Shown here: positions 1 through 64,000 of the stretch, piece after piece
How positions within the stretch are numbered: the stretch's first letter is position 1
Layout: each line of letters starts with the position of its first letter
Virus record (IMG/VR): IMGVR_UViG_3300020473_002200
Coordinates: 96,001 to 160,000 of that record
Reading direction: 5' to 3' (one strand)
Source of the DNA: a virus
Length of the DNA stretch: 64,000 nt
Program-made: the position numbers and the translations under genes
Notes under the pieces: generated by a model
Told to the model about the DNA's origin: nothing
The model's database searches: none
Seen by the model: only the letters and a program-made list of their open reading frames with translations

Positions 1-379
1 GATTTCTAGTATTTCCGCCCCATTTGATACGCTTAAAGACGCAATGTCTGGTTTAGAATCAATAGCTAAGGGATTTGACAATGATTATTTTGGTTCTTCT
101 GGCACCGTCGTAAAGGCAGCGCAGGGCCTTGTCGAGTCTTATAACGCAACTTATGCTGCTCTTTCAACGCTAACACAGGCTCCGATGGATTTAGACATTA
201 AGCTCCAGACATTTGCAGACGCAATGGGCATGGATAGCTCTACATTTACGATTGATAATGAAAAACTTAATTTTACAGTAAATGTTAACGTGACCATGGA
301 TGCTGAAAAGTTAAGTGATACGTTAACGGATAAACCAACAATGGGCAAGAAAACTATGAAACTAGCAGCGGGTGGATAA
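1..379 (+). CDS. C-terminal end of a tail tape-measure-like protein (5' partial)
   Basis: Frame is open from the window start. Ala/Ser/Thr-rich helical sequence ending TVNVNVTMDAEKL, directly upstream of baseplate-like genes; the call rests mainly on context. Confidence 0.4.
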   Translation, partial: ISSISAPFDTLKDAMSGLESIAKGFDNDYFGSSGTVVKAAQGLVESYNATYAALSTLTQAPMDLDIKLQTFADAMGMDSSTFTIDNEKLNFTVNVNVTMDAEKLSDTLTDKPTMGKKTMKLAAGG

Positions 380-380
380 A

Positions 381-554
381 ATGACTAAAGAAGAAAAAGA
401 AGAAATTGAAAAAGTTTATGGGGGTCTTTTAAAAGATTTTCCCTTTGACAAATATGATGAAATAATAGATAATATAAAGAAGCTTTTTGCGCATCCTTCT
501 GCTAAAAAGGGCCTACTTAAGCATATAAAAGAAGAATTAGTGGATAAGAAATAG
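381..554 (+). CDS. small hypothetical protein
   Basis: ATG at 381 just after the upstream stop; fills the gap to the next gene. Confidence 0.5.
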   Translation: MTKEEKEEIEKVYGGLLKDFPFDKYDEIIDNIKKLFAHPSAKKGLLKHIKEELVDKK

Positions 555-3500
555 TGTCTGATGAAAAGAAAATATATCCTGAAGGATCTGGTGAATTTGG
601 AGCACCTGACTCCGGCCGTCCTGGTAAAGTGGAATTTGACAAGGATGATCTGACTAGTCACACAAAGGCCACACTAAAGGATTATTTAAGCGGTTTAACG
701 CACGGCAAAAAAAATGCGTTTCCAATTTCTCATGCTTCTTTAATAGATCCCAAGACGAAGGAAAAGAAAAGTCTAGATGATGAAATAGACACAAGGGCAA
801 ATTCTGAAGATAGGATAGCAGAGATTAGAGTCGATACAAACGATTCACAATTTGTTTCTTTGTCTAGAGATTCTCAGGAAGCAAATGCGATGAGAACGTA
901 TTCTGATTCTGGGAAGTTTACTGATATAGAAGATAAGTCTTCGACGCTTAAGACATTTTTTGATAAAAACAAAAGAGGTCCAGGTCATAGCTTGCTTAGG
1001 GATATTAAGCCCACTAAAAAATATGATAATGGTGAGTTAACAGACCCAACTGGCGTCGATAAAGAAATCTATAAAATTCCCGATGACGCACCAACAGTGC
1101 AAAAAAGAATTTCAGCAATTCTCACTAACAACAATAGGTTTTCGCCTTCACCAGAATCGCCCTATATTAGAGATGGGCAATATACGAAACCTGGCGCAGC
1201 ATATGGTTCTATTCAAAAAAGCCTAGGTATGTACACTAGCAATTCACCCGCTGGTGATCTTGCTATAAATGATTTAAGAAAAATTGCTCATTCATTAATG
1301 CTAAAACAAACCGGACATTCTGGTCCAGATGGAAACCCAGATAGCGAAAATTTTATTACAGTTGCTCCAGGATCATTTGTAGATACTCGAGTTCCAATTC
1401 GAGACACATACGCTTCTCATGCCCATAAAGGATCTGGCCGGAGAGGGCGCCCATCACTAGATGCCGTTGTGCAGGATGAAGATGATGATGATCACTTTTT
1501 CAAATTTAATGATGGTAAGTCTTATGGCGCTACAAATTCTCATTTGGAGCCCTTTACAGGTAATCCATTAGCAGCAGTTACTTTTATCCTCCAGGGACTT
1601 ATAACACTATTTGGGCTAAGTTTTGTTATTGGTATATTCTTAGAGCAGCTTTTTAAAGAATTTACTGATGAAAGAGCCCAAGGCAAAGACCCCGGATCAC
1701 TTCCGCTAGGTAAGTCAACAGATGCACCAGCAGCTGCCTTAATTGATATAGGGGTTCCCTATCTAAGGTTTCCAGTATTCACATGTATAGCTTATGGTCT
1801 TGCTGCATTTTTTAGAATGAAATGGCCCAAAGCTAGACCTGATGATGATTTAGGGAATTTTATTTCTTTGGGACTCTGGTTTGCAGGTGAAGCAATCAAT
1901 ATATTCGAGTTTATCGATAGGATTAACGAGTCTAAGGGCTTCTATGTTAATTTAATGCGTAACATTATGAGGGACAATTCGAAGATCATAGACACCTTTA
2001 CGGATCCGTTATTGGTTCTAGGCGCAATTGGTGAAGCGGCTCTTCTGGGTGGCTCTATCAAGGCTGTATTGGTAAAACTTTTATCGTTGTTTTCTGGTTT
2101 GTCATCATTTCGATTCTTTATGGCGGTTGCGATTGTAGGTGAGCGGTGTAAGATGGGCGAAATAAGGGATTTTTCTGGTCTTGGTGGTCAATTAATAGAA
2201 ACTATACAAGATAATGGCGCCACTCGAGTGACCAAGAGCCGTGTACACAAAACGTCTAATGCTCTGGTATGGCGCCATCGTTCTGCTCCAGCAAAAATGA
2301 TTTTACCTGTTGAGCTTTTGAATGCAAAAGGGATAGTAAATAACGGCCCAGATATTATGACGGCAGTCGCTGCGAAGGTCGGTGATTACGAAGGGACAGA
2401 AAGCCATAGAAGAAGAATTGATTTTGTCGACAACGGTAGAATTTCATCTGATGATGTTCTGAAGTTTGAAGACGAACTCGAATCCGAGTATATGCCATTT
2501 TATTTTCACGATCTTAGGACAAATGAAGTAATAAGTTTTCATGCATTTATAACTGATATGAAGGATTCATTCTCTGTTTCTTATACTGATACCGACGCTT
2601 ATGGTCGTATTGATCCTGTGAAAATTTATAATAAAACTGCTCGCTCAATAAGCGTTGGTTTTTGGTTAATAGCAACCTCTCAAGAAGACTTTGATTCAAT
2701 GTGGCTAAGTATTAATAAATTAACAAACATGGTTTATCCTCAATGGTCCGAGGGTCGCCAGTTAGCCTCAGAGGGTAAAAGCTTCATAATGCCCTTTTCA
2801 CAAATTCCCACTGCTAGCCCAATGATTCGATTAAGGGTTGGTGATTTTATTAGATCAAATGGTAGTAAGTTTAATCTACAAAAGCTGTTTGGTTTACAAC
2901 ATGCGTCTGGTGAAGAGCCTAAGTTCACATTCGGTAAGAACCCCGGGATAAAAGCAGAAAAAGCGAATAAGGATGTTGATAAAGCTAGGGACGTTATAGT
3001 GGGTCAAGCCGACGTACTAAGCGAGCAAGACACATTTGGCGTAGGCAAGTTTGCTATTTTAAGAAGATCTACTGCACACCCTTACGTTACTTTAAAGAAG
3101 GGTGGAGCAGCTGGTGGTCTTTTGGGCCCACCTACTTTACCATTTTATACGTGGACTCGCGGAGATGCTATAGTCAAAATTACTAAAGCTGAAGATAGGC
3201 CGGGTGCACCCGATGTTGATACTAGCAAGGGTGAAGAGTACGTTATGAAAAAGCCCTATCAATATCGCGTAGAGTTTCAAAATCCGAAGGATCCAGCAAA
3301 TCCGCATGACAAGGCTGATTTCGAAATGATCGTCTTAGCTTCTGACATGAAGGTAATAACAACGGAGGCCGAACCTATAGAGAATAAATTAAATGATCTA
3401 AAAGAAGCTGCTGACGCAGGTGAATTTTTTGATCCAGAAAAGAACTCTATTATGAAGGCATATGAGTCTACCCGCGGTAGAGGCCTTGCGGGATTTATTT

Positions 3501-3790
3501 CTAGTTTAGATTTCGACTATACAGACGCAACTTACGAAACTGGATCAATCACTCGTAGAGCGCCAAAGATGGTAAAGGTATCGATTAGTTTTGTGCCAAT
3601 TCACGATATCGCTCCTGGAATGGACAGCCAGGGTGGTATGCGTGCACCACTTTACCCTGTCGGTGATATATCTGCGCATCTCGCCGGCGATGAGTTAGCA
3701 AATGTTGAAGAATATGGTGTAAAATCGTCAAAAGCACAGGAATCGTTTAAGGAGACGCAAGGCTCTTTGGGTCGTAGGCAAGATGAATAA
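554..3790 (+). CDS. large baseplate / tail-tube-initiator-like protein
   Basis: 1078 aa. Segments YMPFYFHDLRTNEVISFHAFI...YGRIDPVKIY...PMIRLRVGD and GFISSLDFDY...APKMVKVSISF resemble tube-initiator folds of contractile tails; followed by a LysM gene. Confidence 0.55.
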   Translation: MSDEKKIYPEGSGEFGAPDSGRPGKVEFDKDDLTSHTKATLKDYLSGLTHGKKNAFPISHASLIDPKTKEKKSLDDEIDTRANSEDRIAEIRVDTNDSQFVSLSRDSQEANAMRTYSDSGKFTDIEDKSSTLKTFFDKNKRGPGHSLLRDIKPTKKYDNGELTDPTGVDKEIYKIPDDAPTVQKRISAILTNNNRFSPSPESPYIRDGQYTKPGAAYGSIQKSLGMYTSNSPAGDLAINDLRKIAHSLMLKQTGHSGPDGNPDSENFITVAPGSFVDTRVPIRDTYASHAHKGSGRRGRPSLDAVVQDEDDDDHFFKFNDGKSYGATNSHLEPFTGNPLAAVTFILQGLITLFGLSFVIGIFLEQLFKEFTDERAQGKDPGSLPLGKSTDAPAAALIDIGVPYLRFPVFTCIAYGLAAFFRMKWPKARPDDDLGNFISLGLWFAGEAINIFEFIDRINESKGFYVNLMRNIMRDNSKIIDTFTDPLLVLGAIGEAALLGGSIKAVLVKLLSLFSGLSSFRFFMAVAIVGERCKMGEIRDFSGLGGQLIETIQDNGATRVTKSRVHKTSNALVWRHRSAPAKMILPVELLNAKGIVNNGPDIMTAVAAKVGDYEGTESHRRRIDFVDNGRISSDDVLKFEDELESEYMPFYFHDLRTNEVISFHAFITDMKDSFSVSYTDTDAYGRIDPVKIYNKTARSISVGFWLIATSQEDFDSMWLSINKLTNMVYPQWSEGRQLASEGKSFIMPFSQIPTASPMIRLRVGDFIRSNGSKFNLQKLFGLQHASGEEPKFTFGKNPGIKAEKANKDVDKARDVIVGQADVLSEQDTFGVGKFAILRRSTAHPYVTLKKGGAAGGLLGPPTLPFYTWTRGDAIVKITKAEDRPGAPDVDTSKGEEYVMKKPYQYRVEFQNPKDPANPHDKADFEMIVLASDMKVITTEAEPIENKLNDLKEAADAGEFFDPEKNSIMKAYESTRGRGLAGFISSLDFDYTDATYETGSITRRAPKMVKVSISFVPIHDIAPGMDSQGGMRAPLYPVGDISAHLAGDELANVEEYGVKSSKAQESFKETQGSLGRRQDE

Positions 3791-3802
3791 AGGAGGTTTG
3801 GT

Positions 3803-4090
3803 TTGAGAAGATATGGGCCAGCCCCCATTATGGGAGGGGGTACTTTTTACGGTACGTATATCCCAAGTAAAATATTAAGAGAAGCAGCTTTAAGCGGTAC
3901 AATATCTATACGAAAAGACTACCTTAGAGAAGGTGAAAGAATGGATACTATCGCTGGAGTTGAGTATGGCGACTCAAGGTTGTGGTGGATCATCGCAGGT
4001 GCCAGTGGTATTGGTTGGAGCTTGCAGGTCCCACCTGGGACCTATTTGTTGGTACCTACCAATTTAATGCAGGTAGCAGCCCTGGTATAA
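3803..4090 (+). CDS. LysM / P2 gpX-like baseplate protein
   Basis: RMDTIAGVEYGDSRLWWIIAGASGI...VPPGTYLLVP LysM-like pattern; AGGAGG SD upstream. Confidence 0.7.
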   Translation: MRRYGPAPIMGGGTFYGTYIPSKILREAALSGTISIRKDYLREGERMDTIAGVEYGDSRLWWIIAGASGIGWSLQVPPGTYLLVPTNLMQVAALV

Positions 4091-4101
4091 GGTGAACATC
4101 G

Positions 4102-7026
4102 ATGGCTAGAGGTACAAAAACTAGGCTAAATCAAGCTATAGAAGATCTCAAGGCTTATTTTGGCGTATTATCTCAAGATGATCTATTTAATGTCCTTATG
4201 GGCGTATCGACAATGGATAACCTCCAAAAGGCTAATTTCGATATGGTCCAAGGCAAGCCTGCTCCTGAGCCAGGAATTGCTGCGATAATAGGCATGCTAC
4301 AATCGAACGAAACTGCCTATTTTGCTCATGAGATTATTGCAAAAATAAACGAATTTAAGACCAAAAGTGGTGATGCTGAAAAGCTGGTTTCTGATGCGCT
4401 AATGGTGGTGTATGAAGATTCAGAAGCACAATTAGGTGACAAGATAGGTGTTAAGACTTCAATGTCTCAATTGGTGGTACCCATCAATAAAGATCCAAGA
4501 GACAAACCACCAATAGAACCCAACCAAGATGTTACAAACCCGAGTAAAGATAAGCCAGCTCTTTCTGCTTTTGTTGTTTTAAAAAATACGTTGAACCCTA
4601 CAAAGAGGGGTACACCGGCTGCTGAAATTTTTATGAATACTATTCCCACTCTAGAAATGTCTAGATGTGTACCTTTTCTCGACGTAACATTAATCCCATC
4701 CGTTCCTGCGTTATCTGACGACGGTACAGTTCAAACAATATCTTTATTACAATTTTTAAGAGGTAACTTTAAGCCTGCCGGAGGCTCAGCAGACGAGACT
4801 ATTGCCAAGGGCATTGATCTTAAGGTAAGAAAAAATGTCTTAAATACTCCACCGCCAAAAGTTAGCGATGAAAGTAAAAAGAAGCAAGATCCTTCGTTAA
4901 CTTCTGCTGGTATGGAAATTTTTACTTCACCTCAAACACTTGTCATGGGTGATGAGTCATATACACCGCATGCTCCTGAATCTAGAGGCGCGCCTGTTAT
5001 AGACAGGTTTAGACCCTTTATGAGCTTAAAGGACTTCAAGGTAAATTTAGTACCGTCTGCTGGGCTATTGACGTTTAAGTCAGCAGAGATGGGCCTTATT
5101 TTACATGACAGATCTAGACTCGCCGAAATCGCTGAATTTGTTAAACCAGATCTATATGGAAAAACGCAGATGTTGGTTACCTACGGCTGGTCTCATCCTG
5201 ATGGTAATCTGCCAGGGAATGTTTACGGAAGATTTTTGGATAGTCTAAAGTGCACTGAGAAATATGGCGTCGTTAATTCTAGCTTTACGTTTGATAATGT
5301 TGGGCAAGTCAATATAACACTTAAGTTATCGCTAAAAGGATCTGCACAAGTAGAATTATCCAAAATATCTGCAGGCGCTGCCGTCAAGGATGCGTTAAAA
5401 GATGTTGAAAGACTTACTGAGGCGCTAAAAGGCGCTCGTAAGCAAAAGCCTGGTGGTGCAAAAGGGGCAAAAAAGATTGATGGTGGTCAAATAGTGTCCA
5501 GGATGTCTGATACTGGATCTGCTATGGGGTTTAATAAAGAGACAGGTAAGAAAATAGACGAATTTATTAAAAACGCCAGAAAAGTCGGCGCGCCTGGTAA
5601 TCTAAAAAAAGTCCTACCATTATTAAAGAAGTTAAAAAATGCAGTCCCTAAAGCCCAAAAGGCCATGGCGCGCATTGTTGCAAAGAAAGTTGGAGATGTA
5701 TCCAAAAAAAGGAAATTATCGCTACAAGCGAGCAAAAAAGAGCTTCTAGATCCTTTTATGAAAACTTTTGTAGGACATAATCAGAAATTTGTAAATATCA
5801 ATGAGAATGATGTAGGGTACACTACTTTTGGTAATCTTGTTTTGGCGTTCTGCGGATATCCACTTTGCGGTACTGGCCAATTTGATGAAGTGCAATTCAT
5901 ATTCTATACCTTCAACAGCCATGCTTCATATATGAAAGATGCACCAATATCTAGCTTTCCAATCAGTATTCAAACATTTACTCAGAAATTTAGGGAAAAA
6001 TGTAAAACGTCTACGAATATGCCTATCGGCGCGTTTATTAGGTTTTTATCAAAAGAATTTGTTTCAAGCCAGACTGCGGAAGCGTATGGGCTAACAGATC
6101 TATACGAAAAAGATAAAGAGAATCCTGGTAAAATTAAGCTTAAAAAAGTTTTTGAAGATGAGGGTGGAAAAACGCTGCTAAAGAGTGTAAAAGACTTAAG
6201 GTTAAAAGACGCGTATGGAATAAAAGACGAAGAAGCTGATATTAATTTTAAGGTCCCCAGAATACAAATGCAGGCAGAGTGTCTAACTGCTGATGAGGAT
6301 GGGAAATCAATTTATAGAATCCATATTTTCGATCAAAATTCTACTTCACATACGACGTTGGCACAGATATGGCAGGCTTCCCAACAGGAAGCTATTACGC
6401 CGTTTACTAGCGGTATCGCAAAAGCCGCCAGAAAAGAAAAGGATAAAAGCGGAAGCAAAGAAGAATTCATATCTCAGATTAATGCTGCTTTAAAGAGTGG
6501 AATTTTAGAAGCGATTCCATCAACTACTGAGATAACAGAATCTGATGTTGAAAGTGGAAGCGTAAGATTTCGAGTCAAGAAAGACTTTACATACGTAAAA
6601 GATTTTTTGAAATCCGTTATGCCCACCATCATATACGGTAATAATACCACGAACGTAATAACAGCTAATCTCGCATCAATGAATAACCCTGCAATGACCA
6701 GCATTAATATGAGAAGATCAGGGTTGGGGGCAGGTACTTCTGCATTAGGCTTAAGGGAGTCTGGCTTACCATTACAGATTGCACCAACCAGACTCTCGCT
6801 ACAAACCATGGGCTTTCCAATTGCTACAATCGGTCAAACATTTTTTGTGGATTTTGGTACGGGTACCAGCGCTGATAATATCTACTGTGCATCAAAAGTT
6901 AGTCATACAATTTCTGCCGGTAATTTTCAAACAAGTTGGGAGTTTCAACCCCTAAATGCTTATGGCTCATATACCAATATCGGAAATGCTGTAAATCAAG
7001 CGGTCGCAGAAATTGAGTCTGATTAA
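4102..7026 (+). CDS. baseplate hub-like protein
   Basis: 974 aa after LysM. C-terminal GFPIATIGQTFFVDFGTGTSADNIY...SHTISAGNFQT resembles hub (gp27/gpD-like) C-termini. Confidence 0.5.
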   Translation: MARGTKTRLNQAIEDLKAYFGVLSQDDLFNVLMGVSTMDNLQKANFDMVQGKPAPEPGIAAIIGMLQSNETAYFAHEIIAKINEFKTKSGDAEKLVSDALMVVYEDSEAQLGDKIGVKTSMSQLVVPINKDPRDKPPIEPNQDVTNPSKDKPALSAFVVLKNTLNPTKRGTPAAEIFMNTIPTLEMSRCVPFLDVTLIPSVPALSDDGTVQTISLLQFLRGNFKPAGGSADETIAKGIDLKVRKNVLNTPPPKVSDESKKKQDPSLTSAGMEIFTSPQTLVMGDESYTPHAPESRGAPVIDRFRPFMSLKDFKVNLVPSAGLLTFKSAEMGLILHDRSRLAEIAEFVKPDLYGKTQMLVTYGWSHPDGNLPGNVYGRFLDSLKCTEKYGVVNSSFTFDNVGQVNITLKLSLKGSAQVELSKISAGAAVKDALKDVERLTEALKGARKQKPGGAKGAKKIDGGQIVSRMSDTGSAMGFNKETGKKIDEFIKNARKVGAPGNLKKVLPLLKKLKNAVPKAQKAMARIVAKKVGDVSKKRKLSLQASKKELLDPFMKTFVGHNQKFVNINENDVGYTTFGNLVLAFCGYPLCGTGQFDEVQFIFYTFNSHASYMKDAPISSFPISIQTFTQKFREKCKTSTNMPIGAFIRFLSKEFVSSQTAEAYGLTDLYEKDKENPGKIKLKKVFEDEGGKTLLKSVKDLRLKDAYGIKDEEADINFKVPRIQMQAECLTADEDGKSIYRIHIFDQNSTSHTTLAQIWQASQQEAITPFTSGIAKAARKEKDKSGSKEEFISQINAALKSGILEAIPSTTEITESDVESGSVRFRVKKDFTYVKDFLKSVMPTIIYGNNTTNVITANLASMNNPAMTSINMRRSGLGAGTSALGLRESGLPLQIAPTRLSLQTMGFPIATIGQTFFVDFGTGTSADNIYCASKVSHTISAGNFQTSWEFQPLNAYGSYTNIGNAVNQAVAEIESD

Positions 7027-7027
7027 A

Positions 7028-7056
7028 TTGAAAATCTGTATTCAGATTTATACAAT
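7028..7056 (+). promoter_or_regulatory. sigma70-like promoter with a palindrome in the spacer
   Basis: TTGAAA (7028-33), 17 nt spacer, TACAAT (7051-56). Inverted repeat AAATCTG-tatt-CAGATTT at 7032-7049. ATG follows at 7062. Confidence 0.65.
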
Positions 7057-7061
7057 TATTC

Positions 7062-8228
7062 ATGAGACTGCTAATAGATAGATCACTTTTCGGGCAAAAT
7101 CGGTATCTTTTGCTAGATGGTAAAGAATACGCTTGGGTTGACAATAGCGATGTAGATCATGATCTGTTTTTAGATATTAACGAATCTAACACTCTAAATG
7201 AATATTTGAGGCTATACGATATTGATCCAATAGAATTTATAGACAAAAAGTATAAAGCAATGATGAATGTAGTTGCTGCGCATTCCCCAAACTGGAAATA
7301 CGTTTTACCGAAATCTGTTTATTCTAAAAAGCTAGATATTCTTAATACGTTCCTTGAGGACACATACCCTATTATCAATAAAGATAATTACGCAAAAACA
7401 TTAGAGGCCGGGAATTTTATATTAAGGCAGCTCGAGGAATTTAAGCCCAATAAAGAAGTATTAGGTTCTAAAATAGAAAATCCGACGATTAAAAAAATAA
7501 TACAATCTTTTACCCCGGGCAGTAATGGCTTAACTAAAAAGCTAACTTATGATAGGTTTAAAACCGTAACAGGTCGCTTGGTGGTGCAAAACGGACCGCA
7601 AGTATTACTTCTACCTAGACGTATGAAGAATATTTTTGAAAGCAGTTATTCCGAGGGTAAGATTTTATGGGTTGACTTTGTGTCTCTAGAGCCACGTTTT
7701 GCAAAATTGCTAACAAGCGACGTAGCTAAAAAAGACATTTACACAGATATAATAAAAGAATACGACTTGTCTTATAGCAGAGAAAAGGTGAAAGCAGCTG
7801 TTTTATCTACATTATTCGGCGCTGGTTTGTCAAAATTAACAGAAATTGTGGGTAAGGAAGCGTTTGTTATCAAAAAGGCGATAGATGAATATTTTAATCT
7901 CAAACATATTTTGTCTATGGCTGGTGATTATAGCAAGGGTAAGATCAAAAATTATTTTGGAAGACCTATTCCGCTTAAGAAGTTAACATCGAATGTCGCT
8001 GTAAATAACTTTATACAAAGTTCAAGTGTTGATGTGTCACTTATGGGATTTTCAAGCTTAATGAAGGATGCTAGGATGCCGAATACCGTAAAGCCACTTT
8101 GTATAATTCATGATGCGCTGGTGTTAGACGTTAAGAATAGTGATATAGAGCAAGTTTACAAGATAATTAATGAAGGGATAGATATTGAAAATGTTGGCCA
8201 TTTTTTTCTGGAGTGTGATATAATATGA
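7062..8228 (+). CDS. short family A DNA polymerase-like protein
   Basis: TVTGRL, motif A DFVSLEPR, motif B REKVKAAVLSTLFG, NYFGRP, NNFIQSS, motif C IHDA. Only 388 aa. Confidence 0.8.
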   Translation: MRLLIDRSLFGQNRYLLLDGKEYAWVDNSDVDHDLFLDINESNTLNEYLRLYDIDPIEFIDKKYKAMMNVVAAHSPNWKYVLPKSVYSKKLDILNTFLEDTYPIINKDNYAKTLEAGNFILRQLEEFKPNKEVLGSKIENPTIKKIIQSFTPGSNGLTKKLTYDRFKTVTGRLVVQNGPQVLLLPRRMKNIFESSYSEGKILWVDFVSLEPRFAKLLTSDVAKKDIYTDIIKEYDLSYSREKVKAAVLSTLFGAGLSKLTEIVGKEAFVIKKAIDEYFNLKHILSMAGDYSKGKIKNYFGRPIPLKKLTSNVAVNNFIQSSSVDVSLMGFSSLMKDARMPNTVKPLCIIHDALVLDVKNSDIEQVYKIINEGIDIENVGHFFLECDII

Positions 8229-8722
8229 AAGTTTCTATTAAAGATGTTGTGCTAGACATTCTTTCTGAAGAGAAAGAAGAAGGCAATGAACCGAAAAAAG
8301 AAAAGAAGCTAAAACCTGGTGTAGAGGCTTCAACTGGATCTGGTAGATTTTCTGCTGGTGTTAATGAGGCCGGTGCCCTTGCCAAAGAAGATCCGAAGCA
8401 ATTAATGAAAAATCTGCAAATAAGATCTGCTACGGGTGGAAATGATATCGAAAGAGTGAAGGTGTTGCTCAAGCAGGCATTTGTCGGTGCTGATGCAATG
8501 AAGGCGGTATACACATCGCTAAAGACTGTTACTAAAGGAGAAAAAACTGGGTTACGTGTAGATATCTCTGAGATTAAAGTGCGAGACGGTATAAAGTACT
8601 TATATCATACACTAGTTGGAGCAAGAAGCGCCGGGATCCTAGACTTAGATTCATTAGTACAAATAGAAAATGATTCAGGAAGCGTTATTATTTACTCTGG
8701 AGAAAAAAAGACTTGGCAATGA
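8225..8722 (+). CDS. hypothetical protein with a leader-like N-terminus (MKVSIKDVVLDILSEE)
   Basis: ATGA-type coupling region; N-terminal amphipathic helix ending in L-x-E. Confidence 0.6.
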   Translation: MKVSIKDVVLDILSEEKEEGNEPKKEKKLKPGVEASTGSGRFSAGVNEAGALAKEDPKQLMKNLQIRSATGGNDIERVKVLLKQAFVGADAMKAVYTSLKTVTKGEKTGLRVDISEIKVRDGIKYLYHTLVGARSAGILDLDSLVQIENDSGSVIIYSGEKKTWQ

Positions 8723-9537
8723 TTATAGATAGCAAAAAAGAAGTTATAGAATTAAAAAATCTTAGTGATTTATCTGCTCTTGAAACCCATTCTTCAATGG
8801 ATGATATCGCTGTGATCCTATGTAGCATCGTGACAACCTCTTTAAGCCCTACTACGGGTGATATATTAAGGATTAATTTGAAGCTTTGCCATATTAATAA
8901 AGACGGAAATTTCACAAAACATAGGAATGTAGCATCATTTTTTGAAGATCCAAAAAGGGAATTATCGAATGAAGAATCTCAATTTTTAGATTTTTCTATT
9001 AGCGACAAGAATGGCTCAAGCATAAATTGGGAATTAATATCTGGGTTGTTACAGAAAGCTGAATTAGTAATCGCTCATAATGCGGCATTCGTAAAGCCGT
9101 GGATAGAAAAATATACTGGGAATATGGATGTATTATGGGGTTGTAGCATGGATCAAGTTAATTGGGCTGAGATGGGATTTCCGTCAAGAAGTCTAAATGT
9201 ATTATCAGTATTTTCTGGCTTTTTTTATGATTTTAAAAATTCTGCTTCTACCTTAGACGCCTTAACTCATGTGTTAAGCTTAAACAATTCAACAAAAAAT
9301 CTAATAATAAAAGCCAAGTCTCCTGATCTCCAAATATTCGCAGCAAATGCTCCTAGGGAGCTAAATCACTTGCTGAAAGAAAGACGATATCGCTGGAATC
9401 CCGATGTTGGAAGTTGGTGGCTGGGACTAGAAAACACAGAGCAAGGAGAGCTTGAATCGAAATGGTTATCGAATAATTTACCCGGTACGGAACCACAAAT
9501 TTTCGAAATTGATCCTAAATTCAGATTTTCAAGATAA
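8713..9537 (+). CDS. DEDDh (DnaQ/epsilon-like) exonuclease homolog, probably inactive
   Basis: VIAHNAAF and C-terminal LLKERRYRWNP...W match the family. ExoI reads CSIVTT instead of D-x-E-TT; ExoII has V in place of D. Confidence 0.65.
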   Translation: MAMIIDSKKEVIELKNLSDLSALETHSSMDDIAVILCSIVTTSLSPTTGDILRINLKLCHINKDGNFTKHRNVASFFEDPKRELSNEESQFLDFSISDKNGSSINWELISGLLQKAELVIAHNAAFVKPWIEKYTGNMDVLWGCSMDQVNWAEMGFPSRSLNVLSVFSGFFYDFKNSASTLDALTHVLSLNNSTKNLIIKAKSPDLQIFAANAPRELNHLLKERRYRWNPDVGSWWLGLENTEQGELESKWLSNNLPGTEPQIFEIDPKFRFSR

Positions 9538-9545
9538 TTAATATT

Positions 9546-9782
9546 ATGAACACTAAGCTTATTAGAGAATTTATACGACTTTTTTTAGAGAGATCAAGCG
9601 ATGTACTCGGTGAACCTGACCTCTCAAACCAAGAGGAAAGAGAAAAAGAGAAAAAAGATTCTGAGAAAGATGAAATGTCTGTTGCTGCTGGTATGCCTGG
9701 TGTTTCCACACCGCTAGGTACTGGACCGACCTACCCTGCTAAAATTGTCAAAAAGAATAAGAAAAGACAAAAAAAGAAATAG
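9546..9782 (+). CDS. small protein with leader MNTKLIREFIRLFLE
   Basis: Leader matches the 49-60 kb array consensus; GATAATTAAT immediately upstream. Confidence 0.65.
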   Translation: MNTKLIREFIRLFLERSSDVLGEPDLSNQEEREKEKKDSEKDEMSVAAGMPGVSTPLGTGPTYPAKIVKKNKKRQKKK

Positions 9783-9790
9783 CATCTATT

Positions 9791-9819
9791 CTGAAAACCC
9801 TTCAATTCGGTAATATAAT
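9791..9819 (+). promoter_or_regulatory. sigma70-like promoter upstream of SSB-recA
   Basis: CTGAAA (9791-96), 17 nt spacer, TATAAT (9814-19); GGAGGTG SD before the ATG at 9867. Confidence 0.55.
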
Positions 9820-9866
9820 CATAATACAGTTGATAAGTTGCCAATTTAAAAATATGGAGGTGAACC

Positions 9867-10664
9867 ATGGCAGTAGATTTTGAAGCAATTAGAAGAAAGT
9901 TAAACCAACTTAGCGGTCAAGGGAATAAGCGCAATGCAATGTGGCGACCGCAAGAGGGAGAAGAAGTTACAGTACGTATTCTGTCATTTCCCAATAATGA
10001 TGACGGTCTACCTTTTACTGAGCGTTGGTTTTATTACAACATCGGTAATAACCCAGGCCTACTAGCGCCATATCAGTTTAGTAAGCCAGATCCGATTCAG
10101 GATCTTATTAATAAGCTTCGTGATGAAGGCACAAAGGAGTCTTATGAGCTAGCCAAGAAGCTTTATCCGAAGCCTAGATATTACGCGCCTGTAGTTGTTA
10201 GAGGTGAAGAAGATAAGGGGATTAGGGTTTGGTCTTTTGGTAAGATGGTATATCAATCTTTGTTGAATATTATGTTAGACGAAGACTATGGCGATATTAC
10301 TGATGTCGCTGAAGGACGAGATGTTAAGGTGATTTGTACAAAGGCGCCAGGTCGAATGTGGGCAACTACAGAAGTTCGTCCTCGGGGCAAACAAAGCAAG
10401 CTGTCAGACAATAATAAGCAAATTGAGAACTGGGTTTCTAGTATTCCGAACTTGGATGATATGTACTCACTTAAGTCCAGCGAGGAACTTGAGAAAATTA
10501 TAAATGATTGGCTAAATGGCGATCTAGAAGACTCAAGCACTGAAAGTACAGGTACCACAAGAAATACCAACTTTCAGAGTAATAATACCAGCGCAAATAC
10601 AGAGACACAAAAGAAATTTAACAGTCTGGATGACGCGTTCGCAGACTTAGAGAGCGATTTTTAA
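9867..10664 (+). CDS. T4 gp32-like single-stranded DNA-binding protein
   Basis: WRPQEG, VRILSFP, YYAPVVVRGEEDKG, DYGDITD...GRD; acidic tail DDAFADLESDF. Confidence 0.8.
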   Translation: MAVDFEAIRRKLNQLSGQGNKRNAMWRPQEGEEVTVRILSFPNNDDGLPFTERWFYYNIGNNPGLLAPYQFSKPDPIQDLINKLRDEGTKESYELAKKLYPKPRYYAPVVVRGEEDKGIRVWSFGKMVYQSLLNIMLDEDYGDITDVAEGRDVKVICTKAPGRMWATTEVRPRGKQSKLSDNNKQIENWVSSIPNLDDMYSLKSSEELEKIINDWLNGDLEDSSTESTGTTRNTNFQSNNTSANTETQKKFNSLDDAFADLESDF

Positions 10665-10677
10665 AAGAGGATTTTAA

Positions 10678-11871
10678 ATGGCAAAAAGAAAGTCTAAGAA
10701 TCAAACTGACGACTTTACTTCTGACCTAATTTCTTCATTAAATAAAGAGCATGGATCTAAGGTTGCATATAACCTGCATACCGATTCATCTCCGACACAT
10801 GTGAAGAGGTGGGTAAGTACAGGTTCAAAACAGCTTGATTATATTATTTCAAATAAAAGAGAAGGTGGATTGCCTGAGGGTCGGATCATAGAAATTTTTG
10901 GTCCGCCCTCAATTGGCAAATCGCACATCGCGATACAGATAGCTAGATCAACCCAGCAAATGGGCGGTATAGTTGTTTATATAGACACAGAGAACGCAAC
11001 TAGCGTTGAAAATTTAGGTCTACTAGGTGTTGACATAACAAAGCGTTTCGTGTACGTTGATACGCATTGCACAGAAGAGGTCTTGTCCATTGCCGAAGCT
11101 ACAATTATGAAGGCAAAAGCAATGGACAAAGATGTACCCATTACTATTATATGGGATTCAGTTGCTGCTTCATCTCCAAAAGCGGAGTTGGTTGGTGATT
11201 ATGATCAAAACTCTATCGGACTACAGGCTCGAGCTATTTCGAAAGGTATGAGAAAAATTACAGGTGTAATAGGTCAAACTAATACATTGCTGATTTGTTT
11301 AAATCAAATTAGGACTAATATCGGGGTTATGTATGGTGATCCGACAACTACGCCGGGTGGAAAAGCAATTCCATTTCATTCTTCTGTAAGAATCAAGCTT
11401 GGTGCAGGTCAGCGGATAGAGAATAAGAAAAAAGAAGTAATTGGCATCAACGTTTCTGCGAAAACGATAAAAAATAAGGTTGCACCCCCATTCAGGACTG
11501 TAAATTTTGAGATTCACTTTGGGAAAGGTATTGTTGAGCACGAGCAGGTGTTCGATGAACTTAGGAAAGCGGGTCCAGCGATAGTTGGAGATAACAAGAT
11601 AGAGTTAGCAGGTACCGGCGCGTGGAAATCTTTGCTTGTACATAATCAGAAAACCGGTGAAGTATTGGCTGAGAAGAAATTTTATAAATCTGATTTTGGG
11701 GAGCTGTGGAGTAATCCAGATCACAAAGGTTATATAGACGACTTGCTTGAAGCAACAATGGTCAGAAAAATGTCAGACCCAAAGTCTGTCGATATTGATC
11801 CAGAGTCTTATGAGGAGATTAGATCAATATCGCTAGAGGCTGGTGACGACTTTATGGAATTGGATACGTGA
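10678..11871 (+). CDS. recA: RecA/UvsX recombinase
   Basis: Walker A GPPSIGKS, IWDSVAA, LNQIRTNIGVMYGDPTTTPGGKAIPF, KNKVAPPF. Confidence 0.93.
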   Translation: MAKRKSKNQTDDFTSDLISSLNKEHGSKVAYNLHTDSSPTHVKRWVSTGSKQLDYIISNKREGGLPEGRIIEIFGPPSIGKSHIAIQIARSTQQMGGIVVYIDTENATSVENLGLLGVDITKRFVYVDTHCTEEVLSIAEATIMKAKAMDKDVPITIIWDSVAASSPKAELVGDYDQNSIGLQARAISKGMRKITGVIGQTNTLLICLNQIRTNIGVMYGDPTTTPGGKAIPFHSSVRIKLGAGQRIENKKKEVIGINVSAKTIKNKVAPPFRTVNFEIHFGKGIVEHEQVFDELRKAGPAIVGDNKIELAGTGAWKSLLVHNQKTGEVLAEKKFYKSDFGELWSNPDHKGYIDDLLEATMVRKMSDPKSVDIDPESYEEIRSISLEAGDDFMELDT

Positions 11872-12830
11872 AGCAATTTGCAAGACCGCTACTTATAATC
11901 GACTCGTTGAATCTTTTTACAAGACACTTTATTGCAAACCCAACAATTTCAGAAAATGGTAATCATATTGGAGGTATTGTTGGGTTTCTAAAAGCTATCC
12001 AGCTTTTGTCTGAGAGGTTCTCTCCTTCAGACATATATGTTGTATGGGAAGGAGGAGGATCGCCTCGCAGAAGAGCGATACAGTCTTCTTATAAGGATAT
12101 GCGACGCCCACAAAGGTTAAACAGATTTTACTCTGAAGATGAGATCCCAGACACTTTTGAAAATAGAAATTGGCAAATTGCTACAATTATAAAGCTTTTA
12201 AACAAAGCTGCAGTAAGACAATTTTACGTATCTGATTGCGAGGCGGATGATATTATCGCGTATATGTGTAATGATGTATTTTCAGAAAAGGAAAAAATCA
12301 TTATATCTTCTGATAAAGATCTCTATCAGTTAATCGATAAAAATACATTACAGTGGTCTCCTGGTCAAAAAAGAATAATCGATAGAAATAGTGTGAAACA
12401 AAAATTTGAAATATACCCTGAAAATTTTTGTTTGGTTAGGAGTTTTGTGGGAGATCCCTCTGATAATCTCCAGGGTATAAAAGGTGCTGGGTTTAAGAGT
12501 ATGGTTAAGAGGTTTCCAGAAATTAATGAAAGCAGCTTACTAATAGATGATCTAATTAAGTTAGCTGAGGCAAAAAGCCAGCATAGCAAATTGAAGCTTT
12601 ATTCAGAGATTGCGAATAACTCAGAAATACCAAGAAACAACTGGAGGCTTATGAATTTAGGTATCAGAAATTTGTCGGCATTTCAAATTCAAAAAATAGA
12701 TAGTTCTTTAGAGAATATTCATGATAAAAAAAGAGATAAACTTGGGTTTATTCGTGAACAAAATAGAATTGGTGTTAAAAATTTTGATGTAGAAAGATTC
12801 TTCTTAGCAATTAGGAATTTAGGTCGATAA
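11868..12830 (+). CDS. 5'-3' exonuclease (T4 RNase H / PolI N-terminal, FEN family)
   Basis: IDSLNLF, EADDIIA, SSDKDLYQL, GDPSDNLQGIKGAG. Confidence 0.88.
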   Translation: MKQFARPLLIIDSLNLFTRHFIANPTISENGNHIGGIVGFLKAIQLLSERFSPSDIYVVWEGGGSPRRRAIQSSYKDMRRPQRLNRFYSEDEIPDTFENRNWQIATIIKLLNKAAVRQFYVSDCEADDIIAYMCNDVFSEKEKIIISSDKDLYQLIDKNTLQWSPGQKRIIDRNSVKQKFEIYPENFCLVRSFVGDPSDNLQGIKGAGFKSMVKRFPEINESSLLIDDLIKLAEAKSQHSKLKLYSEIANNSEIPRNNWRLMNLGIRNLSAFQIQKIDSSLENIHDKKRDKLGFIREQNRIGVKNFDVERFFLAIRNLGR

Positions 12831-14236
12831 TGGAAAATAACGCATACGAAGCAGATGTCTTAGAACATGTCCCATCTGGACAGTTTTCAAAATATAACAA
12901 GCAATTTCAAGAAAAAATCTTACAAGGTCTTTTGACTGATCATAATTGGGCCGCTCAAATGGTGGAGGTTATGAGATACGATTTTTTTGAACTTGTTTAT
13001 CTAAAGTTCTTATGCGAAAAATATTTTAATTATTATTTTAGATATAAGTGCTTTCCAACAACTCAGCTCTTAATATCGATTATTAAAGAGTCATTTCAAG
13101 AAGAGAATGATGACTTATTAAAAAATCAAGTTATAGATTTTTTGCATAGAATGAAAAGGAACCCGAACCCAGGTGATGTTGCGTACGTAAAGGAAAAGAT
13201 TCTTGACTTTTGCAAGAGGCAAGCGTTTAAAGAGGCACTCGAGAAATCAGTAGAGCTAATTTCTGAAGATAAATTTGATCATGTTCTTACATTGATGAAG
13301 AACGCTGTATCAATTGGTTTGCCAAATTCGGCTGGTCATGATTTTTTTGAAGATATTGAGGCCCGCTTTATAAAGATTAATAGACAGGTATGTCCAACTG
13401 GTATACAAAAACTCGACGCGTCTGATGTCCTTAATGGTGGGCTCGGCCGTGGAGAAATTGGGATCGTTACTGCAAATACTGGTGTTGGTAAATCACATTG
13501 GCTAGTTGCAATGGGCGCCAACGCGATGCGTGTAGGAAAAAATGTTTTACATTATACATTTGAGCTAACCGAACAGGCTGTTGGATTAAGATATGATTCG
13601 AACCTTTGTGGGATCAATTCGTCAGATGTAATTAACCAGAAAGAAAAAGTGATTAATTTTTACGAAAGCAACGAGGATCTTGGGAGATTAATAATAAAAG
13701 AATATCCCACAAATTCTGCTTCTGTTGTTACGATAAGAAATCATATCGATAAACTTTTGTTAAGAGGATTTAAGCCAAGTGTGATTATAATAGACTATGC
13801 AGATATTATGAGATCAACCAGAGCCTATGATTCATTACGGCATGAGCTTAAATTAATTTATGAAGAACTTCGAAATCTTGCGATGGAAATGAGTATCCCG
13901 ATTTGGACTGCGTCACAAGCAAACCGCGATTCTGCAAATTCTGATATTGTCGGGCTTGAAAATATGTCTGAAGCATATGGCAAGGCGATGGTCGCTGATT
14001 TTGTCGTTTCTTTATCTAGAAAACCAATGGAAAAAGCCACTGGCCATGGTCGCTTATTTGTCGCTAAAAATAGAGCTGGAAAGGACGGAATCGTTTTTCC
14101 TGTTCACATAGACACAAGTATGTCTAAAATTGAAATATTGGATGAAGAAGTCCAAACTTTGTCTGAGGCAGTTCAAAGCGACGAAAAGGTGATGAAGGAA
14201 AATCTAAAAAAGAAGTGGGATGAGCTAAAGGGTTAG
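12830..14236 (+). CDS. DnaB-like replicative helicase
   Basis: Walker A ANTGVGKS, IIIDYADIM, WTASQANR, KNRAG. Confidence 0.88.
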   Translation: MENNAYEADVLEHVPSGQFSKYNKQFQEKILQGLLTDHNWAAQMVEVMRYDFFELVYLKFLCEKYFNYYFRYKCFPTTQLLISIIKESFQEENDDLLKNQVIDFLHRMKRNPNPGDVAYVKEKILDFCKRQAFKEALEKSVELISEDKFDHVLTLMKNAVSIGLPNSAGHDFFEDIEARFIKINRQVCPTGIQKLDASDVLNGGLGRGEIGIVTANTGVGKSHWLVAMGANAMRVGKNVLHYTFELTEQAVGLRYDSNLCGINSSDVINQKEKVINFYESNEDLGRLIIKEYPTNSASVVTIRNHIDKLLLRGFKPSVIIIDYADIMRSTRAYDSLRHELKLIYEELRNLAMEMSIPIWTASQANRDSANSDIVGLENMSEAYGKAMVADFVVSLSRKPMEKATGHGRLFVAKNRAGKDGIVFPVHIDTSMSKIEILDEEVQTLSEAVQSDEKVMKENLKKKWDELKG

Positions 14237-14248
14237 TTAGGAGAAAAA

Positions 14249-16744
14249 ATGGGAAATTTCGAAAAAGCACTATCAGAAAGCCTAGAATACTTTGGTGGGG
14301 ATGAGTTAGCGGCAAACGTTTTTGTAACAAAATACGCTTTAACAGACCGAGATGGGAATATTTTAGAAACAAATCCTGAACAGATGCATCGCCGATTAGC
14401 TAGCGAATTTCATAGAATAGAATCCAGATATAAAAATCCGCTAACGCAAAAAGAGATATTCGAGTTATTTGATCAGTTTAAGTACGTTGTGCCTCAAGGT
14501 TCACCAATGTCCGGTATTGGAAATCAGTTTCAGGTACAATCAATTTCAAATTGCTTTGTGATTGAAAGCCCGTTTGACTCCTATGGCGGAATTTTGAAAG
14601 TAGATCAGGAATTAGTCCAAATTGCTAAACGCCGCGGCGGAGTTGGATTTGATGTATCGACTATTCGCCCAAAGGGCCAAGCCACGGGTAACTGCGCGAG
14701 GACCACAGATGGGATTGAAGTATTCATGGATAGGTTCTCAAACTCCTGTCGAGAGGTAGCCCAGAACGGCCGTCGTGGGGCTCTAATGTTAACAATATCT
14801 GTCCATCACCCACAGGTTTTAGACTTTATAAAAATTAAAAGGGACTTGAAGCGCGTTACAGGCGCCAACATTAGTGTTCGATTAACTGATGAGTTTATGA
14901 AAGCTGTAAAAGAAGAAAAAGAAGTCCAATTACGCTGGCCAGTAGACAGTAAGAGTCCTGATGTTTCGAAGATGGCGTCGGCTAACGAGATTTGGGATCA
15001 AATTATAGAGTCAGCTCACGCCTGCGCTGAACCTGGTATTTTATTCTGGGATACAGCGAAATCAATGACTCCAGCAGACATATACACAGCTGATGGTTTT
15101 GGATCAACCTCTACAAATCCTTGTGGGGAAATTATCCTTTCTCCCTATGACAGCTGCCGTCTAATGTTAGTAAATTTAACTTCGTTTGTAGATTCAGCGT
15201 TTACCAAGAGCGCAAAATTTGATTGGGATAAATTTTCCGAAGTTGTAATAAAGACACAAAGATTAATGGACGATATGATCGATTTAGAGCTTGAGCAAAT
15301 CGATAAAATTATTAATAAGATTGAATCTGATCCTGAGCCTAGTCACGTAAAAGCTATTGAGTTGGATATGTGGAATAATGTAAAAAGTCGAGCTATTCAA
15401 GGTCGTAGAACGGGATTAGGAATTACTGGTTTGGGTGATATGTTGGCTTCTTTAGGCATTACGTATGGATCAAAAGAATCAATCAAGATGACTGAAGAAG
15501 TATATTCGAATCTAGCAACCAGCGCTTATAAATCTTCGTGCATTCTTGCAAAAGAAAGAGGCTCATTTCCAGTCCACGATCATAATCTTGAAAAGGATCA
15601 TCCATTCTTAAGTCGTATTTGGGAAAAAGATCCTGAAATCCTTGAGTTAAGTAAAAAGTTCGGTAGAAGAAATATCGCAATTACAACTACAGCGCCAGCA
15701 GGTTCAGTATCAGTATTAACACAAACTACATCTGGAATCGAACCTGCGTTTATGCTTCATTATATGAGAAGAAAAAAATTAACTGAAAATGATTTAGACG
15801 GTCGAGTTGATTTTACGGATGATAGTGGCGATAAGTGGCAAGAATATACAGTATACCATCATGGTTTCAAAAAATGGATGGAGACTCTTTCACCAGACAC
15901 GGTGGATACAACAAACAACGATAAGCTGGTTAAATTAAGCCCATATTCAGGCGCAACAGCGAATGAAATTGATTGGGTCGCAAAAGTTAAAATGCAAGCC
16001 GCGGCTCAAAAATGGGTTTGCCATGCAATTTCTAATACAACAAATCTGCCAGCAGACACTAGTATCGAGACTGTTAAAAGCGTATATATGGCAGGATGGG
16101 AAAGCGGTTGCAAAGGGGTGACCATTTATCGCGATGGTTGTAGAACGGGCGTACTCGTCAGTAATGAAGCCCCAGATATTTCTGAGCAAAAAATCCAAAA
16201 TATTAACGCACCTAGGCGCCCAGAGACTTTGTCATGTGAAATACATAGATCACAAGTTAAAGGTGAGGCGTGGACGATATTAATTGGTTTAATGGACGGT
16301 AGGCCCTACGAAGTCCTAGGTGGTAAGTCGGAGTTTATAGAGATTCCAGCGGCTTATAGTTCTGGTAAAATTACAAAGCGTGTCAGAAAGACTATGCCGT
16401 CTAAATATGATTTACACTTTGGCGAAAATGGGAACGAAGTAGTTGTTAAAGATATTGTAAAGGTTTTTGATAATCCTGATCATGCTGGGTTTACGAGAAT
16501 TATTTCTTTGGCTTTGCGCCATGGCGCACCTATTCACTATATCGTTGAGCAACTACAAAAAGATAGAGACGCTCATTTATTTTCATTTGCACGAGTTGTA
16601 TCCAGGGTGTTAAAAAAGTATATAAATGACGGCACAATCCCAGGTGGGAGCAGAGTGTGTCCTGAATGTGGGGCAGAAGACTCTATGAAGTACCAAGAGG
16701 GGTGTGTTGCATGTACCTCTTGTGGCTATTCCAAGTGTTCTTAA
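14249..16744 (+). CDS. nrdJ: class II (adenosylcobalamin-dependent) ribonucleotide reductase
   Basis: PQGSP, SNCFVI, TNPCGEI, TTTAPAGS, GCKGVTIYRDG, C-terminal CPEC/CTSC zinc ribbon. No beta-subunit gene adjacent. Confidence 0.88.
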   Translation: MGNFEKALSESLEYFGGDELAANVFVTKYALTDRDGNILETNPEQMHRRLASEFHRIESRYKNPLTQKEIFELFDQFKYVVPQGSPMSGIGNQFQVQSISNCFVIESPFDSYGGILKVDQELVQIAKRRGGVGFDVSTIRPKGQATGNCARTTDGIEVFMDRFSNSCREVAQNGRRGALMLTISVHHPQVLDFIKIKRDLKRVTGANISVRLTDEFMKAVKEEKEVQLRWPVDSKSPDVSKMASANEIWDQIIESAHACAEPGILFWDTAKSMTPADIYTADGFGSTSTNPCGEIILSPYDSCRLMLVNLTSFVDSAFTKSAKFDWDKFSEVVIKTQRLMDDMIDLELEQIDKIINKIESDPEPSHVKAIELDMWNNVKSRAIQGRRTGLGITGLGDMLASLGITYGSKESIKMTEEVYSNLATSAYKSSCILAKERGSFPVHDHNLEKDHPFLSRIWEKDPEILELSKKFGRRNIAITTTAPAGSVSVLTQTTSGIEPAFMLHYMRRKKLTENDLDGRVDFTDDSGDKWQEYTVYHHGFKKWMETLSPDTVDTTNNDKLVKLSPYSGATANEIDWVAKVKMQAAAQKWVCHAISNTTNLPADTSIETVKSVYMAGWESGCKGVTIYRDGCRTGVLVSNEAPDISEQKIQNINAPRRPETLSCEIHRSQVKGEAWTILIGLMDGRPYEVLGGKSEFIEIPAAYSSGKITKRVRKTMPSKYDLHFGENGNEVVVKDIVKVFDNPDHAGFTRIISLALRHGAPIHYIVEQLQKDRDAHLFSFARVVSRVLKKYINDGTIPGGSRVCPECGAEDSMKYQEGCVACTSCGYSKCS

Positions 16745-16756
16745 GGAGAGTAAAAT

Positions 16757-17359
16757 ATGAAGTGGATGACTAAAATATCACCGTTAATAAAAGAAGTAGA
16801 AATGCGTCATAACCCCGTAATAGTCAGGGTTAATAAATTCGATGAGGATGCTGCGAAAAAATTTGATCAAGAAATTGCGCGAGCGCACAATACGGGACAA
16901 AAGGTAATTCCCGTAGTTATTGATTCTTATGGCGGTCAAGTCTATAGCTTGATGTCAATGATATCAGCAATTAAACACTCTGAGCTTCCGATTGCCACGA
17001 TAGTCGAGGGTAAAGCGATGAGCTGCGGCGCTGTTTTATTTTCATTTGGGGAAGAGGGTCTCCGATTTATGGACCCAAATGCAACGGTTATGATTCATGA
17101 TGTTTCATCCATGGATTGGGGTAAGGTAGAGGAGCTTAAAGCTGGTGCGAAGGAAGCCGATCGCTTAAATACTAAAATATACACCATGATGGCAAGAAAT
17201 TGCGGAAAAAAAGATGATTATTTTATGAAGATTGTTGATAAGAAAAAGCATGCAGATTGGTTTCTTGATGCAGAAGAAGCAAAGAAACATGGGATGGCTA
17301 ATCAGCTAAGGATTCCAAAGATAACAATAGACGTTTCAGTCGAAATAGAATTAGAATAA
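16757..17359 (+). CDS. ClpP-like serine protease
   Basis: IDSYGG, GKAMSCG (catalytic Ser), MIHD (His), WFLDAEEA. Confidence 0.85.
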   Translation: MKWMTKISPLIKEVEMRHNPVIVRVNKFDEDAAKKFDQEIARAHNTGQKVIPVVIDSYGGQVYSLMSMISAIKHSELPIATIVEGKAMSCGAVLFSFGEEGLRFMDPNATVMIHDVSSMDWGKVEELKAGAKEADRLNTKIYTMMARNCGKKDDYFMKIVDKKKHADWFLDAEEAKKHGMANQLRIPKITIDVSVEIELE

Positions 17360-17385
17360 ACATAGATTTCTCCATATTTAAAAGC

Positions 17386-17610
17386 ATGGGGAAATATGAT
17401 CATTTAGAGACGCTCCGACAGAAACTTGCTTCTCGAGCAAGGGGTAAGAAGGTTAGCTCTGCTTTGGTTTCTCTTTGGTTGAAGTTTGATGAATGTTTAG
17501 ACAAGTATAAGCCGAGTTGTAAAGAGAATGATGCTGTCATTCGTGAGTTGAGAGAAATTCAGGCTTCAATAAAAGAAACCATAAATGGCGGAGCCGAAGA
17601 TAATGTCTGA
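17386..17610 (+). CDS. hypothetical protein
   Basis: 74 aa ORF on the coding strand, preceded by an ATATTTAA motif. Confidence 0.5.
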   Translation: MGKYDHLETLRQKLASRARGKKVSSALVSLWLKFDECLDKYKPSCKENDAVIRELREIQASIKETINGGAEDNV

Positions 17611-17923
17611 GAACGGATGGGCCGAATACTCAAAACTAGTGCTAAAAGAGTTAGAAACTCTTTCAACAGGAATCGAATCACTTAAGGACGAAGTGCATGA
17701 TCTTAAACAAGATATTGCGCTTTTACGAGACAGGGAAGATAGAGTAACTGAGCTAAGGCAATGGAAAGAAAAAGTTGATGAAGTAGTGTCTCCCACCCAA
17801 CTTCAAACACTGGCTAATGATGTCGAAAGCCTAAAACATTTTAAAACCAAGTCGATCACTATTTTTGCCGTCGCTCAAGCTGCCATGGCAATATTTGCTT
17901 GGGCTATAAATTTTATTAAATAA
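17585..17923 (+). CDS. coiled-coil protein with a C-terminal transmembrane helix
   Basis: Heptad-like stretch, then hydrophobic ITIFAVAQAAMAIFAWAINF. Confidence 0.6.
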   Translation: MAEPKIMSENGWAEYSKLVLKELETLSTGIESLKDEVHDLKQDIALLRDREDRVTELRQWKEKVDEVVSPTQLQTLANDVESLKHFKTKSITIFAVAQAAMAIFAWAINFIK

Positions 17924-17994
17924 TTTTTAAAAAAACTAAAAAAATAGCTATAATTTATTCATGAATCATTATATTTCATGGAGACATTTGACCT

Positions 17995-18801
17995 ATGCCT
18001 GAGGGACCAGAGTGCAGAAAATATGCCCTTTTTTTAGGTGATTATATCGGTGGTGACACACTAGAAAGCATTAATATAGTGTCTGGTAGGTATTCTAAAA
18101 AAGAATTACCAGGCTTAGAGGATTTTAAAAAAAAGCTACCATTACAAATCCAGGGTGTTGGGGTGCATGGTAAATTTATCTATTTCATCTTTCAAGACAA
18201 AAGCAGTCTTTGGTCGACCCTAGGAATGACCGGTGCTTGGGAAAAGTCAAGCTCAAATCACACACGGGTATCTTTAAGATTCTCAAATGGAAAAATAGCG
18301 TATTTCAATGATATGAGAAATTTTGGGACTATTAAGTTTTCTTTTGATCCAAAACAACTGGCAATGAAATTAGCTTCATTTGGCCCGGATATGCTGGCCG
18401 ATGATATTAGTAACGAGGTATTTCTTTCTTCTTTAAGAAAAAAAGACGATCTTAATATAACTAAAGCGCTACTAGATCAAACAGTTGTCGCCGGTGTAGG
18501 GAACTATATAAAGGCAGAGTCTCTTTATCTTGCAAGAATAAGCCCGTTTAGAAAAGTAAGAGACCTATCAGATGCGAATTTAAAAATATTAAATAAATCA
18601 ATAAAATCTGTAATGAGGGAATCGTTTCAAACAGGCGGTACGACGATAAATTCGTATAAAGATTTTTATGGTGAAATTGGTGATAACAATTCTCGTTTTT
18701 TAGTTTATAATCAAGATAGTGATCCAGATGGAAATCCTGTCAAAAAAGAAAAGACACCAGATGGCAGAACAACGCACTGGGTACCAGAAGTTCAGGGGTA
18801 A
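17995..18801 (+). CDS. Fpg/Nei DNA glycosylase, zinc-less finger type
   Basis: N-terminal PEGPE, HGKF, LGMTG, FNDMRNFG, LLDQTVVAGVGNYIKAESL; C-terminal GRTTHWVP with no cysteines. Confidence 0.9.
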   Translation: MPEGPECRKYALFLGDYIGGDTLESINIVSGRYSKKELPGLEDFKKKLPLQIQGVGVHGKFIYFIFQDKSSLWSTLGMTGAWEKSSSNHTRVSLRFSNGKIAYFNDMRNFGTIKFSFDPKQLAMKLASFGPDMLADDISNEVFLSSLRKKDDLNITKALLDQTVVAGVGNYIKAESLYLARISPFRKVRDLSDANLKILNKSIKSVMRESFQTGGTTINSYKDFYGEIGDNNSRFLVYNQDSDPDGNPVKKEKTPDGRTTHWVPEVQG

Positions 18802-18804
18802 AAT

Positions 18805-19038
18805 ATGAAAGAGTTTAATTTTAGCGATGATGTAATCGTCTACATATGCAAGGCGTTGCAAATCGCAATGATTACAGGTACAGATATTGTTGACAACTTA
18901 AGAATGATGAAATTAGTTGAAGGTGAATCAGGTACTCTAGAGGCCACAGAAGAGTTTAAGGCGCAATTTGAATCCAACATAGAAAAGATGATGGAGGAAA
19001 TTGAAAAATCCAACAATTTAGACGAGACACCAGCATAA
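18805..19038 (+). CDS. small acidic hypothetical protein
   Basis: 77 aa, in operon context. Confidence 0.55.
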   Translation: MKEFNFSDDVIVYICKALQIAMITGTDIVDNLRMMKLVEGESGTLEATEEFKAQFESNIEKMMEEIEKSNNLDETPA

Positions 19039-19057
19039 CATTTTAATATTTATCTTT

Positions 19058-19744
19058 GTGAGCTACAAAGAAAAAATAAAGCAAAGACAAATTTTAAGAG
19101 AACTTCGTAAAGCGAAGGCTGAGCTGTCAATGCTTTCATCATATCTGCTAGAATGTGAAGACGCCTTAACTGAATATTCATTAGAGTGGAGCTCTGATTT
19201 AAAGTTTATACTTGAGCACTTGTCACCCAAGACAGAGCCGACCTCCAATGAAAAAGAAGAGAAACAGACCTTAGGCGGAAATTCGTTTCATCATTATAAA
19301 GATGAGAAAAAATTAGACGAAGTAGAATTAAAGCCGAATACGCCAGAGTGGGCCAAGAAAGCATTTCGAAAAATTGCGTTAAAAACACATCCTGACAAAG
19401 TTAGAGATCAGCCGAATGCAAAAGAGCTGGAAGATTTATACGCAAAAGCAAACGAAGCTGTTTTCGAAGAAAACTATGATATGCTTTTAGAAATATGTAA
19501 TCTGTTATCAATAGAAAATAATTTAGATCCAGAATTAGAGCTGAAATATAATGAGAAAAGAAGAACTTCGATTAAAGAAGAACTGCAGAAAATAACAGAG
19601 TCTTTGCCTTGGGTGTGGTGCGAATCATATGACAATCCCGCGATAAGAGAGGGTTTGTTATTATCAGTACTACCACATTATGGCATAAATAATTTAACAA
19701 AAGAAGATGTCTCTGATATCCTGGAAAAGCTTTTATCACGATAA
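19058..19744 (+). CDS. J-domain (DnaJ-like) protein
   Basis: AKKAFRKIALKTHPDKV with the HPD motif, internal position. Confidence 0.7.
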   Translation: MSYKEKIKQRQILRELRKAKAELSMLSSYLLECEDALTEYSLEWSSDLKFILEHLSPKTEPTSNEKEEKQTLGGNSFHHYKDEKKLDEVELKPNTPEWAKKAFRKIALKTHPDKVRDQPNAKELEDLYAKANEAVFEENYDMLLEICNLLSIENNLDPELELKYNEKRRTSIKEELQKITESLPWVWCESYDNPAIREGLLLSVLPHYGINNLTKEDVSDILEKLLSR

Positions 19745-19799
19745 GCTGTAAAATCTCCATTTTTTATTAAAATAAAATTTTAGAAACTAGGAGTGCTAT

Positions 19800-20174
19800 A
19801 TGGCTGATCGGCTAGAGAAGATTTTTAATTTGCGCGGATCCTTTATGAAATTAATCTCAGAAAAAGTTTCAGGAGCATATCCGGAGTGGCCTGTAAATTT
19901 ACAAGACAAAAGATCTCAAAAGGCTTTAAGGGAAATTACATTTCGTAGTGTAGAAGAACTATTCGAGGCCTTATTACATCTCAAGAACTGGAAAGATCAC
20001 AGAGCGTCTAAAGATCAATTTGATCGAGAAGAATATCTTGAGGAAATGATTGACGCATTTAATTACTTTTTGGCTATTTTGGTGTTAACAGGTGTAGATG
20101 CGGATGAATTTTTTGAAGCATATAATCGAAAACATGAGATAATAGTTGATAGATTGTCAGAGATTAAGTCTTAA
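19800..20174 (+). CDS. all-alpha NTP pyrophosphatase (dimeric dUTPase / T4 gp56 dCTPase-like)
   Basis: EELFEAL...KNWKDH...LEEMIDAFNY...FFEAYNRKH acidic helix pattern. Confidence 0.75.
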   Translation: MADRLEKIFNLRGSFMKLISEKVSGAYPEWPVNLQDKRSQKALREITFRSVEELFEALLHLKNWKDHRASKDQFDREEYLEEMIDAFNYFLAILVLTGVDADEFFEAYNRKHEIIVDRLSEIKS

Positions 20175-20179
20175 AAAAA

Positions 20180-20208
20180 CTGAATAATTGCAATAATCCT
20201 ATTATAAT
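20180..20208 (+). promoter_or_regulatory. sigma70-like promoter upstream of dnaE
   Basis: CTGAAT (20180-85), 17 nt spacer, TATAAT (20203-08); same architecture as the 9791 site. Confidence 0.45.
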
Positions 20209-20253
20209 ATTCTTATCATAAATCAGCAATAAGATACAATTATAGGAAAATAA

Positions 20254-23200
20254 ATGATTAAATCTCCTAAGCGATTTACTTCTCTACATGCGCACGATGG
20301 CTTTTCAACTTTTGACGGATTAGGCTATCCCCAGGAACATATAGATTTTGTTCTAGAAAATGGTATGGATAGCTACTGTCTTACAAATCATGGCCATATG
20401 AACTCTTTTGGACATGCTTATTTACATGCGGAAAAAATTCGTAAACGTAACCCAGGTTTTAAATTTATCCCTGGTTGCGAGATGTATGTTCATCCCGATT
20501 TGCAGGTATGGGAATTAGATCGTCAAATTAGACAAGCTGCGAAAAAAGGTGATAAGGATGCCATCGCAGTGCTAAAAGCTCAACGTGAAGCAATAGCGAC
20601 ACCATTGACTGCTGTTGTAGATGGTGATGATGAAATTGTAGATATTACCACCGAAGAAGCCGGCTTGACAGTGGAGAATGAAGAAGAAACAAAGTCTGCG
20701 AAGTTTTATGATCCTATTAAGAGACGTCATCATTTAGTAGTGCTGCCAAAAACCAGTGAAGGACTACAACGATTATTTCACCTTGTTAGTAGGGGCTATA
20801 GGGAGGGGTTTTATCGTTTCCCAAGAGTAGACTATAAAATGCTACAAGAAGCCGCAGAGGGTGGTCACCTAATGGTTTCGACAGCATGTATTGGTGGCCC
20901 AATAGCGTATGAGGTATTTAGACACGCCCAACAAGTTGAGTTTGACGACCTAAGCCATAAGCTGCTTGACGATTCTTCATTTTATGAAAAGGTAATGACC
21001 GGTGTTGGAAATGCTTATCAAGGACTAGTTGATTCTGTCGGTATCAATGATGTAATGCTTGAGCTACAATTTAATAAGCTACCCGCACAGCACCTGGTGA
21101 ATAGAGCGATAATAGAGTTTGCAAATAGCCAGGGTATTACCGATAAATTGGTCGTTACGACTGATTCACATTATGCACGACCAGAGCACTGGCGTGAGCG
21201 TGAGCTTTATAAAAAGCTTGGGTGGCTTAATTATCGTGAGTTTGATCCATCAAAATTACCTCAATCTAAAGAAGACTTAAAGTGTGAGCTTTATCCAAAA
21301 AATGCAGAGCAAGTTTGGGACACATATCTTGAGACGACTGAAGGTATGGATTTTTATAATCACGAAGCCATCCGCGATGCAATAGAAAGACCTCACGATA
21401 TTGTACATCAGGAAATTGGAGAAATCCACCCTGACAGAAGTATGAAGCTACCTTCGTATGTTGTACCTAAGGGTATGACTGACGATAAGGCTCTTTTAGA
21501 AGCATGTAAAAAGGGGCTTATAGCTAGGGGTTTGGCGGATGATCCAAAATACGTTGAAAGAATAAAGCACGAATTAAAAATTATTAAAGACAAGAATTTC
21601 TCTCGCTACTTTTTAACGATGGAAGCTATTATTGAAATTGCTAAAAAGGCAATGCTCGTAGGACCGGGTCGAGGCTCTGCAGCAGGAAGTCTTGTTGCGT
21701 ACGTTCTTAGGTTAACTGATGTTGATCCATTCGAGTATGATCTTATGTTTGGTCGGTTTTTAAATCCATCTCGCGAGGGCGCGCCAGATATCGATACCGA
21801 TGTTGGCGATCGAGATCTACTCATTAATATGATGAAAGACAAGTGGGGTGATGAAAACATCGTTCCAATTTCTAACTACAATACATTTAAGCTTAAGTCT
21901 CTTGTCAAGGATATTTCTCGTTTTTATGGGATTCCATTTAACGAGGTGAATAAGGCTTTGGCTCCTGTTGAGGATGATGTAAAGAAAGCAGTCTTTAAGC
22001 AAGGGACTGACAAAAATCTATTTGTGTTACTTTACGAAGACGCCATCGCTCATTCTAAGACGTTTAGGGAATTCATCGAAAAGTACCCAGAAGTCGCCGA
22101 CCCTATCCAGGTTTTATTTAAGCAAAATAAAGCCTTGGGTCGACATGCAGGTGGCTGTATAGTAGCAGAAGACATTGCTGAAAGAATGCCTCTTATTAAG
22201 GCTCGTGGTGAACTACAGACGCCATGGGCTGAGGGTATGAATTATAAGCATCTTGAAACGTTTGGCTGGATTAAATTTGATCTACTTGGTCTGGAAACTC
22301 TTCGTATAATTCAACGCACAATTGAATTAATTTTGCAGCGTAAGGAAGGAATTGAAAACCCAACATTTGATCAAGTATATGAGTGGTTCAATTCTAATAT
22401 GGATCCTAAAGTTTTAGATATGGATGATCAACATGTCTATGAACATGTCTATGCAAAGGGTCGTTGGGCCGGCATATTTCAGTTGGCAGGTAGAGGTGCT
22501 CAGAATTTATTTAAGAAAGCTAAGCCAAAAAGTATCGTCGATATTGCTACGCTAACTTCGATATATCGTCCAGGTCCCTTAACAGCGAAAGTAGATAAGC
22601 TCTATATAAATGCCAAGAATAATCCGGATGATATTGATTATGGTCACCCTCTTATTAAAGAGGTTTTAGAAGAGACATACGGATTGATTGTGTTCCAGGA
22701 ACAGATTATGAAGTTATGCTCTGTGGTGGCTGGTTTCCCTGAGGAGGAAACAGACACAGTGCGCCGTAATATTATGAAGCGAAAAGCTTCCGAAGCCGCA
22801 GAGTCACTTGCTAAGGCTCGAGCAATTAAAGAGCAATTTGTCGCTGGATCTGTAAAGAATGGTGTTGATAGACAATTAGCTGATGATCTTTACGAAAAGA
22901 TTTTATTCTTCGCAGGTTACGGTTTTAATAAGTCACACGCTGTTTGTTATGCGATTGATTCTTACTACTGTGCTTGGCTACTAACATATTTCGAGGAAGA
23001 GTGGTTGTGCGCCTATCTTGAGTCAATGTCAGGTAATGATAAGAAGCGAGCAAAGGCTTTTTCGGAAGTCAAGGCGCTAGGATACACTATCGTACCTATT
23101 GACATTAACTACGCTACAAAATCGTGGACTATTTTAGAAGGTAAGAAGTTTATGCCTTCATTCCTTTCTTGCAAGGGTGTTGGCGAAGCCGCGATTGATG

Positions 23201-23856
23201 AGATATTGGCCAATAGACCATATTCAGACATTGATGATCTTTTATGGAATGAAGATGGTAAATGGAAGCACTCTAAGTTTAATAAAAGAGCGATGCAAGC
23301 GCTAATCGCGATTAAGGCGTTTGGGTCTATGAAGTGCGTTGGTAAAGATTCAATATTCGAAAGTTATAAGCATATGAATGAAGTTGTAATTGCCAACAAT
23401 ACAGAGGTTAAAAAGTGGACCAAGAAAGATCCAACACGAGGACAAGATGCGTTTAAGCGTATTTTGCTTGAGACTTCTGGGGAGGGTGAGTGGTCTAGAC
23501 ATGAGCAGGTACAAAATAGCGTGGCTCACCTAGGATCTTTTAACGTATCTACGCTAATATCACCAGAAGTGATTCAAAGACTGGACGATAAAGACATTAA
23601 TGTGATTGACGACTACAATGGTGTTGATTTACATTGGTTTCTCGTAATGGATGTGAAAGAAAAGTTGACTAAAAATAAAAAGCCATATCTGCTACTAACT
23701 GTTGCAGGAACCTCGGGCCAGCAATTTAGGATTTTTTGTTGGAGTTGGGATGGAAAGACGGAAATGCCAAAGTATAGTTTGTGTGTTGGTGAGTTGAATA
23801 AAAATGATTATGGATTTCAAACTTCTATGAGAAAAATCAAGGTACTTAAAGTATAA
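20254..23856 (+). CDS. dnaE: DNA polymerase III alpha subunit (family C)
   Basis: PHP motifs LHAHDGFS, TNHG, TTDSHY; GRGSAAGS, PDIDTD, GRHAGG, KFDLLGL, FQEQIM, YGFNKSHA; C-terminal OB fold. Confidence 0.95.
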   Translation: MIKSPKRFTSLHAHDGFSTFDGLGYPQEHIDFVLENGMDSYCLTNHGHMNSFGHAYLHAEKIRKRNPGFKFIPGCEMYVHPDLQVWELDRQIRQAAKKGDKDAIAVLKAQREAIATPLTAVVDGDDEIVDITTEEAGLTVENEEETKSAKFYDPIKRRHHLVVLPKTSEGLQRLFHLVSRGYREGFYRFPRVDYKMLQEAAEGGHLMVSTACIGGPIAYEVFRHAQQVEFDDLSHKLLDDSSFYEKVMTGVGNAYQGLVDSVGINDVMLELQFNKLPAQHLVNRAIIEFANSQGITDKLVVTTDSHYARPEHWRERELYKKLGWLNYREFDPSKLPQSKEDLKCELYPKNAEQVWDTYLETTEGMDFYNHEAIRDAIERPHDIVHQEIGEIHPDRSMKLPSYVVPKGMTDDKALLEACKKGLIARGLADDPKYVERIKHELKIIKDKNFSRYFLTMEAIIEIAKKAMLVGPGRGSAAGSLVAYVLRLTDVDPFEYDLMFGRFLNPSREGAPDIDTDVGDRDLLINMMKDKWGDENIVPISNYNTFKLKSLVKDISRFYGIPFNEVNKALAPVEDDVKKAVFKQGTDKNLFVLLYEDAIAHSKTFREFIEKYPEVADPIQVLFKQNKALGRHAGGCIVAEDIAERMPLIKARGELQTPWAEGMNYKHLETFGWIKFDLLGLETLRIIQRTIELILQRKEGIENPTFDQVYEWFNSNMDPKVLDMDDQHVYEHVYAKGRWAGIFQLAGRGAQNLFKKAKPKSIVDIATLTSIYRPGPLTAKVDKLYINAKNNPDDIDYGHPLIKEVLEETYGLIVFQEQIMKLCSVVAGFPEEETDTVRRNIMKRKASEAAESLAKARAIKEQFVAGSVKNGVDRQLADDLYEKILFFAGYGFNKSHAVCYAIDSYYCAWLLTYFEEEWLCAYLESMSGNDKKRAKAFSEVKALGYTIVPIDINYATKSWTILEGKKFMPSFLSCKGVGEAAIDEILANRPYSDIDDLLWNEDGKWKHSKFNKRAMQALIAIKAFGSMKCVGKDSIFESYKHMNEVVIANNTEVKKWTKKDPTRGQDAFKRILLETSGEGEWSRHEQVQNSVAHLGSFNVSTLISPEVIQRLDDKDINVIDDYNGVDLHWFLVMDVKEKLTKNKKPYLLLTVAGTSGQQFRIFCWSWDGKTEMPKYSLCVGELNKNDYGFQTSMRKIKVLKV

Positions 23857-23862
23857 TAAATT

Positions 23863-24888
23863 ATGAGAAAATTTAAGAATTTTACTGACTGCTATCTATC
23901 TCTAATTAGAGAGGTCTATGACGATTATGAGTATGAATCATCTCCTAGGGGCCAGAAGATAAGAGAAAAACTGGGGGTTTCTTTTACAATAGAGGATCCT
24001 AGACATAGATACCCTTTTGTGTGGGGCAGAAATTTTAGCCCGACATATCTTGCAGCTGAGATGATCTGGTATTTATCTGGTAACAATGCTACAGAGTGGA
24101 TATCAAATTATTCAAAGTTCTGGTCCAATATTAGTGATGATGGAAAGACCGCTAATTCCGCTTATGGCGCTAGGATATTCCACACAAACCCTATTATCGC
24201 GGGAGGAAGGCTAAATCAGTGGGAATTTGTAAAAGGTGAATTAACAAGAGACCCGGATTCGAGAAGGGCAATCATTCATTTAAGGACTCCTGATGATAGT
24301 GTCGATGCAAAGCTGGATGTACCATGTACACTAAGTCTTCAATTCTTCATAAGAGATGCGCAGCTTCATATGATTGTTAATATGAGGAGTTCTGATCTTA
24401 TTTTTGGGATTGCTTATGATATTCCGGCTTTTACTTTTTTTCAAGAGATGCTTGCTCTAGAGCTAGGAGTTGAATTAGGGACTTATACGCACTGCAGTAA
24501 TTCTCTGCACATTTATGAAAGACACTTTAAGATGTGTAGAACAATTTTAACAGATCGAGGAGAACATGAGTCAATAATGGCTTTAGTACGCAATGGGGCT
24601 ATGCCAAAACTCAAGCATACCGACTTTTTGAACGGCAAGAAAGAAGAGTGGTTACAAAAGATCTTAGCATTTGAGAAAAAATTAAGATCATCCAATACAG
24701 AAATTGAATTAGATGAATTATTGCGAAACATATATCAAGGTGAGAATAAAAACATTTGGACAGATTTTGCGAGTCTGCTAGCTTATCATCGAGCAAAGAA
24801 GCTAGGTATCAACAGACAAATTTTAGAAAAGATAGACTTTGATTATTCTGGTTACGAAGTTGATTTAAGGAGAAGAAATGAAGTATGA
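23863..24888 (+). CDS. thymidylate synthase homolog, dCMP hydroxymethylase-type (T4 gp42-like)
   Basis: ANSAYG, DPDSRRAII, catalytic PCT, MRSSDLIFGIAYD. Asp lies exactly 31 residues after the catalytic Cys (Asn177 in E. coli ThyA, Asp179 in T4 gp42). Confidence 0.8.
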   Translation: MRKFKNFTDCYLSLIREVYDDYEYESSPRGQKIREKLGVSFTIEDPRHRYPFVWGRNFSPTYLAAEMIWYLSGNNATEWISNYSKFWSNISDDGKTANSAYGARIFHTNPIIAGGRLNQWEFVKGELTRDPDSRRAIIHLRTPDDSVDAKLDVPCTLSLQFFIRDAQLHMIVNMRSSDLIFGIAYDIPAFTFFQEMLALELGVELGTYTHCSNSLHIYERHFKMCRTILTDRGEHESIMALVRNGAMPKLKHTDFLNGKKEEWLQKILAFEKKLRSSNTEIELDELLRNIYQGENKNIWTDFASLLAYHRAKKLGINRQILEKIDFDYSGYEVDLRRRNEV

Positions 24889-25987
24889 TTATTTAATTGT
24901 GGGTGCCGGTATGTTCGGAGCTACATTCGCTAGAGAAATGTTAGATGCCGGTAAAACTGTTTTGGTATTAGACAAAAGAGAGCATATCGGTGGAAATTGC
25001 TACTCAGAAAGAAGAGAAGGTGTTGATGTTCATGTATACGGGCCTCATATTTTTCACACAAACAATGAAAAAATCTGGAATTTTGTAAATCGATTTGCAA
25101 CGTTCAATCAATATATCAATAAGCCTAAGGTCAATTTCCGTGGAAATATTTACTCATTTCCTATAAATTTAATGACTCTACACCAGCTTTGGGGAGTGAC
25201 AACACCCGCTGAGGCAGAGGCTAAATTACAAGAAGTCAGAATTCCTTGCGAGAACCCACAAAATTTAGAGGAATGGATTTTATCACAAGTTGGTAGAGAA
25301 GTTTATGAGACCTTTATCAAGGGCTATACTATGAAGCAATGGAAGCGGCACCCAAGCGAGTTGCCCGCTTCTATCATTAAACGCTTACCAATTCGTTTAA
25401 TCTTTGAAGAAAACTATTTCTTTGATAAATTCCAGGGTATTCCAAAAAACGGATATACGAAAATGATTGGCAATATGCTTGAAGGCGCAGATGTCCGGAC
25501 AGGCGTTGATTATCTAGAAGATAGAGAAACCTGGGATAGCATGGCCAATAAGACTGTATTTACCGGTAAGATTGACGAGTTTTTTGATTATGAGCATGGC
25601 TATCTAGAGTATAGATCATTACGCTTCGAGCATGAAGTTCACGATGGCGACTTTCAAGGAAACGCAGTCGTAAATTATACTGATTATGAAGTACCTTATA
25701 CTAGGATAGTGGAGCATAAACATTTTCAACCACAAGAGGCTGCGAGTCTTGAAAAGACGATAGTGACGAAAGAGTATCCGCAGGATTGGTCACCAAGTAA
25801 GGTACCGTACTATCCTGTAAATGATAAAAAGAACAGTGAGGTTTTTAAGAAGTATTCTGTTCTTGCTAGAAATAGTGATATAATATTTGGAGGTAGATTA
25901 GCTGAATATCGTTATTACGATATGCACCAAGTAATTGGTTCAGCTTTGCAAAAGGCAAAAAAAGAATTAAGGAATAATGGAGAATAA
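24878..25987 (+). CDS. glf: UDP-galactopyranose mutase
   Basis: FAD motif IVGAGMFG, HIGGNCYS, HVYGPHIFHT, YTRIVEHKHF, GGRLAEYRYYDMHQ. Confidence 0.93.
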   Translation: MKYDYLIVGAGMFGATFAREMLDAGKTVLVLDKREHIGGNCYSERREGVDVHVYGPHIFHTNNEKIWNFVNRFATFNQYINKPKVNFRGNIYSFPINLMTLHQLWGVTTPAEAEAKLQEVRIPCENPQNLEEWILSQVGREVYETFIKGYTMKQWKRHPSELPASIIKRLPIRLIFEENYFFDKFQGIPKNGYTKMIGNMLEGADVRTGVDYLEDRETWDSMANKTVFTGKIDEFFDYEHGYLEYRSLRFEHEVHDGDFQGNAVVNYTDYEVPYTRIVEHKHFQPQEAASLEKTIVTKEYPQDWSPSKVPYYPVNDKKNSEVFKKYSVLARNSDIIFGGRLAEYRYYDMHQVIGSALQKAKKELRNNGE

Positions 25988-27032
25988 TATGAGAGTTCTT
26001 TATAGCTTTTGGGGATTTATTACGCCGCTAGAAAAAAATTCAATGGTAAATACCCCGGATGGTGAGAGAGGTAATCGAGTTGATTTTGTAAGAGAATTAC
26101 AAAGTAGAGATCACACTGTAATTCAGCTTCAGAAAATGAGAGATGAAGAGCAGTTTCCGGGTGTTGAGTACAGCCCGGTTGGTTTTCCAGATGGTGATAT
26201 TGTATATTGCGAATGGCGTTGGCCGACATGGAAAAATTCTGGTAACAATCCTCAAGAATCTGACTATACTAGGCAATGTGAGGTTTTAGATCACTATCAT
26301 GCTGCTGGAGTGCCCATTATTATTCATGACGGCGATCTTAAAATGACAGCTGAAGAAGAACAGCGTTGGCCAAACGCTGTGATTTCCGATGCATGTGTAA
26401 ATCCTCGAATGCTAACTAGGAAAAGAATTTCAATCCCATGGTGCAATTATATGCAGCGTTATTTTTCGCCTGTCGAATATTCTTACAACTATACTTACGT
26501 TGGGAATAATTACGAGAGAGAAAATCAGTTTAAGAAATATTACGTTGACCCCAGCACCCCTCTAAGAGAATCAGGTATTCAGACATATGTTTGTGGTAAT
26601 TGGCTGGCCAGATCTCCAGAAAGAGAAGATCCTGGTGCTAGAATTACGAACGCGCCTAATGTTGCATTTGGTCCACGCCTTGCTTATAAAGATATTTTTT
26701 CTGTTTTGAATTCTTCTATTACGGTAACGCATATTACGAAAGATGACTATACACCTTTTGGAAACATTACGGGAAGGTTTTTCGAAGCTATCAAGAGTGG
26801 GGTACCAGCTTTAATTCCATGGGAATATGAGCACGCTCGCCCTGTTGGTCTTAGTGACGAATCATTAATCGTTAGATCTTCTGAGGATGTTGTTAAAAAG
26901 ACGAAGTGGATATCAACTCTTTCTGCAAACGATAGACTAGGTTTGGTAAATCTGCAGGAAGAGGCATTAAGGACAGTTATTGATCCTCGCCCTGAGGCCC
27001 GCGTCGACCTTTTGGAGCAGCTTTGCGGGTAA
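25977..27032 (+). CDS. GT-B glycosyltransferase resembling T4 DNA beta-glucosyltransferase
   Basis: YTYVGNNYERE vs BGT VIYGGSFRSGQRE; NITGRFFEAIKSG vs FITLRVWETMAS; RLGLVNLQEEAL vs RKEMLSIQHDIL (BGT sequence recalled from memory). Confidence 0.65.
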   Translation: MENNMRVLYSFWGFITPLEKNSMVNTPDGERGNRVDFVRELQSRDHTVIQLQKMRDEEQFPGVEYSPVGFPDGDIVYCEWRWPTWKNSGNNPQESDYTRQCEVLDHYHAAGVPIIIHDGDLKMTAEEEQRWPNAVISDACVNPRMLTRKRISIPWCNYMQRYFSPVEYSYNYTYVGNNYERENQFKKYYVDPSTPLRESGIQTYVCGNWLARSPEREDPGARITNAPNVAFGPRLAYKDIFSVLNSSITVTHITKDDYTPFGNITGRFFEAIKSGVPALIPWEYEHARPVGLSDESLIVRSSEDVVKKTKWISTLSANDRLGLVNLQEEALRTVIDPRPEARVDLLEQLCG

Positions 27033-27036
27033 AGTA

Positions 27037-27564
27037 ATGATTGTAGCTTTTATTGGTCCAGATATGACAGGAAAGTCGAATATAGCTTCTCGACTATCTA
27101 AAGAAATTAACATTCCTGTTTTTAAGAACACAGGCGAATGGAAGGCAGATTTAAGTGGAGATGATTATTATATAAATCTTCTTAAATTTGGTGGTACATT
27201 CTTGATGGACTTCTTGGTACAAACAAATCCATCTGCTATTTTAGATAGATTTTACCCTTGTGAATATGCTTATTCTAATGTGTTTAACCGTAGTTCTAAT
27301 AAGGATTTAATTTTAAAGCTGGATAAAAAGTTTTCTTCTATTAGCGGTAAATTTGTTTTTTGCTATAGAAGTAGCTATGATGGAATTAAAGATGATTTAT
27401 TTCCAGAGAAAATAAATTGTGAAACTCTAAAAAAAATAGAAAGACAATATAGAATATTTTTAGAGGAAACAAAATGTGATATTTTACATTTGGAAACGTC
27501 TGATATGAATCTAGAAAATCAGATTTTTAAAATTAAGAAATTTTTAGGAGTTGATGAAACATGA
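27037..27564 (+). CDS. deoxynucleoside monophosphate kinase (thymidylate kinase-like)
   Basis: P-loop GPDMTGKS, ILDRFYPCEYAY; ATG at 27037 after the upstream stop. Confidence 0.8.
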   Translation: MIVAFIGPDMTGKSNIASRLSKEINIPVFKNTGEWKADLSGDDYYINLLKFGGTFLMDFLVQTNPSAILDRFYPCEYAYSNVFNRSSNKDLILKLDKKFSSISGKFVFCYRSSYDGIKDDLFPEKINCETLKKIERQYRIFLEETKCDILHLETSDMNLENQIFKIKKFLGVDET

Positions 27565-28565
27565 GTAAAAAAGCGTTAGTCACCGGCGGTTGTGGCTTTA
27601 TTGGTTCAAATTTGGCTATTAAATTAGTTGAGCAAGGATGGAGCGTTGACGTTGTTGATGATCTTTCTAGTGGCGATTTAGATGCATTAAAAAATTTAGA
27701 TATCAGGACTGTCACACCTGAGCTTTTAATACAGTATGAAGAGTCTGGAATTATTGAAGATAAGACCCTTGTAATCACTGGGGATTTTGCTAGTCCATAT
27801 GTCCTTTCTAGAATCGCTGATAAAAGATACGATTATGTATTTCACTTAGCTGCACTACCAAGAGTTCAATTTTCTGTAGAGAACCCTGTTTTGACAACAG
27901 ATCAAAATGTTATGAAAACAGTTTCGCTTATGACTGCTTGCATCGAAAATGTAGACAGATTTATTTTTAGTAGTTCATCCTCTGTATACGGAGATGTTTC
28001 TGACAATTTTCCCTCAAGGGAATCTGGTAACTATGAGCCAGCCTCTCCTTACGCATTACAAAAGTTAGTGGTTGAGAATTTTTGTCAATTATTTTTTAAG
28101 CTATATAAGCTTGAGTCTGTTTGCTTGAGGTATTTTAACGTATTTGGGCCTGGTCAGCCTGGAGACAGTCCATATTCAACTGCAGTATCTGCATGGTTGG
28201 ATAAAATTGCCACTAATCAGCCACTTCGAAGTGATGGAGATGGAGAGCAAACTCGTGATATCGTGTATATCGATGATGTTGTTGATGCCAATATAAGGGC
28301 AGCTGAAAGCCCCAAGACAATGAGCGGTAATACATACAATGTAGGCACAGGTGCGACGTATAGCAATAACGAGATCTTGGGTTTACTTAAAAATAAGTTT
28401 GGTGATCTTGAAATTAACCACGCGCCTGAAAGACCTGGCGACGTTAAGCATACAAAGGCAAATATAGCAAAGATTTTTGAAGATCTTGGCTGGAAGCCTA
28501 AGTGGGATTTTGTATCTGGGTTAAATGAAACAATAAAGTGGTGGGGTCTAAAAGAGAACTCCTAA
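27561..28565 (+). CDS. NAD-dependent nucleotide-sugar epimerase/dehydratase (extended SDR)
   Basis: TGGCGFIGS, FHLAA, SSSSVYG, YALQK (YxxxK), RYFNVFGP, RPGDV. Confidence 0.9.
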   Translation: MSKKALVTGGCGFIGSNLAIKLVEQGWSVDVVDDLSSGDLDALKNLDIRTVTPELLIQYEESGIIEDKTLVITGDFASPYVLSRIADKRYDYVFHLAALPRVQFSVENPVLTTDQNVMKTVSLMTACIENVDRFIFSSSSSVYGDVSDNFPSRESGNYEPASPYALQKLVVENFCQLFFKLYKLESVCLRYFNVFGPGQPGDSPYSTAVSAWLDKIATNQPLRSDGDGEQTRDIVYIDDVVDANIRAAESPKTMSGNTYNVGTGATYSNNEILGLLKNKFGDLEINHAPERPGDVKHTKANIAKIFEDLGWKPKWDFVSGLNETIKWWGLKENS

Positions 28566-29164
28566 TGAAAAGAAACCCACGATTTGAAATTTTTACTGGC
28601 CCAATGTTTGGTGGAAAAACGACTCGTCTAATCGCTGCTTTAGATAGATACCAATACCAAAATAAGAGTATTTTACTGTTTAAACCAAAGATTGATAATA
28701 GGTATGATAAAAATTCCGTTGTAACGCATAGCGGCTTGAGCCTATCTTCTAGGACAGTGGGGTTTAGTCGTGTGGAAAATGTGGCAAATGGAGATGAATT
28801 ATTAGAAAGATTCGAGTATCTTAATTCTGGTTGCGATATAGACGTTGTCGCTGTTGACGAGGCATTTATGATTGGGGGATCCGCTAGTGCTCTTAAAGCG
28901 ATTTATAATTTTTTTGGGAAAACAATACTTGTTTCTAGTCTGCAATTATCGTCTTCTGGCGAGTCCTATAAAGAGATATTAGATATTTTACCATGGGCAA
29001 CAAATATTCAAATTTGTCCTGCAGTATGTGCTATTTGTGGCGAAGACGCTTATTTTACACAAAAAATCGCAGGGAATAATGATCCTGGTAAATTGGAGAT
29101 TGGTGGATCTGATTTGTATCAGCCTCGTTGTCATAATCATTTTAATCCACAGGAATTATTGTGA
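28565..29164 (+). CDS. tdk: thymidine kinase
   Basis: GPMFGGKT, FKPKIDNRY, VAVDEAFM, CAICG, IGGSDLYQPRC. Confidence 0.9.
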   Translation: MKRNPRFEIFTGPMFGGKTTRLIAALDRYQYQNKSILLFKPKIDNRYDKNSVVTHSGLSLSSRTVGFSRVENVANGDELLERFEYLNSGCDIDVVAVDEAFMIGGSASALKAIYNFFGKTILVSSLQLSSSGESYKEILDILPWATNIQICPAVCAICGEDAYFTQKIAGNNDPGKLEIGGSDLYQPRCHNHFNPQELL

Positions 29165-29577
29165 ATAAAAGTGCATGGGTTTTAAAGTCTGAAAAAATTG
29201 TAAAAGACTGGGGCCATGAAGTAAGATGGGATTTTGTAACGCAGCAAATATTTGGTAAAAAGCTTTTTATAAAAGAGGGGTTCTCAACAAGGACCAAGTA
29301 TTTTACCAATAAAAGCGAAACTTTTTTTCTAGAAGAAGGAGAGTTAGAAGTAGTTTTCGCTCCAGAATCTTATTTATTGAATAGAGACGTTCAGTTAGTT
29401 ACAAGAAGGGTTTTAGTTAAAGGAGACGTATTTCAAATTCAATCAGGGTGTCCATACACTTTAAAGGCTTTAGCTGATTGTAATATTTATGAAATCAGTT
29501 CATCAGGAAATTCCACTTTTTGTGTTTTAAATGATGAATATTTTAATATGACTGAACAAAGGAATAAAAATGGTTGA
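29161..29577 (+). CDS. cupin-fold protein (sugar-isomerase-like)
   Basis: KDWGHE, KSETFFLEEGELEV, GDVFQIQSGCPY, IYEISS cupin motifs; the usual metal His residues look degenerate. Confidence 0.65.
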   Translation: MNKSAWVLKSEKIVKDWGHEVRWDFVTQQIFGKKLFIKEGFSTRTKYFTNKSETFFLEEGELEVVFAPESYLLNRDVQLVTRRVLVKGDVFQIQSGCPYTLKALADCNIYEISSSGNSTFCVLNDEYFNMTEQRNKNG

Positions 29578-30430
29578 ACCCAACCAAGTGAATTGCGTAA
29601 TCTATCACGCAGATTGTACCGATGGTTTTGGTGCAGCATACGCTGCCTGGAAACAATTGGGTAATAGAGCAGAATATCATGCATGTAGACATGGTCAAAC
29701 CCCTCCAGATGTAAAAGACAAGATTGTTGCGATACTGGATTTTTCATTTGACAATGCCACAACAAAGCAAATGATTGAAGACGCAGAGGGCTTAATTGTT
29801 ATTGATCACCACAAATCTGCAATGGTAGAGCTTCATGATATATCAAATACACATTTCGATATGACTAAATCTGGCGCTATGTTATCGTGGGAATTTTTTC
29901 ATCCTGGTAAAGAACCGCCAAAGTTTGTAAGATATATTATGGATAGAGATCTCTGGACATGGGAGCTTGATTATTCAAAGGAATTTAGCGCTGCTTTTGA
30001 TATGGTACCATTTGAATTTGAGGAATTTGAAAAGTTTGAAGATGACTCAGTATTCGATGATGCAGTTAAGCGTGGTTCATATATCCTCGCATATTCAAAG
30101 ACAGTTGTAAAAAAAGTTTGTGAGAAAGCGGTTGTCCGTTACTTTGAAGATAAAAAGATTATGATAGTAAATGCGTCACACTGGATGTCAGAAATTGGGT
30201 CTAGATTATCTCCCGATTGTGACTTTGCAGTGATCTGGTATTTTGATCATGATATGGGTATTACTAAGGTTAGCTTAAGATCTTTTCATGACAATGTAGA
30301 TGTTAGTGAGTTTGCTAAAAAATTTGGGGGTGGTGGTCATAAGAAGGCCGCCGGCTTTACTCTCCCAATAGATCAGCATATTGACAATTTATTTACTCTA
30401 GAACCAGAAAAAAAGGAAGAATCTTCATAA
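29570..30430 (+). CDS. DHH/DHHA1 phosphoesterase
   Basis: YHADCTDG, ILDFS, IDHH, DRDLW, SLRS, FGGGGHKKAAG. Confidence 0.88.
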   Translation: MVEPNQVNCVIYHADCTDGFGAAYAAWKQLGNRAEYHACRHGQTPPDVKDKIVAILDFSFDNATTKQMIEDAEGLIVIDHHKSAMVELHDISNTHFDMTKSGAMLSWEFFHPGKEPPKFVRYIMDRDLWTWELDYSKEFSAAFDMVPFEFEEFEKFEDDSVFDDAVKRGSYILAYSKTVVKKVCEKAVVRYFEDKKIMIVNASHWMSEIGSRLSPDCDFAVIWYFDHDMGITKVSLRSFHDNVDVSEFAKKFGGGGHKKAAGFTLPIDQHIDNLFTLEPEKKEESS

Positions 30431-30451
30431 TTAATGATTGCGGAGGAAGAT

Positions 30452-31885
30452 ATGAAGAAAAACTCTGAGATATTATACGAGATAGCGTTAAAATTAGTCG
30501 ACGACAATGTACTATTTGAGCATGCAATGTCTAATCGTTCTGTCTATGGAATGTTGATGGAAGACATCAATGATGCCGATATTGAAAAGCTAAGATCAGC
30601 TGTTCAGGTTTCCATGAAGGCAGTTGATCAAAATATGAAAGTTGCAAATGAGCTTAATCTTGCGTCATTGGTCGACTATTTTAATAAGCTAAAAGGCTCG
30701 TTAACAAAGGCTGGCACTCTTGCTTCTAAGCTAGATTTAGCTGATGCAGATGGAGTGGCTGCTCAAATTAAGGGGTTTTTTGGGAAAAAGATGGATGTTT
30801 CCAGAGCACTTCAGGCTGTAATTGATTTACAAAATAAGTCGAATACTGCCGGCCAAACGCTAGCCAGCGCAATTCAATTAATTAGTAAAAACCTTGAAGG
30901 TAAAGTTGAAGACGACGTTACCTTAAGTGATCTAGACGCTGACAAACACGGTCTTACAGCTGATGATTTAAAATCAGGTGTATCAAAGGCTTTTAAGAGC
31001 TCTAAGCCTAAGGGCTTTTTGGCGAAGCTTGGCGCTTTAATGGGCAAATCAAAATTTATTGCTTCAATTCCTGGAGCTGAAGAGATTGATGAGTTGCCAG
31101 TCGATAAATTGGCTGACGAATTATTAAATTTGACATTCGGCCAGCTAAAGTCACTAGACGTAGAAGTTCAAAAAACTTCTGCGGCCGCTGAAAAAGCAGT
31201 AGTCCCACCAGATGTTGTAAAGGGTGTTCATAGTTCTGCCGAAGAAGCTCCGCCTCCTGGAAAAGAATCTGAAGAAGGTCCTGTTGCTGCTTCTGCTGAA
31301 GGTGGCGAAGGTGAAGGTAAAGAGGGCGAAGAAGGTGCTGAAGGTGCTGAAGGTGAAGAAGGCGCTGAGGGTGAAGAGGTTCCAGAAAACCCTGAGGAAG
31401 AGTCTGATCCTGCAAAAGAAATAAAGGCCGCTGCAGCCGAAGTACAGTCTAAGCCAATGTCACCAAAAGATGCTGTCGCCAAAGCTTTATCTGATTGGGA
31501 GTCTTCGTTATCCGACTCGAGTCAAAAAACGCTTCAAGCTAAAGGCAGAAGCCAAGAGTTAAAAGATGGAATCTTTACCGGTATTGATAAAGGCAAGGCT
31601 GCTGTTGAAAAAGCTGTTGCCAAGGCAGTTAAGACCTGGCGTGGCGCGCACGAAGAAACGCTGATTAAGTCAAAGAGGTTTGCTAAGAAAAACTTTGATT
31701 CTTTAGAGGAGCTAATTCCAAGTCTTGCAGCACAGGTCTTAGTTCAGACTAGCGAAAGTCGACAGCGCAAGATCACAACAACTCAAATTAGAAAATTTGT
31801 TCATAAAAGATTAGACGATGTGTTTCGTCCACAAAATCGTTTGTACGAAACTTGGCAAAAGAATGCTGGTCTATTAAAAGATTAA
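30452..31885 (+). CDS. acidic, low-complexity putative head/core protein
   Basis: GGAGG SD before ATG 30452; E/G/A-rich linker; multiple L/I-x-E sites; C-terminal LYETWQKNAGLL. Confidence 0.65.
   Translation: MKKNSEILYEIALKLVDDNVLFEHAMSNRSVYGMLMEDINDADIEKLRSAVQVSMKAVDQNMKVANELNLASLVDYFNKLKGSLTKAGTLASKLDLADADGVAAQIKGFFGKKMDVSRALQAVIDLQNKSNTAGQTLASAIQLISKNLEGKVEDDVTLSDLDADKHGLTADDLKSGVSKAFKSSKPKGFLAKLGALMGKSKFIASIPGAEEIDELPVDKLADELLNLTFGQLKSLDVEVQKTSAAAEKAVVPPDVVKGVHSSAEEAPPPGKESEEGPVAASAEGGEGEGKEGEEGAEGAEGEEGAEGEEVPENPEEESDPAKEIKAAAAEVQSKPMSPKDAVAKALSDWESSLSDSSQKTLQAKGRSQELKDGIFTGIDKGKAAVEKAVAKAVKTWRGAHEETLIKSKRFAKKNFDSLEELIPSLAAQVLVQTSESRQRKITTTQIRKFVHKRLDDVFRPQNRLYETWQKNAGLLKD
31298..31378 (+). 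repeat. imperfect GAAGGT/GCTGAAGGT coding microsatellite (EG/AEG repeats)
   Basis: gaaggtggcgaaggtgaaggt...gaaggtgctgaaggtgctgaaggtgaagaaggcgctgagggtgaagag. Confidence 0.7.
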
Positions 31886-31886
31886 A

Positions 31887-32318
31887 ATGGAAAATAACCA
31901 CAGACCTTCTTGGGATAGCGTCTGGGCGAATGTAGCAACTGCGATTTCTAAAAGATCATATGATCCACGCTATCAGGTAGGCGCAATCGTCGTAACGTCT
32001 GATAACACTCAGGTATTATCAGTGGGGTATAATGGTAATTACTCTGGTGGTCCCAACGAAGTTGAGTCAGAAGTACCTGGGCAATCTGGTTTTATTCATG
32101 CAGAAATAAACTGTTTGCTTAAGATGGACTATAATAACCCGAAGACTAAAGTAATGTATTTAACTTTAAGCCCTTGTAAGATGTGCGCAAAGGCGATAGT
32201 GAATGCTGGAATATCTGAGCTTGTTTATTTAAACGAATATAGGGATAAAACTGGTTTAGATATTTTACGTGAAGCAGGAATAAAGTGTAGAAAATACTTA
32301 TTTAGTGATGGAGTATAG
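31887..32318 (+). CDS. dCMP deaminase
   Basis: HAEIN and SPCKMC zinc motifs, VGYNG. Confidence 0.9.
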   Translation: MENNHRPSWDSVWANVATAISKRSYDPRYQVGAIVVTSDNTQVLSVGYNGNYSGGPNEVESEVPGQSGFIHAEINCLLKMDYNNPKTKVMYLTLSPCKMCAKAIVNAGISELVYLNEYRDKTGLDILREAGIKCRKYLFSDGV

Positions 32319-32319
32319 C

Positions 32320-32685
32320 ATGAATAAACCTGAAGCTTTTTTAAAGGCTCTTTTATTAAAAGAGTATGAAGACAGACTAAAAACAGTTTCCCTACTAAAG
32401 GAGACTGCAGTAACAGACTCTAAGGGTAGGGTTGTCCTTGATCCTGATTTAAAGGTTCGCCACAAAAGTTCAGGGTTCGAGTATACCATTAAAAAGATTA
32501 AAGATGATAATGGGAATATTTCTATCACTTTAAGAACACCTGACGCCCCTAGGGTGAAGCCCTCTCCTTCTCATACTCACGTAATCGCAGGCCAAGAAGA
32601 AGAGCTAATTTCAATGCCAGATACAGATGATGCTGAATTTGCTATTGATCAAGAAGAATTTGAAAAAGATTACGAGGTTGATTGA
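32320..32685 (+). CDS. hypothetical protein with a leader-like N-terminus (MNKPEAFLKALLLKE)
   Basis: GGAG SD before ATG 32320; ATACTTAT motif upstream. Confidence 0.6.
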   Translation: MNKPEAFLKALLLKEYEDRLKTVSLLKETAVTDSKGRVVLDPDLKVRHKSSGFEYTIKKIKDDNGNISITLRTPDAPRVKPSPSHTHVIAGQEEELISMPDTDDAEFAIDQEEFEKDYEVD

Positions 32686-33374
32686 TGAAAGATTTAAATA
32701 AGAAGATTATGTCTGAAATTAAAAGATCTCTTGGTGACAACTTAGACGAAGCATATGTAACACAGGCTAAGAAATATGAATTGTCAACAGAGCTACTTAG
32801 CGATAAAACAAAAAATAGCCACCAGGAAATTTTAGAAGCGCATGTCGAAAAACTAAATGAGGTTTCGGCATTCTTAGATACTGCCGAAAGAGAACTAGCA
32901 GATATTAATAACTCTAAGCTTCGTTCTCTTAAGGAAGATGAAGTATATAATCTTAATGCTTCATTTTTACATGCGTATTATTTTGAAAATATAGGCGATC
33001 AGCATTCTGTTATTAATATGGATTCTATTGCATTTATGCGATTGGAAAGAGATTTCGGCTCTTTTGATAATTGGCAAAAGGATTTTATAGCATGCGCGCT
33101 AAGCTCTCGAAACGGCTGGGCAATAACTGTTTATAATTTTTTCCTAAATAGATATATGAATATTGTGGTAGATTTGCACAGCAATCATGTTCCATTTGCA
33201 AGTTATCCAGTCATAGTTTTAGATTGTTGGGAACACGCTTATTATAGGGACTATTTGGGAGATAAGAGATCTTATACGTTCGCAATGATGAAAGAACTCA
33301 GGTGGTCTAGGATCGAAGAGCGTATCAAGAAGGTCGAGGCCATGGCAAAAGTTAGTCAAGGAAAAGCGCAATGA
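32685..33374 (+). CDS. Fe/Mn superoxide dismutase with an N-terminal extension
   Basis: DCWEHAYY signature, SHQE and FLHAYY His ligands, DFGSFDNWQKDF, GWA. Confidence 0.85.
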   Translation: MKDLNKKIMSEIKRSLGDNLDEAYVTQAKKYELSTELLSDKTKNSHQEILEAHVEKLNEVSAFLDTAERELADINNSKLRSLKEDEVYNLNASFLHAYYFENIGDQHSVINMDSIAFMRLERDFGSFDNWQKDFIACALSSRNGWAITVYNFFLNRYMNIVVDLHSNHVPFASYPVIVLDCWEHAYYRDYLGDKRSYTFAMMKELRWSRIEERIKKVEAMAKVSQGKAQ

Positions 33375-33991
33375 ATAGAGACGATATTAAAGAATTCTTA
33401 GAATTAGCCATGGGCCTTAAGAAGAGTAGTCGAATGCTTGCCGAAGCTGGCGAAGATGAAGATGATCCCTTTGCAGACGATGAAGAGGGTGGAGATGAAG
33501 AAGCTGGAGATGAAGAAGGTGCCGAAGGTGATGAAGAAGAAGAAGAGGAAGAAGTAGAAGTTACTAAAGACGAAGAAATCGAGCTTAATAAAAGTTTAGA
33601 TGATTCATTAAATGCTTTATTTATAGATATTGAGACAGATGCATTAAAGAGTGCAGCTGTGCAAAAGCAGGAAGAGTCATATTCTCTTCGAGCTGCTTTA
33701 TTGAAGGAATCTGAAACGCCTGATTTAGACATAGAAAAATTTGCTTCTGAAACTGCACGAATTATTAAGAACGCAGATGTCTTATTAGATATCGAAGAAA
33801 TTATTATGTCTAAAGCAAGAGATTATTTATTGTCAAAATATGATGAAGATACAGAGTCTGATTTTCTAGAAATTATGAGAACTAGATTTCATGTTGATCA
33901 TCGTACTGATCATGAAAAAGACCAGGATCAAAGAGAGATCCCAACACCTATCGCTGTAGGTGCTGGTGGTGGCGAGGGCGGCGGCGCTTGA
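33371..33991 (+). CDS. very acidic hypothetical virion-like protein
   Basis: D/E tract after RMLAE; ALLKE site. Confidence 0.6.
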   Translation: MNRDDIKEFLELAMGLKKSSRMLAEAGEDEDDPFADDEEGGDEEAGDEEGAEGDEEEEEEEVEVTKDEEIELNKSLDDSLNALFIDIETDALKSAAVQKQEESYSLRAALLKESETPDLDIEKFASETARIIKNADVLLDIEEIIMSKARDYLLSKYDEDTESDFLEIMRTRFHVDHRTDHEKDQDQREIPTPIAVGAGGGEGGGA

Positions 33992-34254
33992 ATAGAAAAT
34001 CTGTTCATATTAATCTTAATGAATCTGTACATGCAGAGTTTAGGATTCTTGCATTTAAGAATAAGCTCTCGATGCAAGAGATAATCTCGGGGCTTATAAC
34101 AAGCTTAGTCGATAAAGACCCATATCTGGAAGAACTTATCCAAAAGCTTAAGGAAAATAAGCGAAATAAAGAGCTTAAAAAGATAACCAACGTTGAATCA
34201 ATAGATATTTTTGATGAAATAGTTTCTGGCTCACCCTGGAAGACTGAAGAATAG
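33988..34254 (+). CDS. ribbon-helix-helix-like DNA-binding protein
   Basis: KSVHINL beta strand, then VHAEFRILA and SMQEIISGLI helices. Confidence 0.55.
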   Translation: MNRKSVHINLNESVHAEFRILAFKNKLSMQEIISGLITSLVDKDPYLEELIQKLKENKRNKELKKITNVESIDIFDEIVSGSPWKTEE

Positions 34255-34304
34255 TATCCATTTTGTCATTTGTGTGATAGTTAATATTATCATGGAGGTG
34301 CCCT

Positions 34305-34517
34305 ATGACACAAATGGCGAAAGCATTCGCGGATAAGCATTTAGAAAGATTTGTATCAAGAAAATTTTTAGCATGGATTACAGCTACTGGTTTGTGCGCT
34401 TATGGAACAGTAACAAGCGGAGATTGGGTTGCGGTAACTTTAGTCTATATAGGTTCACAAGCCTTAGTAGATTTGGCCGTCCAATGGAAGCACGGTAAAT
34501 CGATAAACAAGGAATAA
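34305..34517 (+). CDS. small two-TM protein, holin-like
   Basis: SRKFLAWITATGL and WVAVTLVYIGSQALVD; GGAGG SD. Confidence 0.5.
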   Translation: MTQMAKAFADKHLERFVSRKFLAWITATGLCAYGTVTSGDWVAVTLVYIGSQALVDLAVQWKHGKSINKE

Positions 34518-34519
34518 AG

Positions 34520-34882
34520 ATGGAGTTTTTACAAAAGACTTGGAAGTTTTTCTTAGGTATATTTGTCGCTATTATAGGTGGCATGCTTCTTTTTAGAAAG
34601 GACAATGCTGCTGAAATAATAGAGGAATCGACAAAGGCAGGTGACAGCTCTTTTGATAAGATAAAAAAATCAAATCAAATTAGAAATGAAAAAGATGATG
34701 AAGCCGATTCAAAGCACCAAAAAGAAATTGATAAAATTACCAGCATATATGAAAAAAATAAAGCCAGCTTAAATTTTAAGATGAGAGCAAAAATTGAAAA
34801 ATCTATTAAGAGTAGTAATCCTGAGGCTGCGACAGCTCAGTTAGCAAAATTTTTAGGTGCTGATAATTTAGATGACCTATAG
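34520..34882 (+). CDS. N-terminal membrane-anchored coiled-coil protein (i-spanin-like)
   Basis: FFLGIFVAIIGGMLLF TM followed by a charged helix. Confidence 0.4.
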   Translation: MEFLQKTWKFFLGIFVAIIGGMLLFRKDNAAEIIEESTKAGDSSFDKIKKSNQIRNEKDDEADSKHQKEIDKITSIYEKNKASLNFKMRAKIEKSIKSSNPEAATAQLAKFLGADNLDDL

Positions 34883-34924
34883 TCCATACCTAAACTTTTC
34901 TCAAATTTTGATATTATCTTAAAC

Positions 34925-35365
34925 ATGGTTAAAAAGATTTTTTGCATATTTTTGTCTATATCGCTATTATGTAGCGTTTCACTTGCGCAAGAGTCGAAAG
35001 TAAAGACTTTGCAAGAGGGTCAATCTGCACCCTTTACTGGCACTTTATTAAACAAAGAGGCGATAGCAGAGATTCTCATTAAGGCGAATAGCTTTGAGGA
35101 GCAATGCAATTTGAGGGTAAAAAAAGAGACAGATATTTCTAATGCAAATTGTCAATTGAGCATAGATAAATTAAAAAATGCTAATCTTTTTGAAATATCA
35201 GTGTATAAATCTCAAAATGATTTTTTACGTAAGCAAATAGATTTATCTATTAAAGAGCTTGAAAGAAAGTCTACTGCAACAGAGTGGTGGTTCGTTGGAG
35301 GGTTCGTTGCTGGCGCGCTAATTGCCATTGGGGCAGGTTATCTTACTCATAAAATAGCAGATTAG
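34925..35365 (+). CDS. secreted / membrane-anchored protein
   Basis: Signal peptide, APFTGTLL, coiled coil, C-terminal TM WWFVGGFVAGALIAIGAGYL. Confidence 0.55.
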   Translation: MVKKIFCIFLSISLLCSVSLAQESKVKTLQEGQSAPFTGTLLNKEAIAEILIKANSFEEQCNLRVKKETDISNANCQLSIDKLKNANLFEISVYKSQNDFLRKQIDLSIKELERKSTATEWWFVGGFVAGALIAIGAGYLTHKIAD

Positions 35366-35414
35366 GGATCATTACTATAATAAGGTGATAATTAATCATT
35401 GAGGTGTACACACT

Positions 35415-36599
35415 ATGAAATATAAAAAAGTCAGAAAAATTATTAACAATATTCTTTTTGAGACGACCTATAACATAAGATCAACAGATGACCATCGTGC
35501 TGGTCAATTTGCGGCGCATCAGGATGATCCTGAAAATGAAGAGTCAAAGGTTGGTTTACCCAAGGAAGTTCCACTGCAGCCAGATGATGCGACTGGGATC
35601 AACGCGATTATGTCTCGTCCACCTGTAGAGGATGATGACTATGTTCCAAAAACGCCTTCGGATTTAGCTGCAGCTGTGAAGGCGATGTCTGAGCTAATGG
35701 ATAATGATGAAATTGTTTCTGTGTATGCACAGTTTAAAGACATCTTAAAAAAGGGCGGCGATCCAGAAAACGTAAATGAAGGATATGATGATTATGATGA
35801 ATTTGAGCTTCCTGATGATAGCGATATGCCGGATGAATTTAGATCTGGATATTCAATAGAGGATGAACCTGATGAGGAGCCTGAAGAATCTGAAAAGTTC
35901 CAGGCGTCGAAATCATCTGGTGAGGCTTCACTTTCTGACTTGGTGAACACTGGGTTAATGCCGGGTGTATCTGGGGAGTCTGGCGCGAAACAATGGATCG
36001 GCAGAAAGAAAAAGAAGATGGCTGCTGTTCATTTAATCGGTGATGATCAAATTCAAAAAGCAAAAAATTACGCAAGAGACATTTGGGTTGGAGCGCTCGA
36101 GGCGACAGAGGCACTAGACTCTGAAGAAGCAGCAGCGCTAAAAAAATCTGATTATACGTTGACTAACCCTGCTTTTTTAAGCTTTTTTAATCTTGGTTTT
36201 TTGGAGCCATCTTTAAAGCCGATTAGAGTCCAGCGCGATCGAGACGCAAAAGAAGAAATTGCGTCTTTAGATGTACCACCCCAGATAGAAACGATGGTGT
36301 TTAATCAGTTAATAGGGAACTCTCCTATTAGCGCTAGAAAAATTCGTCTCAAATTAAATAGAGGATTTCCTGATATGAATCTTGAAGAGATGGATGATGT
36401 CGTTTCAAAGGCAATGGATTTTATTAAGTCAAATACAGAAAAGTATCAAAAAGAGTACCTTTCAGATGCTGACTTCATCAAAGCCGTTAAGGACGCCTGG
36501 AGCAAAAAATCAACGAAGGAAAAAATGGATATAACATTTTCTGCTATCGACGATGCAGAAGACTTTCAAGATCAGGCTGGGAAAATAGGGTTGAGATGA
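35415..36599 (+). CDS. acidic hypothetical protein with leader MKYKKVRKIINNILFE
   Basis: 394 aa; GATAATTAAT and GAGGTG upstream. Confidence 0.65.
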   Translation: MKYKKVRKIINNILFETTYNIRSTDDHRAGQFAAHQDDPENEESKVGLPKEVPLQPDDATGINAIMSRPPVEDDDYVPKTPSDLAAAVKAMSELMDNDEIVSVYAQFKDILKKGGDPENVNEGYDDYDEFELPDDSDMPDEFRSGYSIEDEPDEEPEESEKFQASKSSGEASLSDLVNTGLMPGVSGESGAKQWIGRKKKKMAAVHLIGDDQIQKAKNYARDIWVGALEATEALDSEEAAALKKSDYTLTNPAFLSFFNLGFLEPSLKPIRVQRDRDAKEEIASLDVPPQIETMVFNQLIGNSPISARKIRLKLNRGFPDMNLEEMDDVVSKAMDFIKSNTEKYQKEYLSDADFIKAVKDAWSKKSTKEKMDITFSAIDDAEDFQDQAGKIGLR

Positions 36600-36973
36600 A
36601 GCTTAAGTCTATTATGGGCGAAGGTTTTCTAAGAGAAGAATTTACATCGCCTTCATTTTTGCCCAAAGAGCTTCCAGGTAGATCAAATGAATCTCCTTGT
36701 AATGTAGCTGGTAATTCAAGCTGGAGTGAAGACGAAGGAGTTTCGAATAAAAGCTTTAGTTTTATAAGTCGTCAACCTATGCATTCATTTTGTGAATATA
36801 TATTCGATTTAGAACAACAACACGGCGTTCATGTAGCACTTTCTTATAAGGCTGATGATAACACTGTAGATCTAAAGGTGCCACATCAATTGCTGGGGGG
36901 AAATCATTTTAGACATTTCTTTCAAGAGATAGATAATATCTACTATGATGTAGTAGAAAGTTTTAAAAAATGA
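36596..36973 (+). CDS. possible pterin-4a-carbinolamine dehydratase-like fold protein
   Basis: W...NKSFSF...F...E..H.H..L pattern, degenerate. Confidence 0.35.
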   Translation: MKLKSIMGEGFLREEFTSPSFLPKELPGRSNESPCNVAGNSSWSEDEGVSNKSFSFISRQPMHSFCEYIFDLEQQHGVHVALSYKADDNTVDLKVPHQLLGGNHFRHFFQEIDNIYYDVVESFKK

Positions 36974-37353
36974 CTGATTATACAAACCAAGAATTTCAAA
37001 GAATATTGGGGAATCCAGAAAATGAGATTATTTCTGATTCTCTTAAGGAGCGCTTAGGCCCTTCATCACAATCCATAGATTTATCTATATCATTTGGTAA
37101 GCAGCGTTTTGAGTGCACACTAGATTCTTTCTCGTTAGTGCCTGATAAAAGAAAGTTGTCTAGAATATCTTTACTGCTTGGGGCAGAAGTAATAGGTGCT
37201 TTAATGTCCGGGGATGAATTTGTCATTAACTGTAACAAGCCAGATATTTATATTACAGCTAGCGATTGCGAATCGATCGATTGTTTTAAATATAATAATG
37301 ACACCTATGTGCTAGAGGTTTCTATAATGCAAAAAGGAGTATTAAGTGATTAA
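36970..37353 (+). CDS. hypothetical protein
   Basis: Coupled 127 aa ORF. Confidence 0.55.
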   Translation: MTDYTNQEFQRILGNPENEIISDSLKERLGPSSQSIDLSISFGKQRFECTLDSFSLVPDKRKLSRISLLLGAEVIGALMSGDEFVINCNKPDIYITASDCESIDCFKYNNDTYVLEVSIMQKGVLSD

Positions 37354-38173
37354 TGATGATCTTATAAGAAAAGCAGTCCTAGAGGCCTTCGCATTGATAT
37401 CAGAGCAAGTTCAGGATGCGTCACAAGAAGAAAAAGAAAAACAACAGGCAATTTCTAACACCATAGATGATGAAGGTATTAGAAAGAAAAAGTCGTCTAA
37501 GGACGAAGTTGAAGAAGATGAAGAGGGTACCGAAGAAGACACTGGTGATAAAAAAAGCGACAGCTTAGATTTGGTTAAGAAAAAAGAAGATAAAGACAAT
37601 AAGTTTTCTTACGAAATTCCTGAAAAGATGCCAAAGAATGTTCAATTTAAGGATGTGCTACACCAATTAAACGCACTAAGATCAGGTGCCAGCACAAAAG
37701 ACAGTGATGTAAAGCAAGGTCTTTTGAAATATTTCGATAATCTAGATTCTGATGAAAAGCAAGAGCTTTTTTCTATGATGGCTGGATTCGCTACAATCAT
37801 GAACAAGGCGGGAGATGTAGAAGATGCTCCTATGCCAGATGATATTAAGAAACCAAAAGGCAAAGATGACACAAAGGTGCAACCGGTTAAAAAAGCTGGT
37901 AACGCCCCGATTGTCGTAGGTGAAAATTCACAGAAGCTATCAGAGCTTATGATCGTTTTAGAAAACACGAAGGAAAAGCACCGATGTATTAATGGTAAAC
38001 TTGTACCATTCGCCTCTACACGTGCAATAAAAGATATAGAGGGCAGGATATCTGACGCTGAATCTTCTAGAAATACATGCTCAAGAGGCTCTGAAGCAAG
38101 ATCACATTATAATGGGTTATTAAAGTATTTGAGAATGCAATTAAGAGCAGCTCAAAAGGTAAATGGGTCTTAA
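37346..38173 (+). CDS. hypothetical protein with leader MINDDLIRKAVLE
   Basis: AAGGAG SD, acidic linker, several L-x-E sites. Confidence 0.65.
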   Translation: MINDDLIRKAVLEAFALISEQVQDASQEEKEKQQAISNTIDDEGIRKKKSSKDEVEEDEEGTEEDTGDKKSDSLDLVKKKEDKDNKFSYEIPEKMPKNVQFKDVLHQLNALRSGASTKDSDVKQGLLKYFDNLDSDEKQELFSMMAGFATIMNKAGDVEDAPMPDDIKKPKGKDDTKVQPVKKAGNAPIVVGENSQKLSELMIVLENTKEKHRCINGKLVPFASTRAIKDIEGRISDAESSRNTCSRGSEARSHYNGLLKYLRMQLRAAQKVNGS

Positions 38174-38786
38174 AAAAGAAGTAACGATTAATGATATTAT
38201 TACGGCTCTTTTTAATGGAAGGGTTGTATATGAGCTGCAGGGCACTAGCGCATACTTTGGTTATGACGTAGGTGGTTCTGCATTTTTTTTAGAAGAAAAA
38301 CTCCAGACAAGGATAGAGGGCCTGGAGAATGATTATCTAAGGGTTGTTCGTGCAATTTTTCGCTGCATTAATATAGACACAATAAACCCAAGATCGATAT
38401 GGCTAAAATGCAGAATTGAAAGTCCTTTAAAGATAATACAAGTTATAGACATTGGGTCAACTGGAATTTCTTTGACTAAGAAAAAGTGCTTAAATTTTCT
38501 AGGTCGTATTGACGGTATTAACTATGGGCACTTTCATATTGTTAAGAATCCTGGAGCTTATATTGGTAGTGCTACAGACTTCGTAGCATTATTGGAAGAT
38601 GATCTCGATTTGAGCGCTAAGATAAGTGATTTGCCTAACGATACTAGGAAAAAGTTGTTTCAAAAGTTGGAAAAATTTTTATTATTAAATGGTAGATCTA
38701 GAATACCAGATTGGGATATATCTAAATGTCGATCAATTTTAATTGAGACAGCTAACGAAAGCGTAAGAATATTTAGGAGACACTAG
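38163..38786 (+). CDS. hypothetical protein
   Basis: 207 aa coupled ORF. Confidence 0.55.
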   Translation: MGLKKEVTINDIITALFNGRVVYELQGTSAYFGYDVGGSAFFLEEKLQTRIEGLENDYLRVVRAIFRCINIDTINPRSIWLKCRIESPLKIIQVIDIGSTGISLTKKKCLNFLGRIDGINYGHFHIVKNPGAYIGSATDFVALLEDDLDLSAKISDLPNDTRKKLFQKLEKFLLLNGRSRIPDWDISKCRSILIETANESVRIFRRH

Positions 38787-39023
38787 GTGGACGAGTACAA
38801 GGGATATATGAAAGTAGCCTTTTTAATGCTTCAAGATAACCATGATTGGATGGATTTCAAGAAAGTTATGCTTAGATCTTTACCTCCAAAAATGAGAAAA
38901 AATTTTAGCACTCGCCACCCAAAAACGAAAAAGCAAACCTTAAATAATTTCGAAAGACAAATGATTGATATTTATTTTGGTGAGACCGGTATTAAATTAA
39001 GACTGGAGAGTAATCATGATTAA
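38787..39023 (+). CDS. hypothetical protein
   Basis: GTG start directly after the upstream stop. Confidence 0.55.
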   Translation: MDEYKGYMKVAFLMLQDNHDWMDFKKVMLRSLPPKMRKNFSTRHPKTKKQTLNNFERQMIDIYFGETGIKLRLESNHD

Positions 39024-40242
39024 AGAAAAATATGCTAAATTGTTCGCTCGTGAAGTGATATTGGATGAAAGTTATGGGATGGTTGTTTCCCCCAACGAGT
39101 TGCATGCGATGTTCGTCGAGCCCTTTGCAGATATTTTAAAAGCCGTAAAGCTTACCCTTAAAGATGTAGGCGTAGGTGTTCTGTATAATATGCGAATATT
39201 ATTTACATTTAGTACTACAAAAAAAGCCAGATTATTAGAGGCCTATAAACAAAGACGAGAAGAGTTTGAAAAAGAGCATGAGGCATTTAGAAAAAAACTA
39301 GAAATCCCTGGTGAGGCAAAACTACTGGCTTTTATGGCGAACCCCGCCTTATATATGGGCGCTGCAGCAATTGGTAAGGGTGTTGATGTAGCCTCTTTTG
39401 TTAATGACACTTTTAAAGAACAAAGAAAAGCGATGAAAGATGCCGAAGAGCCTGACTCTGGCGGACCTACCGGACCAACCGCTGACGCTCGTGGTCCAAT
39501 AAGGGGGGCTTTGGCTGATTTAAAGAATTTATTTTTTGGTGAATCTTATAAACCAAGCATTTTAAATCAACTTTTGGAAGTTGGTGGAGAAAATCCAGAT
39601 GTCGCTGCTGACGTTGAGGCTGAAATTGAAAAACAGGGTATTGATATAGACTTAGAGAAAATAAAATCTGGATTTAGCGATTTTGTTAAAATGAAAGAAG
39701 AAACTATCAAGGAGATCGAAGACGAAGGAATCCCTGCTAGACTAAAGGCTTTATCTGCGATGATGAGCGCTAAAAATTATGAAGAATTAGAAGCAGCAAT
39801 CACAGCCGCCAATTCTGCAGAAATTGATATGGGTAATTATTTAAAGGATTTTAATGACGAAATGACTCGCGGCAAAGAAGAGATAGCTGCCGCATTTTCA
39901 AAAGACAAAGAAGAGAATGGCTCTGATAAAGGTGCTGAGTCTAAATTAATGCAACAAATGAGAAAGCTACCAAAGATTAAAAAGTTGGGTGATAAAGCAA
40001 CTGAAGAAGACTTTGAGGAAGCAATGGAAGAATATCTTTTTAATACTCTGAAGTCGAACTTACAAGTAGACGGCGGAAAGATTATTTCTGACATTCAAGG
40101 TGATATGCAGGAGATTGTTGAAATATTACTAAAGCCTTGGGCTAGTGTTGATGAAATGTCAGAAATCAAAGATGCCAGTCCAGAAGCTGAAGAAATGGTT
40201 AAGAAGATAGAGGGTATGGTTAGAATAATTCAGGGTAAATAA
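39016..40242 (+). CDS. acidic helical hypothetical virion-like protein
   Basis: GGAG SD; N-terminus ends VILDE; internal LFFGE and LLE sites. Confidence 0.65.
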   Translation: MIKEKYAKLFAREVILDESYGMVVSPNELHAMFVEPFADILKAVKLTLKDVGVGVLYNMRILFTFSTTKKARLLEAYKQRREEFEKEHEAFRKKLEIPGEAKLLAFMANPALYMGAAAIGKGVDVASFVNDTFKEQRKAMKDAEEPDSGGPTGPTADARGPIRGALADLKNLFFGESYKPSILNQLLEVGGENPDVAADVEAEIEKQGIDIDLEKIKSGFSDFVKMKEETIKEIEDEGIPARLKALSAMMSAKNYEELEAAITAANSAEIDMGNYLKDFNDEMTRGKEEIAAAFSKDKEENGSDKGAESKLMQQMRKLPKIKKLGDKATEEDFEEAMEEYLFNTLKSNLQVDGGKIISDIQGDMQEIVEILLKPWASVDEMSEIKDASPEAEEMVKKIEGMVRIIQGK

Positions 40243-40311
40243 ATCGATAACTACAATTACATATTAGGTTTTTAGTTTATAATTGGATTAATCAAATTAT
40301 GGGGCTAAATT

Positions 40312-40650
40312 ATGAAGAATTGGATACCTGAAATATGTTATGAGGAAGATGCAGAGGGAATGAGTTCTCATATCCCCTTTATACAAGTACCTAAAAATCA
40401 AGAAATGCCAAGATTTCTATTTATTTTCGAAAGCCAAGAAACTGGCGAGTTTGAGCCAGGTGAAGATGGTAACCCTTTACCAATTTACAATATGGACTTG
40501 CACCAATACGCAGATATGGCTACATTAAAAAATAATTTAGATCCCGAAACATTTGATAAAGTTAGGCTGGCTCTAGGTTTAGAACCTTTAGCCATTGCAG
40601 CAAAAAAGGGTCAAGAAATATCTCAAAAGGTTAGAGAAAACCTCAATTAA
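40312..40650 (+). CDS. hypothetical protein
   Basis: 112 aa, preceded by an AT-rich gap containing TATAAT. Confidence 0.6.
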   Translation: MKNWIPEICYEEDAEGMSSHIPFIQVPKNQEMPRFLFIFESQETGEFEPGEDGNPLPIYNMDLHQYADMATLKNNLDPETFDKVRLALGLEPLAIAAKKGQEISQKVRENLN

Positions 40651-40688
40651 GTTGTGTAATTTGTTGTGCTTTAGTGTATAATTTATAC

Positions 40689-41369
40689 ATGAATAAAGCA
40701 TATATAACTGAAGAAATGGCTGGTCGTGCATTAAATAAAATGTATGGCTTTAATCAAAAACTTTCTGCGCTTTATAAGTCTGAAGGACTTGACATAAAGT
40801 CAGATATTGGTAGAAGAAATATTTTAATGTCGTCTATCCAGGAAAGAGAATTTTCCAAGGAATTAGCTAAAGTATTTAGCGGTGTCGTAAATGACGGAAG
40901 ATCAGGTCAACCTGATATTGTTATTGGAGAAATTGACACCGAGCTTGAATGCAAATTAACATCACCACACAGTAATAAAACGTGGGCGCTGCAATGCGAT
41001 TACGCGACCCTTCAAAAAAAAGGTTCTTTGGATTTTTTGTATATGCTGGTCGATAGGGATTTTGAAAATGCAGCAGTCCTATATTTCGAAGGCTTAACAA
41101 CGGAAGATTTTCACCCACCCGCTGCGGGCTCTCGCGGAAAATCTAGAATGAGAAAAGCTTTTGCTATGCAAAAGTGCACCCCCTTATACGGCGAAGTTGT
41201 CGATAAAAATCAAGAAATTATAGATAGAGCAAAAAAAGTGGTGGAAGATGAAAAAAAACCACCCTATCAAAAGAAAAAAGCTCTAGAAAGAATTATAAAT
41301 TGGGGTAGGAAAGAAAAGCAATATTCTTTCAAATTGGAGAAAATAGTTGGAAGCGAACAACAACCCTAA
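40689..41369 (+). CDS. PD-(D/E)XK restriction-endonuclease-fold protein
   Basis: QEREF, GQPDIVI, ELECKLT. TATAAT at 40677-82 ends 6 nt before the ATG. Confidence 0.6.
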   Translation: MNKAYITEEMAGRALNKMYGFNQKLSALYKSEGLDIKSDIGRRNILMSSIQEREFSKELAKVFSGVVNDGRSGQPDIVIGEIDTELECKLTSPHSNKTWALQCDYATLQKKGSLDFLYMLVDRDFENAAVLYFEGLTTEDFHPPAAGSRGKSRMRKAFAMQKCTPLYGEVVDKNQEIIDRAKKVVEDEKKPPYQKKKALERIINWGRKEKQYSFKLEKIVGSEQQP

Positions 41370-41715
41370 AGTTGGAGATTACGTCTTCTTGTTTTTTGAT
41401 AAAACGGGCAGTATATTTTCTGCTAGAGTTCTTGAAAAAACAGTCAAGGAGACTATTTCTGATGGTTTAAAGACAGAGTATATTTTAGAAGCCTATAGAC
41501 AAGAGTCTGATGAAGTTGTATCTCATAAATTGAAGTATAGCGAAGAAAAGTGCAAAATGTTTTCAACTCTTGAAGATTTACAAGTAGAGTTGCAAGAACA
41601 CGTCAACGCCGCAGTTAATGCGATGTTAACAGAATGTCGAGAGACGTTTACATTTGCAAAGGCAAACTCAGAGGGGGCAAACATTGAAGAAAATATTACT
41701 TCTCGACGCAAATAA
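41347..41715 (+). CDS. hypothetical protein (KOW/SH3-like start PKVGDYVF)
   Basis: TTG start with GGAG upstream. Confidence 0.5.
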   Translation: MEANNNPKVGDYVFLFFDKTGSIFSARVLEKTVKETISDGLKTEYILEAYRQESDEVVSHKLKYSEEKCKMFSTLEDLQVELQEHVNAAVNAMLTECRETFTFAKANSEGANIEENITSRRK

Positions 41716-42514
41716 TCTAATTTATAGAGCAAGATATTCAGCGAAATATGCACGTGAAGGCGATGCAGCTATTGTTTATTCTTTTTTTAGAAGTTTAAGA
41801 CCTCTAGTGGAAAAGTTTGATCCTGATATATGCTACTTTGTAAGAGATGGTGCACCAAGCGATCGACTGGATATATTACCAGAATATAAACAAAATAGAA
41901 TAAGAGAGCATGACGAAAGTTTTTTTAGTCAAAAGAAAACAATAGAAGAGCTTGTAGATTCATGTTTTCCTATAACAGTATGTCGTGATAAAGAGCTAGA
42001 AGCAGATGATTTAATAGCTTATCTTGTTCTAGAAGTACATAGACAAGATGAATGTGTAATTATCTCTTCAGACACAGATTTCGTACAACTATTACAAGAA
42101 CATGAAAATTGTGAGTTGTATAATCCAATTACTAAAAAAATGAGACTGGCTCCAGAATACGATTATTTAACCTGGAAATCCTTAAGGGGTGATGGATCAG
42201 ATAATATTCCTGGTATCCCTAGGGTCGGCGATAAAACTGCTGCAAAGTTAGCATTAAACTCTGGTGAACTTCATACATTTTTAAATAAGGATAAAAACAA
42301 TAAAGAGATTTATGAAAGAAATAGGAATTTAATAAAATTTAGAAACCCCAAAGATGTATCCAAGATTTTTGTGGGTAATAATAAGGCTGATTTTGATAAG
42401 ATTAAGGCCAAGTTTATTGAACTAAACTTTCATAGCATGGTTAATGAAAAGTCTTGGGTAAAATATAAGAAAACTTTTGAGGGAATTCTAAATGAAAACT
42501 GTATTAAGCAATGA
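41684..42514 (+). CDS. second 5'-3' exonuclease (FEN family)
   Basis: LLDANNLIYR, EADDLIA, SSDTDFVQL, GDGSDNIPGIPRVGDKTA; TTG start after GAGGGG. Confidence 0.88.
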   Translation: MKKILLLDANNLIYRARYSAKYAREGDAAIVYSFFRSLRPLVEKFDPDICYFVRDGAPSDRLDILPEYKQNRIREHDESFFSQKKTIEELVDSCFPITVCRDKELEADDLIAYLVLEVHRQDECVIISSDTDFVQLLQEHENCELYNPITKKMRLAPEYDYLTWKSLRGDGSDNIPGIPRVGDKTAAKLALNSGELHTFLNKDKNNKEIYERNRNLIKFRNPKDVSKIFVGNNKADFDKIKAKFIELNFHSMVNEKSWVKYKKTFEGILNENCIKQ

Positions 42515-42686
42515 GTCACAGGCATTCTTAAGAAAAATTAATATGATTAATGAGCAAGAGATTGCCTATAGGTTTGGTGATTTGTTTATAGCTGAAAATT
42601 CTATAACGGGCGCAAGAAGACAGCTGCAAAGTGTTCCAGATTACGTAGTGGAAAACTCTAAAAAGCCTGGTTTGCTGAAGGGTTAA
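42492..42686 (+). CDS. small hypothetical protein (not GroES-like)
   Basis: 64 aa directly before groEL. Confidence 0.55.
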   Translation: MKTVLSNESQAFLRKINMINEQEIAYRFGDLFIAENSITGARRQLQSVPDYVVENSKKPGLLKG

Positions 42687-42687
42687 A

Positions 42688-44262
42688 ATGCAAAAAAGAA
42701 TTTTAAAATATTCAGAAGAACTACGAGGTTCTTTGCTGGAAGGTGTATCAAAGTTGTCAAGCGCAGTTAAGATCACCATGGGCCCACGGGGTCAAAATGT
42801 CTTAATAGAAATTAATGAAGCACCTCCAATTTTAACAAAGGACGGTGTCACTGTCGCTGAGGCGATTAATCTTGTTGATAGATTCGAGAATTTAGGCGCC
42901 CAAGTTGTGAAAGAAGCTGCTCGTCAAACAGCTGAAATCGCTGGCGATGGCACAACTACATCGACAGTTTTGGCTCAAGCAATTTTTGAGCAAGGAAGCA
43001 AGTATCTAAATACGGGTGGTAATATTAGAGATTTAAGAGAGTCGTTAATACAAGCAAAAGATTTAGCGATCTCTGCTCTAGGAGAAATGGCTATTGATAT
43101 TAGAAATGAAAAAGACCTAAAGAATGTTGCTACAATTTCTGCTAATGGCGAAAAATCGTTAGGAGAAATTATTTCCGATGCAGTTAGTAAGGTTGGATCA
43201 CATGGATATGTGACAGTTGAAAACTCCAAGGGGTACAATACGGAGCTTGTTTTAGTTGATGGATACCAAATAGATAGAGGTTACATTTCACCTTATTTTG
43301 TGACAAATCAATCGAAGCAAACAGTGGAGTTTAAAAATCCTCTTGTATTATTAACAAATCAAACTATAACTAGTTTGAAAAGTATTATGTCAATTTTGGA
43401 AGAGACTGTTCGTGAAAATCGACCTTTAATTATAATGGCTAATGATGTAACAGGTGAGGCTTTACAAGGTTTGATTTTGAATAAGTCAAAGGGCAATTTA
43501 CAATGTTGCGTTTTGAGACCTCCGGAGTTCGGTATCGCTCGTGAGCAGGCGCTTGAAGACTTAGCTGCTGTCTTGGGAGCTGAATTAATTCACGATAATC
43601 CAGATGAGTGGTCTAATATGCCTATCTTTTCAATGCTGGGTAGTTGTAAAACGTTTAAAGCATACAAAGAAAAGAGTGTGTTTGTTGATTGCAATTCTGA
43701 TCATGATGTCATAAACCAAAGAATTGCAGCAATAGAGTCTCGTTCTGGAGAACCAAACGTATCTATAGATGAGCGCAGCGTACTAGACCGCCGTCGAAAG
43801 CGAATGACAAGTGGGGTTGCGATTATCTATGTTGGGGGTTCTACGGAAAGTGAAGTCAACGAGCGTAGAGATCGTGTTGATGATGCCGTAAACGCTACTC
43901 GCGTTGCGTTAGAAGATGGAATTATCCCGGGCGGCGGTGCAGCGTTGTTTAGGGTTTCCGAACAGCTTTGCAGTAAGACTGAACCAGGGTATCAGATTTT
44001 ATCTCATGCATTAAAGATGCCTGTATACCAAATATCAAAAAACGCAGGTGATATACCCGAGGTAATTTTAGAAAAGTTAAAAAGCACTAAGGGGAACTCG
44101 GGATATAACGCTATTAGCGGTAAGATTACAAATGTAATGAAAGAAGGAATAATTGATCCAGTGAAAGTAGCGGTTTCAGCATTAGAAAATGCCACTAGCG
44201 CCGCATTAAATCTATTATCGGTTGGTTGCGCAGCCGTCGTGAAAGAACAGGAGAAGCGTTAA
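42688..44262 (+). CDS. groEL: chaperonin GroEL homolog
   Basis: TMGPRGQNV, TKDGVTVA, AGDGTTT, DRGYISPYF, GIIPGGG, GIIDPVKV; no GGM tail. Confidence 0.93.
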   Translation: MQKRILKYSEELRGSLLEGVSKLSSAVKITMGPRGQNVLIEINEAPPILTKDGVTVAEAINLVDRFENLGAQVVKEAARQTAEIAGDGTTTSTVLAQAIFEQGSKYLNTGGNIRDLRESLIQAKDLAISALGEMAIDIRNEKDLKNVATISANGEKSLGEIISDAVSKVGSHGYVTVENSKGYNTELVLVDGYQIDRGYISPYFVTNQSKQTVEFKNPLVLLTNQTITSLKSIMSILEETVRENRPLIIMANDVTGEALQGLILNKSKGNLQCCVLRPPEFGIAREQALEDLAAVLGAELIHDNPDEWSNMPIFSMLGSCKTFKAYKEKSVFVDCNSDHDVINQRIAAIESRSGEPNVSIDERSVLDRRRKRMTSGVAIIYVGGSTESEVNERRDRVDDAVNATRVALEDGIIPGGGAALFRVSEQLCSKTEPGYQILSHALKMPVYQISKNAGDIPEVILEKLKSTKGNSGYNAISGKITNVMKEGIIDPVKVAVSALENATSAALNLLSVGCAAVVKEQEKR

Positions 44263-44561
44263 TGAGAAATAAAACGACAAGATCAGATAGAAATAATAGA
44301 CAAGACAGAAGATCGCAGCAAAGACCAGATAGAAAAAATGATCCTATCATTATCATCAATATCAACTGGGAAGATCTAGTCCATAAAAATGATGAAGAAA
44401 TTAGATCCCTAAGCGATCGGCTTAATAAAAATCTTAGATTAGCCAGAACAAAGAAAGATGAAAAATCTTCTAAGTTAATTGAGAAAGAAATTTGTTATAT
44501 TCAAAGAGAAATTGATCAAAGAGATAAAAGAAAAAAAGCTCATTTTAATTTTCGAAAGTAA
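44262..44561 (+). CDS. basic hypothetical protein
   Basis: TAATG coupling to groEL. Confidence 0.5.
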   Translation: MRNKTTRSDRNNRQDRRSQQRPDRKNDPIIIININWEDLVHKNDEEIRSLSDRLNKNLRLARTKKDEKSSKLIEKEICYIQREIDQRDKRKKAHFNFRK

Positions 44562-44580
44562 TGCAAATCATTATTTTCTA

Positions 44581-44589
44581 TGGTATAAT
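44581..44589 (+). promoter_or_regulatory. extended -10 promoter of the sigma gene
   Basis: TGGTATAAT, followed by an AAGGAG SD before ATG 44610. Confidence 0.55.
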
Positions 44590-44609
44590 ATAATAAAAAA
44601 GGAGAAAAG

Positions 44610-45377
44610 ATGTCAGAAGCATTACAAACATACTTCACTAGAGTTGGCAAATATCCACTTCTTACCCGAGAACAAGAAATTGATTTAGCTAAAAAGATTG
44701 AGGCTGGTGACGCAAGGGCGAAAAATCAGATGATTCAATCAAATTTAAGACTTGCTATATCAATTGCAAAAAAGTACCATGGCAAGGGTTGCTCTCTAGA
44801 AGATTTGATTCAAGAATCTAATATGGGATTAATCAAAGCTGTTGATCGTTTTGATTGGCGTAAAGGCTTTAAGTTTAGTACATATGCATATTGGTGGATT
44901 AAACAATCTGTTAGGACACATGTAGCAAGTCAGGCTTCTGATATTAAGCTGCCTGCCCACACCAGAAATCTTCTTTGGAAAATGAATGAAATGATCAAGG
45001 AATATGAAGAAGAGTTTGGTCAACGTCCTTCATACGACGAAGTATCGGAAGCTTTGGGTATCCCGACTAGTACGCTAATGTCTATGATCAAGTGCTCGAC
45101 ACAGCTGTCACTTGATGCAAATATTAGGGATAGATCTGGTGGCGCTGGTAGAAAGATTGCAGAAGTTGTTCCAGATAATGAAGCGACGTCTGTTGATGAT
45201 CTATTAGACTCTGTTAAGATAAAGGGTGTAATGAGAAGCGCATTAAAAAGTCTTACAAGCAGAGAGGAAAATATTATACGTTTAAGATTTGGGATTGGTG
45301 AGCCAGCCGAACAGTCAAATGAACAGTTTTCTTTAAGTAAAGCTGAAGTAAAAGAAATTAGGAGGATTGCAAAATGA
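44610..45377 (+). CDS. sigma70-family sigma factor, regions 1.2 to 4.1 (4.2 HTH missing)
   Basis: YPLLTREQE, MIQSNLRLAISIAKKY, DLIQE.N.GLIKAVDRFD, KFSTYAYWWIKQSV, REENIIRLRFGI, then diverges and stops. Confidence 0.9.
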   Translation: MSEALQTYFTRVGKYPLLTREQEIDLAKKIEAGDARAKNQMIQSNLRLAISIAKKYHGKGCSLEDLIQESNMGLIKAVDRFDWRKGFKFSTYAYWWIKQSVRTHVASQASDIKLPAHTRNLLWKMNEMIKEYEEEFGQRPSYDEVSEALGIPTSTLMSMIKCSTQLSLDANIRDRSGGAGRKIAEVVPDNEATSVDDLLDSVKIKGVMRSALKSLTSREENIIRLRFGIGEPAEQSNEQFSLSKAEVKEIRRIAK

Positions 45378-45652
45378 GTATGCCAAAAGGATATAAATCT
45401 GAAAATGGTTATGCAACAGTAGTAAAGTCAGGTGGCATGAGCTATAAGGATATAGCTGAAGAAATGACCCGCCGCGGCTTTAAGATGAAGCATTCTGCTG
45501 CTAGAAATATTTTGTTGGAGGCTATGAAGAAATTAGCTGTTGGGGTTTGCGAACTATACGATATGAGCGACACTGATATTATGAAAGTAGCAAGCGACCC
45601 CCGATTTCAAGAATGTGTTGCTTCATATTTAGAAGAAGAATCTATGATCTAG
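45374..45652 (+). CDS. stand-alone sigma region 4.2-like HTH protein
   Basis: SYKDIAEEM...RNILLEAMKKL aligns with TLEEVG...RQIEAKALRKL; ATGA overlap with the sigma gene. Confidence 0.6.
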   Translation: MSMPKGYKSENGYATVVKSGGMSYKDIAEEMTRRGFKMKHSAARNILLEAMKKLAVGVCELYDMSDTDIMKVASDPRFQECVASYLEEESMI

Positions 45653-45664
45653 TTAGGAGAGTAT

Positions 45665-45988
45665 ATGCTTATATTTGAAAGATTTATCGCAAGAGGGAAT
45701 TTTAATATTCAGGATTTTTTTAGCGCAGCTGGTATTACTAGCGATGAAGAGCTTAGGGCTTATTGTGCTGAAAAGAATATGACAGCCCCAATAAATGAAT
45801 ATTTTGCTAGCCCTAAGGTAGCTGATAATGTGGTTGAAAAGAAGACCGCCAAAAAGCCGACTATAAAAAAGAAGCCTGTTGCAACAAAAGCGCTTGTAGA
45901 GGATAATGAAAAACCAGTCCCAAAGAAGACTACCAGAAAACCTCGTACACCGCGTAAAAGAGCACCAAAGAAAACACAAGATAAGTGA
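45665..45988 (+). CDS. protein with a Lys/Pro/Thr-rich histone-H1-like tail
   Basis: KKTAKKPTIKKKPVATK...KKTTRKPRTPRKRAPKK; AGGAG SD. Confidence 0.6.
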   Translation: MLIFERFIARGNFNIQDFFSAAGITSDEELRAYCAEKNMTAPINEYFASPKVADNVVEKKTAKKPTIKKKPVATKALVEDNEKPVPKKTTRKPRTPRKRAPKKTQDK

Positions 45989-46005
45989 TATTTTTAAAAA
46001 AGATA

Positions 46006-46149
46006 ATGCTGCCAGCAGCAATCCTTAATATGTTTATGTGTGTTGTAAGTTATGAATTTTTAAATAAAGATGTCGCTCTTTTGAATTTTTTGACAGCATG
46101 CGTTTGCTATCTTTCTTGGAGGATAGGAAAAGTGCAAAATGACTTATAG
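46006..46149 (+). CDS. possible 47 aa membrane protein (not in the ORF track)
   Basis: MLPAAILNMFMCVVSYEFLNKDVALLNFLTACVCYLSWRIGKVQNDL fills the gap and overlaps the next start. Confidence 0.35.
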   Translation: MLPAAILNMFMCVVSYEFLNKDVALLNFLTACVCYLSWRIGKVQNDL

Positions 46150-46744
46150 AAAAATTCGTGAATGGCCGAATGAAGAATTAAAAATAAAATCTGCCAATAT
46201 TGACATCTTAAAAGATCGAGAAGCTATAAACGATTTACTTGATACTTTTAAGGTCGTTGGTGGTTATGGGTTGTCTGCTCCTCAAATTGGGTTACATGTT
46301 AGAGCGATTGTAATAAATCCCAGCGCGTTAAAAAAGGATGATTCTTTAAATAACGAAGAGCTAATGCTAAACCCTGTTATTATAGACAGAAAGGGTACAC
46401 AAGTTTTTAGTGAAGCGTGTTTTTCTTTGCCTAATCTAAGTTTAGATATAGAGAGGAGTTCTGAGGTACTAGTTGAGTGGAAGAATATCGATGGTGAATT
46501 AAAAAGACAGTGGTTTAGTGATTATTCGTCTGCCTGCGTACAGCATGAAATCGATCACTTAGACGGCGTTCTTACAATAGATAGAATTTCGCAGCTACGC
46601 CGAAGTATGATTATTAAGAAAATCAAAAAGAAAAACTTAGAAGTAATAAAGGCCAGCAAAAGACCTAGCGATGAAAGATCAAGACAAAAGTCTTTAAGAA
46701 CAAGAAAGAAAAATCGTATAAAAAGGAAAGCAAACAAAAGATGA
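46139..46744 (+). CDS. def: peptide deformylase
   Basis: GLSAPQIG, EACFSL, QHEIDHLDG; long basic C-terminal tail. Confidence 0.9.
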   Translation: MTYRKIREWPNEELKIKSANIDILKDREAINDLLDTFKVVGGYGLSAPQIGLHVRAIVINPSALKKDDSLNNEELMLNPVIIDRKGTQVFSEACFSLPNLSLDIERSSEVLVEWKNIDGELKRQWFSDYSSACVQHEIDHLDGVLTIDRISQLRRSMIIKKIKKKNLEVIKASKRPSDERSRQKSLRTRKKNRIKRKANKR

Positions 46745-47016
46745 GTTTTAACGCGATTAGAACGAAAGTATTAGTACTAGCAGGTAAGTGTCCAGCGATC
46801 CTTAAAAGTAGTTCATATGAAGATGTCGAAGAGTGGATTAACACCATAAATCGATTTAAGAAACCAAATGAAGACTATCAGGCGTCTGTTTACAGGTACT
46901 GGGCGCGCCAGCAGCTTTATGATAATAAAGAGCAATTAGAAGATACTCTTGAAACAATCTCTAGGGTGTGTAATACAAACGATACAATTTTTTCATTGGC
47001 TGCGAAATCAGATTAA
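46741..47016 (+). CDS. hypothetical protein
   Basis: ATGA coupling. Confidence 0.5.
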   Translation: MSFNAIRTKVLVLAGKCPAILKSSSYEDVEEWINTINRFKKPNEDYQASVYRYWARQQLYDNKEQLEDTLETISRVCNTNDTIFSLAAKSD

Positions 47017-47270
47017 TGAGAAAGAATGATCTGGTAAAAAGAGTTAAAAAGAGCGAAAGAACATTTTATAATGAAATGGAATTAGACTCTATTGGAATAA
47101 TCGTCAAAGGCCCATACGAAAAAAATGTGTCTGATATTATTTACGCTATAAAGCCATGGTTAAAGCAAAAGGTGAGATATACTGAGATAAAGATGGTTAT
47201 AGACATATTAAGTGAAAATAGGGTTTATAAGCATTGCGTTATTGAAGAATACGAGAGGGTAAAGAGTTGA
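47016..47270 (+). CDS. hypothetical protein
   Basis: TAATG coupling. Confidence 0.5.
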   Translation: MRKNDLVKRVKKSERTFYNEMELDSIGIIVKGPYEKNVSDIIYAIKPWLKQKVRYTEIKMVIDILSENRVYKHCVIEEYERVKS

Positions 47271-48280
47271 GAAAGACAATTACGTTTGATGATGTTTTAT
47301 TGGTTCCCCAATATTCAGAGATTTTATCTAGAAAACAAATTGATCTTTCTGTTAATTTAGGGGATAATTTATTGGATCTGCAATGTCCTTTTGTGTCTAG
47401 CCCAATGGACACTGTGACAGAGCATACAATGGCTATCTCTATGGCGAAGTATGGCGGTCTTGGTATTGTCCATAGATATAATACGATCAAGGGACAGGCT
47501 GATATCGTAAGAGAAGTCCAGATGAAAACTGATAAAGTTGCTGCAGCTATCGGTGTTTCGGGAGATTTTTTAGAACGTGCCCAAGCAGTTATTTCAGAGG
47601 GCGCAAAAATACTTTGTGTTGATGTGGCACACGGCCATCACGCTTTAATGAAGAATGCTTTAAAAAAATTACGTGATATCTTTAGTGATGATATTCACAT
47701 TATGGCGGGTAATGTAGCAACTCTTGACGGCTTTAATGATTTGGCTGATTGGGGCGCCGATAGTATTCGTGTAGGTATTGGTGGGGGCTCTATTTGCTCC
47801 ACACGAATCCAAACTGGTCATGGAGTCCCAACTCTACAAAGCATACTAGATTGCTCGCAGACGGATCGTAATGCCTTGATAATCGCAGATGGTGGAATGC
47901 GGAGCACAGGTGATATTGCAAAAGCGATAGCTGCCGGAGCTGATTTAGTGATGTGCGGTTCTCTATTTGCGGGTACCGATGAATCACCTGGAGAGGTATT
48001 TTCAGCTTCTGATAATAAGAAATATAAAGTATATAGAGGTATGGCTTCTGTGGAGGCACAAAGGGACTGGAAGGGCAGCCATAATTCAGTCGAGGGTATC
48101 TCTACAACAATACCATATAAGGGCTCTATTAAGGACATAATTGAATTAATGAAAAAGCAATTAGCTAGTGCATGTTCATACTCTGGTGCCGTTAGCTTAA
48201 GCGAATTTAGAAATAAATCTGAGTTGATTGTACAATCAAACTCGGCCCAACAAGAAAGCTCTACTCATATTTTGAGATGA
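47267..48280 (+). CDS. IMP dehydrogenase / GMP reductase family protein (no CBS domain)
   Basis: [52 protein letters not shown]. Confidence 0.88.
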
Positions 48281-48615
48281 ATTTATTTTATGGCGTCGCT
48301 TTAATCCTCACACTGCAAGCCATGGCCTGGGTCGGCGCAAACGGCCAATTTTCAGAATATTTCAAAAGCTATAATACACTTCTCATTTGTGTCGCATTAG
48401 CAATTCCAATTTCTATTTGTGGGTATTTTGGTTCAAGATTTCTATATGCTCATTTTTCATCAGCATGGTCAATTCGATTTATTGGTTTCGGATTATCTTA
48501 TTTGGTGTTCCCATTTATGACGTGGTTTTTATTGGGTGAAACAATGTTTACCCTTAAGACGGCGATTTGTATATTTTTGTCATTCTGCATAATACTTATT
48601 CAGGTATTGATGTAG
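48277..48615 (+). CDS. small multi-TM membrane protein (DMT-like)
   Basis: About 4 hydrophobic helices. Confidence 0.55.
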   Translation: MNLFYGVALILTLQAMAWVGANGQFSEYFKSYNTLLICVALAIPISICGYFGSRFLYAHFSSAWSIRFIGFGLSYLVFPFMTWFLLGETMFTLKTAICIFLSFCIILIQVLM

Positions 48616-48626
48616 GATGGTGAGCT

Positions 48627-48866
48627 TTGCGAAAAATCAGTTTATTACTAATAGCCGTTTCATTTCTTTTAATGGGCTCTGGTCCTAAACCAACCAAAAC
48701 AAAATTTTATAATTTTGATGATCTTTTAATTAACGGAGAATATAAGAAACCCCAGGTTTTGTATACTGACGCTAGACAAAAGGTTCGGTTTGAGAGATTA
48801 CTAAAGCTTAAAAAAGATTTTCTCCCCAAACTTGAGGCTACTAAGGCTGATCCTGCTTTAAGATAA
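48627..48866 (+). CDS. CglF/GltF (myxobacterial gliding motility)-like exported protein
   Basis: Signal peptide, then KTKFYNFDDLLINGEYKKPQVLYTDARQKVRFERLLKLKKDFLPKL, matching the recalled F.D....GE..KP...Y...R.K..F..L.K....F.P.L pattern. Confidence 0.55.
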   Translation: MRKISLLLIAVSFLLMGSGPKPTKTKFYNFDDLLINGEYKKPQVLYTDARQKVRFERLLKLKKDFLPKLEATKADPALR

Positions 48867-48878
48867 AGGACTTATGAT

Positions 48879-49517
48879 ATGAGAAGCAAATTAAGAACAT
48901 TAATTAGAGAAATGCTTGAAGATGAGCTTAGTCCAGTCGCTCCGCAACGAACAATACCCCAGAATGAATGGACTTTATTGCAGTCTGGTGATCCAAGAAG
49001 AGAGCAAGTAAAACAAAACTTATTCGATTTAGTGCAGCAAACATACGCTCCTATCGGTGGCCACTTTAAAATTACTAGTCCTGATAGTCTAGATAGATAC
49101 ACCTATTGGGTCGTTAAAGATATTGATGATGATGCAGATGTTGATGTTGCGATTATGGGAAAACCTGATGTCGGCGGAGTAAAAATGGGGGCCGCAGCAA
49201 ATGATGGCTCACCACAGGCCTCAGGGGAATATAAGAGCAAATCTGCAGAGCTTAGAGCTGGTGGATCTATTGCCGGTATTGGGAATTGGTGGGGTGAGGT
49301 TAGCGGAAAGCCTGCGTACGCCATGTTAAAAAGAGGCGCAAAGCCAGTTGAGGATGAAGCGAAGGTTGCACAATTACTCGCAGGTGATGACTATATTTTT
49401 CATGGAGAACACCCGGACCCAAATGCTCCGCCATTGTTTAAGAGCGCAAAGGGTTGGTATACTAAAAAGTTCGGAGCTAAAAGCTCAACAAAGATCATAT
49501 TGGGGAATCCAGCGTGA
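48879..49517 (+). CDS. leader-tagged cargo protein (MRSKLRTLIREMLE), unknown domain
   Basis: First member of the array. Confidence 0.7.
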   Translation: MRSKLRTLIREMLEDELSPVAPQRTIPQNEWTLLQSGDPRREQVKQNLFDLVQQTYAPIGGHFKITSPDSLDRYTYWVVKDIDDDADVDVAIMGKPDVGGVKMGAAANDGSPQASGEYKSKSAELRAGGSIAGIGNWWGEVSGKPAYAMLKRGAKPVEDEAKVAQLLAGDDYIFHGEHPDPNAPPLFKSAKGWYTKKFGAKSSTKIILGNPA

Positions 49518-49705
49518 ACTTATTACGAGAATATATAAGCGCGCTATTAGAGTTTAGTATAAAGGCTAATAGGAAGAACACTCACCAAGATGGAACATGT
49601 CAAAGTCGTGGTTATATGAGCGGGAAAGATGTGACATGGACCGGCGACGATACAAATGACGAGCTGTATGGCTGGTATAAAAAAATGGGAATGATGGAGG
49701 ACTAA
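49514..49705 (+). CDS. leader-tagged small protein (MNLLREYISALLE)
   Basis: GTGA coupling. Confidence 0.65.
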   Translation: MNLLREYISALLEFSIKANRKNTHQDGTCQSRGYMSGKDVTWTGDDTNDELYGWYKKMGMMED

Positions 49706-49944
49706 TGAAAGTCACAAAACGACAATTAAGAAAAATCATTTCAGAAGCGCTAGCACTGGATCTAGAAGTCGGCGATGTAATTCTTACTGGTCGTTTTAAA
49801 AACAAGAGAACAGTCGTAAAGAGTATTGGGACTGATGACATGGGCCAACCTACTATAAACGGGATGAAAGCGCTCAGCTTTAGAATAGAGAAGCTGATGC
49901 CAAAATCTAAATGGAGTAAAAAGTCTCTGGAGGAAGAAGAGTGA
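49705..49944 (+). CDS. leader-tagged small beta-rich protein (MKVTKRQLRKIISE)
   Basis: Cargo LEVGDVILTGRFKNKRTVVKSIGTD. Confidence 0.7.
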   Translation: MKVTKRQLRKIISEALALDLEVGDVILTGRFKNKRTVVKSIGTDDMGQPTINGMKALSFRIEKLMPKSKWSKKSLEEEE

Positions 49945-50909
49945 AAATCACAAAACGACAACTGCGAAGAATTATCAGGGAATCTACCTACGAAGATTGG
50001 CGAGATGATATTAACATCGCTGATGATTGGTATGGTGATCTTAGCAACACGCAAGATGAGTATAGTAAGCTACGATCACCTGCAGGTAACAGGATAGGAA
50101 TAAGCTGGTACCTTGGCGTTCCTATGTGGTCTAGCTATGCCAAGTCGACGTTCATGAAAAGGTATGGAAATCGCGCTGGCGCTACAGTTAGGATTGTTAG
50201 AGACCGGAAGGACCCTCCACTGGTAGGGTATATTACAGTTAACGGTATAAAGTCTCTTGACCTCAGCGACCTTAGCAACGTCGATAAACGCCCTCGAGAA
50301 CTAGCTGACTTACTGAAAAAAACTATGGACGAAAGTCTTAAAGACCCCGAGCGAATGGCTCAGTACAAAGATTACCTGAATTCAAATCGAGGGCCCGGGA
50401 TGGTAATGGCCTCTGCAAGATCGTCATGCTCTAAGATGAGAATCACAGAGGCGCAACTAAGAAGAATTGTTAAAGAATCTTTGAAGACAGAAATATTCGG
50501 CTTTGGTAAAAAGAAGAAGAAAGAAAGCAAAATAGAAAAACCCGTTTATCTTATAAGAGTAGATAGTTTTCCAAAAAGCTGGGCCGCCCATTCCTACAGA
50601 ATAAGTAAAGACCAAGATAATGAAAATAGAAAATCTGAAAAGCAACTAGGAAAAGAGATTGGCGCAGAAGTAGACATGGCTCTTTTGAATAATCGATATA
50701 TTCTAGCTGTGCAAAAGCCTTATGAAACTAGCGCTGAAGCAAAAAGCGTAGTTAGTAAAATAAACACCGTAGTTAAGAAAATGCTTGAAGATGAATCAAT
50801 CCACTTTGGCAAAGATAAGCAAACTCCAGAAGCAATAAAGTCTGGTAAAATAGCGTCTATTCTTGTGTGGGATTCGGAAAAAAGTCTTCCTTGGGAGAAG
50901 TTGCTATAA
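49941..50909 (+). CDS. two fused leader-tagged cassettes
   Basis: MKITKRQLRRIIRE at the start and an in-frame MRITEAQLRRIVKE at 50436. Confidence 0.7.
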   Translation: MKITKRQLRRIIRESTYEDWRDDINIADDWYGDLSNTQDEYSKLRSPAGNRIGISWYLGVPMWSSYAKSTFMKRYGNRAGATVRIVRDRKDPPLVGYITVNGIKSLDLSDLSNVDKRPRELADLLKKTMDESLKDPERMAQYKDYLNSNRGPGMVMASARSSCSKMRITEAQLRRIVKESLKTEIFGFGKKKKKESKIEKPVYLIRVDSFPKSWAAHSYRISKDQDNENRKSEKQLGKEIGAEVDMALLNNRYILAVQKPYETSAEAKSVVSKINTVVKKMLEDESIHFGKDKQTPEAIKSGKIASILVWDSEKSLPWEKLL

Positions 50910-51235
50910 TGAAAGTTACAAAGAAACAGTTGAGAAGAATAATCAGGGAAGTTTCTGCTTCACGCGCGATGTTAAATAAAGCACGTGAAGTTAACCGTGG
51001 TAAGGCAGCTGATTTATTTCAAAGGTTTGATGATCTAGGACACAGGCTAGCCCAGATGAGTAATTCTGATCCGGATTACGAAAATGTTAGTGATGATTAT
51101 GACATACTCGAAGATGAGCTTGAAGATCTTGGTTACGAAATTCCTTCGTCCTTTAATCCGTTTAGGGTCGATAGCGGCAAAATTCGAGATAAAGCCACTG
51201 GAGAAATTGTTCACACAAGGCAAAAAAGAAGATGA
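50909..51235 (+). CDS. leader-tagged protein (MKVTKKQLRRIIRE)
   Basis: TAATG coupling at 50907-50911 gives the true start. Confidence 0.7.
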   Translation: MKVTKKQLRRIIREVSASRAMLNKAREVNRGKAADLFQRFDDLGHRLAQMSNSDPDYENVSDDYDILEDELEDLGYEIPSSFNPFRVDSGKIRDKATGEIVHTRQKRR

Positions 51236-51402
51236 AGTTAGATGTCAAGACCTTAATAACGATAGTAACTTTTGCTGCCACGATGGGCGGCTTTTACTAT
51301 TCCACTCAGCTAAGGTTAGATCATCTAGAAGAGAATGTCGCTAGTGTAGAAAAGCAAATCAAGCAACTTAAGAAGCAAAAGAGAAAAGTTAGGACGAAGT
51401 AA
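51232..51402 (+). CDS. 56 aa TM plus coiled-coil protein (not in the ORF track)
   Basis: MKLDVKTLITIVTFAATMGGFYYSTQLRLDHLEENVASVEKQIKQLKKQKRKVRTK; coupled on both sides. Confidence 0.55.
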   Translation: MKLDVKTLITIVTFAATMGGFYYSTQLRLDHLEENVASVEKQIKQLKKQKRKVRTK

Positions 51403-51729
51403 GTGTACGAATACCGAGCATTTGTCAGAAAAGTATATGATGGTGATACAGTTACTGTAGATATTGATCTGGGATTCGACGTCATTCTTAAGGCTCAGAA
51501 AATACGTCTACTTCGTATAAACGCTCCTGAAGTCAGAGGTGAACAAAGAGAATTTGGCTTAAAGTCTAGAGACGCCCTTCGTCAAAAAATTGGTAATAAA
51601 TGGATTAGGCTAAAAACAGAAAAAGATAAGAAGGGTAAGTTCGGTCGCTGGCTTGGGGAGATTTGGTTCAATGATGAGTGCGTAAATGATTGGCTTCTAA
51701 GAGAGGGATTCGCAGAGGTATATAAATGA
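51403..51729 (+). CDS. staphylococcal nuclease (SNase/thermonuclease) homolog
   Basis: VYDGDTV, IRLLRINAPE, GKFGRWLG, WLLREGFA. Confidence 0.88.
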   Translation: MYEYRAFVRKVYDGDTVTVDIDLGFDVILKAQKIRLLRINAPEVRGEQREFGLKSRDALRQKIGNKWIRLKTEKDKKGKFGRWLGEIWFNDECVNDWLLREGFAEVYK

Positions 51730-53006
51730 AAATCGCAAAGTATCAGCTAAGAAAATTTATCCGCGAAAGTTTTTCTTCTGAAGATTTTAAGGATGTTTAT
51801 AATACTGCAAGGATGGCTCATGTAGGTCAAACCAGACGCGATGGTTCTGAGTATTTTTCACACCCATCAGAAGTTAGAAATATCGCCAGAAGTTTTTATC
51901 CTAGAGATAAACTCGCGCAATTAGCGGCTCTTCTTCACGATTCCTTAGAAGACGCCCCAGGATCTACAGTCGAGTCTGCTGAGGAGATGGAAGATTTTAT
52001 CAGGGGTTCTATACAGGATAATTCTCAAGCTGATGAAGTGATTAGGGTCGTACGCGCTTTGACTCATGAAAAGGGTGGAGATTATTTGTCATACGTAGTC
52101 GGTTTAATGGGTGATGTGCCTACTCTAAGGGTAAAGTTATCAGACATGGTTCATAATCTTACCGATAATCCGTCTCCAAAACAAAAAGCAAAATATAAAT
52201 CAGCTTTAGACGCAATTTCAATAAAGACTTCAGGCCAGCCTCCTTCTGGAATTTCTAGCAAACATTGGGACACTCTTCTTTCTTTGGCTGAGAATAAAAA
52301 TCATTCTTTAAAAGAATATATTGGTTTATTAATTGAGCTGGATGAAGTGGCACTTCTTAGTGAGGGTGAGGGTATATCTTGTCCTATTCGCGGGGCTTGG
52401 TACGGCGGCATGCCTGCAGGCGGCGGGTTTGGTCCCCATAAAGAGTACACTGTCGCAGCCCAAAGATACGGAGAGGCTGCTCATTGTATTCTTGGTTCTC
52501 TTGGTAGAAGGGTCGGTGCACCCGGAAAAACAGAGTGGCATTCAATGATGGTCGGCGAACGCGAGCACCTTCTAGAAGAAATCGGCATCATGATGAAAGT
52601 GATAGAAGAGTATTCTAGAGACTTGTACATAGACCAAATTAACGATATCACTCGCTATAGAGAAGATCGAAGGGAAGAGATTGCTGAGTGGAACCAGGGT
52701 GCAATTGATGACATTAGAAAGACGGCACCAAAACTTGAAGAAAAAGCTAGAAATAATATGGGCCGCTTAAAAGCAATAAAAGATGCTGAGCCAGAGTTTC
52801 CAGACTCTGTTTTTAAAGTTGCGCTTTATACATACCAAAGCTTAGGTATGCTAGGCAAGTTTATGCTTGAGAGTATTGAAGACTGGGACGATGAAAAAGG
52901 GACCGGTTTAGATCCTGCAAAAAACGCTTTTAAAAACCGGCGACTGCGTGGAAGAACTTTTATGTTAGCCGCGGCTATCGATGAAATGATTGAGGACTTA
53001 TCATGA
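51726..53006 (+). CDS. leader-tagged HD-domain (p)ppGpp hydrolase-like (Mesh1/SpoT-HD) domain fused to a second cassette
   Basis: AHVGQTRRDGSEYFSHP, AALLHDSLED, VKLSDMVHN; internal LKEYIGLLIE at 52308. Confidence 0.8.
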   Translation: MKIAKYQLRKFIRESFSSEDFKDVYNTARMAHVGQTRRDGSEYFSHPSEVRNIARSFYPRDKLAQLAALLHDSLEDAPGSTVESAEEMEDFIRGSIQDNSQADEVIRVVRALTHEKGGDYLSYVVGLMGDVPTLRVKLSDMVHNLTDNPSPKQKAKYKSALDAISIKTSGQPPSGISSKHWDTLLSLAENKNHSLKEYIGLLIELDEVALLSEGEGISCPIRGAWYGGMPAGGGFGPHKEYTVAAQRYGEAAHCILGSLGRRVGAPGKTEWHSMMVGEREHLLEEIGIMMKVIEEYSRDLYIDQINDITRYREDRREEIAEWNQGAIDDIRKTAPKLEEKARNNMGRLKAIKDAEPEFPDSVFKVALYTYQSLGMLGKFMLESIEDWDDEKGTGLDPAKNAFKNRRLRGRTFMLAAAIDEMIEDLS

Positions 53007-53959
53007 GCTTACTACGAAGATACATAAGGGAAGCGTTAATAAGCGAAAGCGCTAACTTAAAAAAGCTTAACGAAATTATAGAAGAGTGTTGCATTAGATA
53101 CTGCTTAAAAGAAGGCATTATATCTATACCGTCTAATCCAAAAAACTATATTGTTGTAGAGGGCCGATGGCTTATAAGAAAGTCTTTACTTGCCGAAAGA
53201 AAAAGTGATACTTTGGCGACAATTGATCAAGCAAGAAAGTCCTCGAATTATTGGACTCCTGGGAAATGTGGCGATTTTGAGCACACTTATGGGAGCATAA
53301 GTACAAATCTTAAGCATGGCCGCGGTATGGATCATATTGAAAAATATTTAGATGATGATGAAGGTGAAGCATATTGGAGATGGTATGGTTCATGTGCAAA
53401 AGGGGTGGATAAATTCCAGTGGTTACAAGCAGATATGATAGCCGGTGCGGGTGGTGCGATTGTTGATCTTACAAAAGCTGCTGGGAAGGGGTTGTATAGA
53501 ATACTTAAGCCGGCCGTGAAGAAAGCCGGTCGTTTAGCATTAAACGTAGCAGACGAAGCTGGAAAACTTGCTTTAAAGTCGACCGGCAAAGCTTTGGGGA
53601 TCGCGTGGGATGTTATAAAAGACGTAGTAACAGATTCCGCAGACGCTACCTGGGACTGGATGAAGACTAGGGGGACAAAAAAAGACCTCACGACATTGGC
53701 TTATGAAAATCCGGATAAATTTATTGAATTTCATAATACAACAAAAGGCAGATTACAGGGCGCTGGTTTGCCGGTCGATTCAGCTGGAGAGACAGCCAGC
53801 ACAATGGGTTTGCTACAAACAGATATAGGGAAACAAACAGCAGAAACTGCTGCTAGCTCATTAGGTATTACTGCTTCTCAATTGGAAGATTTATTAATAG
53901 TTCATATGCACACATTTAATGAGCTTACTTTAGCTAAAAAGAGGACGGCTTTTACATGA
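53003..53959 (+). CDS. leader-tagged helical protein (MSLLRRYIREALISE)
   Basis: Ala/Gly/Lys amphipathic helices in the C-terminal half. Confidence 0.7.
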   Translation: MSLLRRYIREALISESANLKKLNEIIEECCIRYCLKEGIISIPSNPKNYIVVEGRWLIRKSLLAERKSDTLATIDQARKSSNYWTPGKCGDFEHTYGSISTNLKHGRGMDHIEKYLDDDEGEAYWRWYGSCAKGVDKFQWLQADMIAGAGGAIVDLTKAAGKGLYRILKPAVKKAGRLALNVADEAGKLALKSTGKALGIAWDVIKDVVTDSADATWDWMKTRGTKKDLTTLAYENPDKFIEFHNTTKGRLQGAGLPVDSAGETASTMGLLQTDIGKQTAETAASSLGITASQLEDLLIVHMHTFNELTLAKKRTAFT

Positions 53960-55080
53960 AACTACTACGTGAATACATAAGAGAGTTATTACTAATAGAA
54001 TCCGATGAAGTTGATGCCGACGGGTACATCAAAGGTGAGGATGGGAAATGGTATAATCCCCAAGGTCGAAAGCAATGGGAGTTGCCATGGCAATTTAAGA
54101 ATAGCAGGAAGACAGGCAATATCAGGTACTACCCCGACGAGGATGGGACTTGGACTATTAAGCCACCATCGCCTATTCCCTCCAAGTATAACGGGGTTGA
54201 GGGTTACGTCTTGCATGCTGCGTACGAAAAGAATGGGGATGTCAAGTACGGAAGCAAAGTCGCCGGTGTGGATTTGCATGCAGGACAGTCCGCGGAATGG
54301 TGGGAATATCCGAAAGACGGCTCGATCGTAGTAGTACATCCAGAGCTCTATCAACGTGATGACGGTTACCCCTGGTTCACAAATCCCGAGTGGGTGGCGT
54401 ACTATAAAAAGGCGCTGGAAAAGATAATGACTTTGGGTGGAAACGCCTTCTCTTTCGCGAAATTCCAAGGGTTTATAGTTCAGGCCCAAGATCCTAATAG
54501 CGAATGGGCAAAGAGGCTTAGCGACTTAGGGGTAGCTGAAGGTCATACGCTATTAGAGCGTTATGGAAGAGCACTCCTCGATCCTGGTGATGAAGATTGG
54601 GTCGAGCAGGCAAAAGCAGCACGAGAAGGTGCAAAGTTACAGGGGCTATCATTTGAACTGTTTAAATGGCTTGGTGCCCATCTTGACTGGATGAAGACCT
54701 ATTATAAGAAGAGTATAAGTGATTTAGTTCTCCTCGAGCTTCTTGATGTGTACGAAGAATCCCAATCCGCTCCTAAGCCGGATTTAGAGGACGATGCCAC
54801 CGCCACTAAGGAAGGGAAAGAGCTAGCGCTCAAATTAGCTGACGCCATGTACATGCCTGTATTCGCTAAAGGCTTTGCAAAAATATGGCGTAAATTAAAT
54901 ATAAGTCCAAGGGAAGAGATTAGGGCGTTCTCGAAGTACGCAAGGGGAAATCGCACTGATGGTTATACACAGGCACATGATCTCTTAAGGAAGCATGATG
55001 AAACGACATATCCTAGTGGTATCATTTATGAGATACCAGACGAAGCCTATGCAGCGCTAGCAAGAGAATATTACAGCTAA
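53956..55080 (+). CDS. leader-tagged protein of unknown function
   Basis: MKLLREYIRELLLIE. Confidence 0.7.
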   Translation: MKLLREYIRELLLIESDEVDADGYIKGEDGKWYNPQGRKQWELPWQFKNSRKTGNIRYYPDEDGTWTIKPPSPIPSKYNGVEGYVLHAAYEKNGDVKYGSKVAGVDLHAGQSAEWWEYPKDGSIVVVHPELYQRDDGYPWFTNPEWVAYYKKALEKIMTLGGNAFSFAKFQGFIVQAQDPNSEWAKRLSDLGVAEGHTLLERYGRALLDPGDEDWVEQAKAAREGAKLQGLSFELFKWLGAHLDWMKTYYKKSISDLVLLELLDVYEESQSAPKPDLEDDATATKEGKELALKLADAMYMPVFAKGFAKIWRKLNISPREEIRAFSKYARGNRTDGYTQAHDLLRKHDETTYPSGIIYEIPDEAYAALAREYYS

Positions 55081-55813
55081 TGAAACTACTACGCGAGTAC
55101 ATAAGGGAGTTGTTGAGAGAGAAGGGCGAGCTTGGTAAAAAAGTGTTCGCTCAATCTGCACCTGAAGGTTCTCGCCACGCCGGAGATGAGCCGGACACTA
55201 AGTTGGAGACCAGTTTGAAACGTGCGCTAGCGAATCACTTGTTTGCAGGCGGCGCTTCATCAAAAGAGTTGGGTGAGCTTGGTCCCTACATATTGCGGTT
55301 CATGGATGATCCGGACTACAACGATGTCTTTATCAGATATTCGGGTGGAGAAGTTTGCAGAGGGACTCGGCTGAGTTTAGAAGAAGCCAGAAGTCTTATA
55401 CCTGGTTTCGACAACATGCCACTTGAGAGTGCAACAGGTCGTACACATGCATTCCAGAAGTTTGAAGCTTGGACACAGAAGGTCTCTGTTCCTCCATTTG
55501 AGTATTCCCCTAAGTCTGGCAACCAAGTGTCCTCGTGGTCAACGAACAGCGAAAGAGTCTGTACTCGGTTCGCGAAAAAGAACGCCGGTATTTGGGATGG
55601 AAATGTTGGCGTAATTCTATATACAGACTCTAGCCAAAATGATTTCTTAGATTTTAGCGAGCTGTACAAGTTTGGAGCGCTAAGTAAACACAGCCATGAA
55701 AAAGAAGTAGCAGCATTTGGTCCTGTGTTGGTAACGGCAGTTAAGGTTTACAAAGAGGTTACCGAAGAACAATGGGCTGAAGTGCAAACTGAAGTAGAGT
55801 TAGGAAGACCAAA

Positions 55814-55817
<4 letters not shown>
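55080..55817 (+). CDS. leader-tagged putative ADP-ribosyltransferase (R-S-E type)
   Basis: VCRG, VSSWST, HEKEV. Confidence 0.6.
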
Positions 55818-56864
<1,047 letters not shown>

Positions 56865-56865
56865 A

Positions 56866-57456
56866 ATGAACCTACTACGCGAGTACATAAGGCAACTGCT
56901 AACTGAATCCACTATTGATCCAAAGATCATGAGAATGATCGACAAGGCAGAGAAATATGGTCTTTTCGTGGACATCACATCTAACAGCGTAATCATCTAC
57001 GACGGCCACAACACCGATAAACCGCGCGCTAAAATTCACTTTGAAAGAGATACATCTTTCGGCCCCTGCAGAGGTGGAGCTTACGTTACTTATGCAAAAG
57101 CAGAAGGTGGCTTTGGCCCATTAGCTTATGACGTTGCCATTGAGGCTACAGGCGGTCTGATGTCAGATCGAACTGAAGTTTCCCACGAAGCGATGGTCGT
57201 TTGGGATTACTACGCGAATAACAGGCCCGATGTCAAAGTAGACCAGCTGGACATAATGAAGGACTACGGAGAAGAACAGTTAACTCCTGATGACAAGTCC
57301 GACGATTGCGATCAGGTACCGGCGTACGACAGGTACAAGTCAGACTGGCACAAGTCAGGCCTGTCAAAAAAGATAAGCAAGAGGGGTACGCCAGTCATAG
57401 ATGAGCTTAGAGCGCGTTTCATGCTTTACGACGATAGGGAAGACCACACACTATGA
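56866..57456 (+). CDS. leader-tagged GNAT acetyltransferase-like protein
   Basis: GGFGPLAYDVAIE...LMSDR..VS..A..VWDYY (motif A/B-like). Confidence 0.55.
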   Translation: MNLLREYIRQLLTESTIDPKIMRMIDKAEKYGLFVDITSNSVIIYDGHNTDKPRAKIHFERDTSFGPCRGGAYVTYAKAEGGFGPLAYDVAIEATGGLMSDRTEVSHEAMVVWDYYANNRPDVKVDQLDIMKDYGEEQLTPDDKSDDCDQVPAYDRYKSDWHKSGLSKKISKRGTPVIDELRARFMLYDDREDHTL

Positions 57457-58436
57457 AACTACTACGTGAATACATAAGAGGGTTACTTCAAGAAAGTGTT
57501 AGCCCAGAAAAGTTGAAAGATCTTGCTTCGAAGATAATGGTTTCCCCGAGCAATGATTTTTCTGGTCAAGTTGGAGAAAAGATAGCTCTGATGTGGCATC
57601 CGAATGGAATGAACCTAAATAGCATCAAGAATAATAATTTCTTCCCATTTGCAGATATAGCTGCTGGGCCCCTGCCTTCTGCTACTGGCGAGCGGACTTA
57701 TAGGCAAAGACAAAACGCTAGCCATCCGTTTCCACCTCTCTATTCTGTAAAAGCAAGTAGCAGCATTACTTTTAGAAAAGGTGTATGGCAAGGAGCTGAT
57801 CCTTTTGCTAATTCAAGAATCAAAGGTAGCACTATATACGAATTAGTCAATGAACGCGGCCAAAATGGTTTAAGAGACGAAATTGATGCAATTTATGGAC
57901 CTGCCGAGGCTGGTAAAGTAGTCAAGCTAAGATTGGGAGCTATCGGGATCTTTCCTAGAGCGATGGCTAAGGACGAATCTGAAGAGCCGAGAGATGCTTT
58001 TGCTGACCCTAGAGCGATAGGTGTTACAGTTAAAAAATACGGTCCGAAGGAATTTGAGTTTGTAGCAAGCGCGGCCGGGCTTTATGAAAACCCAGTGACA
58101 CGCGTTGGTAAGCTTGGTAGCGAATCCCTAGTAAGTGGCGCGTTTGGCGCCCCTGATAACTTAACCAGCGAAGATATGCAGCAACCAGCCTCTGTAATTC
58201 CTGCACAAACTAGCGGCAGAAAAGATCAAAAATCAGATAGCGCTAGAGTAGCCGACCAAGAAACTTTAGACAGTTTGAGAAGTAGTATTGCTGCTATTGA
58301 TGACTCAAGGATTAGTCTTTCTAATCAAGATTTAAAAACTTTAGCAGATATTAGCACTCTAGAACCTGATGAATTTGAAGAAATTAGAGAGTTAGTTAGA
58401 GGAATATTGTCTAGAAGATCTGGAGAAGAAGCGTGA
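57453..58436 (+). CDS. leader-tagged putative restriction-endonuclease-fold protein
   Basis: GEKIA, NFFPFADI, YSVKAS. Confidence 0.4.
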   Translation: MKLLREYIRGLLQESVSPEKLKDLASKIMVSPSNDFSGQVGEKIALMWHPNGMNLNSIKNNNFFPFADIAAGPLPSATGERTYRQRQNASHPFPPLYSVKASSSITFRKGVWQGADPFANSRIKGSTIYELVNERGQNGLRDEIDAIYGPAEAGKVVKLRLGAIGIFPRAMAKDESEEPRDAFADPRAIGVTVKKYGPKEFEFVASAAGLYENPVTRVGKLGSESLVSGAFGAPDNLTSEDMQQPASVIPAQTSGRKDQKSDSARVADQETLDSLRSSIAAIDDSRISLSNQDLKTLADISTLEPDEFEEIRELVRGILSRRSGEEA

Positions 58437-58969
58437 ATCTCCTACGCGAGTACATAAAAGAATTGCTATCTGAGAATAAGCTGTCCAGCGCTGAGATACA
58501 ACACCTGCAGGCCATCAAACGCGGTTCAAGACATGAACGACGACGACCTCAGGCAATCGTCATAGGCAGGCTAATAGATAAGGGTTTTGTAACCGGCGAT
58601 ATGAAAGGTAATCAATTTCTCCCAGGTTACGGCGCTTCATCTAGTGCTAGCAACCTTGCCATCACTCCAGAGGGTGAAGCAGCATTAAGAGCAACTTTAG
58701 GCAAGGCAGACTCAGACATGGCCAAGTACCAAAAGATAATAATGCAAGCGGTCATCGACGCTGCAGGCAGTTCGGTACCAGAACACGAGTTGCCAGGTTA
58801 CAACCCAAAGACATTCAAGCTAAGAGGAAAGTACCGCAAAGCGTTTGACGAGTTGCGTGGGTTCGGAAGTGACATCGACGCCTTAACGATACAGAGAGAT
58901 TCACAAGGCAACAGAATGGTTAGCCCAGGACCTGATTTTGAGCGTATTAAAAGCGAGTTAGGATTATGA
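58433..58969 (+). CDS. leader-tagged winged-helix-like protein
   Basis: RLIDKGFV...AITPEGEAAL. Confidence 0.45.
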   Translation: MNLLREYIKELLSENKLSSAEIQHLQAIKRGSRHERRRPQAIVIGRLIDKGFVTGDMKGNQFLPGYGASSSASNLAITPEGEAALRATLGKADSDMAKYQKIIMQAVIDAAGSSVPEHELPGYNPKTFKLRGKYRKAFDELRGFGSDIDALTIQRDSQGNRMVSPGPDFERIKSELGL

Positions 58970-59763
58970 AACTACTTCGCGAGTACATAAGAGAGCTACT
59001 GAAGGAAGATCCAATGGGTTTTGTTCAGGATCTCGCCGCGGCATCTGATCAATTCCGTGACGAAGACTTTAACGAGTTTCACGGCGGCAACCCAGGTAAG
59101 TCAGGAGGCAGGGCGATCAAGCGTGCATTTGCTGCCAACGCTGATTATAACTTTCTCAACTCCTTAGATACTGTTCATTGGATTAAAGACGCTTACAATC
59201 TCAAACCGCTCATAGGCAGATCTCGAGATGAATTATCAGCCACTATGACTCTGCCTAGCGAGCCTTTTAAAGCGCCAAGAGGTTTTAATGCTGACCTAGA
59301 GTTAGGCTTGTGGATAAAGGGTCGTATAACTCTGGCAGCCAATAGTCAAGACGACCTGTACACTGGTACTTACTTCGATTACATGAGAGGACGTGATCCC
59401 GAACAGTTTGAAAAAGATAAGCACCGCAAAGCATCATCAGGTGTAAACAAGAGACCCACTGTTTCAAAAGATTATAGCAGGTACGCAAAGCTAAAAAGAG
59501 GCAATGAGTACCATGAAAAGCTGGCCAGAAAGATTCCGTATGTTCTGGATCAGTCGACTTGGAATCCAGCTTCTATAAACGAGGCGCTAGTAGACAACTG
59601 GCGAGCAAAGGGACTGATTGTCTCGGACCAAAGTATTATCGATGCAATCAAGGACAACCCAGAAGGCGACGGTGTAGGCTGGCTAAAAGAATTTTATGAG
59701 ATGGCTGAGGTATTCGACGTTCCAATGTATGACACAGACAAAAACGTAATCTGGAGCCCGTAA
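58966..59763 (+). CDS. leader-tagged protein, possible ART-like fold
   Basis: TVHW, ELSAT, IKGRITLA..D, NEALV pattern. Confidence 0.5.
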   Translation: MKLLREYIRELLKEDPMGFVQDLAAASDQFRDEDFNEFHGGNPGKSGGRAIKRAFAANADYNFLNSLDTVHWIKDAYNLKPLIGRSRDELSATMTLPSEPFKAPRGFNADLELGLWIKGRITLAANSQDDLYTGTYFDYMRGRDPEQFEKDKHRKASSGVNKRPTVSKDYSRYAKLKRGNEYHEKLARKIPYVLDQSTWNPASINEALVDNWRAKGLIVSDQSIIDAIKDNPEGDGVGWLKEFYEMAEVFDVPMYDTDKNVIWSP

Positions 59764-60569
59764 TGAAACTACTACGCGAGTACATAAGAGAACTTTTAAA
59801 TGAGAAAGCCCGAGTGCGCGGCTATATTAAGCCGTCTTCTTCTTTTCACACACTTCTACAGTGGGAGCTTGTGGTAGAAGAATTACTACAGCTTCAGAAG
59901 CAGGGTGTTGATACTCGAGGAGGCATGAGCTTAAATCAGAGACTACTTCAGATAATCGATGAATATTTTGGTTTTCAATACAATATCGAGGTAGAGAGGT
60001 ACGATCTCCTAACTCAAAAGAACATTTTAGACTTCATCGAGGATTTTACCAATCACAGATTTTGGGGACTGGAGAGAGAGTTCGGTAGTTATTTTCCCGA
60101 TATAAGTAAGTTGAAGTTTGCTTACTTCTATTCTCGTGGAGATCTTGAGCCTCATGTACTGATGGATGAAGAATTTACAACTCAGATTTATGGTGGTCTA
60201 GACAATCAAAAACGTCTTAGTCACTATACAACTCAAGCGGGAGTAGAAAGAATTCAGGCAGCTATTGACTCAGGTCGACCTTTCGATATATCATGTTTCA
60301 CCGTTGCGGAACGCCCTTTCTTTAGACCTGAATCTAGCTTGGTCGTGGAGTTAATAGGTAATGTTCGTGGGGGTTTTAGGAGTGATATTAAATCTGTCGC
60401 AGTTGATACTGGGCGCAGAGCATGTAATATGTATAGACTAGAGTACCCTGGCAAAGATCAGGATAATATTTGTAGAGAGCTGGACTCTTGTGATAGCGAA
60501 GTTCGTACTTCTTTGTGGAATGAATATATAGCGACGCCTGAAAAGATATTAAGCGTTAAGAAGGTATAG
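59763..60569 (+). CDS. leader-tagged protein, possible ART-like fold
   Basis: LSHYT, DISCFT, LIGNVRGG..SD, WNEYI pattern, parallel to 58966. Confidence 0.5.
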   Translation: MKLLREYIRELLNEKARVRGYIKPSSSFHTLLQWELVVEELLQLQKQGVDTRGGMSLNQRLLQIIDEYFGFQYNIEVERYDLLTQKNILDFIEDFTNHRFWGLEREFGSYFPDISKLKFAYFYSRGDLEPHVLMDEEFTTQIYGGLDNQKRLSHYTTQAGVERIQAAIDSGRPFDISCFTVAERPFFRPESSLVVELIGNVRGGFRSDIKSVAVDTGRRACNMYRLEYPGKDQDNICRELDSCDSEVRTSLWNEYIATPEKILSVKKV

Positions 60570-60571
60570 GG

Positions 60572-61207
60572 ATGTCATCTCAACTTATCATGATTTTAAA
60601 AGAATCAATTTCAGTAGTTCCTACTGGAAAATATATCTTTCAGCATAAGGGGTATCCATTATCAGTTGAGGAGCAAGCAAAAGATCTAGCCGAGGTTGTC
60701 GCCCAGTATCAAAAAAGAAAAGTTTCAGATAAATTACAGAAGACATGCGATGAAAATTTTAATAAACTTTTTCAAGTTTTTTTGGAGTCCAAAGGTAGAA
60801 CGTACAACGTAGATTATTATGACATGGTGATCGTTGGTCTAAAGCCAATAATCATAAAGCTCAAGAAGTACTATGATCGCCCTAGGCCCGCTGCATTAGC
60901 CAAGAGTATGGGCATAGATTTTTTAGGTGATGAGCTCGATTCTGCCCAATCTCCGTCATATCCAAGCGGCCACACCATCCAGTCTTACGTAATGGCAAAA
61001 ATGTTAAGTGATCAATTTCCAGAGCATGAAGAGAACTTGCTTAAAATAGCAGAGATAATTTCACAATCAAGGATTGATCGCGGAGTACATTTTCCAACTG
61101 ATATAGAGTATGGTAAAGAAGTTGCCGAGTCTTTATTTCTTCAAATAAAAGAGGGTCTAGGCGGTGAAACGCCTCAAGACAGGCAAGTATACGATCAAAT
61201 GGATTAA
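60572..61207 (+). CDS. PAP2-family phosphatase / haloperoxidase
   Basis: KKYYDRPRP, SYPSGHT, SRIDRGVHFPTD. Confidence 0.88.
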   Translation: MSSQLIMILKESISVVPTGKYIFQHKGYPLSVEEQAKDLAEVVAQYQKRKVSDKLQKTCDENFNKLFQVFLESKGRTYNVDYYDMVIVGLKPIIIKLKKYYDRPRPAALAKSMGIDFLGDELDSAQSPSYPSGHTIQSYVMAKMLSDQFPEHEENLLKIAEIISQSRIDRGVHFPTDIEYGKEVAESLFLQIKEGLGGETPQDRQVYDQMD

Positions 61208-61285
61208 GAAAAGTTGAAAAACAACTAGACATCCATTAATTTATTAAATATTTAGATTAAAATAGATTCATCTATTGGGGGTTAT

Positions 61286-63439
61286 ATGCCGTATAAGTTT
61301 AAAGGTAAAAGGGACTGCACACAATCTGGTGGTTCAAAAGGCAAGTTTCAAACTGTCAAAAATGATGGATCAAAAAGATGTTATAAAACAGAAAAACAAT
61401 ACAAAGCGTCCCAAGCCTGGGCTCATGAATATGATGAGGCCGGCTACGGTGAAGAGATTAATGAGGATATTGCGCGAATTCTAGTTGGAGACTTTACTCT
61501 AGAAGAAGGGCAGGCTATTAATCCTAGAAAGCACTATTTGGATTCTGGTTATTCTGGTGGCGCCGCAAGAGCGATCAATTATATGACGTGGTTAAGCGAC
61601 GGAATGCCAACAGCTGCAGACAATAAGCCATACGCGGATGATATAGAAAACTTTATAAATTTTAGAAATTCTTATGGGGCTTTTGAAACATTTAGTTCTG
61701 CAACTCTTTTTTCATTTCAACAAACGGGTGATTTATCGAAAGATGAAATAGAGCTAGGGAAAGGAACAAAGATTCAACTTTTAGAACCCATGAGCAATAC
61801 CACCATAAATGATAATAAAGTAGCGATGAAAGGAAGAGCTGTTGGAAGTCTTATTAAGGTTAAAACCCAACAGGGTTTAGAAGGGTATCTTCACATTAAT
61901 AGAATTCATCATAATCTTGCTGGGACATCTAAAGGGAAAATTAATGATGCTGAAATTGGGGCTGCAATAGAAAGCGTCGTGTTTGCAGCGATTAATGGCC
62001 TGGGAAGGGATGAGGCTTTTGAAATGGCTGTAAGAGATCCAAGAGCTGCAAAATACCCTAACGCGAGTGATTCAGAAAAAGCTAGATTTGAATCCTTAAT
62101 GAAGTCGGGATATGATTCAGTGGAAAATTATTTGAGTAAAGACACTGCACCAAGCTTTTCAGATCCGGTTGACCCTCGGCCCCAAGAGGGAGAAGGTAAT
62201 ACTGCAGCAGTCGATGTCCCAGTAAACGCCGGCGGTCAAACTGCTGAGATTCATGTCAAGTATAATGACAAAACCAGGATGTTCGGTTTAAGAAAAGCAG
62301 ATGGATCTAAGGCTTCTCCTGAGTTTACAAAAGCCAGAAATGCTGTTTTAAGTCAATATGTTCCGACTTTACCAAGCTATATGTCTTGGGTTTCTAGCTA
62401 TAAAAAGAGAACTAATTTCGATCCTTATATGATAGCTGACTTAAGTAATAAAGAAGTTGAGGGTCGTTTAAGAAAGTTTGGAACGATAGAAATAGGTCCG
62501 GATTGGAATCCCATGACAGAAGCAACACCTGAGGGAGCCAGCAACGTTTTCTTAGATCCGAGAAGCTTAGTTACAAATATGCATAAGGACGGAATATTCC
62601 AGAGTGGAATTTCTTCTTTAATGCAGCTTGATCCTTTATTGCTAGCTAAGCCGCCGTTTGATTTAATACCGGGATTATTAAAGACAGACGTTGAAAACGC
62701 CATTAGACCAAATGCAGACCGTGCCCCTGGCGGCGTTTATTATTTCAACTTTTCCGGAAAGGGCTCAACCGCAACTCTTGAAGTGATGGCATTTGCTGTT
62801 GATTTAGAAGTGAATGTGGTAGTTCATAACTCAATTGAGGGTCAAAGCTCTAAATCCAAAGGTTATGATATTCAGGTAGAGGTAGGTGGGGAAACTTTGA
62901 CACCTTTTCAGATTCAGATAAGCTCTTTAGCAAGAGGTAAGCCGTTACAAGTTGGGAAGACTTCTGACTTGCCAAAATTACTTAGTTTAATAGATCCCGA
63001 AAAGAGTAATAAGGTTCCGGAAAGGGTCGAGAAAGTAATAGAGGACGGACTAATTAGAAAAATGATAGAAGAATTAACTGTTATTTCTGAAAGTCAAATC
63101 TCATTAATCATTGAAGAGCTCACAGGCGCAGATAAGTCTGAGATTAAAAAGATGATTGCTAAAGAAATTGAGGGTACCGCGAATAAGAAGATGACGCAAA
63201 AAGTGTTCCAGGCTGAATTTAATAAGGAGCTTAAAAAAGCGCTCGGCGTATCATTTATTGGTGAGCCTGGAAAAATTAATAAGTTTGTCGCAGACACTAT
63301 TCAGAAAGAAATAGAGAAAATGTTTAAAGATAAAGCAACTCAAAATCAAATTGGTGAAATAACAAAAGCTGTTATTAAAAAGCTTTATCGCGAACTAAGC
63401 TACTCTTCAGTTCACATCGTCGATAGAATCAAGCTCTAA
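61286..63439 (+). CDS. 717 aa multidomain hypothetical virion-like protein
   Basis: SH3b-like segment (ELGKGTKIQLL...VKTQQGLEGYLH); leader-like helices LIRKMIEE and ISLIIEE near the C-terminus. Confidence 0.65.
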   Translation: MPYKFKGKRDCTQSGGSKGKFQTVKNDGSKRCYKTEKQYKASQAWAHEYDEAGYGEEINEDIARILVGDFTLEEGQAINPRKHYLDSGYSGGAARAINYMTWLSDGMPTAADNKPYADDIENFINFRNSYGAFETFSSATLFSFQQTGDLSKDEIELGKGTKIQLLEPMSNTTINDNKVAMKGRAVGSLIKVKTQQGLEGYLHINRIHHNLAGTSKGKINDAEIGAAIESVVFAAINGLGRDEAFEMAVRDPRAAKYPNASDSEKARFESLMKSGYDSVENYLSKDTAPSFSDPVDPRPQEGEGNTAAVDVPVNAGGQTAEIHVKYNDKTRMFGLRKADGSKASPEFTKARNAVLSQYVPTLPSYMSWVSSYKKRTNFDPYMIADLSNKEVEGRLRKFGTIEIGPDWNPMTEATPEGASNVFLDPRSLVTNMHKDGIFQSGISSLMQLDPLLLAKPPFDLIPGLLKTDVENAIRPNADRAPGGVYYFNFSGKGSTATLEVMAFAVDLEVNVVVHNSIEGQSSKSKGYDIQVEVGGETLTPFQIQISSLARGKPLQVGKTSDLPKLLSLIDPEKSNKVPERVEKVIEDGLIRKMIEELTVISESQISLIIEELTGADKSEIKKMIAKEIEGTANKKMTQKVFQAEFNKELKKALGVSFIGEPGKINKFVADTIQKEIEKMFKDKATQNQIGEITKAVIKKLYRELSYSSVHIVDRIKL

Positions 63440-63442
63440 AAC

Positions 63443-64000
63443 ATGCTACAAAATCTAGTCGGTAATACTCCGCTTATTGAGTTATCTTCTGGGATACTCG
63501 TTAAGCTTGAAACATACAACCCCACGGGTTCCATTAAAGACCGTATAATTTCCTATATCGTCCGGAAAGCTGTCGAGTCTAAAGAGATCAAACCCGGTAT
63601 GACTCTGGTCGAAGCGACATCGGGAAATACTGGCATAGCGCTTTCTGCTATGGGATCTCACATCGGACACAAAGTTAAGATTATTATGCCGTCAAACATG
63701 TCGGAAGAGCGCAAACAGATGATGAGACTATTTGGCGCAGAGATAGTTGAGGTTGCTCCGCATGATTTTAAAGGCGCAATTGCCCTAAGGAATCAGATGG
63801 TGAAAGAAGGCTGTTGGTCTCCCAATCAGTTTGAGAATAAACTGAATATCGAATGCCACTTTAAAACTACAGCTGATGAAATATATAGACAGCTTCAAGA
63901 TATGGGAGAAGTCTGGGGTGCTTTTGTTTCTGGCGCTGGTACCGGCGGAACCATGATGGGTATTCAAAAATACGTGGAATGTGAAGGGTTGGGTACTCAA
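63443..64000 (+). CDS. cysK: cysteine synthase (CysK/CysM family), 3' partial (not in the ORF track)
   Basis: VGNTPLI, KLETYNPTGSIKDR (PLP Lys), EATSGNTGIAL, MSEERKQMMRLFGAE, NQFEN, GAGTGGT. Confidence 0.9.
   Translation, partial: MLQNLVGNTPLIELSSGILVKLETYNPTGSIKDRIISYIVRKAVESKEIKPGMTLVEATSGNTGIALSAMGSHIGHKVKIIMPSNMSEERKQMMRLFGAEIVEVAPHDFKGAIALRNQMVKEGCWSPNQFENKLNIECHFKTTADEIYRQLQDMGEVWGAFVSGAGTGGTMMGIQKYVECEGLGTQ

Follow-up and report, generated by a model that had tools for sequence, protein, structure and literature searches.

The T-even phages make glucosyl-5-hydroxymethylcytosine (5hmC) DNA by a pathway that in T4 comprises gp56, gp42, gp1, Cd and a beta-glucosyltransferase (BGT). D-arabinofuranosyl-5-hydroxycytosine has been proven in the DNA of phages RB69 and DLP3, and Rhizobium phage RL38J1 carries galactosyl-5-hydroxycytosine (5hoC) DNA in which the base-proximal sugar is galactose; RL38J1 encodes a UDP-galactopyranose mutase (Glf), and a UDP-Galf route was proposed for it (Lee et al., NAR 2026, PMC13326640). 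Thymidylate synthase (TS) products were verified for DLP3, RB69 and RL38J1, as were further arabinosyl transfers for DLP3; the TS homologues of all three carry D169N and make 5hoC with flavin, and the systems use two to three transferases, some encoded far from the TS gene (PMC13326640). An earlier note on the DNA analysed here had proposed galactofuranosylation of a DNA base and held that no such chemistry was described. That statement is out of date, and the novelty claimed was overstated given the furanose proof for RB69 and DLP3 and the Glf proposal for RL38J1.

A coupled gene array next to DnaE

The window (64,000 nucleotides, positions 96,001 to 160,000 of IMG/VR record IMGVR_UViG_3300020473_002200) belongs to a 188-kb record that is ~67% complete, and its source is a large, DnaE-encoding uncultured phage. 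All window genes described below lie on the + strand. A coupled array, with successive gene gaps of -28 to +6 nt, opens with a DnaE-type (Pol III alpha) replicative polymerase (20254..23856; Pfam PHP, DNA_pol3_alpha, finger and HHH_6) and runs to the end of a dCMP deaminase gene at 32318. Six nucleotides after DnaE begin seven translationally coupled genes (23863-29577) for a TS homologue, Glf, a GT-B glycosyltransferase, a YorR-like kinase, a UDP-hexose 4-epimerase, a thymidine kinase and a cupin. Because the gaps are small or negative throughout, this block is part of a longer coupled array. An ORF check of the window found all seven genes (7/7) where the earlier note had placed them, and the order and every enzyme assignment held against Pfam, TIGR and PDB profiles. 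The order is non-random, since 57 IMG/VR loci and one metagenome contig show it too.

Upstream of DnaE, here and in many relatives, lies a MazG/PRA-PH-type NTP pyrophosphatase (19800..20174; Pfam PRA-PH 2.3e-6, 28.3 bits against a cut-off of 21.3), which also matches the nucleotide pyrophosphohydrolase family phrog_12184 (2.4e-13) and gave no match in a single-sequence PDB search. It is a candidate dCTPase for the pool-clearing step. At the other end of the block, the thymidine kinase (28538..29164, likely start ATG 28565; Pfam TK 3.1e-34) had been listed among the genes of the putative operon; the closest Glf+ sister loci (L004-L018) lack it, and it is probably no part of the sugar pathway and serves ordinary nucleotide salvage. 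The small cupin of the type II phosphomannose-isomerase kind (29161..29577) directly follows the epimerase in relatives that lack the thymidine kinase. Five of 11 cupin family members match PF01050 MannoseP_isomer (best 1e-6); the window cupin itself has no such match and has lost a family consensus His (SLKFH to TKYF), and the fold search returned a flat list of cupins topped by the CapF cupin domain (Z 14.5) and PGI/PMI cupins. A DHH/DHHA1 phosphoesterase of the NrnA/RecJ-like type (29570..30430; Pfam DHHA1 1.1e-8, phrog_4771 9.2e-75) travels with the cluster at 55-91% identity in many relatives and probably recycles nucleotides. The dCMP deaminase (31887..32318; Pfam dCMP_cyt_deam_1 7.4e-20), whose downstream position is kept in relatives, would balance pyrimidine pools like T4 Cd.

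Predicted enzymes for a modified base and its sugar

The TS homologue (23863..24888; Pfam Thymidylat_synt 2.8e-31) has MilA CMP hydroxymethylase (1e-47) and T4 gp42 (7e-17) as its best PDB matches. At E. coli ThyA positions it carries W80, D143, C146, T147, S167, D169, G173 and D177, all identical to T4 gp42, so that compared with ThyA-type enzymes (L143D, D169 retained, N177D) the gp42 active-site signature is complete, in agreement with the earlier reading of this gene as dCMP hydroxymethylase-like. The signature is common to all 57 linked TS homologues, of which a few distant members differ slightly. The MilA ribose-specificity positions K133/A176 are R/S here, which is the deoxy type. The proven 5hoC synthases RB69 gp48 and RL38J1_216, unlike the window enzyme, have A80, E143, N169 and V173, and the differences fall at positions 80, 143, 168, 169 and 173. 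We predict that the enzyme is a C5-hydroxymethylase of dCMP yielding 5hm-dCMP, and 5hmC very probably replaces cytosine in the phage DNA. A separate ThyX (161586-162209 of the full record) makes the TS homologue dispensable for dTMP synthesis.

The YorR-like P-loop nucleotide kinase (27037..27564; P-loop GPDMTGKS) matched SPbeta YorR (2axp) in a profile search against PDB (1.1e-6), and hhalign linked it to the remote homologues RB69p045 (95.5% probability) and RL38J1_214 (83%). Its start is the ATG at 27037 rather than a TTG at 26980. This enzyme is our candidate 5hm-dCMP kinase.

Glf (24878..25987), which would convert UDP-Galp to UDP-Galf, is judged from its sequence a bona fide, intact mutase, as the earlier note had it: Pfam GLF (PF03275) matched at 3.8e-76, the TIGR00031 equivalog scored 379 bits against a cut-off of 303.75, E. 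coli Glf (1i8t) matched at 1.5e-131, and 13 of 13 compared E. coli positions, conserved Arg, Tyr, Trp and His among them, were identical. The NAD-dependent UDP-hexose C4-epimerase (27561..28565; Pfam Epimerase of the SDR superfamily, 4.9e-52) is of the WbpP/WbgU/TmGalE type. Its best PDB matches are almost all C4-epimerases (6dnt at 1.4e-54, 6wj9, 4zrm, WbgU, WbpP), the S124/Y149/K153 triad is retained and the TDE dehydratase motif is absent, so the SDR is by homology a C4-epimerase, predicted, as before, to supply UDP-Gal. It scores below the TIGR01179 (GalE) cut-off (160 versus 262), and its gatekeeper at the EcGalE Y299 position is Thr in 14/14 relatives, small as in UDP-GlcNAc epimerases; acetylated hexoses may thus be substrates, and the enzyme possibly supplies UDP-GalNAc as well.

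The glycosyltransferase (25989..27032, alternative start 25977) is a GT-B enzyme with a weak Pfam match to Glyco_trans_1_2; the Pfam BGT model is absent among its Pfam matches. Its family profile gave T4 BGT as the sole credible PDB match (E 3e-4), in the same C-domain register, with R263/E266 aligned on BGT R269/E272 and their equivalents invariant in the family. Consistent with this, the top VIA match of the AF2 model (pLDDT 94) was T4 BGT (Z 23.2, 306 aligned residues, rmsd 3.7), with a lead of only ~1.5 Z over other GT-B enzymes (TarM, PimA, PglA, BshA). Profile and fold comparison thus both place T4 BGT first, which bears out the BGT-like assignment made earlier. A greedy profile alignment, at only 37% probability, set the BGT catalytic D100 on a near-invariant D116 and showed a common WPN motif. 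The transferase adjoins the TS homologue in 54/59 related loci and, where a close copy is present, the kinase in nearly all loci and the epimerase in 43/49. We consider it likely that this predicted DNA glycosyltransferase decorates 5hmC.

The proposed route and its rivals

How might these enzymes act together? On the nucleotide side, (i) the MazG-like pyrophosphatase would remove dCTP, (ii) the TS homologue, as its complete gp42 signature suggests, would turn dCMP into 5hm-dCMP, (iii) the YorR-like kinase and host NDK would raise this to the triphosphate, and (iv) the phage polymerase would build 5hmC DNA. On the sugar side, for which the enzymes are identified and the flux is presumed, the phage C4-epimerase would convert host UDP-Glc to UDP-Galp and Glf would contract its ring to give UDP-Galf. 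After replication, the transferase would place the sugar on the 5-CH2OH of hmC in DNA, and the product would be beta-D-Galf-5hmC if it inverts like BGT. Because the phage encodes both a 4-epimerase and Glf, the predicted donor is UDP-Galf rather than host UDP-Glc. Since the enzyme assignments held and the transferase is locked to the TS homologue, the route from UDP-Glc through UDP-Galp and UDP-Galf to Galf-hmC, as first sketched in the earlier note, stays the best reading; its enzymes stand, and the sugar, which is read from the genes, is galactofuranose with moderate confidence. Like the DNA of T4 and RB69, DNA decorated in this way is expected to withstand restriction and CRISPR nucleases, and the predicted chemistry would be a variant of T4-type DNA camouflage against host nucleases.

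The rival that survives best, although unlikely, is a pyranose hexose (Galp, Glc or GalNAc) on 5hmC, with Glf serving elsewhere; Glf could then deplete or redirect the UDP-Gal of the host, or supply a host galactofuranosyltransferase that, during infection, changes the cell surface. In most relatives the transferase, epimerase and cupin occur but Glf does not, and 29 unique Glf-less loci (a small, very distant transferase branch left out) keep the transferase, most together with the TS homologue, kinase and epimerase. Glf+ transferases are 59-62% identical to these Glf-less sisters. Glf was added in particular lineages and does not belong to the core of the module; the ancestral donor of the transferase family was thus not UDP-Galf, and a donor switch must be assumed. 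Also against Galf, the galactofuranosyltransferases characterised so far are mostly not known as BGT-like GT-B enzymes. Of the gp42-glf-BGT triplet, the pairing of transferase and TS homologue stands and Glf is mostly missing. Moreover, a TS homologue is missing from the neighbourhood of 71 of the 80 nearest IMG/VR Glf loci, so that Glf on viral contigs usually sits in another context. Against a pyranose, however, Glf is inserted inside the operon, coupled on one side to the TS homologue, whose stop its start overlaps by 11 nt, and on the other to the transferase. It was gained beside this transferase family three separate times, in three lineages, with a further gain next to the true BGT of phage ATCCB. 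The mutase equilibrium favours the pyranose, so a mutase without a furanosyl-transferase yields no net flux, and the 188-kb record holds no GT1/GT2 family gene other than this transferase.

Galf on 5hmC might also be indirect: the BGT-like enzyme would add a first pyranose and a second transferase, with its gene in the third of the genome that the record lacks, would add Galf, in parallel with the di- and trisaccharides of RB69, DLP3 and RL38J1. With the record ~67% complete a further transferase could exist, and known systems use more than one, at times distantly encoded; still, none was found in the 188 kb, and Glf directly adjoins the transferase in all three lineages, which makes a mixed glycan improbable. 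We give even less weight to transferase, Glf and epimerase acting on a virion protein or the host envelope and merely being located in the replication module. GT-B enzymes for teichoic acid, lipids and small molecules do come within 1.5 Z of BGT, and the Pfam match is a generic one. Yet the transferase is near-obligately linked to an hmC-type TS homologue and a nucleotide kinase down to 22-40% identity, a DNA glucosyltransferase is its one sequence relative of solved structure, and in T4 itself b-gt adjoins gene 42.

A different furanose is very improbable, be it GalfNAc, by UDP-GlcNAc 4-epimerisation and an UNGM-like mutase, or L-Araf from UDP-L-Arap, the alternative raised earlier. The best solved relatives of the epimerase are UDP-GlcNAc 4-epimerases, with its small Thr gatekeeper in keeping, and E. 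coli-type Glf has been reported to accept UDP-L-Arap. But the window Glf, like E. coli Glf, has His and Lys at Arg59 and Arg168 of the GalNAc-accepting C. jejuni UNGM, residues that we take to set this acceptance, and the 188-kb record contains neither UDP-xylose or arabinose genes nor a UDP-Glc dehydrogenase, UDP-xylose synthase, nucleotidyltransferase, NTP-transferase or second SDR, so Araf-hmC is left unsupported. Least credible of all is a TS product other than 5hm-dCMP (5-hydroxycytosine as in RB69, 5-methyl-dCMP, 5hm-dUMP or plain dTMP): MilA also tops the list for 5hoC synthases and the TS family has given surprises before, but D169 is retained where all tested 5hoC synthases have N169, D177 rules out dUMP as substrate, D143 stands in place of the Leu that excludes water in methylating enzymes, and ThyX supplies dTMP.

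Comparison with known systems

Bacterial envelope pathways such as the E. coli K-12 O16 rfb cluster (glf-wbbI) share with the window a very similar Glf and the pairing of epimerase with mutase. Their acceptor is a lipid-linked glycan, whereas DNA is predicted here; the window has no WbbI/GlfT-type galactofuranosyltransferase, and its genes form part of a phage operon for nucleotide metabolism. An independent parallel is the cultured Lactobacillus phage ATCCB (GenBank MK504445), a siphovirus of 80 kb with a Gram-positive host, in which genes 0045-0047 encode in a row a TS homologue with the hmC signature, a true homologue of BGT (31% identity, 5e-49) and Glf. This trio is known from genes alone and is not discussed in the paper describing the phage. 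The ATCCB transferase is not alignable to the window family by hhalign, and ATCCB, unlike the window, has no adjacent epimerase or YorR-like kinase.

With T4 the locus shares the hydroxymethylase signature, a transferase for which BGT is both the sole sequence relative of solved structure and the best fold match, the placement of this transferase near the hydroxymethylase gene, an NTP pyrophosphatase and a dCMP deaminase. It differs in that its transferase is related to BGT only remotely, the enzymes for the donor sugar (4-epimerase and Glf) are phage-encoded, the kinase is YorR-like rather than gp1-like, the polymerase is DnaE-type rather than PolB, and the TS homologue is MilA-like in length (341 aa) with a C-terminal extension.

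The order of TS homologue, first (base-proximal) transferase and YorR-like kinase is that of DLP3, RB69 and RL38J1 (Table 1 in PMC13326640), whose transferases have no detectable similarity to the window enzyme. In contrast to those systems the window TS homologue keeps D169 and the folate-type gp42 signature, suggesting that the acceptor is CH2OH and not the OH of 5hoC. The RL38J1 Glf lies ~60 kb from its TS cluster, whereas the window Glf lies inside the operon together with an epimerase. RB69 and DLP3 provide the precedent of a furanose, D-Araf, proven on a cytosine C5 substituent, where Galf is predicted in the window.

A coupled gene array for probable cytosine modification

The block at 23863–29577 holds seven plus-strand genes, as the earlier note had described: a thymidylate-synthase (TS) homologue (23863–24888), a UDP-galactopyranose mutase (Glf, 24878–25987), a GT-B glycosyltransferase (25989–27032), a YorR-like kinase (27037–27564), an SDR of epimerase type (27561–28565), a thymidine kinase (TK) and a cupin (29161–29577). 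Two gene starts were corrected: the kinase begins at ATG 27037 in place of TTG 26980 and encodes 175 aa with the P-loop GPDMTGKS, and the transferase begins at 25989 in its database form (347 aa). The block lies within a larger coupled array, bounded by DnaE (20254) and a dCMP deaminase (ending at 32318), with intergenic spacings of −28 to +6 nt. A promoter and terminator scan found no convincing plus-strand terminator within the block, and the count of promoter-like sites (65 against 55.5 expected) was uninformative. We consider it well supported, and likely, that this array encodes a glycosyl-5-hydroxymethylcytosine (5hmC) DNA modification module.

The IMG/VR record that carries the array is 188 kb long and approximately 67% complete, the window being its bases 96001–160000. 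The long ORFs of the record all share one strand and its GC content is uniform; no host-like flank was seen in it although IMG/VR labels it a provirus. Upstream of the window, record positions 14330–29890 are spanned by one uninterrupted reading frame of 5187 aa. A collection of 50,697 phage records yielded no match either to the whole block in Megablast or to the transferase in tblastn. By sequence, the window's clade appears to be without a cultured close relative.

A MazG-like pyrophosphatase upstream of the block and the dCMP deaminase downstream complete a T4-like pool-management set. The MazG-like protein, which had no PDB match in a single-sequence search, is a candidate dCTPase. Just upstream of its gene, a plus-strand gene at 19058–19744 (228 aa) has weak DnaJ (4.5e-5) and WbqC-like (1.8e-4) matches. 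Just upstream of the modification array, 17995–18801 (plus strand) encodes a complete Fpg/Nei-type DNA glycosylase with three Pfam domains, a curious presence in a phage expected to carry non-canonical cytosines. Beyond the cluster, a few genes farther downstream, 32682–33374 (plus strand) encodes an Fe/Mn superoxide dismutase that is kept in most relatives at 43–82% identity.

The predicted modified base and the nucleotide enzymes

Which base does the TS homologue produce? Its best PDB match is the CMP hydroxymethylase MilA (1e-47), and T4 gp42 matches at 7e-17. We aligned it by MAFFT with E. coli ThyA, T4 gp42 and two experimentally verified 5-hydroxy-dCMP synthases, RB69 gp48 and RL38J1_216, and compared residues in E. 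coli numbering. Catalytic C146 and the phosphate-binding residues R126, R127, R166 and S167 are all present. Several specificity positions could then be read: (i) Asn177 has become Asp in the window protein as well as in each of the 57 linked homologues, and N177D selects cytosine rather than uracil as substrate (Lee et al., PMC13326640); (ii) the window protein and essentially all 57 linked homologues show the gp42 pattern of W80, D143, C146, T147, S167, D169, G173 and D177, and an acidic residue at 143 accompanies non-methyl products, water being admitted so that hydroxymethyl rather than methyl is formed (PMC13326640); and (iii) the positions of MilA K133 and A176, the pair that makes MilA prefer ribo-CMP (PMC5175136), are Arg and Ser in an alignment to MilA, which is the deoxy type. 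A separate flavin-dependent ThyX (PF02511, 5.7e-51) is encoded at record positions 161586–162209, 1.6 kb beyond the 3′ end of the window, and the TS homologue is therefore not needed for dTMP. Together, these signatures point to a dCMP hydroxymethylase of the T4 gp42 type, which would form 5hm-dCMP out of dCMP and methylene-THF.

A 5-hydroxy-dCMP synthase of the RB69 gp48/DLP3 gp80/RL38J1_216 type, whose product leads to 5-hydroxycytosine (5hoC), was rejected. RB69 gp48 and RL38J1_216 carry A80, E143, Q168, N169 and V173, and D169N is diagnostic of 5hoC synthases in every tested enzyme (PMC13326640), whereas D169 is kept in the window and all relatives, as are W80, S168 and G173. At 341 aa, the TS homologue is also longer than T4 gp42 (246 aa), the extra part being residues ~250–341; a comparable C-terminal extension may be present in MilA-length proteins and Bacillus phage G gp319, whose lengths are similar.

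The kinase, which starts 4 nt past the transferase stop, matches SPbeta YorR (2axp) at 1.1e-6. In hhalign its probability is 95.5% with RB69 gp45 (RB69p045) and 83% with RL38J1 gp214 (RL38J1_214), as remote homologues. The TK, which the nearest sister loci lack, is ordinary salvage.

The cupin is harder to place. PF01050, the type II phosphomannose isomerase cupin model, is matched by five of 11 family members (best 1e-6). The cupin of the window has diverged much further: it has lost the His that the family conserves, and its matches are weak and limited to generic cupin models. A profile search of the PDB likewise returned generic cupins only, and a fold search gave a flat list headed by the cupin domain of S. 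aureus CapF (Z 14.5). In relatives that lack the TK (for example L004:9573–10993), the cupin directly follows the SDR with a 4-nt overlap, an arrangement that recalls the SDR-plus-cupin domain pair of CapF. A CapF mimic, with the two proteins acting as reductase and C3-epimerase, gained no support since the SDR fits C4-epimerases far better than a CapF/WbcJ-type reductase (5e-47 versus 6e-8).

The transferase and its proposed sugar donor

Glf scores above the equivalog threshold (TIGR00031, 379.3 bits, cut-off 303.75; PF03275, 255.8 bits) and matches E. coli Glf at 1.5e-131. The N-terminal FAD-binding motif GxGxxG is present as IVGAGMFGA, and all compared positions of E. coli Glf, including conserved active-site residues, are identical in the window protein (among them H56, H59, Y151, W156, R170, Y181, R278, Y311, R340 and Y346). 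Across eight aligned phage Glf proteins, the active-site columns, including both Arg, are invariant or conservatively kept. The UDP-N-acetylgalactopyranose mutase (UNGM) subtype of C. jejuni was rejected: at Arg59 and Arg168, which we take to have a role in the acceptance of GalNAc by that enzyme, the window protein has His and Lys, as does E. coli Glf.

The SDR has as its best solved relatives almost exclusively C4-epimerases, of both UDP-GlcNAc and UDP-hexose types. Its catalytic triad (S124, Y149, K153) is kept, and S124 is followed by SS or SA, not by DE, so that no dehydratase motif is present. It falls below the GalE equivalog threshold (TIGR01179, 160.3 bits, cut-off 262.3), with a tie between GalE and TviC, and has Thr at the position of the bulky E. 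coli GalE gatekeeper Y299; the gatekeeper concept is that of PMC3792076. Judged by these features it is an epimerase, although not a certified GalE. It should make UDP-Gal, and UDP-GalNAc may also be a product.

What does the transferase resemble? A Pfam-A scan (E ≤ 0.01) gave no match to the BGT (T4 DNA beta-glucosyltransferase) model and returned only PF13524 Glyco_trans_1_2 (1.6e-4, below cut-off). The protein's family comprises 136 metagenomic members, many of them encoded on contigs 100–290 kb long. When a profile of 43 members was searched against 177,635 solved sequences, the sole credible relative was T4 BGT (E 3e-4), and hhalign of the family against BGT gave E 4e-4. The two are of equal length and in matching register: residues 227–331 align on BGT 234–337, and R263 and E266, invariant in the family, correspond to the UDP-binding R269 and E272 of BGT. 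The earlier note had called the enzyme BGT-like and proposed a structural comparison with T4 BGT. For a confident AlphaFold model (pLDDT 94), the highest-ranking match by VIA was T4 BGT (Z 23.2, rmsd 3.7, 306 of 351 residues), and BGT also had the best Foldseek TM-score (0.67), with similar E-values across matches. TarM, PimA, PglA and BshA follow at Z 21.4–21.8. In a greedy hhalign, the catalytic D100 of BGT paired with D116, a near-invariant residue within a DGDLKMT motif, with an alignment probability of only 37%. Because BGT leads the profile and fold searches while other GT-B enzymes lie within ~1.5 Z and D100 is placed at that probability, 'BGT-like' is fair and BGT-family membership is uncertified.

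No NTP-transferase (nucleotidyltransferase), GT1, GT2 or second SDR was found elsewhere in the 188-kb record. With no other GT1 or GT2 gene there, the BGT-like enzyme is the only visible consumer of UDP-galactofuranose. Galactofuranose (Galf) is our best reading of the sugar, unproven and somewhat favored over its alternatives. That the BGT-like GT-B transferase itself uses UDP-Galf to form beta-D-galactofuranosyl-5-hydroxymethylcytosine we hold at even odds. To our knowledge, this nucleobase has never been demonstrated chemically in DNA.

Repeated gain of Glf and comparison with known systems

The main rival reading is a pyranose sugar on 5hmC, as is presumably used by relatives that lack Glf. 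Between the Glf-bearing clade and its sisters without Glf, transferase identity is ~60%. The earlier note had suggested a synteny survey; ours covered, for the transferase family, 57 loci from IMG/VR and a 258-kb metagenome contig. The TS homologue accompanies the transferase in 54 of 59 loci, and it is this genomic context that makes 5hmC in duplex DNA the predicted acceptor. Where the transferase reaches 38% identity or more, almost every locus also has the YorR-like kinase, and 43 of 49 have the epimerase, five of the six exceptions being truncated by the contig end. Glf occurs in only 20 loci (13 of 44 unique transferases). The Glf-bearing transferases form three groups, namely the window-containing clade of 11 (SH-aLRT 98), L045 and L051/L052, and Glf directly adjoins the transferase in each. 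The clade of 11 is nested among lineages without Glf, and a quick IQ-TREE tree needs at least three state changes. Thus, the conserved core consists of the TS homologue, transferase, kinase and epimerase, with Glf as a repeated add-on. A cupin and a DHH phosphoesterase often accompany this core. In one locus without Glf (L001:1–5291, ENA contig k141_300373, 258 kb), the DnaE gene is split over several ORFs with Intein_splicing matches and looks intein-invaded, or else looks like a split Pol III alpha.

A survey of IMG/VR Glf loci found a TS homologue within 7 kb in nine of the 80 closest, all nine from the window's own clade. In the other 71 (L082–L152), which serve as a control, that 7-kb neighborhood contains no TS homologue. 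Viral Glf by itself does not predict DNA modification, and the linkage of Glf to the TS homologue in the window's array is specific, not shared by viral Glf at large. Many of the 71 have only a distant SDR nearby, and they resemble cargo genes for envelope polysaccharides or host DNA assigned to viruses by binning error.

Whether a given restriction, CRISPR or type IV system can cut a phage depends on the sugar coat of its cytosines, and the enzymes that build such coats serve 5hmC mapping. The hmC branch so far comprises glucose, gentiobiose and diverse pyranosyl glycans. If the galactofuranose reading is true, a furanosyl-hexose on 5hmC would be a new sugar chemistry in this branch, and the transferase would rank as a galactofuranosyltransferase of GT-B/BGT type that acts on DNA. 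In that case, sister loci with and without Glf would offer a natural experiment: a DNA glycosyltransferase whose donor changed from a pyranosyl to a furanosyl nucleotide sugar on three or more independent occasions.

How does the array compare with known systems? In T4, b-gt adjoins gene 42. In DLP3, RB69 and RL38J1, the order of TS, base-proximal transferase and YorR-like kinase is that of the window. D-arabinofuranosyl-5-hydroxycytosine is proven in RB69 and DLP3 (Lee et al., NAR 2026; bioRxiv 2025; PMC13326640), and the base-proximal sugar of RL38J1 is galactose, with its own Glf proposed as the source of UDP-Galf (PMC13326640). The statement in the earlier note that no such base had been described is consequently out of date, and the idea has precedents in proven furanosylated 5hoC and proposed Glf-fed galactosylation. 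For 5hmC itself, we found no report of galactofuranose or galactose in the open literature on hmC glycans. No usable similarity emerged from hhalign of the transferase family against RL38J1_215, ATCCB_0046 or the gene beside Glf in Aeromonas phage Aes508, and T4 BGT gave no BLASTP match to the Aes508 gene.

The cultured Lactobacillus phage ATCCB carries three consecutive genes (L068:5337–8392; MK504445 34336–37391) for a TS homologue with the hmC signature, a true BGT homologue (31% identity to BGT, 5e-49) and Glf; the paper describing the phage is silent on all three. The conserved core, the threefold gain of Glf and this cultured triad make testable comparative material. ATCCB is a ready experimental proxy, and the galactofuranose reading can be tested in vitro or in that phage, where TS homologue, BGT homologue and Glf already stand side by side.

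What the first reader, a model, noticed from the sequence alone, without database searches (positions are those of the whole stretch)
48879..60569. Array of capsid-targeting-leader cassettes: a candidate packaged-effector arsenal
Seen: about 16 consecutive unrelated domains begin with M[KNS]LLR[ER]YIR[EQG]LLxE (ten intact genes plus one stub) or MK[IV]TKxQLR[RK]IIxE (four starts plus one internal copy). Every leader ends in hydrophobic-x-E (LLKE, LLRE, LLTE, LLQE, LLSE, LLNE, LLIE, LISE, IIRE, IISE). Established: T4 internal proteins use the 10 aa CTS MKTYQEFIAE, gp21 cleaves after (I/L)-x-E, and packaged IPI* and Alt act on injection. Inference: a modular addressing system that loads host-takeover and anti-defence enzymes (ART, GNAT, alarmone hydrolase, nuclease, wHTH) into the head for delivery before gene expression. 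It is larger and more enzyme-rich than the T4 IP locus, and I know of no characterisation of these leaders.
Basis: partly seen in the sequence, partly recalled or inferred. Interest (0 to 1): 0.92.

Follow-up and report, generated by a model that had tools for sequence, protein, structure and literature searches.

The report
Capsid-loading tags on swappable phage genes
An uncultured marine T4-related jumbo phage puts one of two 14-residue N-terminal tags on about 16 otherwise unrelated proteins in one gene array; the tags most likely load these proteins into the phage head and are then cut off, as in phage T4, but on a much larger scale and with enzyme cargo, and none of this has been measured.

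Summary
Window 48879-60569 holds 10 type-A leaders (MxLLREYIRxLLxE), 4 N-terminal and 1 internal type-B leader (MKITKRQLRRIIxE), and one B variant. Chance expects none.

The 188-kb phage has a T4-type head module with a gp21-family (S77) prohead protease and a gp23 capsid protein. Leader A shares M1, K2, E6, aromatic 7, I8 and E10 with the T4 capsid targeting sequence MKTYQEFIAE.

Conservation collapses right after Glu14 in both leaders. The same leaders head arrays in at least 20 uncultured contigs (20-293 kb), and the five largest checked all encode S77. The same cargo occurs behind different leaders. Fused polyproteins keep leader remnants (…LLxE) as linkers.

Cargo support:
- ADP-ribosyltransferase fold: two paralogues.
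- GNAT fold.
- (p)ppGpp-hydrolase-type HD domain.

SNase and ferredoxin lack leaders. The wHTH claim is unconfirmed.

Best reading (about 0.65): cleavable prohead-targeting propeptides on exchangeable cargo. This is a new variant of the T4 CTS/internal-protein system. Packaging, cleavage and injection are not shown.

No paper describing these leaders was found. This scan has noted the same kind of array before on other genomes.

The parts
48879..49517 (+). B-variant leader (MRSKLRTLIREMLEDE) plus a 212-aa cargo of unknown function
   Evidence: Alignment A2: the cargo is 82% identical to a copy behind a canonical B leader (L009) and 31% identical to a copy behind an A leader (L011). One search shows further copies behind A-like leaders in G001 and G003.
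49514..49705 (+). Leader A on a 63-aa stub
   Evidence: It is homologous to the N-terminus of a 243-aa leader-A protein, P0152.
49705..49944 (+). Leader B plus a small basic cargo (79 aa in all)
   Evidence: An 81%-identical copy lies in the G001 array.
49941..50909 (+). Leader B on a 322-aa protein with a second, internal B leader (50436-50477) and a KKMLEDE motif (50769-50795); candidate three-part polyprotein
50909..51235 (+). Leader B plus a 94-aa acidic cargo
51232..51729 (+). Two genes without a leader: a 56-aa membrane-like protein and a staphylococcal-nuclease homologue (51403-51729)
   Evidence: Pfam SNase, 45 bits. Leaderless SNase also sits in the arrays of G002 and G003.
51726..53006 (+). 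Leader B, then an HD domain of (p)ppGpp-hydrolase type, then an internal degenerate A leader (HSLKEYIGLLIELDE, 52302-52346), then a second cargo domain
   Evidence: phmmer matches Rel/SpoT hydrolase domains at E 1e-10. HD_4 scores 25.5 bits, below the cut-off, but a 72%-identical homologue scores 35.1, above it. The C-terminal domain is homologous to a separate leader-A gene, L033_6056.
53003..53959 (+). Leader A (MSLLRRYIREALISE) plus a 318-aa cargo of unknown function
   Evidence: No Pfam hit.
53956..55080 (+). Leader A plus a 374-aa cargo of unknown function
55080..56509 (+). Two paralogous leader-A genes (55080-55817, 55814-56509) with an ADP-ribosyltransferase-like cargo
   Evidence: Invariant R-G-x-R, S-S-W-x-T and an E-x-E-type motif in alignment A1. 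In the VIA-align wide search the top hits are nearly all ARTs (Vis, Scabin, LT, pertussis S1, Tre1 and others), though Z is at most 5.0.
56506..56864 (+). 22-nt orphan leader fragment (56506-56527) followed by a leaderless ferredoxin gene (56538-56864); the same 22 nt start the next gene at 56866
   Evidence: Pfam Fer4.
56866..57456 (+). Leader A plus a GNAT-like cargo, the most widespread cargo family
   Evidence: AlphaFold model: pLDDT 76.8, with the leader as a detached low-confidence helix. Foldseek top hits are all GNAT acetyltransferases, E about 1e-2 and probability up to 0.91. 28 of 128 leader ORFs belong to this family.
57453..58436 (+). Leader A plus a 327-aa cargo of unknown function
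58433..58969 (+). Leader A plus a 178-aa basic cargo (pI 9.6); the wHTH reading is unconfirmed
   Evidence: The Atlas gives only a weak lead: HTH_27 in 16% of one cluster, score 0.78.
58966..59763 (+). Leader A plus a 265-aa cargo of unknown function, common in marine metagenomes
   Evidence: One search finds 59 close relatives, one named from a Tara Oceans sample. In G002 this domain lies behind an internal leader in a 678-aa fusion.
59763..60569 (+). Leader A plus a 268-aa cargo of unknown function
   Evidence: A 71%-identical copy in G003 has a divergent N-terminus.
60572..61207 (+). PAP2-family phosphatase with a degenerate leader (MSSQLIMILKE); probable last member of the array
   Evidence: Pfam PAP2, 42.5 bits. 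PAP2 homologues carry a leader-A-like N-terminus (L021_4950) or sit behind a leader-remnant linker in the G001 polyprotein.

Best explanation
The two 14-residue leaders are capsid-targeting propeptides of the T4 CTS kind.

Proposed mechanism, all steps inferred:
1. Each tagged protein joins the scaffolding core of the prohead through its N-terminal amphipathic helix.
2. The phage's gp21-family (S77) prohead protease then cuts after the conserved Glu14 of the [IL][IL]-x-E motif, and perhaps also after Glu10 of leader A.
3. The freed cargo stays in the head with the DNA and enters the host cell at infection.

The cargo is mostly enzymes: ADP-ribosyltransferases, a GNAT-like protein, a (p)ppGpp-hydrolase-type HD domain, a PAP2 phosphatase and many unknowns.

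The leader DNA also serves as shared homology at which cassettes are gained, lost, fused and re-tagged. This is why related phages carry the same leaders on different cargo.

Shown here: the tags, their sharp boundary, the protease and T4-type head genes, the similarity to the T4 CTS, cargo turnover, and polyproteins linked by leader remnants. Inferred: targeting, cleavage, packaging, injection and effector roles.
For: 1. T4-type head machinery. Peptidase_S77 scores 89 bits against a cut-off of 27, and Gp23 scores 262 bits. The protease is 32% identical to T4 gp21, with the residues at T4 His85 and Ser140 aligned. The gene order is TerL, portal, a 294-aa gene, protease, five small genes, an acidic scaffold-like protein, then the MCP. 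This resembles T4 genes 20-67-68-21-22-23.

2. Similarity to the T4 CTS. Leader [11 protein letters not shown] against T4 IPII/IPIII MKTYQEFIAE shares M1, K2, E6, F/Y7, I8 and E10. In T4, residues 4 and 7 govern targeting and residues 8 and 10 govern processing (PMC9026906). In 77 distinct leaders, Y7 and I8 are each present in 76.

3. Sharp boundary. Both leader classes end at Glu14 in [IL][IL]-x-E, the gp21-type motif. Information content falls from over 3 bits to under 1 bit (leader A) or to about 1-2 bits (leader B, only 15 sequences) at residue 15.

4. Selection acts on the peptide. Leu and Glu codons vary freely among 82 leader contexts.

5. Modularity. 128 leader ORFs fall into 41 cargo clusters. 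One cargo family occurs behind A, B and B-variant leaders.

6. Fusions keep the cut motif. A 923-aa G001 protein joins DUF192, PolyA_pol, GNAT-like and PAP2 domains through ...IRLLLRE|S...VRLLTE|A and ...KEILKE|E. A 678-aa G002 protein has a complete internal leader without a Met. Windows 49941 and 51726 also have internal leaders.

7. Link to head-core proteins. The best match to leader B outside the array, in the whole proteome, is the N-terminus of a 93-aa protein encoded between protease and scaffold (KLTPRILRRMIQE, score 38 against a background of at most 30). The scaffold-like protein and a 135-aa core-region protein also rank high. These N-termini are conserved in relatives. The scaffold-like N-terminus keeps an invariant A-I-A-E-A, compared with T4 gp22 LIAE|A and the T4 CTS FIAE|A.

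8. Co-occurrence. The leaders occur in 25 stretches from 21 uncultured viral contigs, each as one array. All 5 large records checked encode S77 and the scaffold-like protein.

9. Census. 137 representative clusters (50% identity) in 1.84 billion proteins match the leader-A profile at E of 1e-3 or better. Nearly all match at residue 1, and 11 have internal or double copies.

10. Structure. In both AlphaFold models the leader is a separate helix of low confidence, outside the folded cargo domain.

11. Precedent. T4 packages the ADP-ribosyltransferase Alt behind a propeptide removed by gp21 (PMC5694885).
Against: - There are no virion proteomics, no cleavage data and no cultured relative. tblastn of two cargos against 50,697 phage records found nothing.
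- The similarity to the T4 CTS rests on about 6 of 10 residues and cannot be given a meaningful E-value. Position 4, a targeting residue in T4, is Leu here rather than Tyr.
- The cargo is mostly acidic (median pI about 5.2), whereas the T4 IPs are described as basic proteins (PMC9026906).
- No late-promoter-like motif lies directly upstream of the array. It may be co-transcribed with metabolic genes from a sigma-70-like promoter near window 44580, so co-expression with head genes is not shown.
- Leader HMMs do not detect the head-module proteins. Their likeness to leader B is weak.
- Tyr7 = TAC, Ile8 = ATA and Arg5 = CGY are fixed beyond what the peptide needs, so some selection or homogenisation at DNA or RNA level is also at work.
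- Glu10 is present in only 50 of 77 leaders, so the T4-equivalent cut site is not strictly kept.
Confidence: 0.65

Rival explanations
1. The tagged proteins are loaded into the prohead and processed, but they are not injected effectors. They would act inside the particle as core or scaffold accessories, as counter-ions or spacers for DNA packing, or as material that is degraded and expelled. The enzyme folds would then be incidental or act during assembly.
For: Leader B resembles the N-termini of small head-module proteins. Many B cargos are small, 79-130 aa. [quoted passage not shown]
Against: Cargo turns over quickly between related phages, and several cargos have enzyme folds that act on host-type substrates: ART, GNAT, ppGpp-hydrolase-type HD, PolyA_pol and PAP2. 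This pattern fits conflict proteins better than structural parts. T4 IPI* and Alt set the precedent for injected function.
Confidence: 0.15
2. The leader is a cleavable or masking N-terminal helix that has nothing to do with the capsid. It might be a pro-sequence that keeps toxic enzymes inactive, an oligomerisation or docking helix for a cytoplasmic complex, or a tag for a phage chaperone. The phage encodes a GroEL.
For: The leader is a short, charged, amphipathic helix detached from the cargo fold. The genome encodes a GroEL. The cargo is acidic, unlike the T4 IPs.
Against: This does not explain why both leaders end in the cleavage motif of a prohead protease. It does not explain the match to key T4 CTS residues, the likeness to head-core N-termini, or the strict co-occurrence with the S77 head module.
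Confidence: 0.1
3. The conserved unit is mainly a DNA or RNA element. It would be a start-of-gene module that gives translational coupling and, above all, homology for cassette exchange. The peptide would be a by-product with no targeting role.
For: A 22-nt exact duplication of the leader brackets the ferredoxin insertion. TAC, ATA and CGY are fixed beyond peptide need. Most cassettes overlap by ATGA or GTGA. Repeat-mediated module shuffling is known in T4-type genomes as PeSLs (PMC2839356).
Against: Leu and Glu codons vary freely while the residues stay fixed. Complete or partial leaders persist in frame inside fusion proteins, where no initiation is needed. Two unrelated DNA sequences (A and B) give peptides of the same length and the same terminal motif. 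Recombination at the leaders is compatible with, and part of, the best explanation.
Confidence: 0.08

Closest known systems
Phage T4 capsid targeting sequence (CTS) on internal proteins IPI, IPII, IPIII and on Alt, removed by prohead protease gp21; polymorphic ip loci of T-even phages
   Same: A short N-terminal propeptide on otherwise unrelated proteins, ending in (L/I)-x-E. The genome has a gp21-family protease, a gp23 MCP and a T4-like order of head genes. M1, K2, E6, aromatic 7, I8 and E10 are shared with MKTYQEFIAE. One cargo class (ADP-ribosyltransferase) parallels Alt. IP genes differ between related phages while the CTS is kept (PMC3012670, PMC9026906).
   Different: The leaders are 14 residues long, not 10-19 as in T4, and come in two distinct classes within one genome. 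There are about 16 tagged proteins in one contiguous array, against three IPs plus Alt scattered in T4. The cargo is mostly acidic, 170-430 aa and often enzyme-like, rather than small and basic. Multi-cargo polyproteins are joined by leader remnants. The phage is only distantly related to T4: it has a DnaE-type polymerase and a GroEL, and its MCP matches T4 gp23 at 35% identity over only about 240 residues. Nothing has been shown experimentally.
Ejection and inner-body proteins of phiKZ-like giant phages (phiKZ, 201phi2-1, SPN3US) with propeptides cut by a gp21-related protease
   Same: Many head-internal proteins carry N-terminal propeptides that are removed after a Glu by a T4-related prohead protease. 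In SPN3US, paralogues with diverged bodies keep identical N-termini (PMC5694885).
   Different: There the motif is A/S/G-x-E, most propeptides exceed 100 residues, and the cargo set is largely conserved (vRNAP, inner body). It is not a fast-changing cassette array behind one short shared tag.
Polyvalent proteins and MuF-type polymorphic toxins of phages and conjugative elements (Iyer et al. 2017, PMC5512222)
   Same: Strings of conflict-type enzyme domains are delivered with the phage particle and thought to be processed by proteases. One leader-A protein in the census hits Pfam ART-PolyVal weakly (E 9e-4). Fused multi-domain forms exist here.
   Different: Here each domain is usually a separate gene with its own short tag. 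No MuF or other carrier domain was seen. The linkers are remnants of the tag itself.
PeSL mobile regulatory cassettes of T4-type phages (PMC2839356)
   Same: Short repeated sequences at gene starts mediate modular gain, loss and replacement of genes.
   Different: PeSLs are non-coding promoter and stem-loop elements. Here the repeat is coding, and its peptide is under selection.

Membership tests
T4-type CTS / internal-protein system | Short N-terminal propeptide shared by otherwise unrelated proteins | tested here: met
   10 A leaders, 4 N-terminal plus 1 internal B leader, and 1 variant. The cargos are unrelated by BLAST except for one paralogue pair.
T4-type CTS / internal-protein system | Propeptide ends in the gp21 cleavage motif (L/I)-x-E | tested here: met
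   Glu14 is present in 65 of 77 A leaders and in all 15 B leaders, preceded by [LI][LI]-x. Conservation collapses at residue 15.
T4-type CTS / internal-protein system | Genome encodes a gp21-family (Peptidase_S77) prohead protease with catalytic His and Ser | tested here: met
   PF03420 scores 89.1 bits against a cut-off of 27. The protein is 32% identical to T4 gp21, with the residues at T4 His85 and Ser140 aligned.
T4-type CTS / internal-protein system | T4-type prohead: gp23-family MCP, gp20-type portal, scaffolding core | tested here: met
   Gp23 Pfam scores 262 bits. Portal phrog_213 and TerL were found. An acidic 546-aa scaffold-like protein lies at the gp22 position, with an invariant N-terminal AIAEA. 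Homology of that protein to gp22 was not shown.
T4-type CTS / internal-protein system | Residues that matter in the T4 CTS (4 and 7 for targeting, 8 and 10 for processing; PMC9026906) | tested here: inconclusive
   Aromatic 7 and Ile8 are nearly invariant, and Glu10 is present in 50 of 77. Position 4 is Leu, not Tyr. Ten residues are too few for a statistical test of homology.
T4-type CTS / internal-protein system | Tag is sufficient for incorporation into the prohead and is removed by the protease; cargo is present in virions and ejected | not testable with these tools
   No cultured relative and no proteome. The complex prediction gave no verdict.
ADP-ribosyltransferase, R-S-E clade (cargo of 55080 and 55814) | ART fold | tested here: inconclusive
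   Model pLDDT is 59.5. Foldseek found nothing significant. In the VIA-align wide search the top 19 hits are almost all ARTs, but Z is at most 5.0.
ADP-ribosyltransferase, R-S-E clade (cargo of 55080 and 55814) | Catalytic Arg, S-x-S/T motif and Glu-x-Glu motif, in that order | tested here: met
   R94-G-x-R97 and S151-S152-W-x-T155 are invariant. EKE, ERE or EEE lies near the C-terminus in the four full-length sequences of alignment A1. Their assignment as catalytic residues is by pattern only.
GNAT acetyltransferase (cargo of 56866) | GNAT fold | tested here: inconclusive
   Model pLDDT is 76.8. All of the top 50 or so Foldseek hits are GNATs, but E is only about 1e-2 and TM about 0.3. There is no Pfam hit. 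The Atlas gives Acetyltransf_1 on 15% of one neighbouring cluster.
RelA/SpoT-type HD (p)ppGpp hydrolase domain (N-terminal domain of 51726) | Sequence match to the HD hydrolase domain of Rel/SpoT enzymes | tested here: met
   phmmer matches solved Rel/SpoT hydrolase domains at E 1.1e-10. HD_4 scores 25.5 bits, under the cut-off of 27.2; a 72%-identical homologue scores 35.1. Activity and substrate were not tested.
MuF / polyvalent-protein delivery systems | MuF or other head-associated carrier domain fused to the toxin or enzyme domains | not tested
   No such domain appeared in the Pfam scans of cargo and fusion proteins. The genome was not searched for MuF specifically.

The most novel reading that the evidence does not exclude
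A clade of marine T4-related jumbo phages runs an open, two-channel protein-loading system. Two orthogonal 14-residue tags (A and B) would address different partners or amounts in the prohead core. Any gene that recombines behind a tag would become an injected effector. The tag's DNA core, which is held beyond peptide need, would double as the recombination site. The system would then work like an integron or a polymorphic-toxin locus for virion-delivered enzymes, with hundreds of mostly unknown cargo families.
Probability: 0.25. Interest if true: 0.8.

Novelty: new variant of a known kind. Interest (0 to 1): 0.62.

Why it matters
If the tags work as in T4, these abundant uncultured marine phages inject a changeable set of a dozen or more enzymes before any phage gene is expressed. 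The set includes ADP-ribosyltransferases, acetyltransferase-like proteins and an alarmone hydrolase. That would enlarge the known scope of virion-delivered effectors, from three small inhibitors plus Alt in T4 to a large, fast-evolving arsenal.

It would also mark out more than a hundred protein families of unknown function as candidate host-takeover or anti-defence factors.

The tags themselves would be natural, short, portable signals for loading foreign proteins into capsids other than T4's.

The polyproteins linked by tag remnants offer a simple test of the cut-site specificity of a non-model prohead protease.

Tried and rejected
- Complex prediction of the scaffold-like protein (alignment A3) with the leader-A N-terminus (alignment A4) gave no verdict: score 0.00, controls not run. 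It counts neither for nor against binding.
- A Foldseek PDB search with the ART model gave nothing significant. A profile search of PDB sequences with A1 gave only chance-level hits.
- tblastn of the cargos at 55080 and 56866 against 50,697 phage records found no match. The leader pattern is absent from Microcystis phage Mel-JY01, the closest cultured relative by protease and among the closest by MCP.
- The region-limited word search with residues 1-40 of 58966 returned mostly relatives of that one cargo, so it was not a leader census.
- In the profile census, columns 15-30 of the profile favour the GNAT-like family, and single-linkage clustering chains fusion proteins together. The 137 clusters are therefore not a count of cargo families.
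- Promoter hunting found a (G)TATATTTA(A/G) motif before several structural genes but none before the array. Expression timing could not be decided.
- Leader HMMs do not detect the head-module proteins. Only an ungapped BLOSUM scan ranks them.
- Full-text searches for the leader strings and for CTS literature found no description of these leaders.
- The wHTH claim for 58433 has only a weak Atlas lead.
- A Sec or Tat signal-peptide reading was rejected by inspection: the leaders are charged amphipathic helices with no hydrophobic core.

Full report
**What is there**

The window is bases 96001-160000 of a single 188,264-bp viral contig with 39% G+C and nearly all genes on the + strand. IMG/VR calls it 67% complete.

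Between 48879 and 60569 the ORF list shows ten genes that begin with M[KNS]LLR[ER]YI[RKS]x[LA]L (leader A). Nine are 178-374 aa long and one is a 63-aa stub at 49514. Four genes begin with MK[IV][TA]KxQLR[RK][IF]IxE (leader B), and there is one internal B copy at 50436. The gene at 48879 begins with a B-like variant, MRSKLRTLIREMLEDE.

Back-translated patterns give 9 matches against 0.00 expected for A, and 4 against 0.01 expected for B. Leader HMMs score strongly nowhere else in the genome.

The cargo parts are unrelated to each other, except for the paralogues at 55080 and 55814. Three genes inside the array have no leader: a 56-aa membrane-like protein, an SNase homologue and a ferredoxin. 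The PAP2 gene at 60572 begins with a degenerate leader (MSSQLIMILKE) and probably belongs to the array.

**Genomic setting**

The contig is a distant member of the T4 superfamily. It encodes TerL and a portal. After the portal comes a 294-aa gene, then a 202-aa protein that matches Peptidase_S77 at 89 bits against a cut-off of 27. Five small genes follow, then a 546-aa very acidic scaffold-like protein, then a gp23-family MCP at 262 bits.

The protease is 32% identical to T4 gp21, and the residues at T4 His85 and Ser140 align. The gene order resembles T4 genes 20-67-68-21-22-23.

Replication genes are not T4-like: the phage has a DnaE-type polymerase, a DnaB helicase and a GroEL. The nearest cultured phages by MCP or protease are Microcystis phage Mel-JY01, the Flavobacterium 'immuto' phages and Rhodothermus RM378, at 30-54% identity.

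**Likeness to the T4 tag**

The T4 record gives MKTYQEFIAE for IPII and IPIII, MAKINELLRE for gp24, and LIAE near the start of gp22. Leader A ([10 protein letters not shown]...) shares M1, K2, E6, an aromatic residue at 7, I8 and E10 with the T4 CTS.

According to the review PMC9026906, T4 targeting depends mainly on residues 4 and 7, and processing on residues 8 and 10. Here Y7 and I8 are each present in 76 of 77 distinct leaders, and E10 in 50 of 77. Position 4 is Leu.

Both leader classes are exactly 14 residues long up to a conserved Glu that is preceded by [IL][IL]-x. Information content drops from over 3 bits to under 1 bit at residue 15 for leader A. For leader B it drops to about 1-2 bits, but only 15 sequences are available.

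The scaffold-like protein keeps an invariant AIAEA near its N-terminus in four related phages.

**Link to head-core proteins**

An ungapped BLOSUM62 scan of leader B against every position of the 182 predicted proteins ranks the five array copies first. Next comes the N-terminus of a 93-aa protein encoded between protease and scaffold (KLTPRILRRMIQE), with a score of 38. The best background score is 30. The scaffold-like protein and a 135-aa neighbour (MAKVSRAVLKSLVKE...) also rank high. These N-termini are conserved in relatives.

This likeness is weak. The leader HMMs do not detect these proteins.

**Distribution and turnover**

A degenerate DNA pattern for leader A hits 25 stretches from 21 uncultured IMG/VR contigs of 20-293 kb. 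Each holds an array of A and often B leaders, in one locus per genome. All five large records tested encode S77 and the scaffold-like protein. Mel-JY01 has no such leader.

The 128 leader ORFs collected fall into 41 cargo clusters. The cargo of 48879 is 82% identical to a copy behind a canonical B leader and 31% identical to a copy behind an A leader. Further copies sit behind A-like leaders in G001 and G003.

A profile of 76 leader-A N-termini finds 137 representative clusters at E of 1e-3 or better among 1.84 billion proteins. Nearly all match at residue 1, and 11 have internal or double copies. Few of these proteins have Pfam domains. Those found are PolyA_pol, RNase_T, HD_4, Zeta_toxin/AAA_33 and a weak ART-PolyVal hit.

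**Fusions**

A 923-aa protein of G001 joins DUF192, PolyA_pol, the GNAT-like domain and PAP2. The joints are ...ILRKSIRLLLRE|S...VIVRLLTE|A and ...FVKEILKE|E.

A 678-aa protein of G002 has an N-terminal leader and a complete internal one (VLRKYVRQLLKE|D) before a 58966-like domain.

In the window, 49941 carries an internal B leader. The gene at 51726 joins an HD domain to a second cargo through HSLKEYIGLLIELDE.

These in-frame remnants keep the hydrophobic-x-Glu end of the tag rather than its start. That is what one expects of protease sites, and not of translation-start elements.

**DNA level**

Leu and Glu codons in the leader vary freely, so selection acts on the peptide. However, Tyr7 is TAC in 67 of 82 contexts, Ile8 is ATA in 77 of 82 (ATT never appears), and Arg5 is CGY in 74 of 82. 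Genome-wide these codons make up 28%, 36% and 24% of their amino acids. I cannot explain this.

A 22-nt leader fragment at 56506-56527 is repeated exactly at 56866-56887 and brackets the leaderless ferredoxin gene. This looks like the footprint of an insertion by recombination within the leader. The array has 44-47% G+C, against 35-42% in the rest of the window.

**Cargo**

- 55080 and 55814: R-G-x-R and S-S-W-x-T are invariant, and EKE, ERE or EEE lies near the C-terminus of the four full-length sequences. The low-confidence model gives a wide structural search in which nearly all top hits are ADP-ribosyltransferases, but Z is at most 5.
- 56866: a good model (pLDDT 76.8) whose best Foldseek hits are all GNAT acetyltransferases, at E about 1e-2.
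- 51726, N-terminal domain: matches Rel/SpoT (p)ppGpp-hydrolase domains at E 1e-10.
- SNase, ferredoxin and PAP2 are Pfam-level hits.
- The other six cargos have no recognisable family. The wHTH claim is unconfirmed.
- Cargo is mostly acidic, with a median pI of about 5.2. The T4 IPs, by contrast, are described as basic proteins (PMC9026906).

**Interpretation**

The best-supported reading is that the leaders are T4-type capsid-targeting propeptides cut by the S77 protease after Glu14, and that they load an exchangeable set of mostly enzymatic cargo into the head.

Rao and Black (PMC3012670) already describe the T-even internal proteins as a diverse set of defence proteins with only a conserved CTS in common. 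PMC9026906 suggests that the CTS is an evolutionary device for packaging varied proteins. The principle is therefore known.

What differs here:
- the tag sequences, and the presence of two classes in one genome;
- the size and contiguity of the array;
- the enzyme-rich, acidic cargo;
- polyproteins linked by tag remnants;
- the host clade, uncultured marine jumbo phages far from T4.

No paper in the searchable library mentions these leaders. Targeting, cleavage, packaging and injection remain inferences. Expression timing could not be settled, and the one complex prediction gave no verdict.

Earlier notes of this scan report the same kind of array, including the MKITKRQLRRII leader, on other genomes. 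These are unchecked AI notes and were not used as evidence.

Noticed in passing
window 9546-9782 (+): A 78-aa ORF just upstream of a gp32-like SSB gene starts MNTKLIREFIRLFLE|RS, which is leader-A-like. The rest is charged and of low complexity, with a KKNKKRQKKK tail. It may be a small internal-protein-like cargo outside the array.
   Followed up: partly
window 56506-56887: An exact 22-nt leader fragment is duplicated on either side of a leaderless ferredoxin gene. This looks like the footprint of gene capture by recombination within the leader.
   Followed up: yes
82 leader-A contexts: window array plus loci L009-L033: Tyr7 is TAC in 67 of 82, Ile8 is ATA in 77 of 82 (never ATT) and Arg5 is CGY in 74 of 82. 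Neighbouring Leu and Glu codons vary freely. A nucleotide-level constraint on CGYGARTACATAAGR remains unexplained.
   Followed up: partly
L043:7167-9938 (IMGVR_UViG_3300007513_000001): A 923-aa polyprotein joins DUF192, PolyA_pol, a GNAT-like domain and PAP2 through leader-A remnants that end in LLxE.
   Followed up: yes
window 44610-45377 (+): A phage-encoded sigma-70 family factor (regions 1.2, 2, 3 and 4) lies behind a TATAAT-like promoter, about 3.5 kb upstream of the array.
   Followed up: no
window 46139-48280 and 63443-64000: Metabolic genes flank the array: peptide deformylase, an IMPDH/GMP-reductase family gene and a PLP-dependent enzyme. The IMPDH-like gene also lies beside the array in G001, and the PLP gene beside the arrays in G001 and G003.
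   Followed up: partly
genome 75088-76647 (L005:6088-7647), right after the MCP gene: A 519-aa protein starts MKSLRELY and has LRNILKE|A at residues 24-31. It has no Pfam hit. It may be another head-loaded protein with a diverged tag.
   Followed up: partly
genome-wide; for example upstream of genes starting at genome 36537, 53161, 89652 and window 61286: A (G)TATATTTA(A/G) motif recurs shortly upstream of structural genes and may be the late promoter. Early-region genes have TATAAT-like motifs instead.
   Followed up: partly
window 54000-60000: The leader-A part of the array has 44-47% G+C, against 35-42% elsewhere in the window.
   Followed up: no

Follow-up and report, generated by a model that had tools for sequence, protein, structure and literature searches.

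Some 15 unrelated, adjoining genes of an uncultured marine T4-like jumbo phage carry one T4-style, 14-residue leader that is most likely a capsid-loading tag. This locus raises the question of what the DNA encoding such a repeated leader does besides specifying a peptide. The window that we analysed is a 64,000-nt stretch, positions 96,001 to 160,000 of IMG/VR record IMGVR_UViG_3300020473_002200. We consider it probable that the array consists of ∼15 genes that run in one direction, are translationally coupled and encode head-internal (injected) proteins, and that the leader DNA is the site of cassette exchange. This reading builds on the tag pattern, the protease gene, the gene overlaps and the crossover junctions within leaders of natural variants, all of which are seen directly.

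Two types of leader open the genes of the array

A preliminary description of this region had reported a repeated leader, and this observation was confirmed. An A-type leader, M-[K/N]-L-L-R-E-Y-I-R-x-L-L-x-E, opens 10 genes (starts at 49514, 53003, 53956, 55080, 55814, 56866, 57453, 58433, 58966 and 59763, + strand), and a B-type leader, M-K-[I/V]-T-K-R-Q-L-R-R-I-I-R-E, opens four (49705, 49941, 50909 and 51726, + strand). Both types terminate in [I/L]-x-E at residue 14. The window contains nine matches to a 20-nt leader core at three or fewer mismatches, against 0 expected by chance. The array had been placed at 49514-59792; its end had to be moved to 60569, and a start at 48879 can be argued for. 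The leader-bearing genes and their neighbours are as follows.

9546..9782, + strand: 78-aa gene standing alone outside the array, its N-terminus leader-like
48879..49517, + strand: 212-aa gene, N-terminus a looser likeness of the leader (L-R-T-L-I-R-E-M-L-E-D-E); probably opens the array as its first cassette
49514..49705, + strand: A-type cassette, 63 aa, GTGA overlap
49705..49944, + strand: B-type cassette, 79 aa, TAATG overlap
49941..50909, + strand: B-type cassette, 322 aa; another B-type leader begins in frame at 50436; looks like two fused cassettes
50909..51235, + strand: B-type cassette, 108 aa
51232..51729, + strand: two leaderless genes, for a 56-aa membrane or coiled-coil protein and then a staphylococcal-nuclease homologue (51403-51729; PF00565, E = 1.3e-11)
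51726..53006, + strand: B-type leader, HD (SpoT/Mesh1-like) domain, relic A-type leader (∼52305-52340) and second module; a fusion of two cassettes
53003..53959, + strand: A-type cassette, 318 aa
53956..55080, + strand: A-type cassette, 374 aa, GC3 0.45
55080..55817, + strand: A-type cassette, 245 aa, ADP-ribosyltransferase (ART)-like cargo
55814..56509, + strand: A-type cassette, 231 aa, paralogue (32% identity) of the 55080 gene
56506..56527, + strand: orphan truncated A-type leader, 22 nt identical to 56866-56887
56538..56864, + strand: leaderless 4Fe-4S ferredoxin gene (PF00037), leader copies on both sides
56866..57456, + strand: A-type cassette, 196 aa, GC3 0.52
57453..58436, + strand: A-type cassette, 327 aa, GC3 0.30
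58433..58969, + strand: A-type cassette, 178 aa
58966..59763, + strand: A-type cassette, 265 aa
59763..60569, + strand: A-type cassette, 268 aa, last in the array

Homologues of the 48879 gene, at 77-78% amino acid identity, lie inside the arrays of two relatives, L082 and L085. In L040 the C-terminal half of the fused 51726 gene stands by itself as a leader-bearing gene, and the HD homologues of L018 and L023 have other C-terminal modules behind a leader-like linker. The 55080 cargo has the invariant positions R-G, S-S-W and E-x-E and matches ART folds at Z 5-7.4. The orphan leader passes directly into GGAGG, the ribosome-binding site for the ferredoxin gene; the latter contains a degenerate leader-like stretch (56812-56828), and no homologue of it was found in any related locus. 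The orphan leader and the fusions at leaders are visible scars that speak for crossovers at leaders.

The leader peptide resembles a capsid-targeting propeptide

The T4 genes ipII and ipIII begin M-K-T-Y-Q-E-F-I-A-E and have M1, K2, E6, the aromatic residue 7, I8 and E10 in common with the A-type leader. Mutagenesis of the T4 IPIII tag has assigned residues 4 and 7 to targeting and residues 8 and 10 to processing (PMC9026906). T4 gp21 cleaves after Glu, and every T4 internal head protein docks via such a tag (PMC5694885). The present genome encodes a T4-type portal of the gp20 type, a Peptidase_S77 prohead protease (gp21 family) and a gp23-type capsid protein, and the protease was found in five of five related records tested. 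Among 181 called proteins the leader motif is present in those of the array, in two small proteins encoded just after the protease gene, which retain it in five relatives, and in one 1089-aa protein. In addition, one cargo family is ART-like, as is the packaged Alt protein of T4. Capsid targeting is almost certainly the first role of the leader, which, judged from its motifs, is most likely a T4-type capsid-targeting propeptide. The 14-residue propeptide would dock each cargo to the prohead core and would then be removed by the gp21-family protease.

Adjoining genes overlap within the leader

According to the preliminary description, the leader supplies the upstream stop codon and nearly all junctions are ATGA/GTGA or TAATG overlaps. 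Both points hold. Thirteen of the 14 intact leader starts overlap the stop codon of the upstream gene (nine ATGA/GTGA and four TAATG overlaps), and the remaining one follows a 1-nt spacer; across related contigs, the upstream ORF ends with the TGA within ATGA at 82 of 119 junctions (69%). The accompanying statement that spacers are absent is nearly true; it fails at 56510-56537, where the orphan leader lies, and at three leaderless genes (51232, 51403 and 56538). Overlaps of 4 or 1 nt occur at 12 of 16 array junctions versus 28 of 148 elsewhere in the genome, as judged with a crude gene call. Because adjoining genes overlap (ATGA or TAATG), the leader-coding DNA is the sole sequence common to adjoining cassettes. 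Promoter-like and terminator-like sites are present at chance level only. The array is also more GC-rich than its flanks, as had been noted by eye: GC is 0.43-0.475 per kilobase window across 54-60 kb versus ∼0.38 in the flanks, and a GC3 above 0.43 is seen for 5 of 12 array genes versus 3 of 90 other genes (Mann-Whitney p = 2e-5).

Codon choice and nucleotide conservation in the leaders

Synonymous positions had been described as conserved among leader copies beyond what the peptide requires. This stands for codons 3-8 of the A-type leaders, where a fraction of 0.60 of same-residue pairs share a codon. Genome or array codon usage predicts 0.33-0.37 (0.60 reached in 0 of 5000 simulations), and usage in codons 2-15 of other genes predicts 0.41 (observed value reached in 6 of 3000). 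The conserved codons (CGC, TAC, GAG, CTA) are the rarer ones, less used even against start-region codon usage, and codon bias fails to account for the A-type nucleotide identity. The claim does not extend to A-type codons 9-12 (0.25 observed versus 0.26-0.35 expected), nor to the B-type leaders of the window, whose excess is mostly accounted for by A-rich start-region codon usage (146 of 3000 simulations). B-type leaders form the same kind of array with little DNA identity (exact runs of 6-14 nt).

The conservation is not uniform but differs from position to position (CGN at Arg5, TAC, ATA, AGR at Arg9), with the third positions of codons 3-6 free to vary among the leaders of relatives. It peaks 19-26 nt downstream of the start codon and not at the start codon itself, the conserved core comprising approximately nucleotides 13-26. 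One ancestral leader together with local constraints could have produced this pattern. Exact identity between leader pairs has a median of 12 nt and a maximum of 28 nt, lengths at the margin of what RecA-type recombination can use. Leaders of one genome are weakly homogenised (identity of 0.738 within versus 0.715 between genomes). Orthologous leaders in other genomes differ at 3.0 positions per 24 nt, versus 3.25 for unrelated leaders within this genome, and diverge at a cargo-like rate. The extra nucleotide conservation may be a cause or a consequence of exchange.

Crossovers within leaders of related phages

Contigs L093 and L094 (one metagenome contig for each junction) share 99.6% identity over 2176 nt and have no mismatch in the final 1870 nt. 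This identity ends at leader nucleotide 26; past that point L094 has a whole extra cassette compared with L093, and far-side identity is 83-86%. The switch at leader nucleotide 26 therefore places the crossover within the 14-nt core that both leaders share exactly. Homology also switches inside a leader in G001 and L082: on the upstream side, a 45-nt stretch reaching to the ATG matches one window cassette at its 3′ end, and the downstream DNA matches another window cassette. These junctions support the earlier proposal that crossovers between leaders add, delete or swap cargos.

Cassette order, which was to be compared between populations, varies among related phages but is invariant among nine near-clonal assemblies (99.87-100% identical), in which no structural variant or rearrangement was found. 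Junction adjacency was the same in 106 of 106 comparisons at flank identities of at least 97%; below 90%, 7 comparisons agreed and 8 differed. Among relatives, at least five different neighbours lie downstream of the 55080-like cassette, and in L082 and L100 the 58966 homologue lies directly 3′ of it. The 56866 cassette is 89% identical in nucleotide sequence to its copy in G001, the backbone genes of which are at 69-73%, and its GC3 is atypical in both genomes.

The array had been called integrase-free, with a RecA protein encoded in the window. At the Pfam level the former holds, no integrase or resolvase having been found in this record and three relatives (at least 92% complete), and the RecA gene is indeed present, together with a gene for a single-strand-binding protein:

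10678..11871, + strand: RecA-family recombinase (PF00154, E = 2.2e-64)
9867-10664: gp32-like single-strand-binding protein (PF08804)

Over evolutionary time, short-homology crossovers in leader DNA would insert, delete, permute and fuse whole cassettes, and each of them would spare start codon, upstream stop and coupling alike. The phage RecA with the gp32-like protein is the candidate for performing the exchange, and could act during recombination-dependent replication or co-infection.

Alternative explanations

An account that we regard as unlikely, yet deserving serious attention, is that the leader is a capsid-targeting peptide signal and nothing else. Its conservation would then reflect common ancestry and local constraints, such as the A that follows ATG and completes the upstream TGA, codon preferences of the start region and a slow mutational path from CGY to AGR. 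Rearrangements would arise by any recombination, illegitimate included, and since only those at leader boundaries yield a working tagged protein, selection would keep junctions landing at leaders, the leader itself not being causal. The position-specific conservation, the freely varying codons 3-6, the cargo-like divergence of orthologous leaders, the small homogenisation, the B-type arrays and the invariant near-clonal population all agree with this. It explains less well why junctions, which have no spacer to draw on, carry no scar even at nucleotide resolution, why L093 and L094 switch inside the shared 14 nt and not at the gene boundary, and why the A-type leaders keep less-used codons; moreover, illegitimate events would rarely preserve frame and overlap together.

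We think it very doubtful that the leader nucleotides are an RNA-level signal, a translational operator or re-initiation element co-ordinating the tagged genes, with recombination incidental. The conserved block does extend over the start region in all A-type genes, translational coupling links the genes, and in six of seven leaders the region from -20 to +40 nt around the start has slightly less structure than shuffled sequence (z 0.09 to 0.99), which fits open initiation sites. However, the copies have no common conserved secondary structure, conservation is strongest well past the start codon, and the crossover junctions would be left unexplained. Nor was a RegA-family regulator found in 188 kb, in a record that is 67% complete and in which a control search likewise found nothing. 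A different sorting signal, for secretion, membrane targeting or degradation, is highly improbable. Packaging is deduced from motifs, and the leader is predicted, at low model confidence, to be a detached amphipathic helix, which leaves such a signal some room; but the leader is charged and amphipathic, unlike a hydrophobic signal peptide, and matches the T4 tag at its experimentally important positions. Furthermore, leader and gp21-family protease co-occur in six of six records tested (this genome and five relatives), and the motif recurs in head-core proteins adjoining the protease.

Comparison with known systems

Both the tag and the proposed exchange of cassettes at leader DNA have close counterparts. 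In T4, IPI, IPII, IPIII and Alt, all processed by gp21, likewise have a short N-terminal tag on otherwise unrelated proteins, with the same M-K-x-x-x-E-aromatic-I-x-E pattern and a cut motif ending in Glu, and the tag-coding DNA of ipII and ipIII is also near-identical (32 nt). T4 has three tagged genes at two loci, versus ∼15 in this array, where the tag is of 14 residues and two types, the genes overlap without intergenic regulatory DNA, an HD hydrolase and enzymes not known from T-even IPs are among the cargos, and packaging and cleavage are read from sequence motifs. In the giant phages phiKZ, 201phi2-1 and SPN3US, a gp21-related protease cuts many head-internal proteins after Glu at a three-residue motif, and paralogous ejection proteins share N-terminal propeptides (PMC5694885), comparable to what is predicted for the array. 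Those propeptides, with A/S/G-x-E motifs, are longer and less uniform than the leader (PMC5694885), and their genes do not form one overlapping array with a single repeated leader.

Like integron cassettes, those of the array are co-directional and promoterless, have unrelated functions, are bounded by a recurring short site and vary in content and order among relatives. They differ in that the searches found neither an IntI-type nor any other tyrosine or serine recombinase, and that the site is no folded attC-like palindrome and is translated into each product. The PeSL 'mobile regulatory cassettes' of RB49 and phi1 (Arbiol et al. 2010; PMC2839356; PMC4122927) have already been likened explicitly to integrons by their authors (PMC2839356), and shuffling at the T-even IP locus was reported by Repoila et al. 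1994 (according to PMC2839356 and PMC12373910). The present concept is close to both, in which short repeats around accessory genes of T4-type phages likewise serve as crossover points where genes are inserted, deleted and replaced without help from a dedicated recombinase. The PeSL repeat, for which mini-circles have been shown, is intergenic and combines an early promoter with a stem-loop, whereas the repeat of the array is ∼26 nt of capsid-tag coding sequence, and each exchange would therefore also keep start, stop and coupling. Crossover at leaders would thus extend the shuffling already proposed for the internal-protein genes of T4.

Genome context and relatives of the array

The source record is 188 kb long and has an estimated completeness of 67%. 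Nine or more other marine assemblies contain near-clonal copies (99.87-100% identical) of the window DNA. Among these copies is a 278.6-kb contig within the NCBI metagenome-assembled genome GCA_002715545.1; this contig probably represents the genome of a lytic jumbo phage that was binned together with a bacterium. The record is tagged 'provirus' by IMG/VR, yet an integrase or resolvase was not found in a profile search. The genome contains a head module of the T4 type, comprising a portal protein (PF07230), a prohead protease of the gp21 family (PF03420, E = 3.5e-25) and a gp23-type capsid protein (PF07068), and both RecA (PF00154, E = 2.2e-64) and a gp32-like protein are encoded in the window. 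The best matches of the capsid protein, which came from an uncultured huge phage, a Microcystis phage and Flavobacterium phages, were only 37-45% identical and, judging from these matches, no cultured phage is close. No match was obtained among GenBank phages with the flank (megablast) or with the 196-aa cargo (tblastn), and the PAP2 and 717-aa flank proteins retrieved zero relatives from IMG/VR. Using the upstream IMPDH-like gene as synteny anchor we obtained 21 loci. The flank is shared by only two of these, G001 and L052, and the contig of the latter stops short of the array.

The region upstream of the head module (genome positions 4333-50760) contains very large ORFs of 2031, 1308, 5186 and 2752 aa. 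Three further genes of the window were assigned from their N-terminal sequence only:

20254-23856, DnaE-like polymerase
42688-44262, GroEL-like chaperonin
44610-45377, sigma-70-like factor

Throughout the genome, the sequence A-T-A-T-T-T-A-[A/G] recurs 10-30 nt before many structural gene starts. This motif is a candidate late promoter, and none was noted within the array. Examples are located at:

36537 (genome), A-T-A-T-T-T-A-[A/G] site
73066 (genome), A-T-A-T-T-T-A-[A/G] site
78070 (genome), A-T-A-T-T-T-A-[A/G] site
89652 (genome), A-T-A-T-T-T-A-[A/G] site
61286 (window), A-T-A-T-T-T-A-[A/G] site

A translated leader opens the array genes and supplies upstream stop codons

The A-type leader, M-[K/N]-L-L-R-E-Y-I-R-x-L-L-x-E, opens ten genes in the region 49514-60569, and the B-type leader, M-K-[I/V]-T-K-R-Q-L-R-R-I-I-R-E, opens four genes of the array. 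Most of the cargos that follow have no Pfam family and no mutual similarity; cargo families were defined by strict clustering, single-linkage having chained unrelated proteins. The preliminary description had stated that nearly all junctions overlap and that the leader provides the stop codon of the preceding gene. In agreement with this, the start of the leader overlaps the stop codon of the preceding gene in 13 of 14 cases. By a crude gene call, overlaps occur at 12/16 array junctions versus 28/148 elsewhere in the genome. Of the upstream genes at 119 junctions on related contigs, 82 have the TGA of A-T-G-A as their stop and another 22 terminate at T-A-A-T-G or T-G-A-T-G. The first base of codon 2 is always A, even when this codon specifies Ser (AGY, 11/11) or Arg (AGR, 9/9). 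Read in the frame of the upstream gene, A-type leaders contain TGA at nucleotides 2-4 and then TAA at 23-25 (for instance at window positions 55081-55104). The highly conserved ATA and the first base of AGR together make up this TAA, which is lacking in B-type leaders. It is used in 0/119 junctions and hence is not the primary upstream stop; it may serve as a back-up, or be incidental.

Codon choice in the A-type leader is conserved beyond the peptide

Conservation of synonymous positions beyond the needs of the peptide, the other claim made for the leader, was borne out for the A-type. At codons 3-8 the same codon was used in 0.60 of same-residue pairs, while the share expected from genome or array codon usage was 0.33-0.37 (0/5000 simulations reached 0.60) and that expected from codons 2-15 of other genes was 0.41 (6/3000 reached the observed value). 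The codons common among the A-type copies at these positions are the rarer ones. Codons 9-12 showed zero excess of codon identity, and the excess found for the B-type is mostly start-region bias (146/3000). Base use is specific to position: Arg5 is CGN in 122/123 copies and Arg9 is AGR in 100/104, with TAC and ATA dominating, these counts across relatives coming partly from loci fetched by a DNA pattern that fixes some of the counted bases. The loci L082, L085, L093 and L094, which were fetched via protein identity, display the same codons as the pattern-fetched loci. The array was also said to be GC-rich. The excess sits at third codon positions, GC3 being above 0.43 in 5/12 array genes versus 3/90 others (p = 2e-5), and GC3 is mosaic, with 0.52 for the cassette at 56866 adjoining 0.30 for that at 57453.

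What might hold the leader DNA alike was considered from several sides. A conserved RNA hairpin was rejected, since the leader regions, folded as RNA, gave no stable or shared fold (z -0.58 to 0.99). On inspection by eye, the only candidate stem contains many C-A mismatches, which is against covariation. Leader conservation does not find its explanation in RNA structure. A late promoter within the leader was rejected as well, because A-T-A-T-T-T-A-[A/G] shows no likeness to the leader core. Promoter-like sites (37 versus 35.3 expected) and terminator-like sites (15 versus 13.5) occur at chance level. A search for a RegA-type translational repressor found none, which is uninformative because the control search was likewise empty. 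Leader identity was 0.738 within genomes, slightly above the 0.715 between genomes, and orthologous leaders in other genomes differed at 3.0 positions per 24 nt versus 3.25 for unrelated leaders within this genome. Strong within-genome concerted evolution was not supported by these figures. Descent from one ancestral leader together with local constraints could be the source of the position-specific conservation.

Related genomes change partners within leaders

The most precise junction came from two related contigs, L093 and L094, which encode the same 245-aa protein, 98% identical to the product of the cassette at 55080. The two contigs are 99.6% identical across 2176 nt, the final 1870 nt of which are mismatch-free and extend to nucleotide 26 of the leader that follows. 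Past this point, L094 contains a complete 56866-like cassette and then another cassette, which we name Y, whereas L093 runs straight into Y, its copy being 83-86% identical to that of L094. Judged by this alignment, the L093 leader is a chimera, with the crossover within a 14-nt core (leader nucleotides 13-26) common to both parents. This core is the best-conserved stretch of the leader among 123 copies. Stretches of exact identity between leader pairs are short, with a median of 12 nt and a maximum of 28 nt, which limits the crossover reading.

A second type of junction was observed in G001 and L082, in which the 45 nt 5' of a leader correspond, as far as the ATG, to the 3' terminus of one window cassette, and the sequence 3' of the same leader to a different window cassette. 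Each recombinant junction is represented by one metagenome contig. The cassette at 56866 is 89% identical to its copy in G001, versus 69-73% for the shared backbone genes, and its GC3 is atypical in both genomes. Cassette order is not fixed across relatives: adjacency at junctions was kept in 106/106 comparisons with flanks at least 97% identical and in only 7/15 with flanks less than 90% identical. Across loci, five or more different neighbours follow the 55080-like cassette downstream, and no structural variants were seen in the near-clonal population (99.87-100% identical assemblies). The L093/L094 junction, the homology switches in G001 and L082, the 56866 cassette and the adjacency data agree with the suggestion that exchange takes place at leaders, and its location at leader DNA is supported by these comparisons. 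As regards the enzyme of exchange, and selection for exchangeability, these we infer. The array had been described as free of an integrase; indeed profile searches, whose positive controls worked, detected neither PF00589 nor PF00239 in this record or in three relatives of 92-100% completeness.

Three features within the window are, by their sequence, scars of exchange: an orphan leader, a double leader and a gene fusion. The orphan, a truncated leader of 22 nt (56506-56527), runs into the ribosome-binding site (GGAGG) of a leaderless ferredoxin gene. The idea that its 22/22-nt identity to the next leader uniquely proves a duplication was rejected, since this degree of identity is also reached by two other pairs of leaders. 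The 322-aa gene contains a second B-type leader in frame. The HD gene contains an internal stretch, S-L-K-E-Y-I-G-L-L-I-E, which is a leader relic belonging to a second cassette that exists as a separate gene in L040; in L018 and L023, a leader-like linker joins the HD homologue to other C-terminal modules. These HD fusions may be polyproteins cut at the linker. The HD gene (51726-53006) encodes a tagged SpoT/Mesh1-like hydrolase domain that is joined to the second module via this relic. The ferredoxin gene, with its own GGAGG, sits between the orphan and the next intact leader (56506-56887), and its 3' end contains a degenerate leader-like stretch in another frame (56812-56828).

The leader resembles the capsid tag of T4 internal proteins

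T4 ipII and ipIII start with M-K-T-Y-Q-E-F-I-A-E (read from AF158101), and the A-type leader agrees with this capsid-targeting sequence at M1, K2, E6, the aromatic residue 7, I8 and E10. In the T4 tag, residues 4 and 7 were assigned by experiment to targeting, and residues 8 and 10 to processing (PMC9026906). The leader is likewise found on otherwise unrelated proteins, and its conserved hydrophobic/aromatic positions match T4 residues 4 and 7. The T4 prohead protease gp21 cleaves after Glu, and a tag of this kind docks every internal head protein of T4 to the core (PMC5694885). At motif level, both leader types end in [L/I]-x-E at residues 12-14 (L-x-E in the A-type, I-x-E in the B-type), and most leader copies of the window contain I-R-E at residues 8-10. 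Glu-14 is kept in 101/123 copies across relatives, and prohead protease PF03420 is present in 5/5 array-bearing relatives.

Among 181 called proteins, those carrying the leader motif were the products of the array genes, two small proteins whose genes lie just 3' of the protease gene and, as the sole further match, one 1089-aa protein. The two small proteins occupy the position of the T4 core proteins, and their motif is kept in five relatives, the same five that all carry the protease. The small proteins of this region (genome 69562-71304; L008:6563-8305) have leader-like N-termini. Those at genome 69988 and 70759 also carry a leader-like motif C-terminally, that of the 70759 protein being closely like the N-terminus of window gene 48879. 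The presence of such motifs at both termini suggests that both ends could be processed, as is reportedly the case for T4 Alt. On every sequence-level feature examined, the array tag is a member-like relative of the T4 internal-protein system, and the array products would be head-internal, injected proteins that are packaged and cleaved.

A tandem cargo pair may be ADP-ribosyltransferases

The products of the genes at 55080 and 55814 (window 55080-56509) are tandem paralogues that are 32% identical. They were compared with R-S-E clade ADP-ribosyltransferases, whose catalytic residues on the characteristic fold are Arg, Ser-x-Ser and Glu-x-Glu. All of 19 homologues keep R94-G95 and E207-x-E209, and S151-S152-W153 shows little or no variation among them. 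A profile search of the PDB gave zero matches. A predicted model of this family (pLDDT 86) had top VIA structure matches that were nearly all ADP-ribosyltransferases, but with Z scores of only 5-7.4, and Foldseek returned weak matches. From the invariant positions and the predicted fold, the pair are candidate injected ADP-ribosyltransferases, which would parallel T4 Alt, a packaged enzyme.

Discussion

The observation itself is confirmed. As to its interpretation, the place at which exchange happens is supported; mechanism and purpose are unproven. The shuffling resembles that of the internal-protein loci of T-even phages and of the promoter plus stem-loop (PeSL) cassettes of RB49 and phi1, in which modules are exchanged through short repeats and no dedicated recombinase takes part. 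The integron analogy has already been drawn for PeSL cassettes by their authors (PMC2839356). The array shares with this class that relatives differ by crossovers in the repeat (L093 versus L094; G001 and L082 versus the window). It falls outside the class, however, because the intergenic promoter and stem-loop are missing, genes overlapping instead by 1 or 4 nt, and because the repeat is a translated tag. Nor is the array an integron, since it has neither an integrase nor a folded attachment site: the imperfect inverted repeats of attC fold single-stranded, whereas RNA folding of the leader gave no such fold, and a counterpart of the IntI tyrosine recombinase that adjoins integron arrays is absent. 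Our literature search found no paper on such tag arrays in marine T4-like phages. As it has already been published that accessory genes of T4-type phages are shuffled at short repeats, the advance lies in the coding-sequence version and in its scale.

In its strongest form the proposal holds that the tag DNA is an evolved, actively maintained exchange site, kept alike by gene conversion and selection for exchangeability, and that RecA-driven crossovers between leaders routinely excise circles or swap cassettes between co-infecting phages. We consider this unlikely. If it were true, these marine jumbo phages would possess an integron-like, recombinase-free system whose attachment site, once translated, is the signal that loads each captured gene's product into the capsid. 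Apart from this strong form, if the leader is both a capsid tag and a crossover joint, one 42-nt element would do four jobs, serving as capsid-loading signal, as protease cut site, as start codon and mostly upstream stop, and as exchange joint, and a gene placed behind the leader would in one step turn into a co-expressed effector that can be injected.

By analogy with the T4 Ip proteins, which act against GmrSD (PMC12373910), the cargos, if injected, probably act against host defences. The leader tag offers a simple search handle for candidate injected effectors in metagenomes. A leader with both roles, as capsid tag and as crossover joint, would explain the big, fast-changing sets of injected proteins of large marine phages, for example ADP-ribosyltransferase-like enzymes and alarmone-type hydrolases.
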